A stretch of 32,000 nucleotides of DNA, taken from contig NC_020304.1 of assembly GCF_000341395.1 (NCBI RefSeq), positions 750,001-782,000 of the forward strand, in the 5' to 3' direction. Made by a program: the position numbers and the translations under genes. The notes beneath the pieces were generated by a model, which saw nothing but the letters and a program-made list of their open reading frames with translations, was not told where the DNA came from and did no database searches. Positions 1-32,000 of this stretch are shown in pieces (positions within the stretch are counted from its first letter, which is position 1; each line of letters opens with the position of its first letter). The stretch is from Desulfocapsa sulfexigens DSM 10523 (GTDB taxonomy: Bacteria; Desulfobacterota; Desulfobulbia; Desulfobulbales; Desulfocapsaceae).

Positions 1-1
1 G

Positions 2-259
2 CAGGGAGGTGGTTATGGTGAATCCGCTTTACTTGCCTCCTGTTACCAGAATTGCTTACATCTTGCAAAAAGTAACAATCTCTCATCCATTGCTTTTCCA
101 GCAATCAGTTGTGGCGTTTATGGCTATCCCCCTGATCAGGCCTGTGCCATCGCCATAAAAGAGACAAACAGCTTTCTTTCAGCAAGCAATACACCTTTTA
201 CCATTCTTTTTTGCTGTTATAACGATACAATCGAAAGTGAATTCAACACACTCAGGTGA
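2..259 (+). CDS. macro-domain protein, C-terminal part (5' end outside window)
   Basis: Frame 2 is open from the window edge to TGA at 257-259. The translation ...SSIAFPAISCGVYGYPPDQACAIAIKE... resembles the conserved macro-domain (YmdB / O-acetyl-ADP-ribose deacetylase type) core as I recall it. Confidence 0.55.
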   Translation, partial: QGGGYGESALLASCYQNCLHLAKSNNLSSIAFPAISCGVYGYPPDQACAIAIKETNSFLSASNTPFTILFCCYNDTIESEFNTLR

Positions 260-262
260 CCA

Positions 263-1765
263 GTGCAGGAACAACCACAACCACAACAGCATCTAGCCGC
301 AATCGATCTCGGCTCCAACAGTTTTCATATGGTTGTAGCCCGAATCGAAGACGGCCATATTCACATTCTTGACAACCTCAAGGAAATGGTACGCCTGGGA
401 GCAGGACTCGACGAAAAGGGATGGTTATCAGAAGAATCCCGCAAGCGTGCCCTCTCCTGCCTTGAACGTTTCAGTGAACGTGTCAACGGTTTTCCCCCGG
501 GAAGTGTGGCTGCCGTTGGCACAAAAACTCTGCGTCAGGCTAAGAATGCCCGTCTTTTTTTAGAAAGCGCCAATGAGATTTTAGGGCATCCCATCTCTGT
601 GATTGCTGGAAAAGAAGAAGCCCGCCTCGTCTACCTGGGCGTCTCCCATTCCCTCGTTGCTGAAGATGGCAAACGATTTGTCATGGATATCGGTGGCGGC
701 AGCACTGAGCTCATTATCGGTGAAGACTTCGAGCCACTTCTCCTGCGCAGCCTTGATATGGGCTGCGTAAGTATGAGCCGCAGATTTTTCGAGAACGGCA
801 ATCTCAACAAAAAATGCTGGAAAAAAGCCGGGATCAAATCACACCTGTTACTGCGTCCGGTAAGACGCTATTTTCAGAAAGTCGACTGGAAATCTGCCAC
901 GGGAGCATCTGGAACGATTAAAGCCGTTGCCAAAGTCGTGAATGAACTGGGGCTTGAATCCTATGCCATCACCCTGGACAGTATGTACGCCATACGGGAT
1001 AAAATGATAGAGGCCGGACACCTCGACAATCTGGATCTGCCTGGTTTAAAGAGTGACCGCAAACCTGTTTTTGCGGGAGGCCTTGCTATCCTGATTGCAA
1101 CCTTTGAAGCACTGAAAATTGAAACTATGCAGGTTTCTGATGGTGCCCTGCGTGAAGGCCTGCTGTATGAACGACTGGGTCGCATCCAGAGTGAGGACAC
1201 TCGCCTGAAAACCGTATCTAGTGTGCAACACCGTTTTCAAATCAGTACAAAACATGCAAGAAGAGTGAGCCTGACGGCACACCGTCTCCTGAGTGGCTGT
1301 GAAAAGGAATGGAACCTGAAACTGGAAGATGCCGAATCACTGCACTGGGCAAGCAGTTTACATGAAATCGGCCTCGCCGTTTCACTCAGTGGATATCAGA
1401 AACATGGCGCATACCTGCTGGTCAACGCTGACTTACCGGGGTTTTCTCTTGAAGAACAGGCCTGGATGAGTGTTCTGGTGCGTTGCCATCGAAAAAAAAT
1501 ATCAAAGAAGCTCTTCATGGATTTAGCTCCCGAGACCCAGCGGACAGCATTAAGACTGGTGGTGCTGCTTCGCCTGGCAACACTGCTGCATCGTTCCCGA
1601 AAAGAGAAAACAGCCGTTATTGAAAACATCATCGCAACCAAAAATGGCCTGACCCTTCAATTTGCAAAAAATGAGCTAGTCAAACATCCCCTGCAACTTG
1701 CCAGTCTTAAACAGGAGGCAAAATATCTGCAGAATGTTGATTTTGAACTCAAATTTTCTTCATGA
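263..1765 (+). CDS. ppx: Ppx/GppA-family phosphatase (exopolyphosphatase / pppGpp phosphohydrolase)
   Basis: 500-aa ORF with a GTG start. The N-terminus AIDLGSNSFHMVVARIEDG and the later DIGGGSTE are the actin-like ATPase-fold phosphate motifs typical of Ppx/GppA. The size fits the family. Confidence 0.85.
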   Translation: MQEQPQPQQHLAAIDLGSNSFHMVVARIEDGHIHILDNLKEMVRLGAGLDEKGWLSEESRKRALSCLERFSERVNGFPPGSVAAVGTKTLRQAKNARLFLESANEILGHPISVIAGKEEARLVYLGVSHSLVAEDGKRFVMDIGGGSTELIIGEDFEPLLLRSLDMGCVSMSRRFFENGNLNKKCWKKAGIKSHLLLRPVRRYFQKVDWKSATGASGTIKAVAKVVNELGLESYAITLDSMYAIRDKMIEAGHLDNLDLPGLKSDRKPVFAGGLAILIATFEALKIETMQVSDGALREGLLYERLGRIQSEDTRLKTVSSVQHRFQISTKHARRVSLTAHRLLSGCEKEWNLKLEDAESLHWASSLHEIGLAVSLSGYQKHGAYLLVNADLPGFSLEEQAWMSVLVRCHRKKISKKLFMDLAPETQRTALRLVVLLRLATLLHRSRKEKTAVIENIIATKNGLTLQFAKNELVKHPLQLASLKQEAKYLQNVDFELKFSS

Positions 1766-1981
1766 AAAAAATCGTCCAAGACGGTTAAGAACAGTACAGG
1801 GCATCTCGAAAATCGTTGTCACTATCCCCCCTTTACCACGCCCCTCGGTGCCACTCAGCTTGAAATCTGAGTGAAACTTTTTGCCACATGAGGGGCAGAC
1901 CATAACCAATCCACCAACATTCGTAGGAAACCTGAGTTTCTGGCCACATCCCGGACATTTTTTTTCAATACAATCGGACAT
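1760..1981 (-). CDS. small zinc-ribbon protein
   Basis: 73-aa ORF with two CxxC pairs (CPGCGQK...CPSCGKK). It is convergent with ppx and overlaps its end by 6 nt. Confidence 0.5.
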   Translation of the reverse strand: MSDCIEKKCPGCGQKLRFPTNVGGLVMVCPSCGKKFHSDFKLSGTEGRGKGGIVTTIFEMPCTVLNRLGRFFS

Positions 1982-2011
1982 AATTAAACCTGCACCATCC
2001 TGCCATTCTCG

Positions 2012-3646
2012 CTATTTTCTGAATCTACTGATTAGTTCATTCAAGATGGAAACCTGGCCAGCAAGATCACCTGCGGTCTTTTCTATCTCATCACCACTCC
2101 CGGAGAGACGGGAAACAATATGACTGGTCTCGGCTATATTCCTTGCAATTTCTGCCGATACTGCGGATGTTTGAGACACATTTTCATTCACTTCAGAAAT
2201 ACCCTGTGCCGCCTGCATAACATTCTGTGAGATTTCACCCGAGGTTGCACTTTGCTCCTGAACAGCCGTACTGATTTCGGTGACGATACTATCCACCTCC
2301 CTAATGACAGTACTGATCTGACGAATCTCCTTCACTGTCTCATTCGTTGAGTTCTGAATTGCACTAATATTACTTTTAATCTCTCCAGTTGCCTGGGAGG
2401 TCTGTTTCGCAAGTTCCTTGATTTCGTTTGCAACAACCGCAAATCCTTTTCCAGCCTCACCGGCTCTTGCCGCTTCGATCGTTGCATTCAGCGCGAGCAG
2501 ATTCGTCTGCTCTGAAATTTCTGTAATAGCCTCGGTTACCTTGCTGATTTCTGCTGCAGCCGCCCCGAGAGCATCAACTTTGCCAGAAGAACTTGCCGCC
2601 AATGCTACAGCCTGTCGCGTAATTTCCTGTGCCTTATTGGTCTTTGCCGCCTCATCCTCCACCGAAGCAAGAATCTCTTCAATGGCACTGGCAACAAGAC
2701 TGACATTGGTGGATGCTTCTTCACTTGCCGCAGCGACAGAATTCATATTGCTGCTCATTTCTTCAGTAGCTGCAGCAACACTCTCTGCCTGGCTGGAGGC
2801 CTCACTCGTCCCACTCGAAAGAGCTTTGGAAATCGCCGACAAGAGTTTCGATGAAGAAGTCAGGGCATCCGACTGCTGCTGAACATTACCAATCATCTCC
2901 AGCAAACCGCCAGACATAGCTGAAAGAGCAGTTCCAATGGAACTGATTTCATCATTTCCATCAATGACTATGGGCACAGTAAAATTTCCCTTTCCCATTT
3001 CCTGTGTCGTCTTTTGAATAAGCGAAAGCCGTTTCCCCACGTTCAGCAGTACCAGGGAAAAAAGAATAAAAAAAGCAAACAGGGCAGCAGCAACTATCGC
3101 CATCAATATTTGTAATGACTTAATGGTTTCATTTAAAGAATCCCCAGCCGCTTTCTCCAGAGAATGAACATGTTCTTCCAATATTTCAAAAGCCTCAAAT
3201 GCAGGAGTATCATCAATCTTAACTGCCATGTCTATCTCCATTGGAGTTTTACCGTCCTTGTGCATGGCAAGAGATGTCTTGATAGCCTTTGCATATTGCG
3301 TAGCTACTTCCTGGACTGCCAAGAGTGCTGTCTGTTCTTTAGAGGAAAGATCAAGTTTTTCATACGCCCCAAAAGCCTGGTGCATACGATCCTTATTTTG
3401 CATAAATCGATCAGCGTATTTTTGAGTACCCCGCAAAACATGATTCTTGAAATTGTGAATAAAACCACCGTAGCCGAACTGCGATTTTATTTCAGCAAGT
3501 TGAACCTGCCTCTTCAGAGCTGTCTGCTGGTAATCTGTCCATTGACTGCCAATATTGAGAATTGTACGGAGCTGAATAAAACCTGCTATGGAAAGCAATG
3601 CGATCAGGCCCACTGAAAGCAACAAAAGTTTTTTCTTGATTGTCAC
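2012..3646 (-). CDS. methyl-accepting chemotaxis protein
   Basis: 544 aa. It has an N-terminal TM helix, a periplasmic domain, a second TM helix and a HAMP-like segment. The conserved signalling hairpin [35 protein letters not shown] is present. Confidence 0.9.
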
Positions 3647-3934
3647 AGATTACCTCATATGTAAGTATTTTATTTGCTGGAATTATGAAAATATCATCCT
3701 GTCTTTGAACGCTATCACCAAACATTCACATATAAAAGGATTATTCAAGTATCACTAAAATAGAGGCAACTTTTGCCGGGATGGATATCTGTGCGGAATG
3801 TCAATCTCAACGTCCTCACAATCACATTATCCTTGACCATTCCACCACTATCTGTCACAATGTGGTACATGGTATATTTATCCCGGCATCCTGCCAAAGA
3901 TTTTAAATATACCTTCCTACTATAGGAGCTTGAC

Positions 3935-4336
3935 ATGAAACAGCTATTTATTGGAATGTTCTGTGTTGCTATACTCGCAGCAACATCCTTTTCAGTCTCC
4001 GCCACGCCCCAAAAGCGCTATGACGAAAATACAGGAAGTTGCAGAATTCTGGACAGCGGACCACTTGAATGGGAAAGCCGGGCGTGGGGACAGGGAGGGA
4101 AAGGCTTCAAGCAGGTGTGTAAAAGTTGCCATACCCGTGGAAATGACAAAGGGGCGAGATACCTGTATGAGGAATCGAAATCCTCTAAGGGCTGGAATCG
4201 AATATTTACGACCAGGCGAGCAGAATGTGCAAAGGACGGTTCATGGGCCAAACTTTCCGATGAGCAGTTACTGATGGTCAATGACTATCTCTATCGCTGG
4301 TCATCCACAAGTCTCGATAGAAACGACAGCGCCTGA
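3935..4336 (+). CDS. small periplasmic mono-haem c-type cytochrome
   Basis: 133 aa. AGGAG lies upstream of the ATG. It has a signal peptide (MKQLFIGMFCVAILAATSFSVSA) and a single CKSCH haem-binding motif. Confidence 0.65.
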   Translation: MKQLFIGMFCVAILAATSFSVSATPQKRYDENTGSCRILDSGPLEWESRAWGQGGKGFKQVCKSCHTRGNDKGARYLYEESKSSKGWNRIFTTRRAECAKDGSWAKLSDEQLLMVNDYLYRWSSTSLDRNDSA

Positions 4337-4405
4337 CGTTGATTCTTCTCTTCCGGTTCGGAAGAAAAAAGCTATACGGACGAGTCACTTCTTCAGCAAA
4401 AAAAG

Positions 4406-5578
4406 TCACCTCCACCAAAGAGGAAAAAGTGGCTCTTCCTTTCTTAACTCCTTCAAAGGATAATGGGTTCCACGCCAGTCGATACCCTGGTTGCGAAGAG
4501 TTGTCCAGACAGCTCTCAACACTGTATACACAGTGAGATAAGGTGTCACTAAAGACCAGAGCACTGCAGTCAGCTGAACACCCATCCATTTAGAATTACA
4601 GACAAAAACGGCAATACGACACAGAATCGCAGCGCAAAAAAACACCCTTATCATTCCCTGCGTTAGCAGAACTCCCCATACCGGAACGATGGTGAGCAGA
4701 ATAATTCCCAGGACAGCCACCGTAACATACGAAATTCGATAGCTGTAAAGAGCAAAGATATTCTTCATCAATCCACGAACCATCTCAGAAACACTCCCAT
4801 ACCAACGAACCTGCACAAAATCTCCACCCTGTAAACAATCCTGAGTGAAACCCCGCTGTTTCACTCTCTTCCCAAGCATTATATCATCGATTGGATGCAT
4901 TCTAAAAGTCGAATGCCCACCCAGTTCCCAGTAGACCCTGGTGCGAATCATATTAAAGGCTCCCACGCCGATAAATGCTGTGCTGTTTTTCTTTCTGGCA
5001 TTCCAGGGCCTGAGAAGAAGAAAGAGACCGCCCAGTGCATCAATAATCATAGCATTGAGCAATCCACCTGGGGTCAGATTGCGAAAAATCAGGGAAAGAT
5101 GATCGAGATTTTCATGTCTGAAATAGGCCACGGCCCGAGAAATTGTGGACGATTCCATAATAATATCGGCATCGGTAAAAAGCAGAATATCCCCCTGAGC
5201 CCTTTTGGCACCCAGAGAGAGAGCATGGTTTTTCCCAAGCCACCCCGAAGGGAGCTCTTTCACCTGACTTACCAGAATCTGAGGATATTTCTGACGCAAT
5301 TTTGTAATGACTGCAAAAGTAGCATCAGTAGAACGGTCATCAACAACAATGATTTCTAAGGAGGGATAGTCCTGTTGTAAGACTGAGGACAGGGCAGGCT
5401 CAAGCGTTGTGGCTTCGTTACAGGCTGGCACAACAATAGAGACAAGTGGAACATCTGTCTCCAGTTCCGGTGATGTTTTGTTCAGGTTCTGCATTTTCAG
5501 GCACCCCTGAAAAACTTGCAACATACCTGAGACACTTATGAGAAAAACAAGGAAGGCAAACACCATCAAAAAAGACAT
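4406..5578 (-). CDS. family-2 glycosyltransferase, membrane-anchored
   Basis: 390 aa. VSIVVPACNEATTLEPALSSVLQQDYPSLEIIVVDDRSTD followed by LFTDAD is the GT2 signature. There are hydrophobic N- and C-terminal segments. Confidence 0.8.
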   Translation of the reverse strand: MSFLMVFAFLVFLISVSGMLQVFQGCLKMQNLNKTSPELETDVPLVSIVVPACNEATTLEPALSSVLQQDYPSLEIIVVDDRSTDATFAVITKLRQKYPQILVSQVKELPSGWLGKNHALSLGAKRAQGDILLFTDADIIMESSTISRAVAYFRHENLDHLSLIFRNLTPGGLLNAMIIDALGGLFLLLRPWNARKKNSTAFIGVGAFNMIRTRVYWELGGHSTFRMHPIDDIMLGKRVKQRGFTQDCLQGGDFVQVRWYGSVSEMVRGLMKNIFALYSYRISYVTVAVLGIILLTIVPVWGVLLTQGMIRVFFCAAILCRIAVFVCNSKWMGVQLTAVLWSLVTPYLTVYTVLRAVWTTLRNQGIDWRGTHYPLKELRKEEPLFPLWWR

Positions 5579-5802
5579 TGTTTCAAACAGGGCAATATGA
5601 GTTAAACGGCTTCACAGTAAAGAAGAAACCGCATGAAATGTGCCACCTCAGAAACACTACTTCTATCATAAACCGGGAGAGAACAACATGCACGAAGAAC
5701 AAAAAAAAACTGTGGTCATTCAACTCCCCATCAACCAATAACTTGCATCAATAGTGAGAGAACAACCACAGTTCCGAACTGATGTGAACCAGAGAAAGCT
5801 TT

Positions 5803-6042
5803 TTATTTACGCAATGATTTTGGTTCCTTTGCCATACGTTCAATTTTATTATCTGTGGCGTCAGCTGTTGCTTTGGCCTCCAGGGCAGTATTTTCAGCAT
5901 TACGAGCCGTCCGCAAAGCTTCGTCAGCGGTAGCGTTGGCCTGCTGAGCCAGTGCTTTAACAGCGTCTAAATCTTTATTGCTGGCACATCCTGCAAGACC
6001 GATGACAATGAGTAGGGCAAGAACTTTAACAGTATTCTTCAT
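5803..6042 (-). CDS. Lpp-like alanine-rich lipoprotein
   Basis: 79 aa. It has a lipobox (LAGC) after a signal peptide, followed by an Ala/Asn/Asp-rich helical repeat region. AGAGGA lies upstream of the ATG. Confidence 0.7.
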   Translation of the reverse strand: MKNTVKVLALLIVIGLAGCASNKDLDAVKALAQQANATADEALRTARNAENTALEAKATADATDNKIERMAKEPKSLRK

Positions 6043-6201
6043 GGGAAATCCTCTTGTTAATTTTTATAAGATATAATACGTAAATGAACAAATTATTAAC
6101 TAGTAATATATACCAAAAAAACGGGAAAGTAGCAATCTGCTTTTATCGACGCTCCAAACACAGCCTTTCCATGATAGGAGGGAGACGAGGCTATTACTTT
6201 C

Positions 6202-7731
6202 TTATTTAAGCCATCTGATCTCGTACAAATCACTCCTGCGACTAGCCAGATTTTGTACGCTTCCCTGGGTCCTGATTTCTTTTAAAAGATCCAGATCAAG
6301 ATCTGCAAGCAGTGTCATCTCCGTATTCGGAGTTGCTTCTGCCGCCACTGCATCATGCGGAAAGGCAAAATCGGAAGGAGTGAAAATAGCTGACTGGGAA
6401 TATTGGATATCCATGTTCTCCACCTTCGGGAGGTTACCGACACTGCCGGTAATCGCCACATAGCACTCGTTTTCAATCGCACGGGCCTGGGCACAGCGCC
6501 TGACTCGGAGATACCCATTTTTGGTGTCTGTCCAGTATGGCACCAGCAGGAGCTTGATTCCTTTGTCAACGAGCATGCGTGGCAACTCCGGGAACTCAAC
6601 ATCGAAACAGATAAGAATACCGATCTTCCCGATATCGGTATCAAAAACTTTCAACTCATTTCCTCCATTAAACCCCCACCATTCAGATTCATCAGGAGTG
6701 ATATGAAGTTTGTACTGAGAGTCCCAGGTGCCGTCGCGTCTACAAAGAAAAGCAACATTGTAGAGTTTTCCATCTTCATAAATAGGCAGACTGCCGGTAA
6801 CGATATTAATATTGTACTTCATGGCCATTTGCAGCATCGATTCCCTGAGGGCGTCAGTTGACTCCGCAAGAGAACGCATTGCCATGGCAGGATTCTGCTG
6901 ATCAAAGTTTGCGAGCAATGGTGCGTTGAACATCTCAGGAAAAAGGAGCAGGTCAACCTTATAACCAGCTGCAGCATCCACAAAGAAGTCAATCTGCTGG
7001 AGGAGATCTTCTGTACTTGGGAATAAACGCATCTGCCACTGCACAACACTTATGCGGGCGTTTGATTTTCTCCCCCAGATCATCCGTTTTTTGTTTTCAT
7101 AAAAGATGTTGTTCCACTCCAGAAGAACAGCATAGCTTTTTGAACGGGTATCTTCGGGAATATAATTCCTGATAGCTCTCTTGGGGTGAAAATCATTGGA
7201 GAGCTGAAAGGTCAACACCTGATCTACAATTTCTCTTTTGCGAACCTTGTCTATATATTGATCCGGGGTGAGTTCTTTTGCGTATTTTGCATAACCGGGT
7301 ATACGTCCACCGGCGATAATTCCTTTAAGGTTACGCTGCTGACACAGCTCTTTACGGGCATCATAGAGACGCCTGCCAAGACGCATACCGCGGTAATCTG
7401 GATGGACAAATACGTCTATACCGTACAGGTAATCGCCTTCCGGATCATTACTGCTAAATTTCCCCTGATCAACAATATCATCATAGGAATGGTCGTCTTC
7501 AATTTTTGAATAATTAACAATGAGCGTCAAAGCTGCTGCGACAACTTTTCCGTTATCCTCAATACAAATCTGCCCATCCGGAAACACTGTAAGGAGCCTT
7601 TCTATTTCATCTGGTGTCCAGGAGCCTCCCATGCCGGAATAGGCCTGTTTCATTATTGCATCTATTTCACTGTAGTCAGAGAACTGCAGACCTCTGAGCT
7701 TGAGTTTATGATCTATGGTTTCGTTTAGCAC
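6202..7731 (-). CDS. bifunctional GNAT acetyltransferase / carbon-nitrogen hydrolase (nitrilase-superfamily) protein
   Basis: 509 aa. The N-terminal half has the GNAT motif (HPDYRGMRLGRRLY). The C-terminal half has nitrilase-superfamily elements (LLLFPE..., ...GILICFDVEFPE with the catalytic Cys). Confidence 0.8.
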   Translation of the reverse strand: MLNETIDHKLKLRGLQFSDYSEIDAIMKQAYSGMGGSWTPDEIERLLTVFPDGQICIEDNGKVVAAALTLIVNYSKIEDDHSYDDIVDQGKFSSNDPEGDYLYGIDVFVHPDYRGMRLGRRLYDARKELCQQRNLKGIIAGGRIPGYAKYAKELTPDQYIDKVRKREIVDQVLTFQLSNDFHPKRAIRNYIPEDTRSKSYAVLLEWNNIFYENKKRMIWGRKSNARISVVQWQMRLFPSTEDLLQQIDFFVDAAAGYKVDLLLFPEMFNAPLLANFDQQNPAMAMRSLAESTDALRESMLQMAMKYNINIVTGSLPIYEDGKLYNVAFLCRRDGTWDSQYKLHITPDESEWWGFNGGNELKVFDTDIGKIGILICFDVEFPELPRMLVDKGIKLLLVPYWTDTKNGYLRVRRCAQARAIENECYVAITGSVGNLPKVENMDIQYSQSAIFTPSDFAFPHDAVAAEATPNTEMTLLADLDLDLLKEIRTQGSVQNLASRRSDLYEIRWLK

Positions 7732-8157
7732 TGTATTTCCTCAATTCAATCGATGTTAATCTGTTCAAATATGTTTTTAAAGAAATTATGAACGGTGTAA
7801 AAAGACGTCACCTATATTAAAGCAGACGCTTACATCGTCCTGAAAGATTTGTCATTGTAATTCCATTTCACCTTGTGCATTTTCGTTCTTTTTTTAGACG
7901 AGAACAGCCGCTTTCCGCATCTTTCCACCAACTTCGTTTTTATAGGATCGAATAGAACTTCACATGATTCTTGAGCACTCGATAAGAGTAGGACTTTAAT
8001 CGGCCGACCTCCTACAGATCTATCCATGGTGTTAGAAATAAGGATGGGGAAATAACTGGCTGGCTTGAAGGTAGGCTTTCATGAAACAAAAAAACCGTAT
8101 ACCTTTGCTGGTTAATGGGCAAATAGTACTTCTGTATCAAATGAGAACGAAATAAAA

Positions 8158-8219
8158 TGGTACGGAGATCGGAGTCGAACCGACACGGGCCAAAGCCCGC
8201 TGGATTTTGAGCCCAGTGC
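8158..8219 (-). repeat. decayed partial copy (3' ~62 nt) of tRNA-Leu(CAA); distal att-type direct repeat of the island
   Basis: It aligns to 24348-24410 with a 37-nt perfect core (8175-8211), 4 mismatches and a 1-nt deletion. The changes break acceptor and T-stem pairing, so it is not a functional tRNA. Confidence 0.85.
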
Positions 8220-8287
8220 TATTCACGCACCAAGATATTGATTCAATAGCAAAATACAAAAAGATTCTGGCGCAGACCCTACCCATT

Positions 8288-8341
8288 TTAACCTATCGGT
8301 TAAGTCACGATCCACATCACACCACTTCACCGATCGGTTAA
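8288..8341 (+). promoter_or_regulatory. two operator-like palindromes upstream of hipB
   Basis: TTAACC-N4-GGTTAA lies at 8288-8303 and TTCACC-N4-GGTTAA at 8326-8341, 38 bp centre to centre, immediately upstream of hipB. The arrangement recalls the multiple HipB operators of E. coli hipBA. Confidence 0.45.
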
Positions 8342-8398
8342 AACACATTGACTCTCAGTAAATTTAACTGTACGGTCAAAAAAGGAGGCCTTCACACC

Positions 8399-8641
8399 AT
8401 GTCAAAAATTAAATATCCATATCATGTGCGCCTACCCAAATACATTGGCCCGGCAATCAAGGATGCTCGTAAAAAAAAGCAATGGACCCAAAAGGACCTT
8501 GCTGACTACACCGCAACGAGCGTGAAGTTTATAAGTAATATCGAGCAGGGCAAAACCACAGCACAACTTGATAAAGTTTTTGATTTGATACGTACCGTAG
8601 GGCTGAGAGTTTACCTAACCGAAGGAGATATCGACAAATGA
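8399..8641 (+). CDS. hipB: HipB-like XRE-family HTH antitoxin
   Basis: The HTH segment is WTQKDLADYTATSVKFISNIEQGK. GGAGG at 8384-8388 precedes the ATG at 8399, whereas the track ORF begins at an upstream TTG (8348). The stop overlaps the hipA start (ATGA). Confidence 0.8.
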   Translation: MSKIKYPYHVRLPKYIGPAIKDARKKKQWTQKDLADYTATSVKFISNIEQGKTTAQLDKVFDLIRTVGLRVYLTEGDIDK

Positions 8642-9894
8642 GTAATCTCACAGTCTACTGGGATCAACAAATCGTCGGTACAATATCAAGACACCCAAAA
8701 GGCGAAATCACCTTTCAATACGCTGCCGAGTGGCTCAAAAACAGTGGGCGCCAAATATCACTGTCACTGCCATGTCAAGAAGAACGATTCTCCCCTGGAG
8801 TCAGCACAGCTTTTTTTGAAAATCTCTTTCCCGAGAGTGACGCACGAACCATTCTAGCCTTCAACCATCGATTCGACAAAAAAGACACCTTTGCCTTTCT
8901 CGAAAATTTTGGAGAAGATTGCGCTGGTGCCCTCTCCATTATTCCTGAGAGTGGAGATATTCCTCCTCATTCCAGCAAGTATCGATGTATAGACGTTGAG
9001 CTGCAAAAGGCATTGCAGGCCATCGAATCGGATCCTGGTAAGCACAAATTATATCCTGAGTTAGCTAACGCCCGCCTATCAATTGCCGGAGCTCAAGACA
9101 AATTACCAGTGTATTATGAGAAGGGAAGCTTTTCTCTCCCTGAGAATTCGGCATCGCCTACAACGCATATAATAAAACCTGCCAGTCCTTATTTTCATGA
9201 TATCCAGAGAAATGAAGTATTCTGTATGGACCTGGCCCGGCAGGCTGGCCTCTCAGTCCCTCACTCTGAACTATACACGTTTGCAGGCTATGAACTGTTT
9301 CTTATAGAACGTTATGATCGATTCCACTCAGAGAATAAAGTGAAACGGGTACATCAGGAAGATTTCTGTCAGGCAATGGGACTACCGTTTCACAAAAAAT
9401 ATCAGGAACAGGGAGGCCCAGGCTTTTTACACTGCAGAGAACTCGCCGAGGAGCATTTATCAGCCGATATATCAGTGGTAAAACAAAAGCTGACCGCTGT
9501 CATGACTTTCAATTTTCTCATAGGCAACAATGATGCGCATGGTAAAAATTTCTCAATTATTCACAAAGATACTATTACGCTCGCACCGTTCTATGATTTA
9601 GTTTCAACACAGGTTTATCCTAATTTGGATCGCAAACTTGCCATGGCAATAGGTAATACCTACAGGCACGATCGAGTGAACCAAGGTGCTTTTGTCAAAC
9701 TCAGTAAGGATATGAAACTTCGGCCTGAAAAGGTTTTTGAAATTATCACAGCAACTGCTCAAAAAATTGGAAAAATATACGAGAAGGTACTGGCTATACA
9801 TGAAAAGCAGTATGGTAAGGCAGTGATTTATTCGGATCTCCATACTGTGCTGCTCACAAATCTTGCTCGAATACAGGAAATTATGAGGAATTAG
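8638..9894 (+). CDS. hipA: HipA-family serine/threonine kinase toxin
   Basis: 418 aa. The HipA hallmarks are present: SIAGAQDKLPV and the catalytic-loop segment GNNDAHGKNFS. Confidence 0.9.
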   Translation: MSNLTVYWDQQIVGTISRHPKGEITFQYAAEWLKNSGRQISLSLPCQEERFSPGVSTAFFENLFPESDARTILAFNHRFDKKDTFAFLENFGEDCAGALSIIPESGDIPPHSSKYRCIDVELQKALQAIESDPGKHKLYPELANARLSIAGAQDKLPVYYEKGSFSLPENSASPTTHIIKPASPYFHDIQRNEVFCMDLARQAGLSVPHSELYTFAGYELFLIERYDRFHSENKVKRVHQEDFCQAMGLPFHKKYQEQGGPGFLHCRELAEEHLSADISVVKQKLTAVMTFNFLIGNNDAHGKNFSIIHKDTITLAPFYDLVSTQVYPNLDRKLAMAIGNTYRHDRVNQGAFVKLSKDMKLRPEKVFEIITATAQKIGKIYEKVLAIHEKQYGKAVIYSDLHTVLLTNLARIQEIMRN

Positions 9895-9914
9895 CCCTTC
9901 TTCACCCAAGAATA

Positions 9915-9946
9915 TTGTCAAGGATTGCTTGACAACTGAATTTTTC
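9915..9946 (+). terminator. hairpin plus T-run downstream of hipA
   Basis: TTGTCAAG (9915-9922) pairs with CTTGACAA (9928-9935) around a 5-nt loop. It is followed by CTGAATTTTT. Confidence 0.45.
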
Positions 9947-10201
9947 ACAAGCTCTGCTGGCCCAAAAATGACGCAAACAAAAAAGAAAGCATCACATTTC
10001 GGGCTATTGATTGAAGCCGAGCTGGCAAACATGGAAGATGCCGTCCAAGCGGGATACGAGAGGTAAGGTGATGGTGATATGACATCGCTTTTTCAGACGA
10101 CCTTAAAAAATCGATTTCCTGATCGAGAAAACTTAGATGGGGGGCCAGAAACAACAAAGCTGCAATCACTAGATCAACTAATGATTACAGCTTCTTGTCA
10201 T

Positions 10202-10224
10202 TGGTGCGGAGGTCGGAGCCAAAC
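10202..10224 (-). repeat. third, short remnant of the tRNA-Leu 3' end (internal att-like site)
   Basis: TGGTGCGGAGGTCGGAGCCAAAC compares with tRNA 24348-24372 TGGTGCCGGAGGTCGGAATCGAACC and with the 8158 copy TGGTACGGAGATCGGAGTCGAAC. It has the same orientation as both. Confidence 0.55.
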
Positions 10225-10325
10225 ATTATCGTATTTACCATTACATTCCATGTACATACTCATGGTGTCGTTTTTATACTCAACCCAAATACCCACTTTC
10301 ATACCCACTTTATCCAGACACAATG

Positions 10326-10361
10326 CCCCCCCCTTTTGATCAAATCAGTGGGGGGGGGGGG
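10326..10361. repeat. C8 ... G12 homopolymer pair forming a potential hairpin
   Basis: CCCCCCCC (10326-10333), then 16 nt containing the palindrome TTGATCAA, then GGGGGGGGGGGG (10350-10361). It lies ~150 bp upstream of the operon start. Confidence 0.7.
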
Positions 10362-10512
10362 AGCTTCCATGGTATACATTTAATAAAAGTGCCGACGTAT
10401 AAAGATACTGACGTTATTGACATTAAGTAAGAAATAGAACATTAACATATCTACATCAAAAAGCATCAAACGGAATAGTTTGGTAAAATTTTATAGAAAA
10501 TAAACACTATAT

Positions 10513-11631
10513 ATGTCAGCAAAAGTGAAGAATTCTCATATAAATATCAGCAAAGAATTACTTATAGAAAACTATATTTCTGATACAAGGCCATGGATTA
10601 TAGGGTACTCAGGAGGTAAAGATTCAACATTATTATTACAATTGGTTTTTGAAATCCTCTCTGACGATAGGGTTAATAATGAAAAGCCAATTCACATAAT
10701 AACCTCAGATACTGGCGTAGAACCGCCTAACATACTAACGCATGTCAAAGAAAACCTGGCAAATATTCAAACGTTTATCGACAAACAAAACTTACCAATC
10801 AATATCCATCAGGTAGTTCCCTCTTTAGATAACAAATTCTGGGTAAATCTCATTGGGAGAGGCTACCCTTCACCAACTAGATGGTTTCGCTGGTGTACAT
10901 CTAAAATGAAAATTAAGCCAACAAAAGGAATAATAGAGCAGTTGGTTGAACAACACGGTAGCACTATATTGCTACTAGGGACAAGAAAAGATGAGAGTCA
11001 AGCCAGAAAGCGTTCGATAGAAAAACGTGAGTATAGCACTAGAAGACTCAACCCTCATCATGAAATCAAAAACACACTAGTTTTGGCCCCCATTTCTGAC
11101 TGGACAACAGACGAAGTTTGGGAGTACCTGTTCAACGAACTTCCACCCTGGGGAGGGAATCATGATGTTCTTTTTGATCTGTACAAACAAGCAAATAGCG
11201 GTGAATGCCCCTTGGTTGTTGACCTTAACACCCCATCGTGCGGGGGAAGTCGATTCGGTTGCTGGACCTGTACCGTCGTTAAAACAGACAAGTCAATGGA
11301 AAGCTTCATCGAGCAGGGAGCCGTTTGGATGCAACCATTGAATAACTTTAGAAATTGGATTAAAGAGATTAGGGAAGATGAACATCGACGGAACCATTAC
11401 AGAAGAACTGGAGAACTGGGCAACGGCCCGTTCAATTCAACAACAAGACAAGAGATTCTAGAAAATTTACTTGATACTGAATCAAAATTACCCGACAACA
11501 TTGAATTAATTAGTGATGATGAAATTGTTCACATTCAAAAAATATGGACAGAAGAGTTTGATGTAATGAACTCTGCCTTAAAAATTGCCAACAAATTTAA
11601 AAGGCAACCAATGAAAAGAAGAAAAAAATAA
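10513..11631 (+). CDS. DndC/SspD-type PAPS-reductase-fold (PP-loop) DNA sulfur-modification protein
   Basis: 372 aa. It has the PP-loop YSGGKDST, then LIGRGYPSPTRWFRWCTSKMKIKP, and then ECPLVVDLNTPSCGGSRFGCWTCTVVKTDKSM. These are the motifs I associate with DndC. Confidence 0.85.
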   Translation: MSAKVKNSHINISKELLIENYISDTRPWIIGYSGGKDSTLLLQLVFEILSDDRVNNEKPIHIITSDTGVEPPNILTHVKENLANIQTFIDKQNLPINIHQVVPSLDNKFWVNLIGRGYPSPTRWFRWCTSKMKIKPTKGIIEQLVEQHGSTILLLGTRKDESQARKRSIEKREYSTRRLNPHHEIKNTLVLAPISDWTTDEVWEYLFNELPPWGGNHDVLFDLYKQANSGECPLVVDLNTPSCGGSRFGCWTCTVVKTDKSMESFIEQGAVWMQPLNNFRNWIKEIREDEHRRNHYRRTGELGNGPFNSTTRQEILENLLDTESKLPDNIELISDDEIVHIQKIWTEEFDVMNSALKIANKFKRQPMKRRKK

Positions 11632-11822
11632 TGGATAAAAAATATCTAACTAGAAAATTATCTGATCTTTCAAAAGATCACGATGTCCCTGAGTACCTTA
11701 TCCCTCAACTCATACATTTAATGGAGAGATATCCAAATATTGCAATACGAGGTGCGAAGTCTAGTTTAAAAACAGATATTGAGAAAATAATCACTAATGC
11801 AATGAAGGAAGGAAACTTATAG
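11631..11822 (+). CDS. 63-aa protein of unknown function, translationally coupled on both sides
   Basis: Its start overlaps the DndC-like stop (TAATG), and its stop overlaps the GTG start of the next gene. I recognised no motif. Confidence 0.4.
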   Translation: MDKKYLTRKLSDLSKDHDVPEYLIPQLIHLMERYPNIAIRGAKSSLKTDIEKIITNAMKEGNL

Positions 11823-13840
11823 TGCATATCATATCCATAACATTAAAAAATATTTTTTCTTATTATGGGGAAAAGATTTTTGACTTGTCACCCCCAAATA
11901 ATGGCAAAAAAAACATTGTCATTATACGAGGACGAAACAACCAAGGTAAAACAAGTTTTTTAAATAGCATCAAATTACTTTTTGGTGGCGTTTCTGAAGA
12001 TCTATTGCAAAAAGTACCGAGAGGGATAACGACAAAACAATACATCTATGGCGCAAGTGATAGATGGTGGGGAATATTGAATTATCGTGCCAAGGAAAAA
12101 GGAGTAAGTAACTGTTCAATTTCTATTAAATTATATACCGAAAACGGAGAGGCTTTAATAACCAGAAAGTGGTCAAATATTACCAATACTTCTTTCAATG
12201 AAATGGTCATGGTTGATGACCCTATTGAAGGTTATCTTGAAAATGATCAAGCGCAAGAGTATCTAAATCGAATATTACCTATTGAATATCTACCATTTTT
12301 CTTTTTTGACGGTGAAGAAGTACAACATCTTGCAGAAGCAAATACTAATCAAACCATCTCTAAAATGGAGCAATTGTTAAATATCCGGCCCGTTGAGAAT
12401 GTTTTGTCTGCAATAAAATCAGTAAAAGGGTCTTGGAAGAGTCAGAGCATGGACAGACATGCGGTAGCTGACTTGGAGAAAGCAAAGAATAAAAAACAAG
12501 AATTTATATCAGAAATAGCAGGACTAGAACAAGAAAAAGATGATCTCGAAAATGATTTAGCGGAAGAAGAGGAGGCCTTAAAACGAACCGAAAGGATGCT
12601 AGATATTATTGGCGGTCATACAGGTGTTGAAAATAGAGCAATATTAAAAACAGAAGTAAAGCATCTAGAGGAGACTCAAGATGAACTTTTCGCAAAAATA
12701 TCAGATTTTTTTGGTGGTGATGCTTTTCTTATGCTTAACCCTAAATTGATAGAAAAGTCACTTAAAATCATTCAAAAAAACATTCACAACTTCAACCAAC
12801 AACAACTCACTTTACTAGGTACTCTACAAAATCAGTTACCAATATTATTAGAACAGCCACCATATTCATCTCCTCCACTAACGACAAACCAAATTGCTTT
12901 CTATCAGCAACGAATAAAAAAGCAAATTGAAGTATTTCAACAACCAATAAATAGTGAAGAAACTTTTAATCTCGATCCATCCAGAGCTCAAAAACTTTAT
13001 GACACTCTCATAAGATATTCAGACGATCCTGATGCATTTTCTGAGTTAAGAAAGTTAGTATCAAAGGCAAGAAATATTCAAATTGCAATAAATCAAAAAA
13101 ATGATCTTCTAGACAATGCAAAACACCTTGCAGAAGAGGAGAAAAAACATTTTCAAGAGTTAAAAGAACAAGAGTCGATCATCAAAAAGACGTTATTTGA
13201 AATTAATGACAGTATAAGAGATAAAGATAGCCAAATAACTCAAATAGCTTCCAGCTTATCTGAAATAACTCAGAACATTAACCGTCTAGTTGATTCTGTA
13301 AAAGTCGCAGAAGACTATAGAGGTAGATATGACTTAGCAACCCGAACTCAAAATATGCTTGAAAGTTTTAAACATGACTTAAAGAAAGAAGCAAGAGAGC
13401 AACTTGAAATCGAAGTTAATAAGAATCTATCTACAATACTAGACTCCAACACATTAATTAATACAGTAAAAATTAGTGATGAATTCCTAATTACTTACCT
13501 AGATCAAAGGGGTAACTCTATCGGAATGGGTACAATTTCAGCGGGTATGAAACAAATCGCAGCAACTTCTCTTTTATGGGCTTTAAAAACAGTTTCAAAT
13601 AAAGAGTTTCCAGTAATTATAGACACTCCACTAGCTAGAATCGACGCACAACATCAAGCAAACTTACTGGAACGATACTACCCACACGCTAGCAAGCAAG
13701 TGATAATTCTGCCTACTGATTCTGAATTAGATGAATCTAAATCAAAGAAACTTCAAAAACACTGTTATAAAACATTTGAGCTGAAGAATCCCAGTGGTAC
13801 CAATACAGAAATAGTGACATTAGAGGTGCCCAATGGCTGA
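11822..13840 (+). CDS. DndD/SspC-type SMC-like ATPase
   Basis: 672 aa. It has an N-terminal Walker A (GRNNQGKTSF), a long charged coiled-coil middle, and a C-terminal FPVIIDTPLARIDAQHQANLLERYYPHASKQVIILPTDSEL, which matches the DndD C-terminal signature as I recall it. Confidence 0.8.
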   Translation: MHIISITLKNIFSYYGEKIFDLSPPNNGKKNIVIIRGRNNQGKTSFLNSIKLLFGGVSEDLLQKVPRGITTKQYIYGASDRWWGILNYRAKEKGVSNCSISIKLYTENGEALITRKWSNITNTSFNEMVMVDDPIEGYLENDQAQEYLNRILPIEYLPFFFFDGEEVQHLAEANTNQTISKMEQLLNIRPVENVLSAIKSVKGSWKSQSMDRHAVADLEKAKNKKQEFISEIAGLEQEKDDLENDLAEEEEALKRTERMLDIIGGHTGVENRAILKTEVKHLEETQDELFAKISDFFGGDAFLMLNPKLIEKSLKIIQKNIHNFNQQQLTLLGTLQNQLPILLEQPPYSSPPLTTNQIAFYQQRIKKQIEVFQQPINSEETFNLDPSRAQKLYDTLIRYSDDPDAFSELRKLVSKARNIQIAINQKNDLLDNAKHLAEEEKKHFQELKEQESIIKKTLFEINDSIRDKDSQITQIASSLSEITQNINRLVDSVKVAEDYRGRYDLATRTQNMLESFKHDLKKEAREQLEIEVNKNLSTILDSNTLINTVKISDEFLITYLDQRGNSIGMGTISAGMKQIAATSLLWALKTVSNKEFPVIIDTPLARIDAQHQANLLERYYPHASKQVIILPTDSELDESKSKKLQKHCYKTFELKNPSGTNTEIVTLEVPNG

Positions 13841-15314
13841 TATATATACCGACCAAATTGATGAGCAACTAATTTCTGATGTCCTTCATTATGGCTTTAA
13901 AACCAAAACAGCACCAAAATTAAGAGTACTCCGACTTGCGCTAGCAAAATCATTACAGATTACAACTCCCCCTAATTCTGACTTTGATAAAATACCTGAA
14001 AAAGGTTCTGAGTATAGTCTTAAACAAGTTACAGGCCGTGACTCTGAGAATGACCTTGATGATTCAGTTCGAGCTATGCTTTCAATTTATCATGAGGATG
14101 ATTTCTTTAACAAAGAGAAAGATTATCGAAAACATTTACAGCGACACATTAGAAGAGGATTAAAAGAGATAAGAACAAGCTGGGCAAGAGGACACGACTT
14201 TTCAAGCTACTTAGAACATGAACTCTTACCAAACCTGACAATTGATGATGATCTTGAAAGGAATACCTTATCAAACCAAAATCTTATCGATTCGCTAGAG
14301 GAAATTGGAGTCAATGGACGGATCAATGAAAGAGTTGAAGGATCTCGAATTAGTCGCTTCTTTCTCTATTTTGAAAATGCTAATGATTATGATCAATTAA
14401 AAAAAGGTTTAGGAAAATTAGCAATGCTTCTTGGTCTAGGTGACAAAGGAGTACTAATGCAACCCACGAATCAACCAAGAATAATTTCTCTTGATGTTCC
14501 CAGGGAGCAATCTAGTTGGAAAACAATTCAAGCATCATCGTTCTGGGACTGGACAAAAACAGATGAAATAAAGAAGTATGTTCTTCCAATATGGCTTGGA
14601 CAAGATGTTATTGGAGGCAACTACTCATTTGACTTACAGGAAGCACCCCATATTTTAGTGTCAGGAACAACAGGCAGCGGGAAAAGTGTTTGTTTACACA
14701 GTATAATATTGTCCCTACTAGCAACCTTGCCCAAAGGAGACATTGAATTAGCTCTTATTGACCCCAAAAGGGTTGAGTTTGTTAGATACGAGTCCACCTC
14801 CCAATTATATGAAGGAGGGGTTGTCTATTTAGTTGATCAGGCTGCTAATTTATTAGAGGAATTAGTTGATGAAATGGAAAGACGACATCAATTGATGTAT
14901 GAAGCGAATGTAACAAATTTATCAGAAGGGAGGGGTCAAAACAAAATAAACCTTCCATACATCGTTGTAGTAATAGAAGAACTCGCCGATCTATTAATGC
15001 AGTCTAGTGATATTGAAACCCCGTTAGTCAGGTTGGCCCAGAAAGCTCGATCCTGTGGTATTCACTTAGTTTTAGCTACTCAAAGACCGGATTCAACCAT
15101 ACTCACAGGGTTGCTCCGAAGTAATATACCTGGAAGAATTGCTCTTCGAGTACAAAAGCACACGGAATCAAATATTATTTTAGATGAAAAGGGGGCTGAG
15201 GCATTATTAGGAAGGGGAGATATGTTAGTAAAAATACCTCCCGATATTGCCCCCAAACGTGTTCATGGAGCAAAGTTGACGCAAGATGATTTAGAGCAAA
15301 TCAAACATGTTTAG
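13833..15314 (+). CDS. FtsK/SpoIIIE-type ATPase with an N-terminal, possibly DndE-like, domain
   Basis: 493 aa, overlapping the upstream gene by 8 nt. The C-terminal half has Walker A (VSGTTGSGKSV), Walker B (VVVIEELADL) and IHLVLATQRPDSTILTGLLRSNIPGRIALRV. The N-terminal ~120 aa (LRVLRLALAKSLQITTPP...GSEYSLKQVTG...VRAMLSIYH) resembles the DndE pattern from memory only. Confidence 0.7.
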   Translation: MADIYTDQIDEQLISDVLHYGFKTKTAPKLRVLRLALAKSLQITTPPNSDFDKIPEKGSEYSLKQVTGRDSENDLDDSVRAMLSIYHEDDFFNKEKDYRKHLQRHIRRGLKEIRTSWARGHDFSSYLEHELLPNLTIDDDLERNTLSNQNLIDSLEEIGVNGRINERVEGSRISRFFLYFENANDYDQLKKGLGKLAMLLGLGDKGVLMQPTNQPRIISLDVPREQSSWKTIQASSFWDWTKTDEIKKYVLPIWLGQDVIGGNYSFDLQEAPHILVSGTTGSGKSVCLHSIILSLLATLPKGDIELALIDPKRVEFVRYESTSQLYEGGVVYLVDQAANLLEELVDEMERRHQLMYEANVTNLSEGRGQNKINLPYIVVVIEELADLLMQSSDIETPLVRLAQKARSCGIHLVLATQRPDSTILTGLLRSNIPGRIALRVQKHTESNIILDEKGAEALLGRGDMLVKIPPDIAPKRVHGAKLTQDDLEQIKHV

Positions 15315-15326
15315 AGGATCTGTCTT

Positions 15327-16496
15327 ATGGATAGTGTAATAACGATTTATGATTTCAAGCTACTTGCATTAACAATTGATAGAATTGGTCCATTTCAAGA
15401 GAAACAATTTGAAATTGATTTTACTGATAAAAACAACAATCCCTGCAATTTTTATCTTTTTGTTTCTCGTAATGGGTCAGGCAAAACTACTATTTTCGAG
15501 ACCTTAACATCCTTATTAGGATTGTTAGACAACCCTTCTCCAACTGAATTTCACCAAGAAGACTTGGACCTAAATCAAGGGAGGGCTCAACTTGATATTT
15601 GGCTCAGACTCCGATGGCAAGGCAAAGAGCAAGCAATAGTTTTTTCGATCGTCGGAGGAAGAATAGGCGAAGAATTTTCATTCAAAGTTTGGGATAAAGA
15701 GACCTTAGAAGAATACAATGCAGAGAGTTGGCACCGAATCAGCTATATATCCCAAACTTCAGGTTCTATCAAGAAGCCAAGCCCAAGTTCAGAACTGGTT
15801 GAGACTCTACTTGCTGTTATACAAGCAGGAAAAAAGTCAACTCCAAGTGATTTTGGGGATAGCCAAATAGCTCTTCCTACAGTTTTATACTTTTCTGCGT
15901 ATCGAGATATTCCTGATATTACTGAAGAACCACATACAAAACCAAACTACTCTGCTAGAAGTATTACCCAACCTAAACACTGGTCTTATAATGCAAGTCA
16001 TCGGTTTGAACCGCACGACCAAAATTGGCATGGTTCTCTTGATAATCTACTAGTCTGGCTTAAATGGCTTAGTGATGGAAGATTTAAGAAAGCATGCGAT
16101 TTGATCAACTCCAAAGTGTTTGCCGGAACTGATAAATATCTAAAAGATGTCAGAAGAGACCCCCCGGAAGCTATTGTCTCATGCTCTACTGGAACTCACC
16201 GTCTTGACCGTTTGAGCAGTGGTGAAAAAAGCCTTGTTCACTTATTCCTCAGGCTTGGTTCTCATATGACCCAGCATACCATAGTAATAATAGATGAACT
16301 AGAGGCCCATTTGCATCCACGATGGCAGCATGCTCTATTTAAATCTCTTAAAGAATTCGCTTCAAGTAATAGCGGAATAACAATTTTATCCAGCACTCAC
16401 TCCACCGATATTCTACACACTTTTTCTGAAAGCATAGATATTCCAGAGAATGGGCTTATCAAGGGTGGCACAATCATTGATAAAGGTTTAAAATAA
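15327..16496 (+). CDS. ABC/AAA_21-type ATPase (AriA / OLD-ATPase-like)
   Basis: 389 aa. It has Walker A (SRNGSGKTT), an ABC-signature-like LSSGEKSL, and Walker B plus H-loop (IVIIDELEAHLHP). Confidence 0.75.
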   Translation: MDSVITIYDFKLLALTIDRIGPFQEKQFEIDFTDKNNNPCNFYLFVSRNGSGKTTIFETLTSLLGLLDNPSPTEFHQEDLDLNQGRAQLDIWLRLRWQGKEQAIVFSIVGGRIGEEFSFKVWDKETLEEYNAESWHRISYISQTSGSIKKPSPSSELVETLLAVIQAGKKSTPSDFGDSQIALPTVLYFSAYRDIPDITEEPHTKPNYSARSITQPKHWSYNASHRFEPHDQNWHGSLDNLLVWLKWLSDGRFKKACDLINSKVFAGTDKYLKDVRRDPPEAIVSCSTGTHRLDRLSSGEKSLVHLFLRLGSHMTQHTIVIIDELEAHLHPRWQHALFKSLKEFASSNSGITILSSTHSTDILHTFSESIDIPENGLIKGGTIIDKGLK

Positions 16497-16499
16497 CAG

Positions 16500-17372
16500 A
16501 TGGTTAGCTTCAAAGACATTCCTAATGATTTAGAAATCTCTTCACTATATGAGGGGGGCATCAAGGTCCTTGTTGAATCGAATGATGATTTAGTCATTTT
16601 AAGAGATAAATGGTTCTTCAATCATAAAGATAAATTGTGTTTTGAGAGTGTTAGTGATGAAGAAGGCAGCAGCGGAGGTTGCCAGGAAGTAATAGCTAAA
16701 GTAAAACGCTACAGACGAGCCCACACCACTGCTTTTGGTATTGTTGACAGGGATGTTCTTCTCAGTGATGAAGATCATAGAGATGATTTATGGTGGGAAA
16801 CTGATGATGAGAAATTTAGAGCATCTACGCCCTATGGTAATCAAATTTTTATATTAAGTCGCTGGGAAATTGAAAACTACTTACTCAAACCACTTGCAAT
16901 TAAAGCATTTGTTAAAGATAAGTTATGTTCTCCTGCGGCACCTCAACTAGAGACATCAGACTTTCTAGGGCAGGCTGATGATTTAATTGTAATTACTAGC
17001 CTGAGTACTATTGCCTCAGCTAAGTCTAATTCAGCACCTAAACCAAAGTGGGGGCTAGACAAGTCTGGGGCGGAATTAAAAAACTTAATTGCAACGGAAC
17101 TCAACGTGTCTATAGATGAAGTTGAGGAGCATTTTGAAAAAATCAAAACCTTTGCAACCACCCATAATGACGATGAGTGGGATGGATTAACGAGGTTATT
17201 AGATGGAAAACGTATCTTCCACAGACTTAACATCTACCTAAAAGAAAAATTTACTCTTAGAACTCTTGATTTACTTGAGGAAAAAGGTGTACTTGCCGGG
17301 TATGTGAATTCATATGATCAAATAGATAAGGAATTAAAACAAATGGTTGATGGTTTTCTTGCATCCCATTAA
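16500..17372 (+). CDS. DUF4435/TOPRIM-like protein (AriB / OLD-nuclease-like)
   Basis: 290 aa, starting 3 nt after the ATPase stop. VLVESNDD (TOPRIM Glu), FGIVDRDVLL (DxD) and WEIENYLL are the motifs I associate with DUF4435 partners of AAA_21 ATPases. Confidence 0.6.
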   Translation: MVSFKDIPNDLEISSLYEGGIKVLVESNDDLVILRDKWFFNHKDKLCFESVSDEEGSSGGCQEVIAKVKRYRRAHTTAFGIVDRDVLLSDEDHRDDLWWETDDEKFRASTPYGNQIFILSRWEIENYLLKPLAIKAFVKDKLCSPAAPQLETSDFLGQADDLIVITSLSTIASAKSNSAPKPKWGLDKSGAELKNLIATELNVSIDEVEEHFEKIKTFATTHNDDEWDGLTRLLDGKRIFHRLNIYLKEKFTLRTLDLLEEKGVLAGYVNSYDQIDKELKQMVDGFLASH

Positions 17373-18135
17373 CCAAATGTATGCTCCATATCATAGTAAA
17401 TTGAACACCAATACACCTAGACAAGTAACACCTGTAACAACTGTAAAACAATAATATACACACAATTAAAGTATATAATTTCAGTTAATTACAAAAGGAT
17501 ACTTCAAACTATCTTCTGAAATAATCAGTTGTTCGACTAGCTAATAATTCCTTTTCAATAGACCTTGTTTGTCTTGCGCTCAAATTGGCCTTCCTTTGGA
17601 ATCTCCTAAGCTTTTTACCCATTTTTATTGCTTCCTTACTATTATCCAGCCAGGCTCTTAACAATCCATAACTCGTTATCATTCTAGACAACAATTTGCT
17701 TTTCTCTTTACTCCTGTAAAAACTGAACATGATTTGTTCCAGCTTTTTTTGATCAATTTCAGGAATCTTCAAGTATCTATTTTGTAACATCAGGAATACT
17801 TCTTTCGAGGAAGAGATTTCGGATATATTTTCGATTTTGAGAACTCTTTTTATTGTGGCTTTTCCATGCAATGAGAATTCTATCCTGCATACCTTCCCTG
17901 CATCAGCGTCAGTCTCTATCTCTACAACCTTGCTATCCCCAACATATTCTCTCTGATAATTGTCGCTCCTTCTACCTTTCTCCTTTGCCTGCGTATTCCA
18001 GTGAATCCGGCCACCCAGTCCACTTGATTCCGGCCAGTAATTCCACGGCAAAGCGGCCACCCAGTCCAGAGGATTCCGGCCAGGGTGTCGGAGCGTAGCG
18101 ACGCGAATATTTCCTTCTTACTCTGTGTGTTGCTC

Positions 18136-18873
18136 TCACGTCAAGCGTGCTTTCTTTTTTCTCATAGATTCTCCTTTCAGTTTGATTTTGTGAGCGGCAT
18201 GTACCAGACGGTCAAGAATGGCGTCGGCTAAAGTCGGATCTCCGATCCGCTCATGCCAGTGCTCTACCGGTAATTGACTGGTTACCAAGGTAGATTTGAG
18301 GCCGTGTCTGTCTTCCAGTATTTCTAGTAAATCATGGCGTTGCTCCTGGTTGAGTGTGGCCAGTCCATAGTCATCAAGTACCAATAGATCTGTTTTTGAA
18401 TAGACAGTCAGTAACTTCAGATAACGGCCATCCCCCTTGGCAAGAGCCAGATCTTCAAAGAGTTTACTCAGACGGAGATAGAGAGCACTATAGCCTTCTC
18501 TGCATGCCTTTTGGGCCAAGGCACAGGCAAGATAGGATTTGCCGACTCCAGTGGGGCCGGTAATAAGCAGATTGGTATGTTCCTTTATCCAGTTGCAGTC
18601 AGCCAGCCTGGTTACCAGTGACCTATCCAGACCACGCGGATGACGGAAGTCTACATCCTCGATTGAGCCATCCTGCCGCAGCTTTGCCTTTCTGAGTCTG
18701 GTCTGAAGTTTTCTGGTTTCCCTGACCGCCTGCTCGCGGTCAAGTAACAGACCGAGGCGTTCTTCGAAACCCAGGTTATCTGCAGTGTCCATGTCCATCT
18801 GTTCCTGGAGTGCTGCGGCCATGCCGGTGAATCGAAGAGTTGTGAGTTTTTCAAGTGTTGGATGCAGAAGCAT
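18136..18873 (-). CDS. istB: IS21 helper ATPase IstB
   Basis: 245 aa. It has Walker A (GPTGVGKSY) and Walker B (LLVLDD), giving the typical IstB/DnaC-like layout. Confidence 0.9.
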   Translation of the reverse strand: MLLHPTLEKLTTLRFTGMAAALQEQMDMDTADNLGFEERLGLLLDREQAVRETRKLQTRLRKAKLRQDGSIEDVDFRHPRGLDRSLVTRLADCNWIKEHTNLLITGPTGVGKSYLACALAQKACREGYSALYLRLSKLFEDLALAKGDGRYLKLLTVYSKTDLLVLDDYGLATLNQEQRHDLLEILEDRHGLKSTLVTSQLPVEHWHERIGDPTLADAILDRLVHAAHKIKLKGESMRKKKARLT

Positions 18874-18893
18874 TTTATCGTTTCCTTTTTGTT

Positions 18894-20447
18894 TTAGTGG
18901 GTTGAGGGAGAATAATACTGAGAGCCACGGATATTTGCGTGATTAACCGGCTTGTCCTCTGTAGCCGGCTTCGGTAGTGGCTTCTGATCAAGGCCGCTTT
19001 TGAGTATGGATTCCACTGAGCGGTAAGAAAGGGCGTTGATATGCAGGGCCCGATGGCATGCTGCCTCAAGGCGTGAATCTCCATAGGCTTTGCCAAGACG
19101 GAGAATGCCCAGCAAAGTGCGATAGGCCTGTTGTGGGTGAGCTCTTTTTACAAGAAGCGTCTCTGTGAGGCAGAGTGTCTCCGGCCCGACCTTGGCAGCC
19201 CAGCGCTTGAACCTGTCCGGATTCCACTCCATGTACTTTCGGTGGTTGACAGGCATATGCTCTTTGACGGTAGTGTGGTGCCCTCGTTGATTCTCCCGGA
19301 TGTGACTGGCCACCCGTTTACCACGAAAGTAACACTCAACCGTGCTTTTGGTATAGCGCACCTCAATCTGTTTTTTGACCAGGTTATATGGAACGGAATA
19401 GTAATGTCCCTCGACCTCCACATGATAGTCGATATGTACAGTGGCCTTTTTCCAGTAGGATAATTCATAAGGGCTGGCTGGAAGTTGTTTCAGGGCAGGT
19501 TTGTCCAGTTCTTCAAAGCGACTTTTACGGCTGCCGGATAACTTCTTGAAAGGCTTGTTGTTCAGTTGCTCAAGGAGTTTGCCTATTTCGCGATTGAGAT
19601 CGTCAATGTTGAAGAAAGTATGTTTACGGAGTTTTGCCAGAATCCAGCGTTCCACCAGCAATACACCGGCCTCAGCCTTGGCCTTGTCCCTTGGTTTTCT
19701 AACCCTTGCAGGCAGCACCACGGTTTGATAATGTCGGGCCAGATCATGATAAGTGGGATTAAGGTCAGGTTCGTAACGGCAGGCTTTTGTGACGCCACTT
19801 TTCAGGTTATCTGGAACGACAACTTCCGGAACCCCACCCAGGAAAGCAAATGTACGGACATGTGAACCGATCCAATCCTCAATCTTCTGGCTGGGAGTGG
19901 CCTCAGCATAGGTGTAGTTGCTGGCACCAAGGACCGCAACAAAGACCTGAGCCTTTGTGATTTCTCCGGTGTGTTGGTCAACGACATCGACGGTTTGGCC
20001 TGCGTAGTCGACAAACAGTTTCTCACCGGCTCGGTGTTCATGGCGCATGACCAGATCAAGCTTGCCGGCCCAATCCCGGTAACTATGGCAGAACCAGCTG
20101 TACTGGTAGCCGTCAGGATGCTGCTCTTTGTATTCCTGCCACAGCAGGTTCAGGGTAACCCCTCGTTTGGATTGGAGCTCTTTGTGGATCTCAGAGAAAT
20201 CTGGAATTAGCCGGCTTGTCCCCGGTGGAGGCGGTGGAGGGAAAAGGGTTTGTTCAAGGCTGCTGTCGCTTAGGTCGTCAGGAAGGGGCCAACCCAGATC
20301 TGCTCTTTTGGTTCGTTGTAAATAGTCACTTACCGTGCTGCTGCCAATACCGCAGCTACGGGAAATTTCACGGTTACTGTGCCCAAGTTCATACTTGAGT
20401 CGTAGTACCTCTCTAATTTTTCGCATAGATAACCTCTTCTTCGGCAT
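18894..20447 (-). CDS. istA: IS21 transposase IstA
   Basis: It has an N-terminal HTH (MRKIREVLRLKYELGHSNREISRSCGIGSSTV) and a DDE core. The start is placed at the ATG at 20447 behind AAGGAGGG; the track ORF starts 8 codons upstream. Confidence 0.9.
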   Translation of the reverse strand: MPKKRLSMRKIREVLRLKYELGHSNREISRSCGIGSSTVSDYLQRTKRADLGWPLPDDLSDSSLEQTLFPPPPPPGTSRLIPDFSEIHKELQSKRGVTLNLLWQEYKEQHPDGYQYSWFCHSYRDWAGKLDLVMRHEHRAGEKLFVDYAGQTVDVVDQHTGEITKAQVFVAVLGASNYTYAEATPSQKIEDWIGSHVRTFAFLGGVPEVVVPDNLKSGVTKACRYEPDLNPTYHDLARHYQTVVLPARVRKPRDKAKAEAGVLLVERWILAKLRKHTFFNIDDLNREIGKLLEQLNNKPFKKLSGSRKSRFEELDKPALKQLPASPYELSYWKKATVHIDYHVEVEGHYYSVPYNLVKKQIEVRYTKSTVECYFRGKRVASHIRENQRGHHTTVKEHMPVNHRKYMEWNPDRFKRWAAKVGPETLCLTETLLVKRAHPQQAYRTLLGILRLGKAYGDSRLEAACHRALHINALSYRSVESILKSGLDQKPLPKPATEDKPVNHANIRGSQYYSPSTH

Positions 20448-20985
20448 GAGCCCTCCTTGAATTTTATTCAAAAAGGCACTCTCTACCAGTTGGTTCTATG
20501 CGTCGCTACTCCCTATTTGGGGTGACCGGATTCCTCTGGAATCACTGGCCGGAATGAAATGGAATCGGTGGCCGGAATCACGTGGAATGAGTGGCCGGTT
20601 TACTCTGGAATCGGTGGCCGGAATCGTCTGGAATATGCATTTGCCCGATAAAAAGTAGTATTGATTTGAAATGTCCTATCTCCAGACCACTTCCTGTAAT
20701 AAGTATTCATAAACCACTCAAGATACTCTTTAGCTTCCTCAGAACTCTGAAAAACTACTTCCATTGTGATATCTATCCGTGTGAGTGTGCCAAAATTCCT
20801 CGATTGTATGATCTCCATAAATTCATCCGTTGCTCCACTCACATCAAGCTTTGAATTATAACTGTGATATTTCCCCGTATTGCTTGCTGGGTAAATCAAA
20901 CTCGGAGTTCTTTCACTTCTACAAAGAGGTGGCTCAGTTTGTTTGAACAGTATTCTGTCATTTTTAAGTGGAGCCTCTGCCTAAA

Positions 20986-21816
20986 TTAAGCTGCCTTTTC
21001 AATTGGTGGCAACATTATGTTGTAGGCCTCATCTGGAGTTCTTTTTTCCAATCCGGAATGTGGTCTTGAGCGGTTATACCAATCAAAATACTGCATGATA
21101 GACCTTCGAGCCTCATTTACTGTATCATAAGCATGCAAATAAACACGTTCGTATTTCACTGATCTCCATAGTCTTTCAACGAATACATTGTCTCGCCAAG
21201 CCCCACGTCCATCCATGCTGATCTTGCAGCCCTTTTCGTGCACTACCTCAATAAACTCTTGTGCGGTAAACTGACTTCCCTGGTCGGTGTTGACAATCTC
21301 TGGGATGCCATGATGAACAAAGGCTTCTTTCAGCACATCAACTGCATGGCAGGCCTCGAGGGTAATAGAAAGTTTTGAGGCCAACACTTTCCGGCTTGCC
21401 CAGTCAACAACAGCCGTCAGATACACAAATCCTTTGGCCATGGGAATATAAGTCGTATCCAGAGCCCAGACCTGGTTGGACTGATCGATACTCTTTCCTC
21501 TCAATAGATACGGATAGATTTTGTGACCTGGATGTTTTTTACTCGTTCCCGGTTTCCTATATAACGCTTCAACTCCCATGCGTTTCATCAGGGTTCCAAC
21601 ATGTTTGCGCCCGACAGAAACACCATCTCGGTTCAGTTGATCACGGAGCATCCTTGCCCCCATAAACGGGTGCTCCAAATGGAGTTCATCAATTTTCCGC
21701 ATCAGCACCAAGTCGTTTTCGTTAACTGGTTTGGGTTTGTAATACACGCTACCACGACTGATCTCAACGACTTGAGCTTGTCGTGTAATCGAAAGAGTAT
21801 GGGCTGGATCTATCAT
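20986..21816 (-). CDS. IS3 transposase OrfB (DDE integrase core)
   Basis: 276 aa with rve-type motifs ([18 protein letters not shown], the RSRPHSGL tail). The frame is open upstream as far as the slippery site. Confidence 0.9.
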
Positions 21817-22115
21817 CGCTTTACGCTCAGCAACCCCACTTTGGTGAGCGCACCTTCTAAAAAATCGTTTTCCAGCGTTAGCTGGCCTATTTTCGCATGT
21901 AGGGTCTTTATATCAACTGCTGGCTCTTTTGAAGTACCTTTGGCAAATACAGAGTCTGCCTCTTCTGTCAGTTGCCTTTTCCAAGCGGTGATCTGGTTGG
22001 GATGCACTTCAAACCGTTGCGCCAGTTCTGCTAGTGTCTTGTCTCCAGCCATCGCTGCAAGGGCCACTTTCGCCTTGAATGCGGCTGAGTGTTTTCTTCT
22101 CGTTCCTTTTGCCAT
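21813..22115 (-). CDS. IS3 transposase OrfA (HTH)
   Basis: 100 aa with a typical IS3 OrfA N-terminus ([16 protein letters not shown]...[22 protein letters not shown]) and a leucine-zipper-like end. Confidence 0.9.
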
Positions 22116-22469
22116 TTTCTGCTCCTTGTTTAAATCTTTTCATGGGAATTATTGGTAGCAGATTTTCCACTTAACAGCTTGTTCAAATTTTCTGGACCAC
22201 CTCTCAATGCTTCCTGAGTTCATCTACAGGAAGGTAGTCAATAGCGTCAGCAACGCTCATGTGAGAATTTATTGTGATTGTGTCAAAATAATAAAAAATC
22301 GCCTTAGGCGTGAATTTCTTCATTTTAGGTACCTATGTATATTTTTCTAAAACTTGTTAAATACAGAGCGATTTAGCCAGTCAATAATGTATAAATTTAC
22401 TAACTGGCTTAACCTTCTTTGCTAAGAAAGCATAGTAAGCTATCCATCCAATATTATAGGATTAGTTAC

Positions 22470-22679
22470 CTATAAATTGGACTTAGGAAGTCCTTCAATC
22501 CAGGATTGAATATCTGATGACTTCCATGCTACTGATTTTGGCCCCAATTGTACTGGAGCAGGGAAGGTACCCATTTTAATTCGAGCGTAAATCGTTGATC
22601 TTTTTAGGCCAGTTACTGCTTCAACTTCCGGACGGCGCAATAACCTAATTTGGAGGGAGGGTTGGTAGGAATTTTCCAT
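22470..22679 (-). CDS. alpA: AlpA-family DNA-binding protein / excisionase-regulator
   Basis: 69 aa. LLRRPEVEAVTGLKRSTIYARIKMGTFPAPVQLGPKSVAWKSSDIQSWI is the classic AlpA/Phage_AlpA pattern. Confidence 0.85.
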   Translation of the reverse strand: MENSYQPSLQIRLLRRPEVEAVTGLKRSTIYARIKMGTFPAPVQLGPKSVAWKSSDIQSWIEGLPKSNL

Positions 22680-22707
22680 TTTAATTTCCTTGTTAATTGC
22701 CTAGGCC

Positions 22708-22747
22708 AAAAAAAAAGGACTCCAGGCTTTTAAATCGCCCGGAGTCC
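22708..22747 (-). terminator. intrinsic terminator downstream of the integrase gene
   Basis: On the minus strand it reads GGACTCCGGGC-gatttaaaa-GCCTGGAGTCC followed by T9. That is an 11-bp stem with one G-U pair. Confidence 0.7.
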
Positions 22748-22947
22748 TCCAAGGAACCGTTTTTCAATGCTATCCGTAGTTGGTAAAGCTTCAAGCGCCT
22801 CGACTCAGCCGAGTCCAACTTGTTCTTCGCATGGCATATGTATGCCTTATTCTTATTAAGAAATTAATAATGCATACGCTAACTTAACTAATATATTATC
22901 AGAGTCTAATTGGGCTGTCAAGAGATCAACTTAGACGTTGCTAACCA

Positions 22948-24156
22948 TTAACCTGGCTCGTTTTCCATTTTTTGTAATAAATCAGCCCACCACTGCATCA
23001 AATCTCGTCTCTGCTCAATATAATGGCTTCGATGATATGCAGCCCTGACTTTGTTACGCTGCTCATGTGCTAGCGCTTTTTCAATCACATCACCATCAAA
23101 ACCAGACTCATTAGCTATAGTTGAAAACACGGCTCTAAACCCATGCACGGTTGACCGAGAGTGATACCCCATGCGGTACATTGCATAAAGCATAGTATTT
23201 TCTGAGAGAGGTTTATTGCTGTCCCTGATGCCTGGAAATATATACCCATCACGGCCATATAAATTCCCAACCCTTTCCAAAATTGCCCTGGCTTGATTTG
23301 ATAATGGGACATTATGCGGGCTATTTACTTTCATTCGTTCTGCTGGAATACGCCACATTCTTTCCTCTATATCAATCTCATCCCACCTTGCAAATCTTGT
23401 TTCACCACTTCTAGCAGCTGTAAGTATCGTAAATTGTAGTGCAAGCTTAGTATTGATGTGTATATCTGCTGTTTGCATTTTCTTTAAAAACTCTGGCATT
23501 TCATCAATAGATAAGGCTGCTTGGTGTATTACTTTTCTTGTCTTTATAACGCCTTTCATATCTGCGGCTGGATTGTAAGTAGCTCTACCCGTTTGTATAG
23601 CATAACGGAAAACAGCACTCATCCTCTGCAACACCTTTCGAGCAATCTCAAGCGATCCTCTCTTCTCTATGCTTCTGAGAATTTTCAATACAGTTGGAGG
23701 CTGAATTGAATCCACTGGAAAATCCCCTACTACTGGAAATGCATCATGCTCTAAAGTTGCCCTCACTGCATTTGCGTGTTCAGATTTCCATTTACCTTTT
23801 TGATTATCTATCCATTCAAGAGCCACTGCCCTAAAACAATTTTCATCAACTGCTTTTAGTTCTAGTTCTCTATCTACAGTTTCCTGCTTTGCTTTTTTTC
23901 GTTCTTTTGCAGGGTTTTTACCAAGTTTTACCAACTCTCTTGCTTCAGCTCTTGCCTCTCTCGCCTCTTTAAGGCTCATTTTCGGGTACTCACCAAGAAC
24001 AAAAGTTGATTCTCTGCCCAGTATCTTAAAGCGATATCTCCACGTTTTTCCACCAGATTTTGCAATATGAAACCAGAGACCATGCCCATCGGATATCTTG
24101 AAAGGAAGTTTTTCTGGTTTTAAGTTGCGTACTTGTATAGCTGTAAGCTTTGACAT
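22948..24156 (-). CDS. int: P4-type tyrosine integrase
   Basis: The start is placed at MSKLTAIQVRNLK (ATG at 24156), because the longer track ORF runs into the tRNA. It has a DUF4102-type arm domain (GLWFHIAKSGGKTWRYRFK) and a catalytic C-terminus (HGFRAVFST...ALAH...AAYHRSHY). Confidence 0.9.
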   Translation of the reverse strand: MSKLTAIQVRNLKPEKLPFKISDGHGLWFHIAKSGGKTWRYRFKILGRESTFVLGEYPKMSLKEAREARAEARELVKLGKNPAKERKKAKQETVDRELELKAVDENCFRAVALEWIDNQKGKWKSEHANAVRATLEHDAFPVVGDFPVDSIQPPTVLKILRSIEKRGSLEIARKVLQRMSAVFRYAIQTGRATYNPAADMKGVIKTRKVIHQAALSIDEMPEFLKKMQTADIHINTKLALQFTILTAARSGETRFARWDEIDIEERMWRIPAERMKVNSPHNVPLSNQARAILERVGNLYGRDGYIFPGIRDSNKPLSENTMLYAMYRMGYHSRSTVHGFRAVFSTIANESGFDGDVIEKALAHEQRNKVRAAYHRSHYIEQRRDLMQWWADLLQKMENEPG

Positions 24157-24347
24157 TGACGTCACCATGAAAAGTGGGTAAAAGAAAGGAGGGTATTCGG
24201 TTCCTCTGCTGCCATACCCACGGATATACCCACTTTTCACGACAGATGTCAACGGATAAATTTGGACTACCCTGGAAACAAAAAACCCGCAAACCATTTC
24301 TGGATGCGGGTTAAACGGAACGCTTAGGACGTTCTCGGAATATGTAC

Positions 24348-24434
24348 TGGTGCCGGAGGTCGGAATCGAACCGACACGGGCCAAAGCCCGCTGGATTTTG
24401 AGTCCAGTGCGTCTACCAGTTTCACCACTCCGGC
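24348..24434 (-). tRNA. tRNA-Leu (anticodon CAA), class II, encoded CCA
   Basis: The reverse complement is GCCGGAGTGGTGAAACTGGTAGACGCACTGGACTCAAAATCCAGCGGGCTTTGGCCCGTGTCGGTTCGATTCCGACCTCCGGCACCA. It has a 7-bp acceptor stem, an anticodon stem CTGGA/TCCAG with loop CTCAAAA, a long variable arm and a T-arm GTCGG-TTCGATT-CCGAC. Confidence 0.9.
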
Positions 24435-24645
24435 ATAAATAGAATGGATGGGTGATTAATACTGTAAATGGTTCCGAACTGTCAAGAGATTTCAGGGCTG
24501 TCGCCCTTCAATAGGCCATCTACGATGTCCTGTACTGAAGCTTCAACATTAACTTGTATTGAAGAGAAACGAAAACTCGCCAGACACTGAAACTCACCAA
24601 TATTAGCTCATTATTGTTCTAAAAGTCTACCAGAAGGCTACCAGA

Positions 24646-25758
24646 ATGAGAGCTACAATCACAGCTAAAACACTACAATCATTGCAACCTAAGGACAAGC
24701 CATATTTCATCCGGTCTACTAATGGCTTCGCAGTAAAGATAAATCCAAAAGGAAGTATTAAGTACATTATAGAAACGAAACTCAATTGTCGTACAGTCCG
24801 TAGAACTATAGGGACTTATCCAGCCATGCCATTAAAAGATGCTAAGGAAGCTGGAGCCAAACTATTACAGGAGATCTTAATAGAACCAAATCAAAGAAAG
24901 ACATCGACATCCCTTAGGATGTTGTTCGACAGTTACACTTCCACTCTGAACCTCAAGGAAACAACACTCAAGGATTATCAGACTGTTATTCCATACTACC
25001 TCTCAGACTGGATGAACAAGAAGGTCACCTCCATCTCCAAAAGTATGGTAGAGAAACGGTTCGTTACCATCAGAGATAAGGGATGGCAGGGAGGAATTCC
25101 AACACACAGTCAAGCGAACAAGGTCATGCGTATCCTCTCAGCACTAATGAACTACGCAATGGCTGACGATATCATCCAGCAGAATCCTGTGGATGTTCTT
25201 AAGCAGAAGAGAGTTGATAGGAGCACTATTAAGAGAAGTAGCTACCTGACAGCACCAGAGGCCAGAGAAGTAACTGAGAGCCTTTCAGATCATCCTGTGG
25301 AGCTTGCAATTGCCATGATGCTATACACTGGACTGAGGAAGAATGAGGCTCTCAGCATACGATGGGAGAATGTCACTAAGGATCTGATAACGATTAAGGA
25401 TACCAAGAATCACAGGGAGCACCTGATCCCAATCACTGAGAGAATACAGAAGATCTTGGATAGAATACCAAGAAGCTCTTCACCATTCTTATTTCCATCC
25501 CCAGTTGACAAGCAAAAGAACATTAGAGACGTTAGACCAACACTGAAGAGGATTGAGAAGAATACAGGAATTAACTTTAAATGTCATGATCTCAGGCGTA
25601 CCTTCGCCACTCGAGCGTCTGAGGTAGGAATAGATTTCCTCATGATCAAGAGGATGCTAAATCATAAGGTATCAGATATAACTGCTCAGTACATCCAGTG
25701 GAACAGCAAGGAGAATCTCCAGAAGATGAAGGAAGCTCTTGAACGTGTTGTGTACTAA
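24646..25758 (+). CDS. second tyrosine integrase (P4-like arm domain)
   Basis: 370 aa. The catalytic region is HDLRRTFATRASEVGIDFLMIKRMLNH...ITAQYI. The N-terminal arm-type domain is LQPKDKPYFIRSTNGFAVKINPKGSIKY. Confidence 0.85.
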   Translation: MRATITAKTLQSLQPKDKPYFIRSTNGFAVKINPKGSIKYIIETKLNCRTVRRTIGTYPAMPLKDAKEAGAKLLQEILIEPNQRKTSTSLRMLFDSYTSTLNLKETTLKDYQTVIPYYLSDWMNKKVTSISKSMVEKRFVTIRDKGWQGGIPTHSQANKVMRILSALMNYAMADDIIQQNPVDVLKQKRVDRSTIKRSSYLTAPEAREVTESLSDHPVELAIAMMLYTGLRKNEALSIRWENVTKDLITIKDTKNHREHLIPITERIQKILDRIPRSSSPFLFPSPVDKQKNIRDVRPTLKRIEKNTGINFKCHDLRRTFATRASEVGIDFLMIKRMLNHKVSDITAQYIQWNSKENLQKMKEALERVVY

Positions 25759-25838
25759 TCTGTCGCTCTATTGTTGTTATACCTATCTCACAAATCGTTG
25801 GCTAGGCTATGAACTGGTTAGAAAGTAAAGTCAAGGTT

Positions 25839-25876
25839 AGTCCCTTCCCGAAGGCTGAGGACATCGGGAAGGGACT
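25839..25876 (+). terminator. 13-bp perfect stem-loop downstream of the second integrase
   Basis: AGTCCCTTCCCGA (25839-25851) pairs with TCGGGAAGGGACT (25864-25876) around a 12-nt loop, followed by TTAT. The T-tract is weak, so the terminator role is uncertain. Confidence 0.4.
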
Positions 25877-26226
25877 TTATGAGAGCTTCTGGTTCCCTCA
25901 AGGTGAGGCTTTCGGTTTATCCTTAGAATCTTGTGGAAAGCTGAGAAATAAGGTAGTGAAGTGCTGCTACATTGTTATGCTGGAAGGAACAGAAGTCAGA
26001 TGGTATACGATAGCTACCACTTCTTAAAGACAGCAGAACCCTAAGTTGCTTCTTAATATAGACGATGGACAGCTCCCAGGCGTACATAAGATGGAAGAAT
26101 TCCTTGCGGCCTGTAGCAGTATCTTCAAGGATGCAAAGGAGAACCTGCGACCAATAGATACTATTAAACATGAGCTTCATATGCGAGGTTCTGGCTTCGC
26201 TTAAGCAGTATCAATCAAGATTAAAG

Positions 26227-26238
26227 TTCTCTAGAGAA
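26227..26238. repeat. 12-bp perfect palindrome TTCTCTAGAGAA (copy 1 of 3)
   Basis: It lies 40 bp upstream of the P-loop NTPase start. The same 12-mer recurs at 29249 and 29389. Confidence 0.6.
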
Positions 26239-27194
26239 GATTAGTATGGCAACAGTAGCAGCAGAGAAGGAAGCAAGATGATCACAATCGTAGATGCAGT
26301 AATGGGGACGGGCAAGAGCACTTGGGCAATCAATGAAGTGAACAATAATCCTGCGAAGAAGTATATTATACTAACTCCATATCTCGATGAAGTTGACAGA
26401 TACAAAGCAGATACATCAAGACCTGATGTTGTAGCGCTGGATGACGATATTACTGACACGAAGACGGCTGGATTCAGAGACGCAATCAAACAAGGCAAGA
26501 GCGTTATAACTACACACAAGCTCTTCTCTCATCTATACCTAGAAGAATTCCCTCAGATCCAACAAGGTGAGTATGAACTAATTATTGATGAGACCATTAC
26601 ACTCGTAGAAGAAGAGGTAATCAATAAAGATGACTTCAATATGCTGTTGAGCACTAAGAAGATCTGGACAGAACCAACGAAGATTGATGGTATGTTTATC
26701 GTTCACCCTGAAGCTCATGGAGTTGATTACCATGGCAGTCACCGTGCCTTTATGGATGCAGCTAGGGGAGAGCACGTCTTCAGGATCAATAATACAACTG
26801 TTGTCTTCGTGGTGCCTCCTGAGAAGCTCACTGTCTTCAAGAATGTTCATATAATGACTTATTTCTTTGAAGGATCTGAAACTCACTGTTGGCTCCAATT
26901 ACATAAGATTGACTTTAACCACAAGGAACTTGAGAGAGATAATGGAGGACACAAGCTACTTCCTCACAGTCTTAACTACTCAGGAGCTAAATACAAACCA
27001 CTGATAACAATCTTTGATGATAAGAAGCTGAATGCAATTGGAGAGAAGGGGAGGAAACTGAAGGAACCATTAGCTCAAGGCTGGTTTAAACAGAAAGGGA
27101 AGGACAGGAAGAAGGAGATTAAGCAACTTAAGAAGAGGTGGCTCAGTTTGTTTGAACAGTATTCTGTCATTTTTAAGTGGAGCCTCTGCCTAAA

Positions 27195-28025
27195 TTAAGC
27201 TGCCTTTTCAATTGGTGGCAACATTATGTTGTAGGCCTCATCTGGAGTTCTTTTTTCCAATCCGGAATGTGGTCTTGAGCGGTTATACCAATCAAAATAC
27301 TGCATGATAGACCTTCGAGCCTCATTTACTGTATCATAAGCATGCAAATAAACACGTTCGTATTTCACTGATCTCCATAGTCTTTCAACGAATACATTGT
27401 CTCGCCAAGCCCCACGTCCATCCATGCTGATCTTGCAGCCCTTTTCGTGCACTACCTCAATAAACTCTTGTGCGGTAAACTGACTTCCCTGGTCGGTGTT
27501 GACAATCTCTGGGATGCCATGATGAACAAAGGCTTCTTTCAGCACATCAACTGCATGGCAGGCCTCGAGGGTAATAGAAAGTTTTGAGGCCAACACTTTC
27601 CGGCTTGCCCAGTCAACAACAGCCGTCAGATACACAAATCCTTTGGCCATGGGAATATAAGTCGTATCCAGAGCCCAGACCTGGTTGGACTGATCGATAC
27701 TCTTTCCTCTCAATAGATACGGATAGATTTTGTGACCTGGATGTTTTTTACTCGTTCCCGGTTTCCTATATAACGCTTCAACTCCCATGCGTTTCATCAG
27801 GGTTCCAACATGTTTGCGCCCGACAGAAACACCATCTCGGTTCAGTTGATCACGGAGCATCCTTGCCCCCATAAACGGGTGCTCCAAATGGAGTTCATCA
27901 ATTTTCCGCATCAGCACCAAGTCGTTTTCGTTAACTGGTTTGGGTTTGTAATACACGCTACCACGACTGATCTCAACGACTTGAGCTTGTCGTGTAATCG
28001 AAAGAGTATGGGCTGGATCTATCAT
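27195..28025 (-). CDS. IS3 transposase OrfB (copy 2)
   Basis: The translation is identical to 20986-21816. Confidence 0.9.
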
Positions 28026-28324
28026 CGCTTTACGCTCAGCAACCCCACTTTGGTGAGCGCACCTTCTAAAAAATCGTTTTCCAGCGTTAGCTGGCCTATT
28101 TTCGCATGTAGGGTCTTTATATCAACTGCTGGCTCTTTTGAAGTACCTTTGGCAAATACAGAGTCTGCCTCTTCTGTCAGTTGCCTTTTCCAAGCGGTGA
28201 TCTGGTTGGGATGCACTTCAAACCGTTGCGCCAGTTCTGCTAGTGTCTTGTCTCCAGCCATCGCTGCAAGGGCCACTTTCGCCTTGAATGCGGCTGAGTG
28301 TTTTCTTCTCGTTCCTTTTGCCAT
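28022..28324 (-). CDS. IS3 transposase OrfA (copy 2)
   Basis: The translation is identical to 21813-22115. Confidence 0.9.
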
Positions 28325-28983
28325 TTTCTGCTCCTTGTTTAAATCTTTTCATGGGAATTATTGGTAGCAGATTTTCCACTTAACAGCTTGTTCAAATTTT
28401 CTGGACCACCTCTAGAATAACACTCTCAACTTCTTCATGACGAAGATGAAAACCAAACGCCCTGATATTCTATGGACTTGCCCCAAGGATTATCGAGATG
28501 ATCTCAGCGACAGACGCTTTGATCCTGCCAAGACAGAGACATGGTTAGCCTTTAATTACAGAGCTACGAATAACTACGCTGATCGTCACTATCTTGCCTT
28601 CCTATTGAATGTATTCCCTAGAGTTTCTATCAGCAACTTCTTCAAGAGCCATGGAATCACCATGAACCAAGAGAGGATTGCTCTGTCAACTCTCGTACAA
28701 TGGGTATGGAGATCTGCTATAAGAATGAAGGAGGAAATAACGATTTACTTACCTTCTGAGAGGATGAGAATGCTACTGCAAGGATGGCTTTAGAACAGAA
28801 GTTGTTCTAGAATTCGAAATAGTAGCTATAAATACAATTACTTACGAACTACTCCCCTAAACAACAAGGGGTGTAATGGTGAAAGAAAGTTATCCTTCTA
28901 GATATAATCTTTAGTGATCATTAAGGATAGATCCTAAAGAGATACTTAATAAGTACCTTCTGTGCACAACTCAATGATACCAT

Positions 28984-29100
28984 ATATAGAGTATGACTTA
29001 AGAGCCAGAGAACTCTTCAGCACTATACAGAGTATGACTCAAGAGCCAGAGAACTCTTTAGCACTATATAGAGTATGACTCAGGATCCAGAGTACAGCTC
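28984..29100. repeat. 41-bp tandem repeat, ~2.8 copies
   Basis: The units are 28984-29024 (ATATAGAGTATGACTTAAGAGCCAGAGAACTCTTCAGCACT), 29025-29065 (3 mismatches) and a diverging partial unit from 29066. They lie in a ~780-bp stretch with no convincing ORF. Confidence 0.8.
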
Positions 29101-29248
29101 AAATGTATAACTCAATACTCCCCTTAAGGTCGCTGGAATCAAAAGTAATTAAGGATATATAATGATAGTGTAAGGTATATATCATTACTAGTCCCTTTTG
29201 GTATGTAGCTATTCCCACTAGATTCACAGAGGAGTTAACGACTTAAAC

Positions 29249-29400
29249 TTCTCTAGAGAACTATACTCCAGCTTACCTTCAGCTCTCCATTGAGTACTAC
29301 CATTACATGCCTTCAACTTGCTCGTCTGGATCTAGGCCATGTCAATCAGTGCCTTGTGGCTTATGCATTACCTTCTCCATTATTATTCTTCTCTAGAGAA
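29249..29400. repeat. two further copies of the palindrome TTCTCTAGAGAA, 140 bp apart
   Basis: The copies are at 29249-29260 and 29389-29400, both in the context CTTCTCTAGAGAAC. Each is followed ~25-35 nt later by a similar ACCT(T)CAGCTCTC segment. Confidence 0.6.
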
Positions 29401-29589
29401 CATCACTAGAACTTCTCAAGTACCTCAGCTCTCTCTTTATTATATTCTTCTAAGAGGATTTAAGAGTTAATATTTACTCAGGCTCCAAGCCACATTCTAT
29501 AGAGCAACGGCCCATTAATTTTGGCAGCCCCCGTTATTGAGACTGCCAGGCTGTATCAACCTTTGAGTAGTAGAGGGGGCTACTGTTAA

Positions 29590-30207
29590 TTAAAAAGACA
29601 CAAAGATTCCAGCAGAGAACAGATCCACATCTGACTCCCCAGTTGTACTATCATCACCAACAGTATACCAATCCCACCCAGCCCTAACTCCAAAGTTATC
29701 AGTGAAAGAGTAACGAGCCCCAAGGCCCAGCGCAAGGCCAAATCCATCATCGTCAATAGAGACTGCGTAACCACCACCGGATGCTGAGGATTCCACACTC
29801 CAGTAAAGGAATCCAAGCTTACTGAACAGAGCAAAGCTATCACCAATTGGCCAAGAAGCGGTCGCCACAGCCCCCATTCCACTAGCTGAAGCATTAGCAC
29901 TAACTGATAAGAACTGTGGATACACAGACACCAAGGAGCTTCCAGTAAACTCTCCCAGATCTGTATAGAATGCCTCTACCCCCCAAACAGGAGTGAATTG
30001 ATATCCACCATACACTTTAAAGCCCGTGTCGCTATCGTCACAGGTCAACAAGCCATCACAAACGTCACGGCCATAGGAAGTACCTGCGCTAATACCCATG
30101 TAGAATGCATCTGTACCTTTCACCGATGGGGCTTCTTCTAATGCCACCGCAAGAGTAGATACTGATAATAGTGTTGTAGCTATGGTAATAATAGTTTTAG
30201 TTTTCAT
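29590..30207 (-). CDS. small outer-membrane beta-barrel protein (OmpA-like / OMP_b-brl type)
   Basis: 205 aa. It has a signal peptide ending AVA, an alternating aromatic/Gly pattern, and a C-terminal ...GIFVSF ending in Phe. Confidence 0.7.
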   Translation of the reverse strand: MKTKTIITIATTLLSVSTLAVALEEAPSVKGTDAFYMGISAGTSYGRDVCDGLLTCDDSDTGFKVYGGYQFTPVWGVEAFYTDLGEFTGSSLVSVYPQFLSVSANASASGMGAVATASWPIGDSFALFSKLGFLYWSVESSASGGGYAVSIDDDGFGLALGLGARYSFTDNFGVRAGWDWYTVGDDSTTGESDVDLFSAGIFVSF

Positions 30208-30919
30208 TCTTCTCCTTCTCCTGGTTATCTTCCAACTGGGTCACTGAACCCTGTGTCTCTGATTTCAGTTGAGCCCCTTCAATTTCTACAATGACAATAT
30301 CTAAACCTTCACCATACTTATTATTAATTACTCTGGCAATTCCATCAGCATCATACGATACATCCATTGAAACCGTGCCAACATTCTCATTAAAGCTCTC
30401 TGAGTACTTGGGACTGGACACTAGGCCCGAAAGAGGGCCAAGCAACACTGCAGCCGTTGCTGGATCCATTCCAGATGATTCGTCCCCCATTATCTCTTGT
30501 CCTATATTCCAATTGACTACAATGTCACCAAGATAGTTCGTCTTCTTAGGGTGAACATTGAAGGCATAGCTTAACGCAAGGTTCTGAAGCGGTAGTGTGG
30601 GGTAACCCTCATAATAATTGATACCCGTTAGAACTTGCCTACCCTGATCGAAGTCAAATGCAAACAAACGCCCCGGTAATGTCTTAATGGGAGTACCAAC
30701 AGAACTTTCATTAAAGAATAGTGCACATTGGTTTGTAACGTCTTTACCATTGATTTGAACACTGATTGTCCCTGCCACTAGACCCTGTTGGTCATTCAGG
30801 GCAGACAGGGACTCAACATTACCCTTCGCACCACACCCACCTAAAGTCAGTGACACCAACAATGTCAATATCACAGACAGAATCGGATATGTTAATTGTC
30901 TACGACGTACCATAATCAT
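30197..30919 (-). CDS. lipoprotein of unknown function
   Basis: 240 aa with a lipobox (LTLGGC). It overlaps the downstream OMP gene by 11 nt. Confidence 0.6.
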   Translation of the reverse strand: MIMVRRRQLTYPILSVILTLLVSLTLGGCGAKGNVESLSALNDQQGLVAGTISVQINGKDVTNQCALFFNESSVGTPIKTLPGRLFAFDFDQGRQVLTGINYYEGYPTLPLQNLALSYAFNVHPKKTNYLGDIVVNWNIGQEIMGDESSGMDPATAAVLLGPLSGLVSSPKYSESFNENVGTVSMDVSYDADGIARVINNKYGEGLDIVIVEIEGAQLKSETQGSVTQLEDNQEKEKNEN

Positions 30920-30946
30920 CTCTCTTGTATTCAGTTTATCTTTGTA

Positions 30947-31309
30947 TCAATCATACCGTACTGGTTGTGGAGGCAAGTCAGATGTATCGCAATCAATCTC
31001 CTTGGCAAGAGCAAGTAACCTGATATTCCGATCTAATAGTGCATTCCCCTCAATCCCATCTGCATTTTTAAAGTCCGCCAATCCAGGCCAAACTAAAGCA
31101 CCCACGATAACATCCTGAACATCATCACCATTATTCTTATCAATCTTAGCTGTAGCGACTTCTGTGTTTGACTTATACGCAACTGTTATCTCTTGGCAGA
31201 CGAGATTAAGATCATTCGCTTGCTTCATCATTACGGGGTTAGGATCTCTAGTGTTAGCGCATCCTGTAAATAGAAATAACAAGAGAACAACACCAATAAA
31301 GTTCTTCAT
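30947..31309 (-). CDS. lipoprotein of unknown function
   Basis: 120 aa with a lipobox (LFTGC). It is the first gene of a three-gene minus-strand cluster. Confidence 0.6.
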   Translation of the reverse strand: MKNFIGVVLLLFLFTGCANTRDPNPVMMKQANDLNLVCQEITVAYKSNTEVATAKIDKNNGDDVQDVIVGALVWPGLADFKNADGIEGNALLDRNIRLLALAKEIDCDTSDLPPQPVRYD

Positions 31310-31853
31310 TTTACAATCTCCTTTCAGTGAAACATCTTGACCTTCCCATACTATATTGAGACACTTGCTTGCCGCAATGTCACATAAGTACCAACGCTTC
31401 TACTTTGCATGCCTGAGCGTGTCAACACCAAACATATGTTCAGTATTGACACTCGTTCCCACTTGCGCCCAGAGATACCGATACCACAGACTTTATAAAT
31501 AAATATAGCTACATATTTAATTCCTAAAATTATCTTGGATACCATTCCGCCCACCATCTGAGATACTCTTCATTGCTATCAAAGCTCAAGGCAACAATTA
31601 GCTTCTTATCCTTAACTATAGGTCTTGCTTATCCACACATGAGCACTCTGAGGTAGATTCCAGCTTCTTACCACCAGTTGACTTTATATATTATTCATAA
31701 GGAAGAGAGTGACTACCCTCCACTGGCGGGGGAGCCCAAAGCTAGAGCGACGACCTCCTACCCCTTCAGATTACTCCCCCCACCCTTGTCTTAAATTCGA
31801 GAGATTAAGGTAAAGAGTTAAGGAACCTAATCATAATACTAAGGAGGTTAATA

Positions 31854-32000
31854 ATGGAGATCTACGTAACTAATCTAAGTCAATACAACGCTGGGAAGCT
31901 TGTCGGGGAATGGCTGGAACTACCTTGTAGTGAGGAAGAGCTACAGGATGCTTTAAGCAGAGTTCTAGACCCTGATAAGGAATACTTTATAACGGATACA
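31854..32000 (+). CDS. ardA: ArdA-type anti-restriction protein, N-terminal part (3' end outside window)
   Basis: AAGGAGG at 31841-31847 precedes the ATG at 31854. MEIYVTNLSQYNAGKLVGEWLELPCSEEEL closely parallels the ArdA N-terminus, for example Tn916 Orf18 ...VYIANLGKYNEGELVGAWFTFP. It is not in the ORF track because only 49 codons fit in the window. Confidence 0.8.
   Translation, partial: MEIYVTNLSQYNAGKLVGEWLELPCSEEELQDALSRVLDPDKEYFITDT

Follow-up and report, generated by a model that had tools for sequence, protein, structure and literature searches.

A DndE-FtsK-type Dnd cassette with a linked ABC ATPase-TOPRIM pair as a candidate defence system

A subset of Dnd systems with DndE-FtsK proteins, accompanied by the small protein Sp-DndD (Pfam PF20306), was reportedly described by Krishnan et al. 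in 2020 (NAR). This DndE-HerA/FtsK subset was also noted by Rakesh, Aravind & Krishnan (2024, NAR), its FtsK domain being related to DndH/SspH ('clade-3') (PMC10853773). Dnd restriction partners are often decoupled, obligate linkage being unusual, and the Dnd-linked nucleases listed in the text and one supplement of that paper are of the HKD, HNH, REase, URI, HEPN and PIN types, with TOPRIM not among them (PMC10853773). The same text and supplement make no mention of an ABC-TOPRIM pair; Krishnan et al. (2020) may draw the full neighbourhood. Literature searches yielded no experimental work on the DndE-FtsK cassette type, including any demonstration of phosphorothioate (PT). ABC-TOPRIM pairs are known from PARIS, in which AriA/AriB act by trigger-induced nuclease release (PMC12839542), and as OLD-ABC + TOPRIM backup modules inside the modification-based defence loci BREX/BR (PMC12839542) and Hma (bioRxiv 10.1101/2024.01.29.577857).

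The locus described here was identified in a window of 32,000 nt from Desulfocapsa sulfexigens DSM 10523, i.e., the whole stretch of DNA that was analysed. An ORF check on this window revealed six + strand ORFs forming one block (10513-17372), with junctions of -1, -1, -8, +12 and +3 nt in gene order. The ORFs, coordinates, strand and junctions given by an earlier sequence-only reading of this DNA were thereby reproduced exactly.

10513..11631, + strand: gene 1, catalytic part of DndC, 372 aa (TIGR03183 and PADLOC DndC)
11631..11822, + strand: gene 2, 63-aa Sp-DndD, detached C-terminal tail of DndC (PF20306)
11822..13840, + strand: gene 3, DndD (TIGR03185)
13833..15314, + strand: gene 4, DndE-FtsK fusion, 493 aa (PF08870 and PF01580)
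about 13899-14177, + strand: N-terminal DndE DNA-binding domain of gene 4 (PF08870)
about 14577-15242, + strand: C-terminal FtsK/HerA-type translocase ATPase of gene 4 (PF01580)
15327..16496, + strand: gene 5, 389-aa compact ABC ATPase, OLD/PtuA/AriA type (AAA_15, AAA_21)
16500..17372, + strand: gene 6, 290-aa TOPRIM/DUF4435 nuclease, two-domain fold resembling AriB (DUF4435, PADLOC AriB)

Profile searches matched genes 1 and 3-6 to DndC, DndD, DndE, FtsK_SpoIIIE, AAA_15/AAA_21 and DUF4435. Every domain assignment in the cassette lies above its curated cutoff, and the catalytic residues of DndC, DndD, FtsK, the ABC ATPase and TOPRIM are kept across families that are 25-60% identical. Since DndC is split in two here, the cassette consists of five functional parts. 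As in the canonical DndABCDE-DndFGH system, a modification arm is combined with a nuclease arm, DndC, DndD and DndE exceed the equivalog/Pfam cutoffs, and there is an FtsK/HerA motor, a feature shared with DndH. In contrast to the canonical system, the cassette (~6.9 kb in total) lacks DndA, DndB and DndFGH, its nuclease arm is made up of ABC and TOPRIM proteins, and its motor is fused to the writer-side DndE instead of a restriction protein. With the DndE-HerA/FtsK subset it shares a DndE-FtsK/HerA fusion beside a DndD-type ABC ATPase, Sp-DndD and DndC. Domain and PADLOC searches of the 32,000-nt window yielded no DndA, DndB, SspB, DndFGH, SspE or Pbe partner, in agreement with the list of absent PT partners drawn up previously, and no cysteine desulfurase was found in the cassette or the rest of the window. 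The previous statement that the combination is an undescribed system was only partly right, because the DndE-FtsK subset and its small protein had already been noted (Krishnan 2020; PMC10853773); the coupling to an ABC-TOPRIM pair was not found in the papers surveyed, PMC10853773 among them.

Gene 1 reached 394 bits against TIGR03183 (cutoff 290; profile positions 7-383 of 447) and 433 bits against the PADLOC DndC model. Its predicted product is a PP-loop ATP pyrophosphatase/PAPS-reductase-fold sulfurtransferase without the usual C-terminal tail. Among 36 family members, conservation is 95% or higher at the PP-loop (S33-G-G-K-D-S38) and at the cysteines C128, C232, C243, C250 and C253. Gene 2, which had been counted as an extra component of the set, scores 49 bits against Pfam PF20306 (Sp-DndD; cutoff 27) and is, judging from its sequence, the split-off C-terminal tail of DndC. 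The small-protein HMM matches the C-terminus (~residues 375-440) of 40 out of 40 long (~440-aa) DndCs from sister loci, and genes 1 and 2, when concatenated, span positions 7-444 of the 447 in TIGR03183. The split is lineage-specific. Where the DndC catalytic domain is missing from a locus, Sp-DndD stays beside DndD; it is probably a module that docks DndC onto DndD.

Gene 3 matches TIGR03185 (DndD) over its full length with 278 bits (cutoff 246), so that the DndC and DndD signatures noticed initially are both borne out by equivalog models. Its Walker A (G37...G42-K43-T44-S45), signature motif (S573, G575, Q578) and D601 are conserved among 49 homologues. PADLOC labels this gene 'PbeC' (model PDLC02719, 1567 bits), which is regarded as a naming artefact because the coiled-coil apex of its sequence has no CxC motif. 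The CxC-ABC-anchored PbeABCD system also pairs a DndD-like ABC ATPase with DndE; however, gene 3 lacks the CxC zinc hook and passes as DndD equivalog, and neither the PbeA HKD-helicase nor PbeB is present in the cassette.

For gene 4, the DndE-like N-terminus that had been guessed from the sequence was recovered by PF08870 at residues 23-115 (29.1 bits, cutoff 25), followed by FtsK_SpoIIIE (PF01580) at residues 249-419 (148 bits). A further match of the FtsK part is to the C-terminal motor of PADLOC SspH (189 bits). All 21 homologues compared have the same Walker A (G278-T-T-G-S-G-K284) and Walker B (E382, E383, D386) residues. In one related locus (L166) DndE occurs as a standalone protein of 146 aa that is 45% identical to residues 2-132 of gene 4.

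Gene 5 contains AAA_15 (61 bits) and AAA_21 (51 bits) domains. Across 39 homologues there is no variation in Walker A (N49, G50, G52, K53, T54), Q88, the signature motif (S297-K301), D323-E324 or H358. The best structural matches of its AF2 model (pLDDT 89) are PtuA proteins of retrons Ec83, Ec78 and Eco7 (TM ~0.5), and a profile search with gene 5 found AriA (E = 3e-11), the match being confined to the C-terminal third. Gene 6 is barely above the DUF4435 cutoff (28.4 bits versus 27) and reaches 37 bits with PADLOC AriB. Although the 44 homologues have a mean identity of 36%, none of them differs at E26, D30, G80, D83-R84-D85 or W122-E123-x-E125-x-Y127-L128. The only PDB neighbours of its AF2 model (pLDDT 92) at probability 1.0 are the AriB chains 8ux9_A and 8v46_D (TM 0.47, 13% identity); a search of the PDB with the gene 6 sequence profile gave no match and did not reach AriB. 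The initial description as an ATPase plus DUF4435/TOPRIM pair is thus upheld by AAA_15/AAA_21, DUF4435 and the PADLOC AriA and AriB models, which match genes 5 and 6, respectively. In common with PARIS, the pair is split over two genes and the E and DxD motifs of TOPRIM are conserved. It differs from PARIS in the low similarity of gene 6 to AriB, in gene 5 being shorter than AriA (389 versus 464 aa) and closer in structure to PtuA, and in never standing alone but being embedded in a Dnd cassette.

The linkage of the two halves was examined in related loci in which the sequence continues for 2.3 kb or more past the 3' end of the DndE-FtsK gene, a set containing many near-duplicates. In 64/64 of these loci the DndE-FtsK gene has ABC and TOPRIM homologues immediately downstream; upstream, DndD is present in 58/58 and DndC in 57/58. 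The gene order is identical in dozens of unrelated contigs, more than chance would explain, and the junctions are tight in all loci (medians of -1, +2 and +4 nt). Hosts of the cassette are Desulfobacterota, Gamma- and Betaproteobacteria, Magnetococcia and Acidobacteriota. Sequence identities among homologues of gene 4 correlate with those among homologues of gene 5 (r = 0.77) and of gene 6 (r = 0.76). In the 39 non-redundant loci carrying the whole cassette, the flanks consist of unrelated housekeeping genes that differ at each locus: among 113 flanking ORFs surveyed with Pfam, no neighbour family recurred more than three times, and no other restriction component recurred. Conversely, a DndD/DndE core lies beside seven of eight gene 6 relatives (29-36% identical) on informative contigs. 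The gene 6 family is mostly Dnd-linked and comprises 435 clusters at 50% identity among 1.84 billion representatives. Co-occurrence in all 64 loci, correlated divergence and unrelated flanks therefore show that the six ORFs are a single, self-contained unit and not two adjacent systems; the joint occurrence of genes 1-4 and 5-6, on which the sequence-only reading had made its interpretation depend, strongly favours one system.

A few loci deviate from this arrangement. Two of them (L166 and L167) keep the small protein, DndD, DndE, ABC and TOPRIM, with no DndC on the contig and without FtsK; in the first, a reduced Thiomargarita form, DndD and DndE are separated by the ABC-TOPRIM pair. In a third (L170), an HNH ORF interrupts DndC and the pair is kept. 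These observations might imply that the effector needs no PT mark. Since a type III CRISPR locus with a RAMP protein (L172) carries a pair of the same clade, the pair would seem to be a portable effector. Its retention in the DndC-less loci and the CRISPR locus indicates, at the level of gene neighbourhoods, that it goes with the DndD/DndE core and not with sulfur chemistry as such.

It appears rather likely that the six ORFs constitute one horizontally mobile defence cassette with a PT writer arm and an obligate ABC-TOPRIM effector arm, and this cassette is probably an anti-phage system. DndC (gene 1 plus the gene 2 tail), partnered by gene 3 (DndD) and by the N-terminal domain (DndE) of gene 4, would put phosphorothioate on the cell's own DNA, with sulfur supplied by an IscS-type housekeeping cysteine desulfurase encoded elsewhere. 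IscS acting in place of DndA is an established precedent in E. coli B7A and Salmonella. As DndE is fused to an FtsK-type dsDNA translocase, the DndD/DndE scanning complex would be motorised and travel along DNA. In analogy to PARIS and OLD, the gene 5 ATPase would restrain the gene 6 nuclease until the scanning complex meets unmarked invader DNA or is disturbed; the nuclease would then be freed or activated, and cleavage of nucleic acid, be it DNA or tRNA, would block the invader. Some observations speak against this reading, namely the modest AriB fold match (TM 0.47) together with a sequence profile that falls short of AriB, the greater proximity of gene 5 to PtuA than to AriA, the missing cysteine desulfurase and an obligate linkage that is atypical of Dnd restriction partners. 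Also, AriB, the closest solved relative of gene 6, is a tRNA cleaver, which acts on sensing a phage protein and does not target unmodified DNA.

Alternatively, the cassette could be one unit in which the pair is blind to PT, senses phage anti-restriction proteins, as PARIS does, or damage to the Dnd-FtsK complex, and then lets the TOPRIM nuclease go so that it cuts host tRNA and aborts infection, with the PT writer serving an unlinked restriction partner or an epigenetic/redox role. AriB as sole structural neighbour of gene 6, the PADLOC AriA/AriB matches, the persistence of the pair in DndC-less variants and a type III CRISPR locus, and the OLD-ABC + TOPRIM backup effectors of BREX (PMC12839542) and Hma loci (bioRxiv 10.1101/2024.01.29.577857) would all fit such a role. 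However, those backup modules are facultative, each one of many interchangeable effectors, whereas the pair analysed here is fixed (64/64) and co-diverges, its sequence kinship to AriA/AriB is weak, and the writer would be left without any effector, as no other restriction component recurs nearby; we consider this role unlikely, albeit conceivable. The strict linkage to writer genes might also mean that the pair belongs to the modification chemistry, TOPRIM making a transient, SspB-like nick for sulfur insertion. Phosphorothioation has been proposed to pass through nicked DNA, to which DndE binds, and the Ssp pathway has the SspB nickase, but canonical DndCDE writes PT without a TOPRIM protein, the pair persists without DndC and in a CRISPR locus, and the characterised ABC-TOPRIM pairs (OLD, Gabija, PARIS) are all defence nucleases, so that a part in the chemistry seems quite improbable.

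It is very unlikely that the DndC-like enzyme makes no PT, being non-functional or introducing another backbone or base modification. The missing dedicated sulfur donor and the split of DndC in this lineage could be taken that way, but the equivalog score is well over cutoff, the PP-loop is conserved, as is each of the five cysteines, and the two pieces of this lineage-specific split together cover the whole model. Hardly any probability is likewise left for two independent neighbours, i.e., an orphan Dnd modification module and a stand-alone PARIS-like abortive-infection pair. Automated calls would probably read DndC/DndD plus AriA/AriB, and defence genes cluster on islands such as the tRNA island with HipBA and IS elements on which the cassette resides. 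On comparative sequence grounds this reading is nevertheless already contradicted by the invariable co-occurrence, the fixed order with tight or overlapping junctions, the correlated divergence, the en bloc insertion between housekeeping genes of unrelated genomes, the interleaved pair of the Thiomargarita locus, and the small, mostly Dnd-linked gene 6 family.

The tRNA-borne island proposed earlier was found to span 16.2 kb, with a 37-nt direct repeat at both ends and an integrase adjacent to tRNA-Leu(caa):

8175..8211, no strand: distal att-like 37-nt direct repeat at the left island end, exact copy of tRNA-Leu positions 24366-24402
22948-24384, - strand: P4-type integrase ORF adjoining tRNA-Leu (Phage_integrase, Arm-DNA-bind_3 and Phage_int_M domains)
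24348-24434, - strand: tRNA-Leu(caa), island integration site (ARAGORN)

The AT-richness ascribed to the operon is reflected in a GC content of 36.7% for the cassette versus 45.0% for the left flank, the island as a whole having 40.8%. HipBA and IS elements are located on the same island.

The six genes of the cassette (10513-17372) are all encoded on the plus strand and are separated by junctions of -1, -1, -8, +12 and +3 nt, so that the ORF list confirmed both the positions and the tight packing described in the sequence-only reading. All of its domain calls were upheld by profile searches with TIGR, Pfam and PADLOC models as well, and gene 2, to which it had given no assignment, was matched to Sp-DndD:

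10513-11631, plus strand: gene 1, DndC (TIGR03183, 394 bits, cutoff 290)
11631-11822, plus strand: gene 2, small protein of 63 aa (Sp-DndD, Pfam PF20306)
11822-13840, plus strand: gene 3, DndD (TIGR03185, 278 bits, cutoff 246, full-length match)
13833-15314, plus strand: gene 4, DndE domain (PF08870, residues 23-115, 29.1 bits, cutoff 25) fused to an FtsK/SpoIIIE ATPase (PF01580, 148 bits)
15327-16496, plus strand: gene 5, ABC ATPase (AAA_15 and AAA_21)
16500-17372, plus strand: gene 6, DUF4435/TOPRIM protein (DUF4435 marginal at 28.4 bits, cutoff 27; PADLOC AriB, 37 bits)

The catalytic motifs of these proteins are intact. In the family alignments, DndC retains the SGGKDS PP-loop together with five conserved cysteines, and both the Walker A and the signature motif are retained in DndD; the CxC hook is absent from the sequence of gene 3. 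Alignment of homologues showed that Walker A and B of the FtsK domain of gene 4 and every ABC motif of gene 5 are invariant. The same applies to the TOPRIM motifs E26, D83-x-D85 and WExENYLL of gene 6 (exact match: UWK_00652), which are invariant in the family alignment at a mean identity of only 36%. The PADLOC profiles place the FtsK domain of gene 4 close to the motors of SspH and DndH, and the DndE domain of gene 4 shares 45% identity with a standalone DndE encoded in a related locus (L166).

The proposal that genes 1-4 and genes 5-6 belong together was examined by their co-occurrence in other loci. The DndE-FtsK fusion (~500 aa) has a large family of homologues, and a full-length alignment of gene 4 against genome contigs was swamped by cellular FtsK, with only two loci (L001 and L002) being useful. 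The sample therefore consisted of these two genome loci, two further ones found by exact protein look-up and 80 metagenome loci obtained by alignment of only the N-terminal DndE domain plus linker of gene 4, with the census being done by tblastn. All 64 loci in which the sequence downstream of the fusion gene extends over 2.3 kb or more carry homologues of gene 5 and gene 6 immediately after it and on the same strand. Where enough upstream sequence was available, DndD was present in 58 of 58 loci and DndC in 57 of 58. Since many contigs are near-duplicates, the whole cassette is represented by 39 non-redundant loci. The identities to the proteins of the window range from 42 to 60% for gene 4, from 37 to 60% for gene 5 and from 23 to 51% for gene 6, with the values for gene 4 correlating with those for gene 5 (r = 0.77) and gene 6 (r = 0.76), and the median junctions over the loci are -1, +2 and +4 nt.

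Housekeeping genes that are unrelated between the genomes directly flank the cassette in Methylomonas sp. LL1, Sulfuritalea, Magnetococcales and Desulfosarcina, and among 113 flanking ORFs each Pfam family is represented at most three times. This argues that the cassette moves and evolves as an autonomous block. Across the 39 loci, no cysteine desulfurase of the DndA/IscS type recurred beside the cassette, and among E. coli genomes no match to the whole cassette was found. Taken together, the complete linkage, the correlated divergence, the tight junctions and the unrelated flanks strongly support a single conserved unit. The alternative of two independent systems that merely lie next to each other is rejected by the co-occurrence data, the pair of genes 5 and 6 never standing alone among the loci sampled, and we consider it highly improbable. 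In one related locus (L119:5811-8315), DndC is separated from a DndD truncated at its N-terminus by an insertion of ~2.5 kb with a 490-aa ORF on the minus strand, probably an IS element inactivating that copy.

An HMM of the small protein encoded by gene 2 matched the C-terminal ~60 residues of a long (~440-aa) DndC in 40 of 40 sister loci (for example L164:2948-4282). When gene 2 was appended to gene 1, the TIGR03183 score rose from 394 to 401 bits and the match was extended from positions 7-383 to positions 7-444 of the 447 positions of the model. Both observations identify gene 2 as the detached tail of DndC, which is split in the lineage of the window at the 1-nt overlap of genes 1 and 2. 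The small protein persists beside DndD even in loci lacking the catalytic domain of DndC, and for this reason it is probably a module that docks DndC onto DndD. The PF20306 entry itself presumably derives from Krishnan et al. 2020.

Concerning known systems, DndC, DndD and DndE of the Dnd system are all represented in the cassette, DndE as a fused domain, whereas DndA is absent from the window. With its DndE-FtsK fusion beside a DndD-type ABC ATPase, plus Sp-DndD, the cassette matches the DndE-HerA/FtsK subset of Dnd systems, which has been described by Rakesh 2024, citing Krishnan et al. 2020 (PMC10853773). The interpretation of the sequence-only reading holds in part: a single conserved unit of genes 1-6 is strongly supported, but as the DndE-FtsK subset was already in the literature, the novelty is only partial. 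The nucleases listed for Dnd neighborhoods in the 2024 paper are HKD, HNH, REase, URI, HEPN and PIN, with TOPRIM not among these, and its text and one supplement contain no mention of an ABC-TOPRIM pair with the DndE-FtsK subset (PMC10853773). In the literature searched, which comprised work other than Krishnan et al. 2020, neither a description of Dnd-FtsK coupled to ABC-TOPRIM nor an experimental study or a name for this cassette was found. There is, nevertheless, a substantial chance that the neighborhood figure of Krishnan et al. 2020 already shows all of the genes.

Gene 6 is of the same DUF4435/TOPRIM type as AriB of PARIS, including the catalytic E and DxD. In a search with its predicted structure (pLDDT 92), AriB was the sole confident neighbor (probability 1.0, TM 0.47, 13% identity), while the sequence profile of the family gave nothing significant against the PDB, AriB included. 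PARIS itself is an autonomous two-gene system that responds to anti-restriction proteins such as Ocr by cleaving tRNA. For gene 5 the likeness to PARIS is less clear. PADLOC scored it higher as PtuA (68 bits) than as AriA (57 bits), its profile reached AriA in the PDB only with the C-terminal third, and a fold search with the predicted structure (pLDDT 89) returned the retron/Septu PtuA first, followed by Rad50, with AriA outside the top 50. In Septu the partner of PtuA is the HNH nuclease PtuB, whereas the partner of the PtuA-like gene 5 is a TOPRIM protein. Class 1/2 OLD proteins and GajA of Gabija combine ABC and TOPRIM in one polypeptide; in the cassette these are two ORFs with a gap of 3 nt, and they are separate in all related loci, too. 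Pairs of OLD-ABC and TOPRIM have also been reported from BREX and Hma loci, in which they are facultative and serve as backup effectors (PMC12839542; bioRxiv 10.1101/2024.01.29.577857).

The PADLOC profile PDLC02719 ('PbeC') matches gene 3 over its full length with 1567 bits. PbeABCD could be ruled out, given that gene 3 lacks the CxC hook and passes the DndD equivalog model, and that neither PbeA nor any PbeA-type HKD or SF2 helicase gene is present in the cassette or its flanks. Due to the missing CxC hook, the 'PbeC' label is a misnomer here. With PADLOC, the cassette would probably come out as 'Dnd/Pbe' plus 'PARIS'. The FtsK domain of gene 4 is also matched by the PADLOC model mad8 (101 bits), and gene 5 weakly by mad3 and the NCBIfam model MAD3; the methylation-associated MADS system is thus a possible parallel in architecture.

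In the reverse direction, the occurrence of the pair was followed from gene 6, whose family is distinct and comprises only 435 clusters (50% identity, E ≤ 1e-3) among 1.84 billion representatives. Eight relatives, 29-36% identical to gene 6, were located on informative contigs, with two further distant ones being on contigs too short. Five of the eight belong to full cassettes (L163, L164, L171, L173 and L174). In a sixth locus (L170:48-1603), all that is left of DndC is an N-terminal piece (residues 13-133), which is followed by a 322-aa HNH_2 ORF, the small-protein tail and the remaining cassette, meaning either that a nuclease has replaced the writer or that a mobile HNH gene has inserted. 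The seventh context, found in Thiomargarita/Thiotrichaceae (L166:2520-7276 and L167:409-5165), is a reduced form without the catalytic domain of DndC and without the FtsK domain, in which the order is small protein, DndD, ABC, TOPRIM and standalone DndE, so that the pair is positioned between DndD and DndE. The eighth (L172:4783-8861; GCA_974333775.1, contig CDCMNY010000405.1) is a type III CRISPR-Cas locus with Cas10, RAMPs and Csx19. It encodes a 1065-aa RAMP-ABC fusion, the ABC domain of which shares 35% identity with gene 5 over the full length, and the relative of gene 6 (32% identical) follows 20 nt after it. This looks like capture of the putative effector pair by CRISPR and suggests that the pair is a reusable module. 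As judged from these eight gene neighborhoods, the pair is linked to the DndD/DndE core and not to the sulfur enzyme, and it is open to capture by another surveillance system.

Based on these results, we favor, with moderate confidence, a PT-writing motorized scanner that carries an ABC-held TOPRIM nuclease as effector; the linkage, the intact catalytic motifs, the fold and the autonomy of the cassette are established by the data above, while mark, trigger, substrate and phenotype are what we infer in this mechanism. A housekeeping IscS would supply the sulfur to DndC, as it does for Dnd in E. coli B7A and Salmonella. DndC, docked on DndD by its tail, would write PT on host DNA together with the DndE domain, and the FtsK motor fused to DndE would render the scanning complex processive. 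The ABC ATPase would hold the AriB-like TOPRIM nuclease and would activate or release it once unmarked invader DNA is met or the scanner is perturbed. A PT-keyed role of the putative effector pair is plausible, though the variants lacking DndC place it in some doubt.

These variants, the relative of the pair in the CRISPR locus and the AriB-like fold of gene 6 favor a PARIS-style guard that would ignore PT and cut tRNA. This main rival appears rather unlikely to us, as it would leave the writer with no other effector and as the linkage is fixed. That the pair acts as a nickase in the modification chemistry is very unlikely, and a modification other than PT seems hardly probable. More tentatively, the pair might possibly be a portable, trigger-released nuclease cartridge for unrelated surveillance machines, serving here, in place of DndFGH, as the long-sought PT-licensed restriction arm in a minimal Dnd system. 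The host machine would then be the motorized DndD/DndE-FtsK scanner in most loci and a type III CRISPR RAMP in at least one, and the pair would be licensed by the PT status as read by the translocating complex. If true, this would represent a new class of PT-dependent defense in less than 7 kb that combines restriction-modification logic with PARIS-like effector release.

DndFGH is missing from most Dnd modification loci, where the means of restricting invaders is an open question (PMC10853773), for which the cassette offers a compact and testable candidate answer. It is widespread and, at 6.9 kb, clonable as a whole, and its writer, motor and nuclease arms are separable by point mutations at the residues identified here. 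It also joins two usually separate fields, namely PT epigenetics and ABC-TOPRIM effectors of the OLD/PARIS type. Annotation tools now in use would divide the cassette between an incomplete Dnd system and PARIS, with its DndD mislabeled as PbeC.

The GC content is 36.7% for the cassette, 40.8% for the surrounding island and 45.0% for the housekeeping left flank, which contains ppx, an MCP gene, a glycosyltransferase gene and a gene for a nitrilase-like protein. The borders of the island are marked by the following features:

8175-8211 and 24366-24402: exact direct repeat of 37 nt, second copy inside tRNA-Leu
24348-24434, minus strand: tRNA-Leu(caa), abutted by a P4-type integrase gene

Being bounded by this repeat of tRNA-Leu, the island is an integrative element of 16.2 kb, and its load consists of HipBA, the cassette, a 183-aa ORF, IS21 and an IS3-like element. 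Cysteine desulfurase, DndB, DndFGH, Ssp and Pbe partners are absent from the window, as are further PADLOC defense genes besides the cassette. Neither Pfam nor PADLOC models match the 183-aa ORF (17509-18060, minus strand), which is located between the cassette and IS21. A scan for promoters and terminators was uninformative, promoter-like sites being rarer than in a shuffled control. A toxin-antitoxin pair (8348-9894), consisting of genes for a HipB-like HTH protein and a HipA kinase, occupies the left edge of the island directly upstream of the cassette, and IS21 (istA/istB, 18136-20471) lies just downstream of it. A second integrase gene (24646-25758, plus strand) on the opposite side of tRNA-Leu suggests tandem islands at one tRNA. 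The IS3-like element, with ORFs of 276 and 100 aa, is present in two identical copies of 1281 nt, one within the island (20924-22204) and the other past the tRNA (27133-28413).

Follow-up and report, generated by a model that had tools for sequence, protein, structure and literature searches.

In Desulfocapsa sulfexigens DSM 10523, the gene that follows dndD encodes a protein in which two modules are joined: residues 1-116 are a DndE double ribbon-helix-helix head, predicted to bind DNA, and residues 148-480 are modelled as a complete FtsK alpha+beta motor with its catalytic residues intact. On balance, we favour the view that the DndE subunit of a Dnd-type phosphorothioate machine has here been fused to an FtsK motor as its scanning subunit, with an ABC ATPase-Toprim pair encoded in the same cassette as effector. 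The features on which this view is built are located in Table 1 within the window, that is, the whole stretch of 32,000 nucleotides that was analysed.

Table 1. Positions of the fusion gene, its domains, its cassette and the surrounding island in the window.
Feature	Position	Strand	Details
Left island end	8163..8219	.	57-nt direct repeat of tRNA-Leu 3' part; 95% identical to 24354-24410
dndC, first cassette gene	10513..11631	+	Short form, 372 aa; PP-loop (SGGKDS) PAPS-reductase-type sulfurtransferase
Sp-DndD, small protein	11631..11822	+	63 aa; PF20306 49.1 bits (cut-off 27.2)
dndD	11822..13840	+	TIGR03185 DndD 278 bits (cut-off 246); PF13476
DndE::FtsK fusion gene	13833..15314	+	493 aa; AGF77231.1 / WP_015402929.1
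DndE domain, residues 1-116	13833..14180	+	PF08870, AlphaFold, Foldseek, hhalign
Flexible tether, residues 132-147	14226..14273	+	Low pLDDT, variable
FtsK alpha domain (predicted), residues 148-230	14274..14522	+	Foldseek alignment length
FtsK beta (RecA-like) motor, residues 251-480	14583..15272	+	PF01580, PDB FtsK match
Walker A GTTGSGKS, residues 278-285	14664-14687	+	
ABC ATPase, fifth cassette gene	15327..16496	+	389 aa; AAA_15/AAA_21 type, AriA/PtuA-like
DUF4435 protein, last cassette gene	16500..17372	+	290 aa; predicted Toprim-type nuclease, AriB-like
P4-type integrase gene	22948-24384	-	Adjoins tRNA-Leu
tRNA-Leu(CAA)	24348..24434	-	Integration site and right island end

The fusion as such is not new, since comparative genomics has catalogued it before. 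To judge from the accessible text, Rakesh, Aravind and Krishnan (NAR 2024, PMC10853773) mention in one sentence a fusion of DndE to HerA/FtsK next to a DndD-type ATPase, in an article that cites Krishnan et al. (NAR 2020); an earlier note on this DNA therefore went too far in calling a DNA pump attached to the recognition subunit a mechanistically new way to deliver or scan for a backbone modification. In the same accessible text, the DndE-fused motors are placed in HerA/FtsK clade 3 together with some DndH motors, and our protein has the architecture and the position of these fusions. It is also proposed there that DndD and DndE form the core with which Dnd systems scan DNA, and the PF20306 Sp-DndD family, which matches a small gene here, comes from the same group. 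FtsK-alpha is described in these portions of the article as otherwise confined to cellular FtsK and clade-2 DndH, whereas the fold alignment of the present fusion implies an alpha domain here too. We found in that accessible text no discussion of the ABC ATPase and DUF4435 pair that partners the fusion and no mention of D. sulfexigens by name. Similarly, the accessible literature yielded no experiments on a DndE::FtsK fusion, and our search found no paper linking D. sulfexigens with phosphorothioate.

The earlier note had also seen a resemblance to DndE in the first ~120 residues, and here profiles and structures both bear it out. PF08870 (DndE) matches residues 23-115 over model positions 18-105 of 111 with 29.1 bits (E 1.3e-6), above its gathering cut-off of 25. 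A profile of the N-domain retrieves free proteins of 128-137 aa, most of them PF08870 members above the cut-off, and hhalign aligns the domain with stand-alone PF08870 proteins over 125 columns (probability 99.5%, E 1.8e-22). When the AlphaFold model of the domain (pLDDT 88.9) is compared with the PDB by Foldseek, the top 14 matches are all DndE (4LRV, 5WTU, 7X4E; probability 0.98-1.0, TM 0.63-0.68, ~110 columns), and a sharp drop to noise follows. The E-values of these matches are modest (0.026-0.24), so that the identification depends on how specific the hit list is, together with the sequence profiles; F-plasmid TraY is also among the matches (TM 0.60). The predicted topology is strand-helix-helix twice over and then a long C-terminal helix, in line with the description of DndE. 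AlphaFold places the first ribbon-helix-helix unit at strand 3-7 and helices 8-21 and 30-41, and the second at strand 57-62 and helices 63-67 and 76-87, while the long helix (95-116) bears the invariant motif LQRH[IV]RRGL. The three stretches that had suggested the resemblance, LRLALAKSL, GSEYSLKQVTG and VRAMLSIYH, do occur in the protein, and they line up with motifs conserved among stand-alone DndE proteins.

In its canonical form, DndE exists as a separate protein of 110-130 aa, and the E. coli protein binds nicked DNA, a label that is carried over from there to the present one. Like canonical DndE from E. coli B7A (4LRV) and Natronorubrum bangense (7X4E), the head belongs to PF08870, has in its model two ribbon-helix-helix units followed by a C-terminal helix, and comes immediately after dndD in the gene order. 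It differs in being the N-terminal domain of a motor protein and in sharing 12-16% identity with the solved structures. Among free proteins, those nearest to it make up a small group of DndE proteins of the same 128-137 aa. A profile built from stand-alone DndE only, when compared with every six-frame ORF in the window, matches the fusion ORF (E 1e-16) and no second DndE, so the impression that no stand-alone DndE is evident was correct for the window. Mean entropy is 1.32 bits in the DndE domain and 1.31 bits in the motor; the head is thus as conserved as the motor, which argues that it is under selection and not a decaying remnant.

Head and motor are separated by the tether, in which pLDDT falls below 50 at residues 136-142 and which is the most variable of the named segments (mean entropy 3.13 bits, against 1.3 for the domains). 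Foldseek aligns 367-387 columns of the protein with FtsK alpha+beta chains of 380-408 residues (2IUT, 2IUS, 6T8B/G/O; E 3e-31, TM 0.75-0.81, with 0.77-0.81 for 2IUT/6T8O). Because an alignment of this length must include residues 148-230, this region can be assigned to FtsK alpha; the window protein itself has no direct Pfam match there, and PF17854 matches the alpha region weakly in some homologues. A description of the protein as some 230 N-terminal residues followed by an FtsK core therefore stands for the DndE part but not for residues 148-230, which would belong to the motor and not to an N-terminal extension. In the beta domain, PF01580 (FtsK_SpoIIIE) covers residues 249-419 (E 3e-43, 148 bits) and the PDB FtsK structure 2IUU matches with E 2.6e-51. 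Besides Walker A, this domain contains the Walker B motif VVVIEELADL (E382, E383), the sensor ATQRPD (415-420), NIPGRIAL (R435) and GRGDML. GTTGSGKS, EE 382-383, TQRPD 416-420 and the arginine finger R435 are invariant in 52 orthologues, in agreement with the complete FtsK-type P-loop translocase core that had been recognised before.

With cellular FtsK/SpoIIIE the fusion has in common the alpha+beta motor, at 32-34% identity, and the motifs GTTGSGKS, ATQRP, NIPxRIA and LLGxGDM. Unlike cellular FtsK, it lacks the membrane domain, the long linker and the gamma winged-helix (KOPS/SRS-reading) domain: its last residue, 493, lies 13 residues past the last motor strand, its orthologues stop at the same place, and the N-terminus is predicted to fold as a soluble DndE domain with no membrane anchor. 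The putative DNA-reading element is instead N-terminal and of a different fold (ribbon-helix-helix), and the gene belongs to a mobile cassette of defence type instead of a division locus.

This cassette encodes, in order, DndC, Sp-DndD, DndD, DndE::FtsK, the ABC ATPase and the predicted DUF4435 Toprim nuclease. Along the six genes, the first three junctions overlap (by 1, 1 and 8 nt) and the last two leave short gaps (12 and 3 nt), which indicates one operon. Sp-DndD starts on the dndC stop and its own stop overlaps the dndD start, while the 8-nt overlap connects the dndD stop with the start of the fusion (cccaATGGCTGA), where GAGGTG is found 7 nt 5' of the ATG. DndC scores 394 bits against TIGR03183 (cut-off 290), also matches PF01507 and retains the PP-loop and the cysteine cluster; when Sp-DndD is appended to it, the DndC model alignment reaches position 444 of 447. 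By tblastn, dndC orthologues of 51-60% identity head the cassette in seven of the nine loci compared. Pfam families of dndA or dndB are found neither among the window ORFs nor in related cassettes, and their absence from the window speaks against a modification role. DndD contains no CxC motif, its only two cysteines being non-adjacent. PADLOC calls it PbeC (1567 bits), a label that we regard as misleading, given that the protein passes the DndD equivalog cut-off, lacks CxC and has no PbeA (HKD nuclease-SF2 helicase) ORF beside it in the window; what the cassette shares with PbeABCD is the pairing of an ABC ATPase with a DndE-family protein and a small protein.

The last two genes, an AAA_15/21 ATPase followed by a DUF4435 protein, share architecture and Pfam families with PARIS (AriA + AriB). 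The ABC ATPase matches PF13175 (61.4 bits, above the cut-off), PF13304 (50.8 bits) and the PtuA and AriA models of PADLOC, and its orthologues (37-60% identity) lie directly downstream of the fusion in all loci. The DUF4435 protein matches PF14491 (28.4 bits, cut-off 27) and the PADLOC AriB model (E 1e-9, 37 bits); its Toprim acidic residues are intact, E26, D83-R84-D85, E123 and E125-N126 being invariant in 18 orthologues. Sequence similarity to PARIS is low, so that the analogy concerns architecture only: AriA scores 57.5 bits in PADLOC, below the PtuA models, the AriA structure 8UX9 is matched over the C-terminal 95 residues only (E 2e-5), and no sequence match connects the DUF4435 protein with a solved AriB. 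Whereas PARIS consists of two genes that stand alone, the present DUF4435 clade was found only inside Dnd-type cassettes.

The order DndD, DndE::FtsK, ABC ATPase, DUF4435 is kept in all 13 other loci compared (L001, L002, L081-L087, L088-L090 and L093). A reverse search from the DUF4435 protein recovers the same cassette (L088-L090), DUF4435 homologues down to 30% identity lie inside it, and so does the most divergent fused member (L093). dndC is present in 10/10 loci with an intact 5' cassette end, and L093 has it on the opposite strand. The neighbours outside the cassette differ at every locus; the cassette moves between genomes as one unit. In D. sulfexigens, it rides as cargo on a 16.2-kb island that has inserted at tRNA-Leu, and its GC content is 34-39%.

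Could the fusion be an artefact, in which a frameshift, a misassembly or a wrong start call joined a separate dndE to an ftsK-like gene? We reject this, and found no point in its support: the ORF runs without interruption from its ATG, and more than 100 homologues (457-514 aa, 99-100% query coverage, 48-61% identity) come from many taxa, in independent genomes, some of them complete, and in metagenomes. They form ~49 full-length clusters at 50% identity, and one AlphaFold model spans the whole chain (pLDDT 89.4), so the architecture is conserved and the chance of an artefact is negligible. Equally close to nil, in our estimate, is the idea that the protein is a conjugative or plasmid DNA-transfer translocase of TraB/TcpA type that merely sits beside dnd genes. 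TcpA structures do match (E 7e-24, 25-26% identity), but cellular FtsK is the closer structural relative, and a weak TraB similarity of 62 bits has to be set against the cut-off of 800 for NCBIfam plasmid_TraB. Moreover, the 13 other contexts are all Dnd-type cassettes, free of genes for relaxases, type IV secretion or other transfer functions, and the fusion gene always stands between DndD and the ABC ATPase, here even overlapping dndD. Score, context and structure together effectively refute this origin.

The role of the motor can be read in more than one way. DndH and SspH also carry an FtsK/HerA-type motor, at the C-terminus of proteins of ~1600-1800 aa with helicase-like, methylase-like and REase domains, all of which the fusion lacks; nor are DndF/G or SspF/G genes found with the fusion here. 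The top matches in the defence library of PADLOC are nevertheless SspH models, over residues 172-472 (E 2e-56 and 5e-40). The motor thus stands as close to SspH/DndH motors as to cellular FtsK and could serve restriction instead of modification: like DndH/SspH, it would pump unmodified invader DNA to the DUF4435 Toprim nuclease, with the DndE head only reporting site status and modification needing no more than the DndE head, DndD and DndC. The constant company of the ABC-Toprim pair, in 13/13 other loci, fits this, as does the clade 3 that DndE-fused motors share with some DndH motors in the accessible text of PMC10853773. Against it, the motor scores equally with cellular FtsK (NCBIfam FtsK E 1.7e-56), and the fusion is the sole DndE available to the cassette and must join in modification, if any occurs. 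We consider such a restriction arm possible but rather unlikely. More doubtful still is a system that is not of the phosphorothioate type, in which a DndC-like enzyme makes another modification or none and DndD/DndE::FtsK works by HerA/FtsK capture, catching plasmid or phage DNA while it is being transferred or packaged and passing it to the Toprim nuclease. The accessible text of PMC10853773 argues that other modifications can be recruited by DndD-DndE cores, and it treats HerA/FtsK capture as a widespread theme in the defence against invaders; the short form of DndC and the missing dndA and dndB point the same way. However, DndC exceeds its equivalog cut-off by ~100 bits with PP-loop and cysteine cluster kept, DndC and Sp-DndD joined align to nearly the full DndC model, and dndC accompanies the cassette wherever its 5' end is intact. 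DndA and DndB are also dispensable in some systems, and in E. coli B7A the role of DndA can be taken by IscS.

In favour of the phosphorothioate machine, both DndC and DndD pass NCBI equivalog cut-offs, and the only DndE in the cassette is the fused one. By homology, the FtsK motor would form a ring of six subunits on duplex DNA and travel along it at the expense of ATP. The N-terminal DndE heads would replace FtsK-gamma as the DNA-reading element and, together with the DndD ABC ATPase, might halt the complex at target sites or position it there. DndC would then install sulfur; with dndA missing from the cassette, a housekeeping cysteine desulfurase would have to supply it. The ABC ATPase-Toprim pair would act as the nuclease effector, in the place taken elsewhere by DndFGH, PbeABCD or SspE. 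Thus, we envision that the whole cassette may constitute a self-contained defence island.

An earlier note on this DNA had claimed, from the sequence only, that an FtsK motor is joined to a possible DndE-like domain and that no stand-alone DndE is evident. The observation is confirmed and its structural interpretation supported: both a DndE head and an FtsK motor are identified in the 493-aa product of a single gene, DndE::FtsK. Exact protein look-up places this product (AGF77231.1) on the D. sulfexigens DSM 10523 chromosome, where NCBI annotates it merely as an 'FtsK/SpoIIIE domain-containing protein'.

Four independent lines agree that residues 1-116 are a DndE domain. In Pfam, the head scores 29.1 bits on PF08870, whose cut-off is 25. 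When the N-terminal regions of 25 family members were made into a profile and compared with 1.84 billion representative proteins, just 101 were retrieved: about 49 full-length fusions (445-531 aa), about eight free-standing proteins (120-137 aa), and others that are mostly below 400 aa and probably fragments. Six of the eight free-standing proteins tested exceed the PF08870 cut-off. Compared profile to profile, the fused domain and free DndE align with a probability of 99.5% (E 1.8e-22, 29% identity, 125 columns), and PKxxVLRLAL, GxEYxLxQxTG and LQRHIRRG of the fused head meet their counterparts in free DndE. Foldseek on the PDB gives DndE crystal structures as all 14 of its top matches, from E. 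coli B7A (4LRV, 5WTU) and Natronorubrum (7X4E), with probability 0.98-1.0, TM 0.63-0.68 and 12-16% identity over ~110 columns, before an abrupt fall to noise. F-plasmid TraY, whose structural relation to DndE is known, is also among the matches. The AlphaFold model of residues 1-135 (pLDDT 88.9) has two strand-helix-helix units followed by a long helix, which is the topology described for all DndE proteins in the accessible text of PMC10853773.

Foldseek gives only modest E-values (0.026-0.24), and searching the PDB directly with the N-terminal 232 residues or the family profile brought up no DndE, only a chance 12.6-bit best match; the head is therefore a distant rather than a close DndE. Thus, the link to solved DndE is visible only via Pfam, free DndE proteins as intermediates, and comparison of folds. 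Across all frames of the window, the free-DndE profile matches this ORF alone, so the fused head is the cassette's only DndE.

The C-terminal two-thirds of the protein are a complete FtsK motor by Pfam (PF01580 on residues 249-419, E 3e-43), by comparison with FtsK motor sequences in the PDB (E 2.6e-51) and by fold. In fact, the AlphaFold model of the whole chain, built on an alignment of 52 sequences (mean pLDDT 89.4, pTM 0.79), superposes on the alpha+beta motors of P. aeruginosa and E. coli FtsK over 367-387 columns, with TM 0.75-0.81 and 32-34% identity. Since the beta domain has ~240 residues, such alignments must take in residues ~148-230, which are thus a predicted FtsK alpha domain on the fold alignment. 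Searched alone in Pfam, residues 120-246 match neither FtsK_alpha nor any other family; FtsK_alpha is weakly present in some orthologues. Walker A GTTGSGKS (278-285), Walker B E382/E383, TQRPD (416-420), R435 and GxGDM are invariant in 52 of 52 orthologues. The chain ends 13 residues past the motor and therefore lacks a gamma domain, and its soluble N-terminal domain leaves it without a membrane anchor.

Head and motor are connected by a tether (residues 132-147; pLDDT below 50 at 136-142) with the highest entropy of the named segments, 3.13 bits, compared with about 1.3 bits in each domain: conservation is equal in head (1.32) and motor (1.31). The head's last helix carries an invariant LQRH[IV]RRGL motif. 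Throughout the family, its first RHH strand (residues 3-7, ADIYT) shows strong conservation (0.88 bits), unlike the highly variable DNA-binding interface that PMC10853773, in its accessible text, reports for DndE. In the second RHH strand (57-64), conserved G58, Y61 and L63 alternate with variable positions 57, 62 and 64 (2.3-3.2 bits), and specificity determinants, if any, may be confined to this strand.

DndE::FtsK is the fourth gene of a six-gene cassette (see table) whose members overlap or lie at most 12 nt apart, indicating one operon. For example, the ATG of the fusion gene sits within the final codons of dndD (cccaATGGCTGA, an 8-nt overlap), with GAGGTG 7 nt 5' of it. Scanned for promoters and terminators, 9900-17700 gave fewer promoter-like sites than a shuffled control, an uninformative outcome. 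Orthologues of the DUF4435 protein share invariant E26, D83-R84-D85 (DxD), E123 and E125-N126, residues that we read as a Toprim catalytic set; with this set kept, the protein is predicted to be an active nuclease.

Genes and elements in and around the cassette and its island
Feature	Position	Strand	Match or remark
Direct repeat, left	8163-8219		57 nt
HipB-like HTH antitoxin	8348-8641	+	inside island left end, upstream of cassette
HipA-family kinase toxin	8638-9894	+	HipA_C E 3.5e-54; inside island left end
Gene 1, DndC	10513-11631	+	TIGR03183, 394 bits, cut-off 290
Gene 2, Sp-DndD (63 aa)	11631-11822	+	PF20306, 49 bits
Gene 3, DndD	11822-13840	+	TIGR03185, 278 bits, cut-off 246
Gene 4, DndE::FtsK	13833-15314	+	PF01580, PF08870
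Gene 5, AAA_15/AAA_21 ABC ATPase	15327-16496	+	PF13175, PF13304
Gene 6, DUF4435 Toprim protein	16500-17372	+	PF14491
183-aa ORF	17509-18060	-	between cassette and IS21
30-nt repeat pair	18008-18083		related to repeats at IS21 end
IS21-family element	18136-20471	-	istB 18136-18873, istA 18894-20471; just after cassette
Four 23-nt-spaced repeats	20521-20635		IS21 end
IS3-family element, copy 1	20924-22115		
Integrase, P4-type	22948-24384	-	listed ORF overlaps tRNA-Leu
tRNA-Leu(CAA)	24348-24434	-	island right end
Direct repeat, right	24354-24410		57 nt
Second tyrosine-recombinase gene (370 aa)	24646-25758	+	far side of tRNA-Leu
IS3-family element, copy 2	27133-28324		
Three tandem 41-nt repeats	28983-29105		intergenic
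OmpA-like gene	29590-30207	-	

Sp-DndD itself resembles a split-off C-terminal tail of DndC. When the two are joined, the alignment end moves from 383 to 444 of 447 in TIGR03183 (+7 bits) and from 387 to 458 in PRK06850 (+11.5 bits), and DndC is ~70 aa longer (445-456 versus 372-393 aa) at three related loci that have no separate small gene (L085, L089, L090).

The cassette is carried by a 16.2-kb island. A 95% identical direct repeat of the tRNA-Leu(CAA) 3' portion bounds this island, and a P4-type integrase gene lies next to the tRNA. The cassette's GC content is 34-39%, against 44-50% outside it in the window. As listed, the ORF of this integrase runs into the tRNA, and the true start of the gene is therefore probably further downstream. 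The island also carries HipBA, IS21 and IS3 elements. The two IS3 copies, 6209 bp apart, are identical in their first 300 nt, each pair an HTH_Tnp_1 ORF of 100 aa with an rve ORF of 276 aa, and enclose the tRNA and two integrase genes; the second of these genes suggests that another integrated element, or a remnant, abuts the same tRNA-Leu. The repeats at the IS21 end (GGTGRCCGGAAT...TGGAATC) and the related 30-nt pair are probably multiple terminal repeats of IS21. The 183-aa ORF that overlaps this pair has no Pfam match and may not be a real gene. Upstream of the OmpA-like gene stand three tandem repeats, the later copies 93% and 73% identical to the first.

The cassette recurs in other genomes in the same order, with orthologous products 30-60% identical over full length and different flanking genes at each locus. 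It was found at two genome loci and at seven loci from exact protein look-up, with hosts including Methylomonas sp. LL1 and Desulfobulbaceae, Magnetococcus and Desulfobacteraceae MAGs. One of the two back-translated patterns used in the locus search, AExLLGxGDM, is generic to FtsK, and 78 of the 80 loci returned align only in the motor part (at most residues 111-493), leaving the DndE region unaligned; only L001 and L002 were useful, and the other seven of these nine loci came from exact-protein look-ups. A reverse search from the DUF4435 protein gave 44 homologues in all, and the three contexts retrieved, from Paraburkholderia fungorum, a Magnetococcales MAG and a metagenome contig whose homologues are 30-40% identical, were all the same cassette. 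Even the most divergent fused protein found, P0220, lies within it.

Two of these loci have features of their own. In Methylospira mobilis (L084, CP044205.1) the cassette is decayed and broken by an insertion sequence: dndC is reduced to ~48 codons, and gene calling splits the ABC ATPase into two fragments and the dndD region into two ORFs (125 and 458 aa), the latter immediately followed by a 347-aa rve-family transposase gene. The DndE::FtsK gene is intact. The locus of the most divergent fused member, L093, holds a second small-protein and DndD-like pair (383-3740), followed at 3710-4879 by a 381-aa protein that has no Pfam match and in which no DndE domain is detectable (E 0.58). The second pair is head-to-head with the DndE::FtsK module, the single dndC lying between them on the opposite strand, and may be a copy of the scanning core that has another partner.

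How might such a protein work? DndD and DndE have been argued to be the DNA-scanning core of Dnd systems (PMC10853773, accessible text). We propose that the motor would form a ring on duplex DNA and translocate, with tethered DndE heads replacing FtsK-gamma as the DNA-reading element, and that these heads, together with DndD, would position DndC for sulfur insertion. As dndA is absent, sulfur would come from a housekeeping cysteine desulfurase. The effector arm would consist of the ABC-Toprim pair, which shares its architecture with PARIS (AriA/AriB) but resembles it only weakly in sequence.

The main rival gives the motor a role in restriction, as in DndH/SspH; the DndE::FtsK motor resembles the motors of these proteins as much as it does cellular FtsK. 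A conjugative translocase was rejected because TcpA is a clearly poorer fold match than cellular FtsK (25-26% identity, rmsd 6-8.5 Å), and an artefactual fusion because of the many full-length fusions among representative proteins. In PADLOC, the PDLC02719 'PbeC' model covers the whole DndD at 1567 bits, as if built from a near-identical or the same sequence. A PbeABCD assignment was rejected, since the window has no PbeA and the DndD has no CxC motif, scores above the DndD equivalog cut-off and belongs to the DndD clade. Automated defence annotation will likely mislabel the cassette's DndD.

A broader reading, which we hold only tentatively and think somewhat improbable, is that the six genes are one self-contained, unnamed defence class. 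A hexameric FtsK pump with DndE heads would track DNA together with DndD, phosphorothioate marks would be written via DndC and also checked by pump and DndD, and the dedicated ABC ATPase-Toprim pair, found only in the cassette, would be triggered by unmarked or invader DNA. If true, the system would add a fifth type to the phosphorothioate-linked restriction modules, beside DndFGH, PbeABCD, SspE/SspFGH and DndI, and would hold the first FtsK motor used for epigenetic site scanning.

The novelty that the earlier note saw is limited. The D. sulfexigens locus is an undescribed member, and the literature searches, those on Desulfocapsa and phosphorothioate among them, returned no paper describing the cassette; the architecture, however, is already catalogued as a DndE-HerA/FtsK fusion in the accessible text of PMC10853773. 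Neither this text nor the other papers retrieved mention the ABC ATPase-DUF4435 pair. The strict six-gene organisation with its dedicated PARIS-like pair may go beyond the text that is published. No experiments on the fusion were found in the literature searched. The finding is mechanistically attractive, not a discovery, and given the published comparative genomics its value lies in experimental follow-up and annotation.

DndE::FtsK bears on the question of how Dnd systems find, and only partly modify, short motifs genome-wide. FtsK is among the fastest known DNA pumps. A DndE head on such a motor is a natural experiment on Dnd target search, in which one polypeptide holds scanning (Walker A K284) and recognition (RHH strands) in separately mutable form. 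Finally, the strict ABC-Toprim linkage suggests a compact, transferable cassette of ~6.9 kb that combines modification and effector functions.

Follow-up and report, generated by a model that had tools for sequence, protein, structure and literature searches.

A rare six-gene Dnd-type operon of Desulfocapsa sulfexigens with an ABC ATPase and TOPRIM pair at its 3' end

Desulfocapsa sulfexigens DSM 10523 carries a rare, horizontally mobile operon of the Dnd type, in which six genes follow one another in the order dndC, sp-dndD, dndD, dndE::ftsK, ABC ATPase and TOPRIM. The operon is translationally coupled, and the ATPase and TOPRIM genes form a pair at its 3' end. Our preferred reading, held tentatively, is that the pair is an ATPase-gated nuclease, which may serve as the PARIS-like effector or guardian arm of this defence operon. 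PARIS-type pairs are known as free-standing anti-restriction sensors and as occasional recruits of BREX loci, while the partners recorded for Dnd systems are DndFGH, Pbe, DndI or HNH. Here, a compact, divergent PARIS-like pair is fixed, and co-diverges, throughout a lineage of Dnd cassettes that are motorised by FtsK.

Operon organization and genomic context

The window, a stretch of 32,000 nucleotides to which all coordinates refer, contains the operon and the island that bears it:

10513..11631, + strand: dndC-like PAPS-reductase-fold sulfurtransferase, 372 aa (TIGR03183, PADLOC DndC, Pfam PAPS_reduct)
11631..11822, + strand: small protein Sp-DndD, 63 aa (Pfam PF20306)
11822..13840, + strand: dndD, SMC-like ABC ATPase, 672 aa (NCBIfam TIGR03185, Pfam AAA_23)
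13833..15314, + strand: fusion of DndE with an FtsK/HerA translocase ATPase, 493 aa (Pfam FtsK_SpoIIIE, DndE)
15327..16496, + strand: compact OLD/PtuA/AriA-type ABC ATPase, 389 aa, ATG start (Pfam AAA_15/AAA_21, AF2 and Foldseek)
16500..17372, + strand: DUF4435/TOPRIM protein, predicted to be AriB-like, 290 aa, ATG start; presumed effector (AF2, Foldseek, Pfam DUF4435)
8163..8219, no strand: distal att-like direct repeat of the tRNA-Leu island, 57 nt, 95% identical to 24354-24410
24348..24434, - strand: tRNA-Leu(CAA), integration site of the island (ARAGORN)
22948-24384, - strand: integrase ORF adjoining tRNA-Leu(CAA) (Pfam integrase domains)

Inspection of the ORFs and junctions revealed that the stop codon of dndC overlaps the start of sp-dndD (TAATG) and that the stop codon of sp-dndD overlaps the GTG start of dndD (TAGTG). 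The dndD and dndE::ftsK genes overlap by 8 nt. A gap of 12 nt separates dndE::ftsK from the ATPase gene, with GAGGA 9 nt ahead of the ATPase ATG, and 3 nt lie between the ATPase and TOPRIM genes. None of these + strand junctions contains a terminator-like site. The preliminary description of this DNA had placed the pair in one operon with modification genes, a claim that these short gaps, the overlap and the uninterrupted junctions uphold and extend. The arrangement is far beyond chance, since the same gene string was found again in dozens of species.

The operon-bearing island is roughly 16.2 kb long and is bounded by the 57-nt repeats. The GC content is 0.34-0.39 at 10-18 kb of the window, compared to 0.45-0.50 in parts of the surroundings. 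The island also contains hipBA, as identified by Pfam. A G12 tract located 5' of dndC was considered as a conserved switch and rejected, as 45 other loci lack it ahead of dndC.

The four Dnd genes

DndC scores well above the cut-off of NCBIfam TIGR03183 (394 bits vs 290), reaches 433 bits with the PADLOC DndC model, and contains a PP-loop (SGGKDS) and a Cys cluster (CPLVVDLNTPSCGGSRFGCWTC). Among the 80 related loci, 59 have its gene in colinear order. Sp-DndD matches Pfam PF20306 (6.1e-13; 49 bits vs a cut-off of 27.2). Its sequence corresponds to the C-terminal tail of the 440-490 aa DndC of high-GC relatives; in those loci it is fused to DndC and thus escapes detection as a separate ORF. 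Sp-DndD was reportedly defined by Krishnan et al. in 2020, a paper outside our literature search that may already depict the neighbourhood of the pair; the literature searched yielded no description of the six-gene unit or of its ATPase and TOPRIM pair.

DndD was identified by NCBIfam TIGR03185 (278 bits vs a cut-off of 246) and is also matched by Pfam AAA_23. The next protein combines an FtsK_SpoIIIE domain (Pfam, 3.1e-43) with an N-terminal DndE domain at residues about 23-115 (1.3e-6; 29.1 bits vs a cut-off of 25). Such a fusion of DndE to FtsK/HerA has been described for a subset of Dnd systems (PMC10853773). PADLOC labels DndD as PbeC (model PDLC02719, 1567 bits). We rejected this label, as the definition of PbeABCD requires an ABC ATPase with a CxC zinc hook and an HKD-SF2 helicase partner (PMC10853773). 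The DndD sequence lacks the CxC hook, holding just two isolated cysteines, and across the 80 loci neither an HKD nor a helicase gene is conserved near the cluster.

Neither the cysteine desulfurase DndA nor the regulator DndB was found among the ORFs scanned around the cluster. By analogy with IscS-DndBCDE systems, where IscS stands in for DndA, IscS could substitute for the missing protein here.

The ABC ATPase

The fifth protein matches Pfam AAA_15 (1.6e-16) and AAA_21 (3.4e-13); Pfam describes the latter as a putative toxin-antitoxin component of AbiEii type. It contains a Walker A motif (NGSGKTT, residues 49-55) and an ABC signature (LSSGEK, residues 296-301), while IIDELEAHLHP (residues 321-331) comprises the Walker B motif and the D-loop. 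The preliminary description had recognized the first two motifs correctly, but had read DELEAHLHP as both Walker B and H-loop; the Walker B assignment stands, whereas the H-loop histidine is H358, located within STHS. Across 30 homologues of 44-63% identity, residues K53, Q88, S297/G299/E300, D323/E324 and H358 do not vary. Judged from its sequence, the ATPase looks active, with its catalytic residues intact.

The AF2 model of the ATPase (pLDDT 88) has an insert at residues 69-290 that is mostly beta with short helices, and it is devoid of a coiled-coil insert. The best Foldseek matches are the PtuA and retron ATPases (E 1e-14 to 1e-9, TM about 0.5, identity 13-18%), and AriA is outside the best 50. 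The best PADLOC match is likewise PtuA (2.3e-19), although the protein reaches 46 bits with the NCBIfam PtuA model, compared to a cut-off of 500. The generic AriA model of PADLOC also matches, and the family profile matches AriA at 8.8e-11, limited to the C-terminal ~100 aa. The ATPase is indeed shorter than E. coli AriA, as the preliminary description had proposed (389 aa vs 464 aa for the AriA chains in the PDB), and the proposed divergent small variant is an apt description of this protein. A specific kinship with AriA, on the other hand, is not supported, given the closer PtuA and retron structures, the position of AriA below the first 50 matches and the missing coiled coil. An AriA-type hexamer scaffold should therefore not be assumed.

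The TOPRIM protein

In the sixth protein, residues 1 to about 130 make up the TOPRIM nuclease domain, and the C-terminal domain is helical. Its Pfam DUF4435 match is barely over the cut-off (28.4 bits vs 27), and the generic AriB model of PADLOC matches at 9.6e-10. Residues E26, D30, D83-R-D85 and the stretch R121-W-E123-I-E125-N-Y127 are invariant in 39 homologues. The Glu...DxD pattern of TOPRIM domains and the EIENYLL motif, which corresponds to the latter stretch, had both been noted at the outset and are borne out by this conservation. Structure prediction gives a TOPRIM fold of AriB type (pLDDT 92), in agreement with the fold expected in the preliminary description. The AriB chains 8v46_D and 8ux9_A are the sole real matches in the PDB (Foldseek probability 1.0, TM 0.49-0.50), and no OLD or GajA chain is among the meaningful matches. 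E26, D30, D83, D85 and E123 correspond to AriB E26, D30, D88, E90 and E122 (PMC11464382), while the AriB interface residues R28 and R31 are unconserved in this family, by inspection of the homologue alignment. Two observations temper the assignment as an AriB-like nuclease: the TM-score is about 0.5, and AriB lies beyond the reach of the family profile, which does not detect it in a search of the PDB sequences with E as high as 10. Weak matches of the same profile to VPS28 and to the C-terminal domain of Ku80 (E 0.007-0.2) were treated as noise. A Foldseek search of BFVD found no meaningful viral relatives of the TOPRIM model.

Together, an ABC ATPase and a separate DUF4435 TOPRIM protein bear out the PARIS or split-OLD logic suggested earlier for the pair.

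Linkage and co-divergence across species

The linkage of the pair to Dnd genes was assessed in 58 species genomes or loci with at least 5.2 kb of DNA upstream of the pair. Dnd-like genes are located upstream in 52 of them (35 intact and colinear, 17 partial or disrupted), while 6 are without. The DUF4435 gene follows the ATPase gene in 65/69 loci. The colinear string spans Gamma- and Betaproteobacteria, Desulfobacterota and Acidobacteriota. Over 80 loci, five families of large proteins recur (in 80, 72, 64, 61 and 59 loci); the next family, with 11 loci, is the Sp-DndD ORF, and there is no sixth conserved family. The flanking genes outside the cassette differ at nearly every locus.

Pairwise distances of all five large proteins are strongly correlated (r 0.88-0.96; Mantel p = 0.001), with r 0.96 for the ATPase and DndD and r 0.95 for the ATPase and the TOPRIM protein; physical linkage alone can yield such co-divergence. 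In the reverse test, which started from DndE-FtsK, the ATPase gene is adjacent in 38/53 loci, and the DUF4435 gene is present in 34/34 with enough room. The DndE-FtsK tree groups the pair-bearing cassettes in a single clade, whose sister clade comprises four-gene cassettes devoid of the pair. Linkage, co-divergence and this tree indicate that the pair is an integrated accessory arm rather than a chance neighbour. The pair and the Dnd genes are thus truly co-operonic, with a linkage that is fixed in evolution, and the pair is not a simple stand-alone insertion.

The family is small; 1.84 billion proteins contain 432 representatives of it at 50% identity. A scan of 2.9 million viral contigs with the ATPase profile detected no relative. 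A plasmid search gave two matches, Mesorhizobium amorphae pM0123d and one decayed copy. Intact copies are available in cultured strains, namely Methylomonas sp. LL1, Methylomonas defluvii OY6, Methylobacter tundripaludum SV96, Marinobacter koreensis DSM 17924, Thiocystis violacea DSM 207 and Mesorhizobium amorphae CCNWGS0123 (plasmid pM0123d).

These data bear on the possibility that the pair is an autonomous PARIS-type abortive-infection module, which would sense a phage protein (e.g. an anti-restriction DNA mimic) independently of Dnd and would be co-inherited as a second layer. The PARIS domain architecture and the AriB-like fold are compatible with this, and PARIS-like modules embedded in BREX loci are a precedent. 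Such a module would be expected to undergo repeated gain and loss; instead, we observe one acquisition and 38/38 retention in the DndE-FtsK clade. The pair also co-diverges with DndD as tightly as its two proteins do with each other, and its absence from viral contigs differs from P4- and prophage-borne PARIS. We consider full autonomy somewhat unlikely.

The conserved context also bears on a role as a toxin-antitoxin-like addiction module, which would consist of a nuclease toxin and an ATPase antitoxin, with stabilisation of the island as sole role. The Pfam description of AAA_21, the hipBA genes on the same island and the toxicity of AriB-releasing AriA mutations in PARIS (PMC11464382) are in line with this idea, but the pair is fixed in one operon lineage and is not tied to mobile-element backbones, as the differing flanks attest. 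Decayed cassettes are moreover frequent, which shows that the cassette can be lost without killing its host. We give this explanation very little credence.

Loci with other gene arrangements

Two variant orders were identified. The first, dndA-dndC-dndD'-dndE'-sp-dndD-dndE::ftsK-ATPase-TOPRIM, is found e.g. in M. amorphae pM0123d, where it encodes a cysteine desulfurase. The second is dndD-ATPase-TOPRIM-dndE. The link of the pair to DndD and DndE thus survives three gene orders, including an insertion between dndD and dndE, which argues further against autonomy.

Pair-only loci are nested within clades of full cassettes, and most of them keep the catalytic motifs, which indicates that in nature the pair by itself lacks toxicity. 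In several lineages, the pair has outlived the loss or replacement of the Dnd genes with its motifs intact. One such group, from Electrothrix (L068/L069/L076), has the pair with intact motifs and no adjacent DndD or DndE, as judged from the neighbourhood; these loci fit a fully autonomous sensor equally well. Other pairs adjoin unrelated defence genes, i.e. the M and S genes of type I RM, HNH, a GHKL ATPase, Schlafen or a Cap4-like nuclease, which is again compatible with an independent module.

The same loci are informative about restriction. The pair could be a phosphorothioate (PT)-dependent restriction module that senses the PT status itself or by way of DndD-DndE-FtsK and whose TOPRIM protein cuts unmarked DNA, as a functional replacement for DndFGH, PbeABCD, SspE or DndI. 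Its fixed position at the 3' end of modification genes would suit this role, and the pM0123d-type order, a full dndA-C-D-E set followed by a dndC-less sp-dndD-dndE::ftsK-ATPase-TOPRIM set, has the look of a modification arm and a restriction arm. OLD-family TOPRIM nucleases, such as OLD and GajA, can cut DNA, and ATPase-nuclease PT sensors exist, e.g. DndI. The sister clade without the pair resembles orphan Dnd modification modules that lack DndFGH (PMC10853773). However, pair-only loci arose several times with mostly intact motifs, the opposite of what this model would lead us to expect, and persistence of the pair after loss or replacement of Dnd argues against a classical restriction enzyme attacking unmodified self DNA. 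Pfam and Foldseek detected no known sulfur-binding domain in either protein, and AriB, the characterised relative of DUF4435, cuts tRNA, not DNA. We consider a restriction role unlikely.

TOPRIM domains also act in topoisomerases and primases. The pair might accordingly belong to the modification machinery itself, with the TOPRIM protein, for instance, nicking or religating DNA at sulfur insertion and the ATPase acting as a clamp, and with no role as a defence effector. Its translational coupling to the Dnd genes would agree with this. Nevertheless, DNA modification, or the equipment for it, exists without the pair in the sister clade and in canonical Dnd systems; some defence islands contain the pair but no Dnd genes; and the closest structural relative of the TOPRIM protein is a toxic RNase effector. 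This role is highly improbable.

Proposed function

In the guardian arrangement that we prefer, the first four genes would constitute a phosphorothioate-type modification and DNA-scanning module, with phosphorothioate as its putative product. DndC would be the sulfurtransferase, presumably supplied with sulfur by the housekeeping IscS, and DndD and DndE would form a scanning core motorised by the fused FtsK translocase. The ABC ATPase may keep the AriB-like TOPRIM nuclease inactive, and a trigger would cause its ATP-dependent release or activation. The trigger we favour is interference with, or abnormal engagement of, DndD-DndE-FtsK during infection, for which the pair would act as guardian or back-up. 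The released nuclease would then cut nucleic acid and stop growth. Its kinship with AriB and RNase M5 favours tRNA or another RNA as the probable substrate, and DNA is possible. This guardian logic has precedent in the sensing of Ocr by PARIS and in the OLD-ABC back-up effectors of BREX loci.

A different form of control, in which DndD-DndE::FtsK directly gates the pair by the phosphorothioate state of the translocated DNA, is in our view improbable. If correct, it would add a fifth kind of PT-dependent arm beside DndFGH, PbeABCD, SspE/SspFGH and DndI/SBD-HNH, and would be the first PARIS-like nuclease under an epigenetic mark instead of a phage protein. Direct reading of phosphorothioate by the pair itself is possible but not favoured.

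The six-gene unit provides a candidate link, suggested by sequence, between PARIS-type suicide nucleases and phosphorothioate systems. This link is now testable: with the pair-less sister lineage, the pair-only derivatives and the duplicated-core form, natural variants are at hand to ask what gates the nuclease, be it the modification and scanning machinery, the DNA mark or a phage protein. PADLOC-style tools would label 'PbeC' and 'PARIS' apart in such loci and miss the six-gene unit.

Comparison with known systems

Genes 1-4 correspond to the DndE-HerA/FtsK subtype of Dnd systems, in which this fusion adjoins an ATPase related to DndD (Rakesh 2024; Krishnan 2020). The restriction arms DndFGH, PbeABCD, SspE, SspFGH, DndI and SBD-HNH resemble the pair in their place beside dnd genes and in their ATPase-plus-nuclease logic, and DndH and SspH carry FtsK/HerA domains, as DndE::FtsK does here. 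Unlike the pair, none of these arms combines a DUF4435 TOPRIM protein and an ABC ATPase of OLD type. The nucleases reported in Dnd neighbourhoods are HKD, HNH, REase, URI, HEPN and PIN, and TOPRIM is not among them (PMC10853773). DndI was considered as a protein of the same kind as the pair and rejected, as it consists of DUF262 and HNH.

OLD class 1/2 proteins (P2 Old) and GajA share with the pair an ABC ATPase, TOPRIM nuclease chemistry and a role in defence. Their domains are fused, whereas here they are encoded by split genes, and Gabija adds a UvrD-like GajB, of which no counterpart is conserved here. PtuA of Septu and of retrons Ec78/Ec83 is structurally closest to the ATPase, but has an HNH partner (PtuB) in place of TOPRIM.

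PARIS shares the adjacent arrangement of an AAA_15/AAA_21 ABC ATPase gene followed by a DUF4435 TOPRIM gene of about 290-305 aa. It senses the anti-restriction protein Ocr, upon which AriB is released and cleaves tRNA-Lys, and AriA mutations that release AriB are toxic (PMC11464382). The coiled-coil inserts of the 464-aa AriA (IS1/IS2) build a hexameric scaffold, a feature missing from the model of the 389-aa ATPase, which is nearer to PtuA. PARIS is a free two-gene unit on P4 satellites and prophages, whereas the pair constitutes genes 5-6 of a Dnd operon. TOPRIM-linked OLD-ABC modules have been recruited into BREX loci as back-up effectors against anti-restriction (PMC12839542; StySA locus, PMC9009780), and there, as here, a PARIS-like pair resides in a modification-based locus. 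In BREX the pair is an occasional recruit, while here it is a fixed, co-diverging member of a whole clade of Dnd-type cassettes.

Operon organization

Both genes of the ATPase-TOPRIM pair are real open reading frames, with boundaries exactly as first proposed, and they lie on the forward strand behind four Dnd-type genes:

10513–11631, forward: dndC (TIGR03183, 394 bits, cut-off 290)
11631–11822, forward: sp-dndD, 63 aa (Pfam Sp-DndD, 6e-13)
11822–13840, forward: dndD (TIGR03185, 278 bits, cut-off 246)
13833–15314, forward: gene for a DndE-FtsK/HerA fusion
15327–16496, forward: ABC ATPase, 389 aa (Pfam AAA_15, 1.6e-16; AAA_21, 3.4e-13)
16500–17372, forward: DUF4435/TOPRIM protein, 290 aa (Pfam DUF4435, 28.4 bits, which clears the cut-off of 27 by a narrow margin only)

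The preliminary description had taken the pair to be co-operonic with modification genes, and the tight junctions bear this out, making the six genes one operon. The dndC/sp-dndD and sp-dndD/dndD junctions read TAATG and TAGTG, dndD overlaps dndE-ftsK by 8 nt, the ATPase gene starts after a 12-nt gap and has a GAGGA ribosome-binding site, and 3 nt separate the ATPase and TOPRIM genes. Neither dndA nor dndB is present among the scanned ORFs of the window. A DndE-FtsK fusion beside a DndD-related ATPase characterizes a known Dnd subset; the nucleases listed for Dnd neighbourhoods are HKD, HNH, REase, URI, HEPN and PIN, and TOPRIM is not on that list (PMC10853773).

The sp-dndD gene is so short that a default ORF listing would leave it out. 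Its Pfam entry describes a 'small protein found in certain Dnd DNA modification systems'. In high-GC relatives (e.g. L023, L047, L052, L061 and L070; L numbers denote related loci from genome, metagenome or plasmid scans), the same sequence forms the C-terminal tail of a DndC of 440–490 aa, so DndC in the window is split in two, with the parts presumably interacting.

The PADLOC model PDLC02719 ('PbeC') matches DndD (11822–13840) over its full length with 1567 bits, and a near-identical sequence must therefore have seeded this model. A Pbe identity was rejected, since the protein lacks the CxC zinc hook and scores above the NCBIfam threshold for DndD. The Pbe label that the cassette DndD would receive from automated tools is therefore wrong. 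A G12 homopolymer, the only long homopolymer in the 32 kb, lies at 10350–10361, and dndC begins 152 nt downstream of it. No such tract precedes dndC in 45 related loci; the homopolymer could reflect strain-specific phase variation or be the scar of an insertion.

Genomic context

The operon is cargo on a genomic island integrated at a tRNA gene. Besides the six-gene operon, the ∼16.2 kb between the direct repeats hold hipBA, one IS21 element, one IS3 copy and, adjoining the tRNA, an integrase. The GC content of the operon region (10–18 kb) is 0.34–0.39, versus 0.45–0.50 in parts of the surroundings. The features are:

8163–8219 and 24354–24410: 57-nt direct repeat, 95% identical, the right copy inside the 3' part of tRNA-Leu
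8348–8641, forward: hipB-like HTH gene, just inside the left end of the island
8638–9894, forward: hipA kinase gene (HipA_C, 3.5e-54), overlapping the hipB-like gene by 4 nt
17509–18060, reverse: unannotated ORF, 183 aa, just downstream of the operon and extending into the IS21 end
18001–20601: IS21 element (istA 18894–20471, istB 18136–18873)
20924–22160 and 27133–28370: identical IS3-family copies in direct orientation, 6209 bp apart
22948–24384, reverse: island integrase
24348–24434, reverse: tRNA-Leu(CAA)

The hipBA toxin-antitoxin pair is not conserved beside the cassette in other loci. The IS21 element is bounded by imperfect terminal inverted repeats of 62–79 nt that contain 23-nt tandem repeats. 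Its insertion has probably cut short the gene now seen as the 183-aa ORF, which extends into one end of the element. The segment between the IS3 copies, with the island integrase, tRNA-Leu, a second integrase (24646–25758, forward) and a 306-aa ORF of no known kind (26278–27198), could belong to a composite element or serve as a substrate for recombination.

Structure and conserved sites of the pair

The ATPase translation contains Walker A (NGSGKTT, residues 49–55), the Q-loop (Q88), the ABC signature (LSSGEK, residues 296–301), Walker B with the D-loop (IIDELEAHLHP, residues 321–331) and the H-loop (H358). The catalytic residues of all these motifs are invariant in 30 homologues at 44–63% identity. 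Walker A, signature and Walker B had been recognized in the preliminary description; its 'DELEAHLHP' stretch, assigned there to Walker B and the H-loop, instead combines Walker B with the D-loop. The protein is compact, as had been noted, and belongs to a tight family of 377–408 aa; its predicted model (pLDDT 88) has no coiled-coil insert. In structure it matches PtuA and the PtuA ATPases of retrons best (E 1e-14 to 1e-9, TM ∼0.5), and AriA, the ATPase of PARIS, is not among the top 50. By sequence, AriA aligns only with the last ∼100 residues (8.8e-11), and UvrA and PtuA align at least as well. Within the broader OLD/PtuA/AriA group, the ATPase is thus a compact member that is not demonstrably an AriA.

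The invariant set of the TOPRIM protein, obtained from 39 homologues at 27–51% identity, consists of E26, D30, G59-G60, G80-x-V-D83-R-D85 and R121-W-E123-x-E125-x-Y127. An AlphaFold2 model based on this alignment is confident (pLDDT 92, pTM 0.88), and its sole above-noise matches among 350,542 PDB chains are of AriB, the PARIS nuclease (8v46_D and 8ux9_A; probability 1.0, TM 0.49–0.50, full length, 13–14% identity). The metal-binding residues of AriB are E26, D30, D88, E90 and E122 (PMC11464382), an acidic layout matched here by E26, D30, D83, D85 and E123. The TOPRIM fold, whose absence would have counted against the preliminary description, is therefore present in the model, and the nuclease is AriB-like. 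The family is nonetheless distant from AriB: its profile retrieved none of the AriB sequences in the PDB, and a search of 1.84 billion proteins gave matches to no more than 432 representatives (clustered at 50% identity). The proposed AriA/AriB-like character holds for the nuclease, in structure and residues, but not specifically for the ATPase, which is nearest to PtuA.

Linkage of the pair to Dnd genes

The system is rare: a pattern-based scan of one genome per species found an ATPase relative in at least 136 of 185,579 species. By tblastn with the window proteins, the same colinear string with equal spacing occurs in Gamma- and Betaproteobacteria, Desulfobacterota and Acidobacteriota, and intact copies are present in several cultured strains, among them Methylomonas sp. 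LL1 and Marinobacter koreensis DSM 17924. When all ORFs of the best 80 of the 136 loci were clustered, the only recurrent large-protein families were the ATPase (80 loci), DUF4435 (72), DndE-FtsK (64), DndD (61) and DndC (59); the next commonest family, Sp-DndD, was found in 11 of these best 80. The flanking genes differ at almost every locus, so the cassette travels as one block. Upstream sequence of 5.2 kb or more is available for 58 loci: dndC, dndD and dndE-ftsK are intact and colinear in 35 of these, partial or disrupted (frameshifts, IS elements, replacements) in 17 and missing from six. DUF4435 follows the ATPase in 65 of the 69 loci with enough downstream room.

Pairwise distances of the five proteins are correlated across 38 intact cassettes (r = 0.88–0.96), with values of 0.96 for ATPase-DndD and 0.95 for ATPase-TOPRIM (Mantel p = 0.001). 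Of the five, DndD and the TOPRIM protein have the highest rates of evolution.

Metagenome contigs were scanned in the reverse direction with a DndE-FtsK alignment, giving 53 loci that contain a complete DndE-FtsK and extend 1.3 kb or more beyond it. The ATPase adjoins DndE-FtsK in 38 of them, followed by DUF4435 in all 34 with enough room; in the other 15, dndC, sp-dndD, dndD and dndE-ftsK are followed by unrelated genes. Pair-bearing and pair-less loci form two clean sister clades in the DndE-FtsK tree; the pair was therefore acquired or dropped a single time and has since been retained. It forms the accessory arm of a single lineage, and the modification/scanning module can exist without it; a role of the pair in the modification chemistry itself is very improbable. 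The sister clade with four-gene cassettes and unrelated downstream genes (L126–L128, L132, L135–L138, L140–L144, L146, L147 and L150) provides a natural 'pair deletion' control lineage.

Two other architectures keep the pair tied to a DndD-DndE core. One, with a duplicated core (dndC, dndD' of 730–920 aa, dndE' of 141 aa, sp, dndD, dndE-ftsK, ATPase, TOPRIM), is found in five metagenome loci (L119, L122, L125, L129 and L130) and on one plasmid from a cultured strain, where it is fully annotated:

NZ_CP015322, 733811–750950 (L165): Mesorhizobium amorphae CCNWGS0123 plasmid pM0123d; cysteine desulfurase, dndC, dndD', dndE', small protein, dndD, FtsK-domain protein, ATPase, DUF4435-like protein

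Downstream on pM0123d, a divergently oriented gene encodes a DndB-like 'DNA phosphorothioation-associated DGQHR protein'. The second core has no dndC of its own and, together with the pair, looks like a restriction-type arm beside a complete modification arm. This resemblance would fit a pair that reads phosphorothioate (PT) directly, or via DndDE, and then cleaves DNA. The other architecture (dndD, ATPase, TOPRIM, dndE) has a DndE of 143 aa with the FtsK domain absent and no dndC nearby.

Loss of the Dnd genes and cassette decay

Pair-only and partner-swapped loci are scattered over the ATPase tree, nested within full-cassette clades. L078 (Allochromatium palmeri DSM 15591) has lost dndC-E and shares its left-flank genes with the full-cassette relatives L051 and L055. 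In two Methylococcaceae genomes (L003, 3097–7852; L018, 3998–9894), the place of dndD/E ahead of the pair is taken by a PAPS-reductase-HNH fusion, a nuclease of the Cap4 type and a 578-aa protein of no known kind; such a DndC-HNH fusion is unusual in its own right. In L017, also from the Methylococcaceae, the M and S genes of a type I RM system occupy this position together with a further AAA_15 ATPase. Three Candidatus Electrothrix loci (L068, L069 and L076) have a pair with intact motifs downstream of a conserved block, and the single gene directly upstream of it varies (GHKL ATPase, HNH nuclease or Schlafen/AlbA_2), which looks like a swappable partner slot.

Most of these separated copies keep all catalytic motifs; signs of decay were seen in L078, L041 and L015. 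Loss of the pair was seen in none of the 38 cassettes of the pair-bearing clade, an asymmetry to be read with care as the genome set was selected by the ATPase. Many cassettes are inactivated (L082/L083 of Candidatus Methylospira mobilis, L007 of Methylobacter luteus, L032, L039, L057, L056, L060 and L166), with causes that include IS elements in dndD or dndE-ftsK, frameshifts in dndC and a split ATPase, which suggests a costly system that is frequently lost.

A nuclease that attacks unmarked self DNA should not outlive its modification genes, as this pair has done. The pattern tends to speak against PT-dependent restriction of the classical type and for a sequestered effector released by a trigger, as in PARIS; PT-guided cleavage therefore appears unlikely to us, despite the duplicated-core loci. 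That the pair is a fully autonomous PARIS-type sensor, merely co-inherited with the cassette, is also unlikely, though slightly less so, and an addiction module seems very improbable.

Proposed function

Our preferred reading, held tentatively, is that the pair serves as an effector or guardian arm of genes 1–4, which would form a PT-type modification and DNA-scanning module with sulfur supplied by IscS. The ATPase would hold the AriB-like nuclease inactive and free it when infection blocks or abnormally engages the Dnd-FtsK machinery, and the freed nuclease would arrest growth. The analysis establishes the anatomy of the operon, the folds, the conserved residues and the linkage, co-divergence and separability of the pair; PT synthesis, sequestration, trigger and substrate are inferred. 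DUF4435 is akin to AriB and RNase M5 (PMC11464382), so the substrate is probably RNA, with DNA possible. A guardian role has precedents: PARIS senses Ocr (PMC11464382), and BREX loci have taken up PARIS-like OLD-ABC/TOPRIM modules to act as back-up effectors (PMC12839542; cf. StySA).

Comparison with known systems

In Gabija and OLD, ATPase and TOPRIM are fused in one protein, and Gabija also has a helicase partner; Septu pairs its ATPase with an HNH nuclease. These identities were rejected, as the present genes are separate, have no helicase and include a TOPRIM rather than an HNH partner. No description of the six-gene unit was found in the literature searched; Krishnan et al. 2020, which fell outside the search and from which the Sp-DndD family and the OLD-ABC/TOPRIM classification reportedly derive, may already depict it. 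The AriA-type scaffold insert, stand-alone organization and phage or satellite residence of PARIS have no counterpart here, although the domain architecture of the pair would earn a PARIS call under PADLOC or DefenseFinder-type rules.
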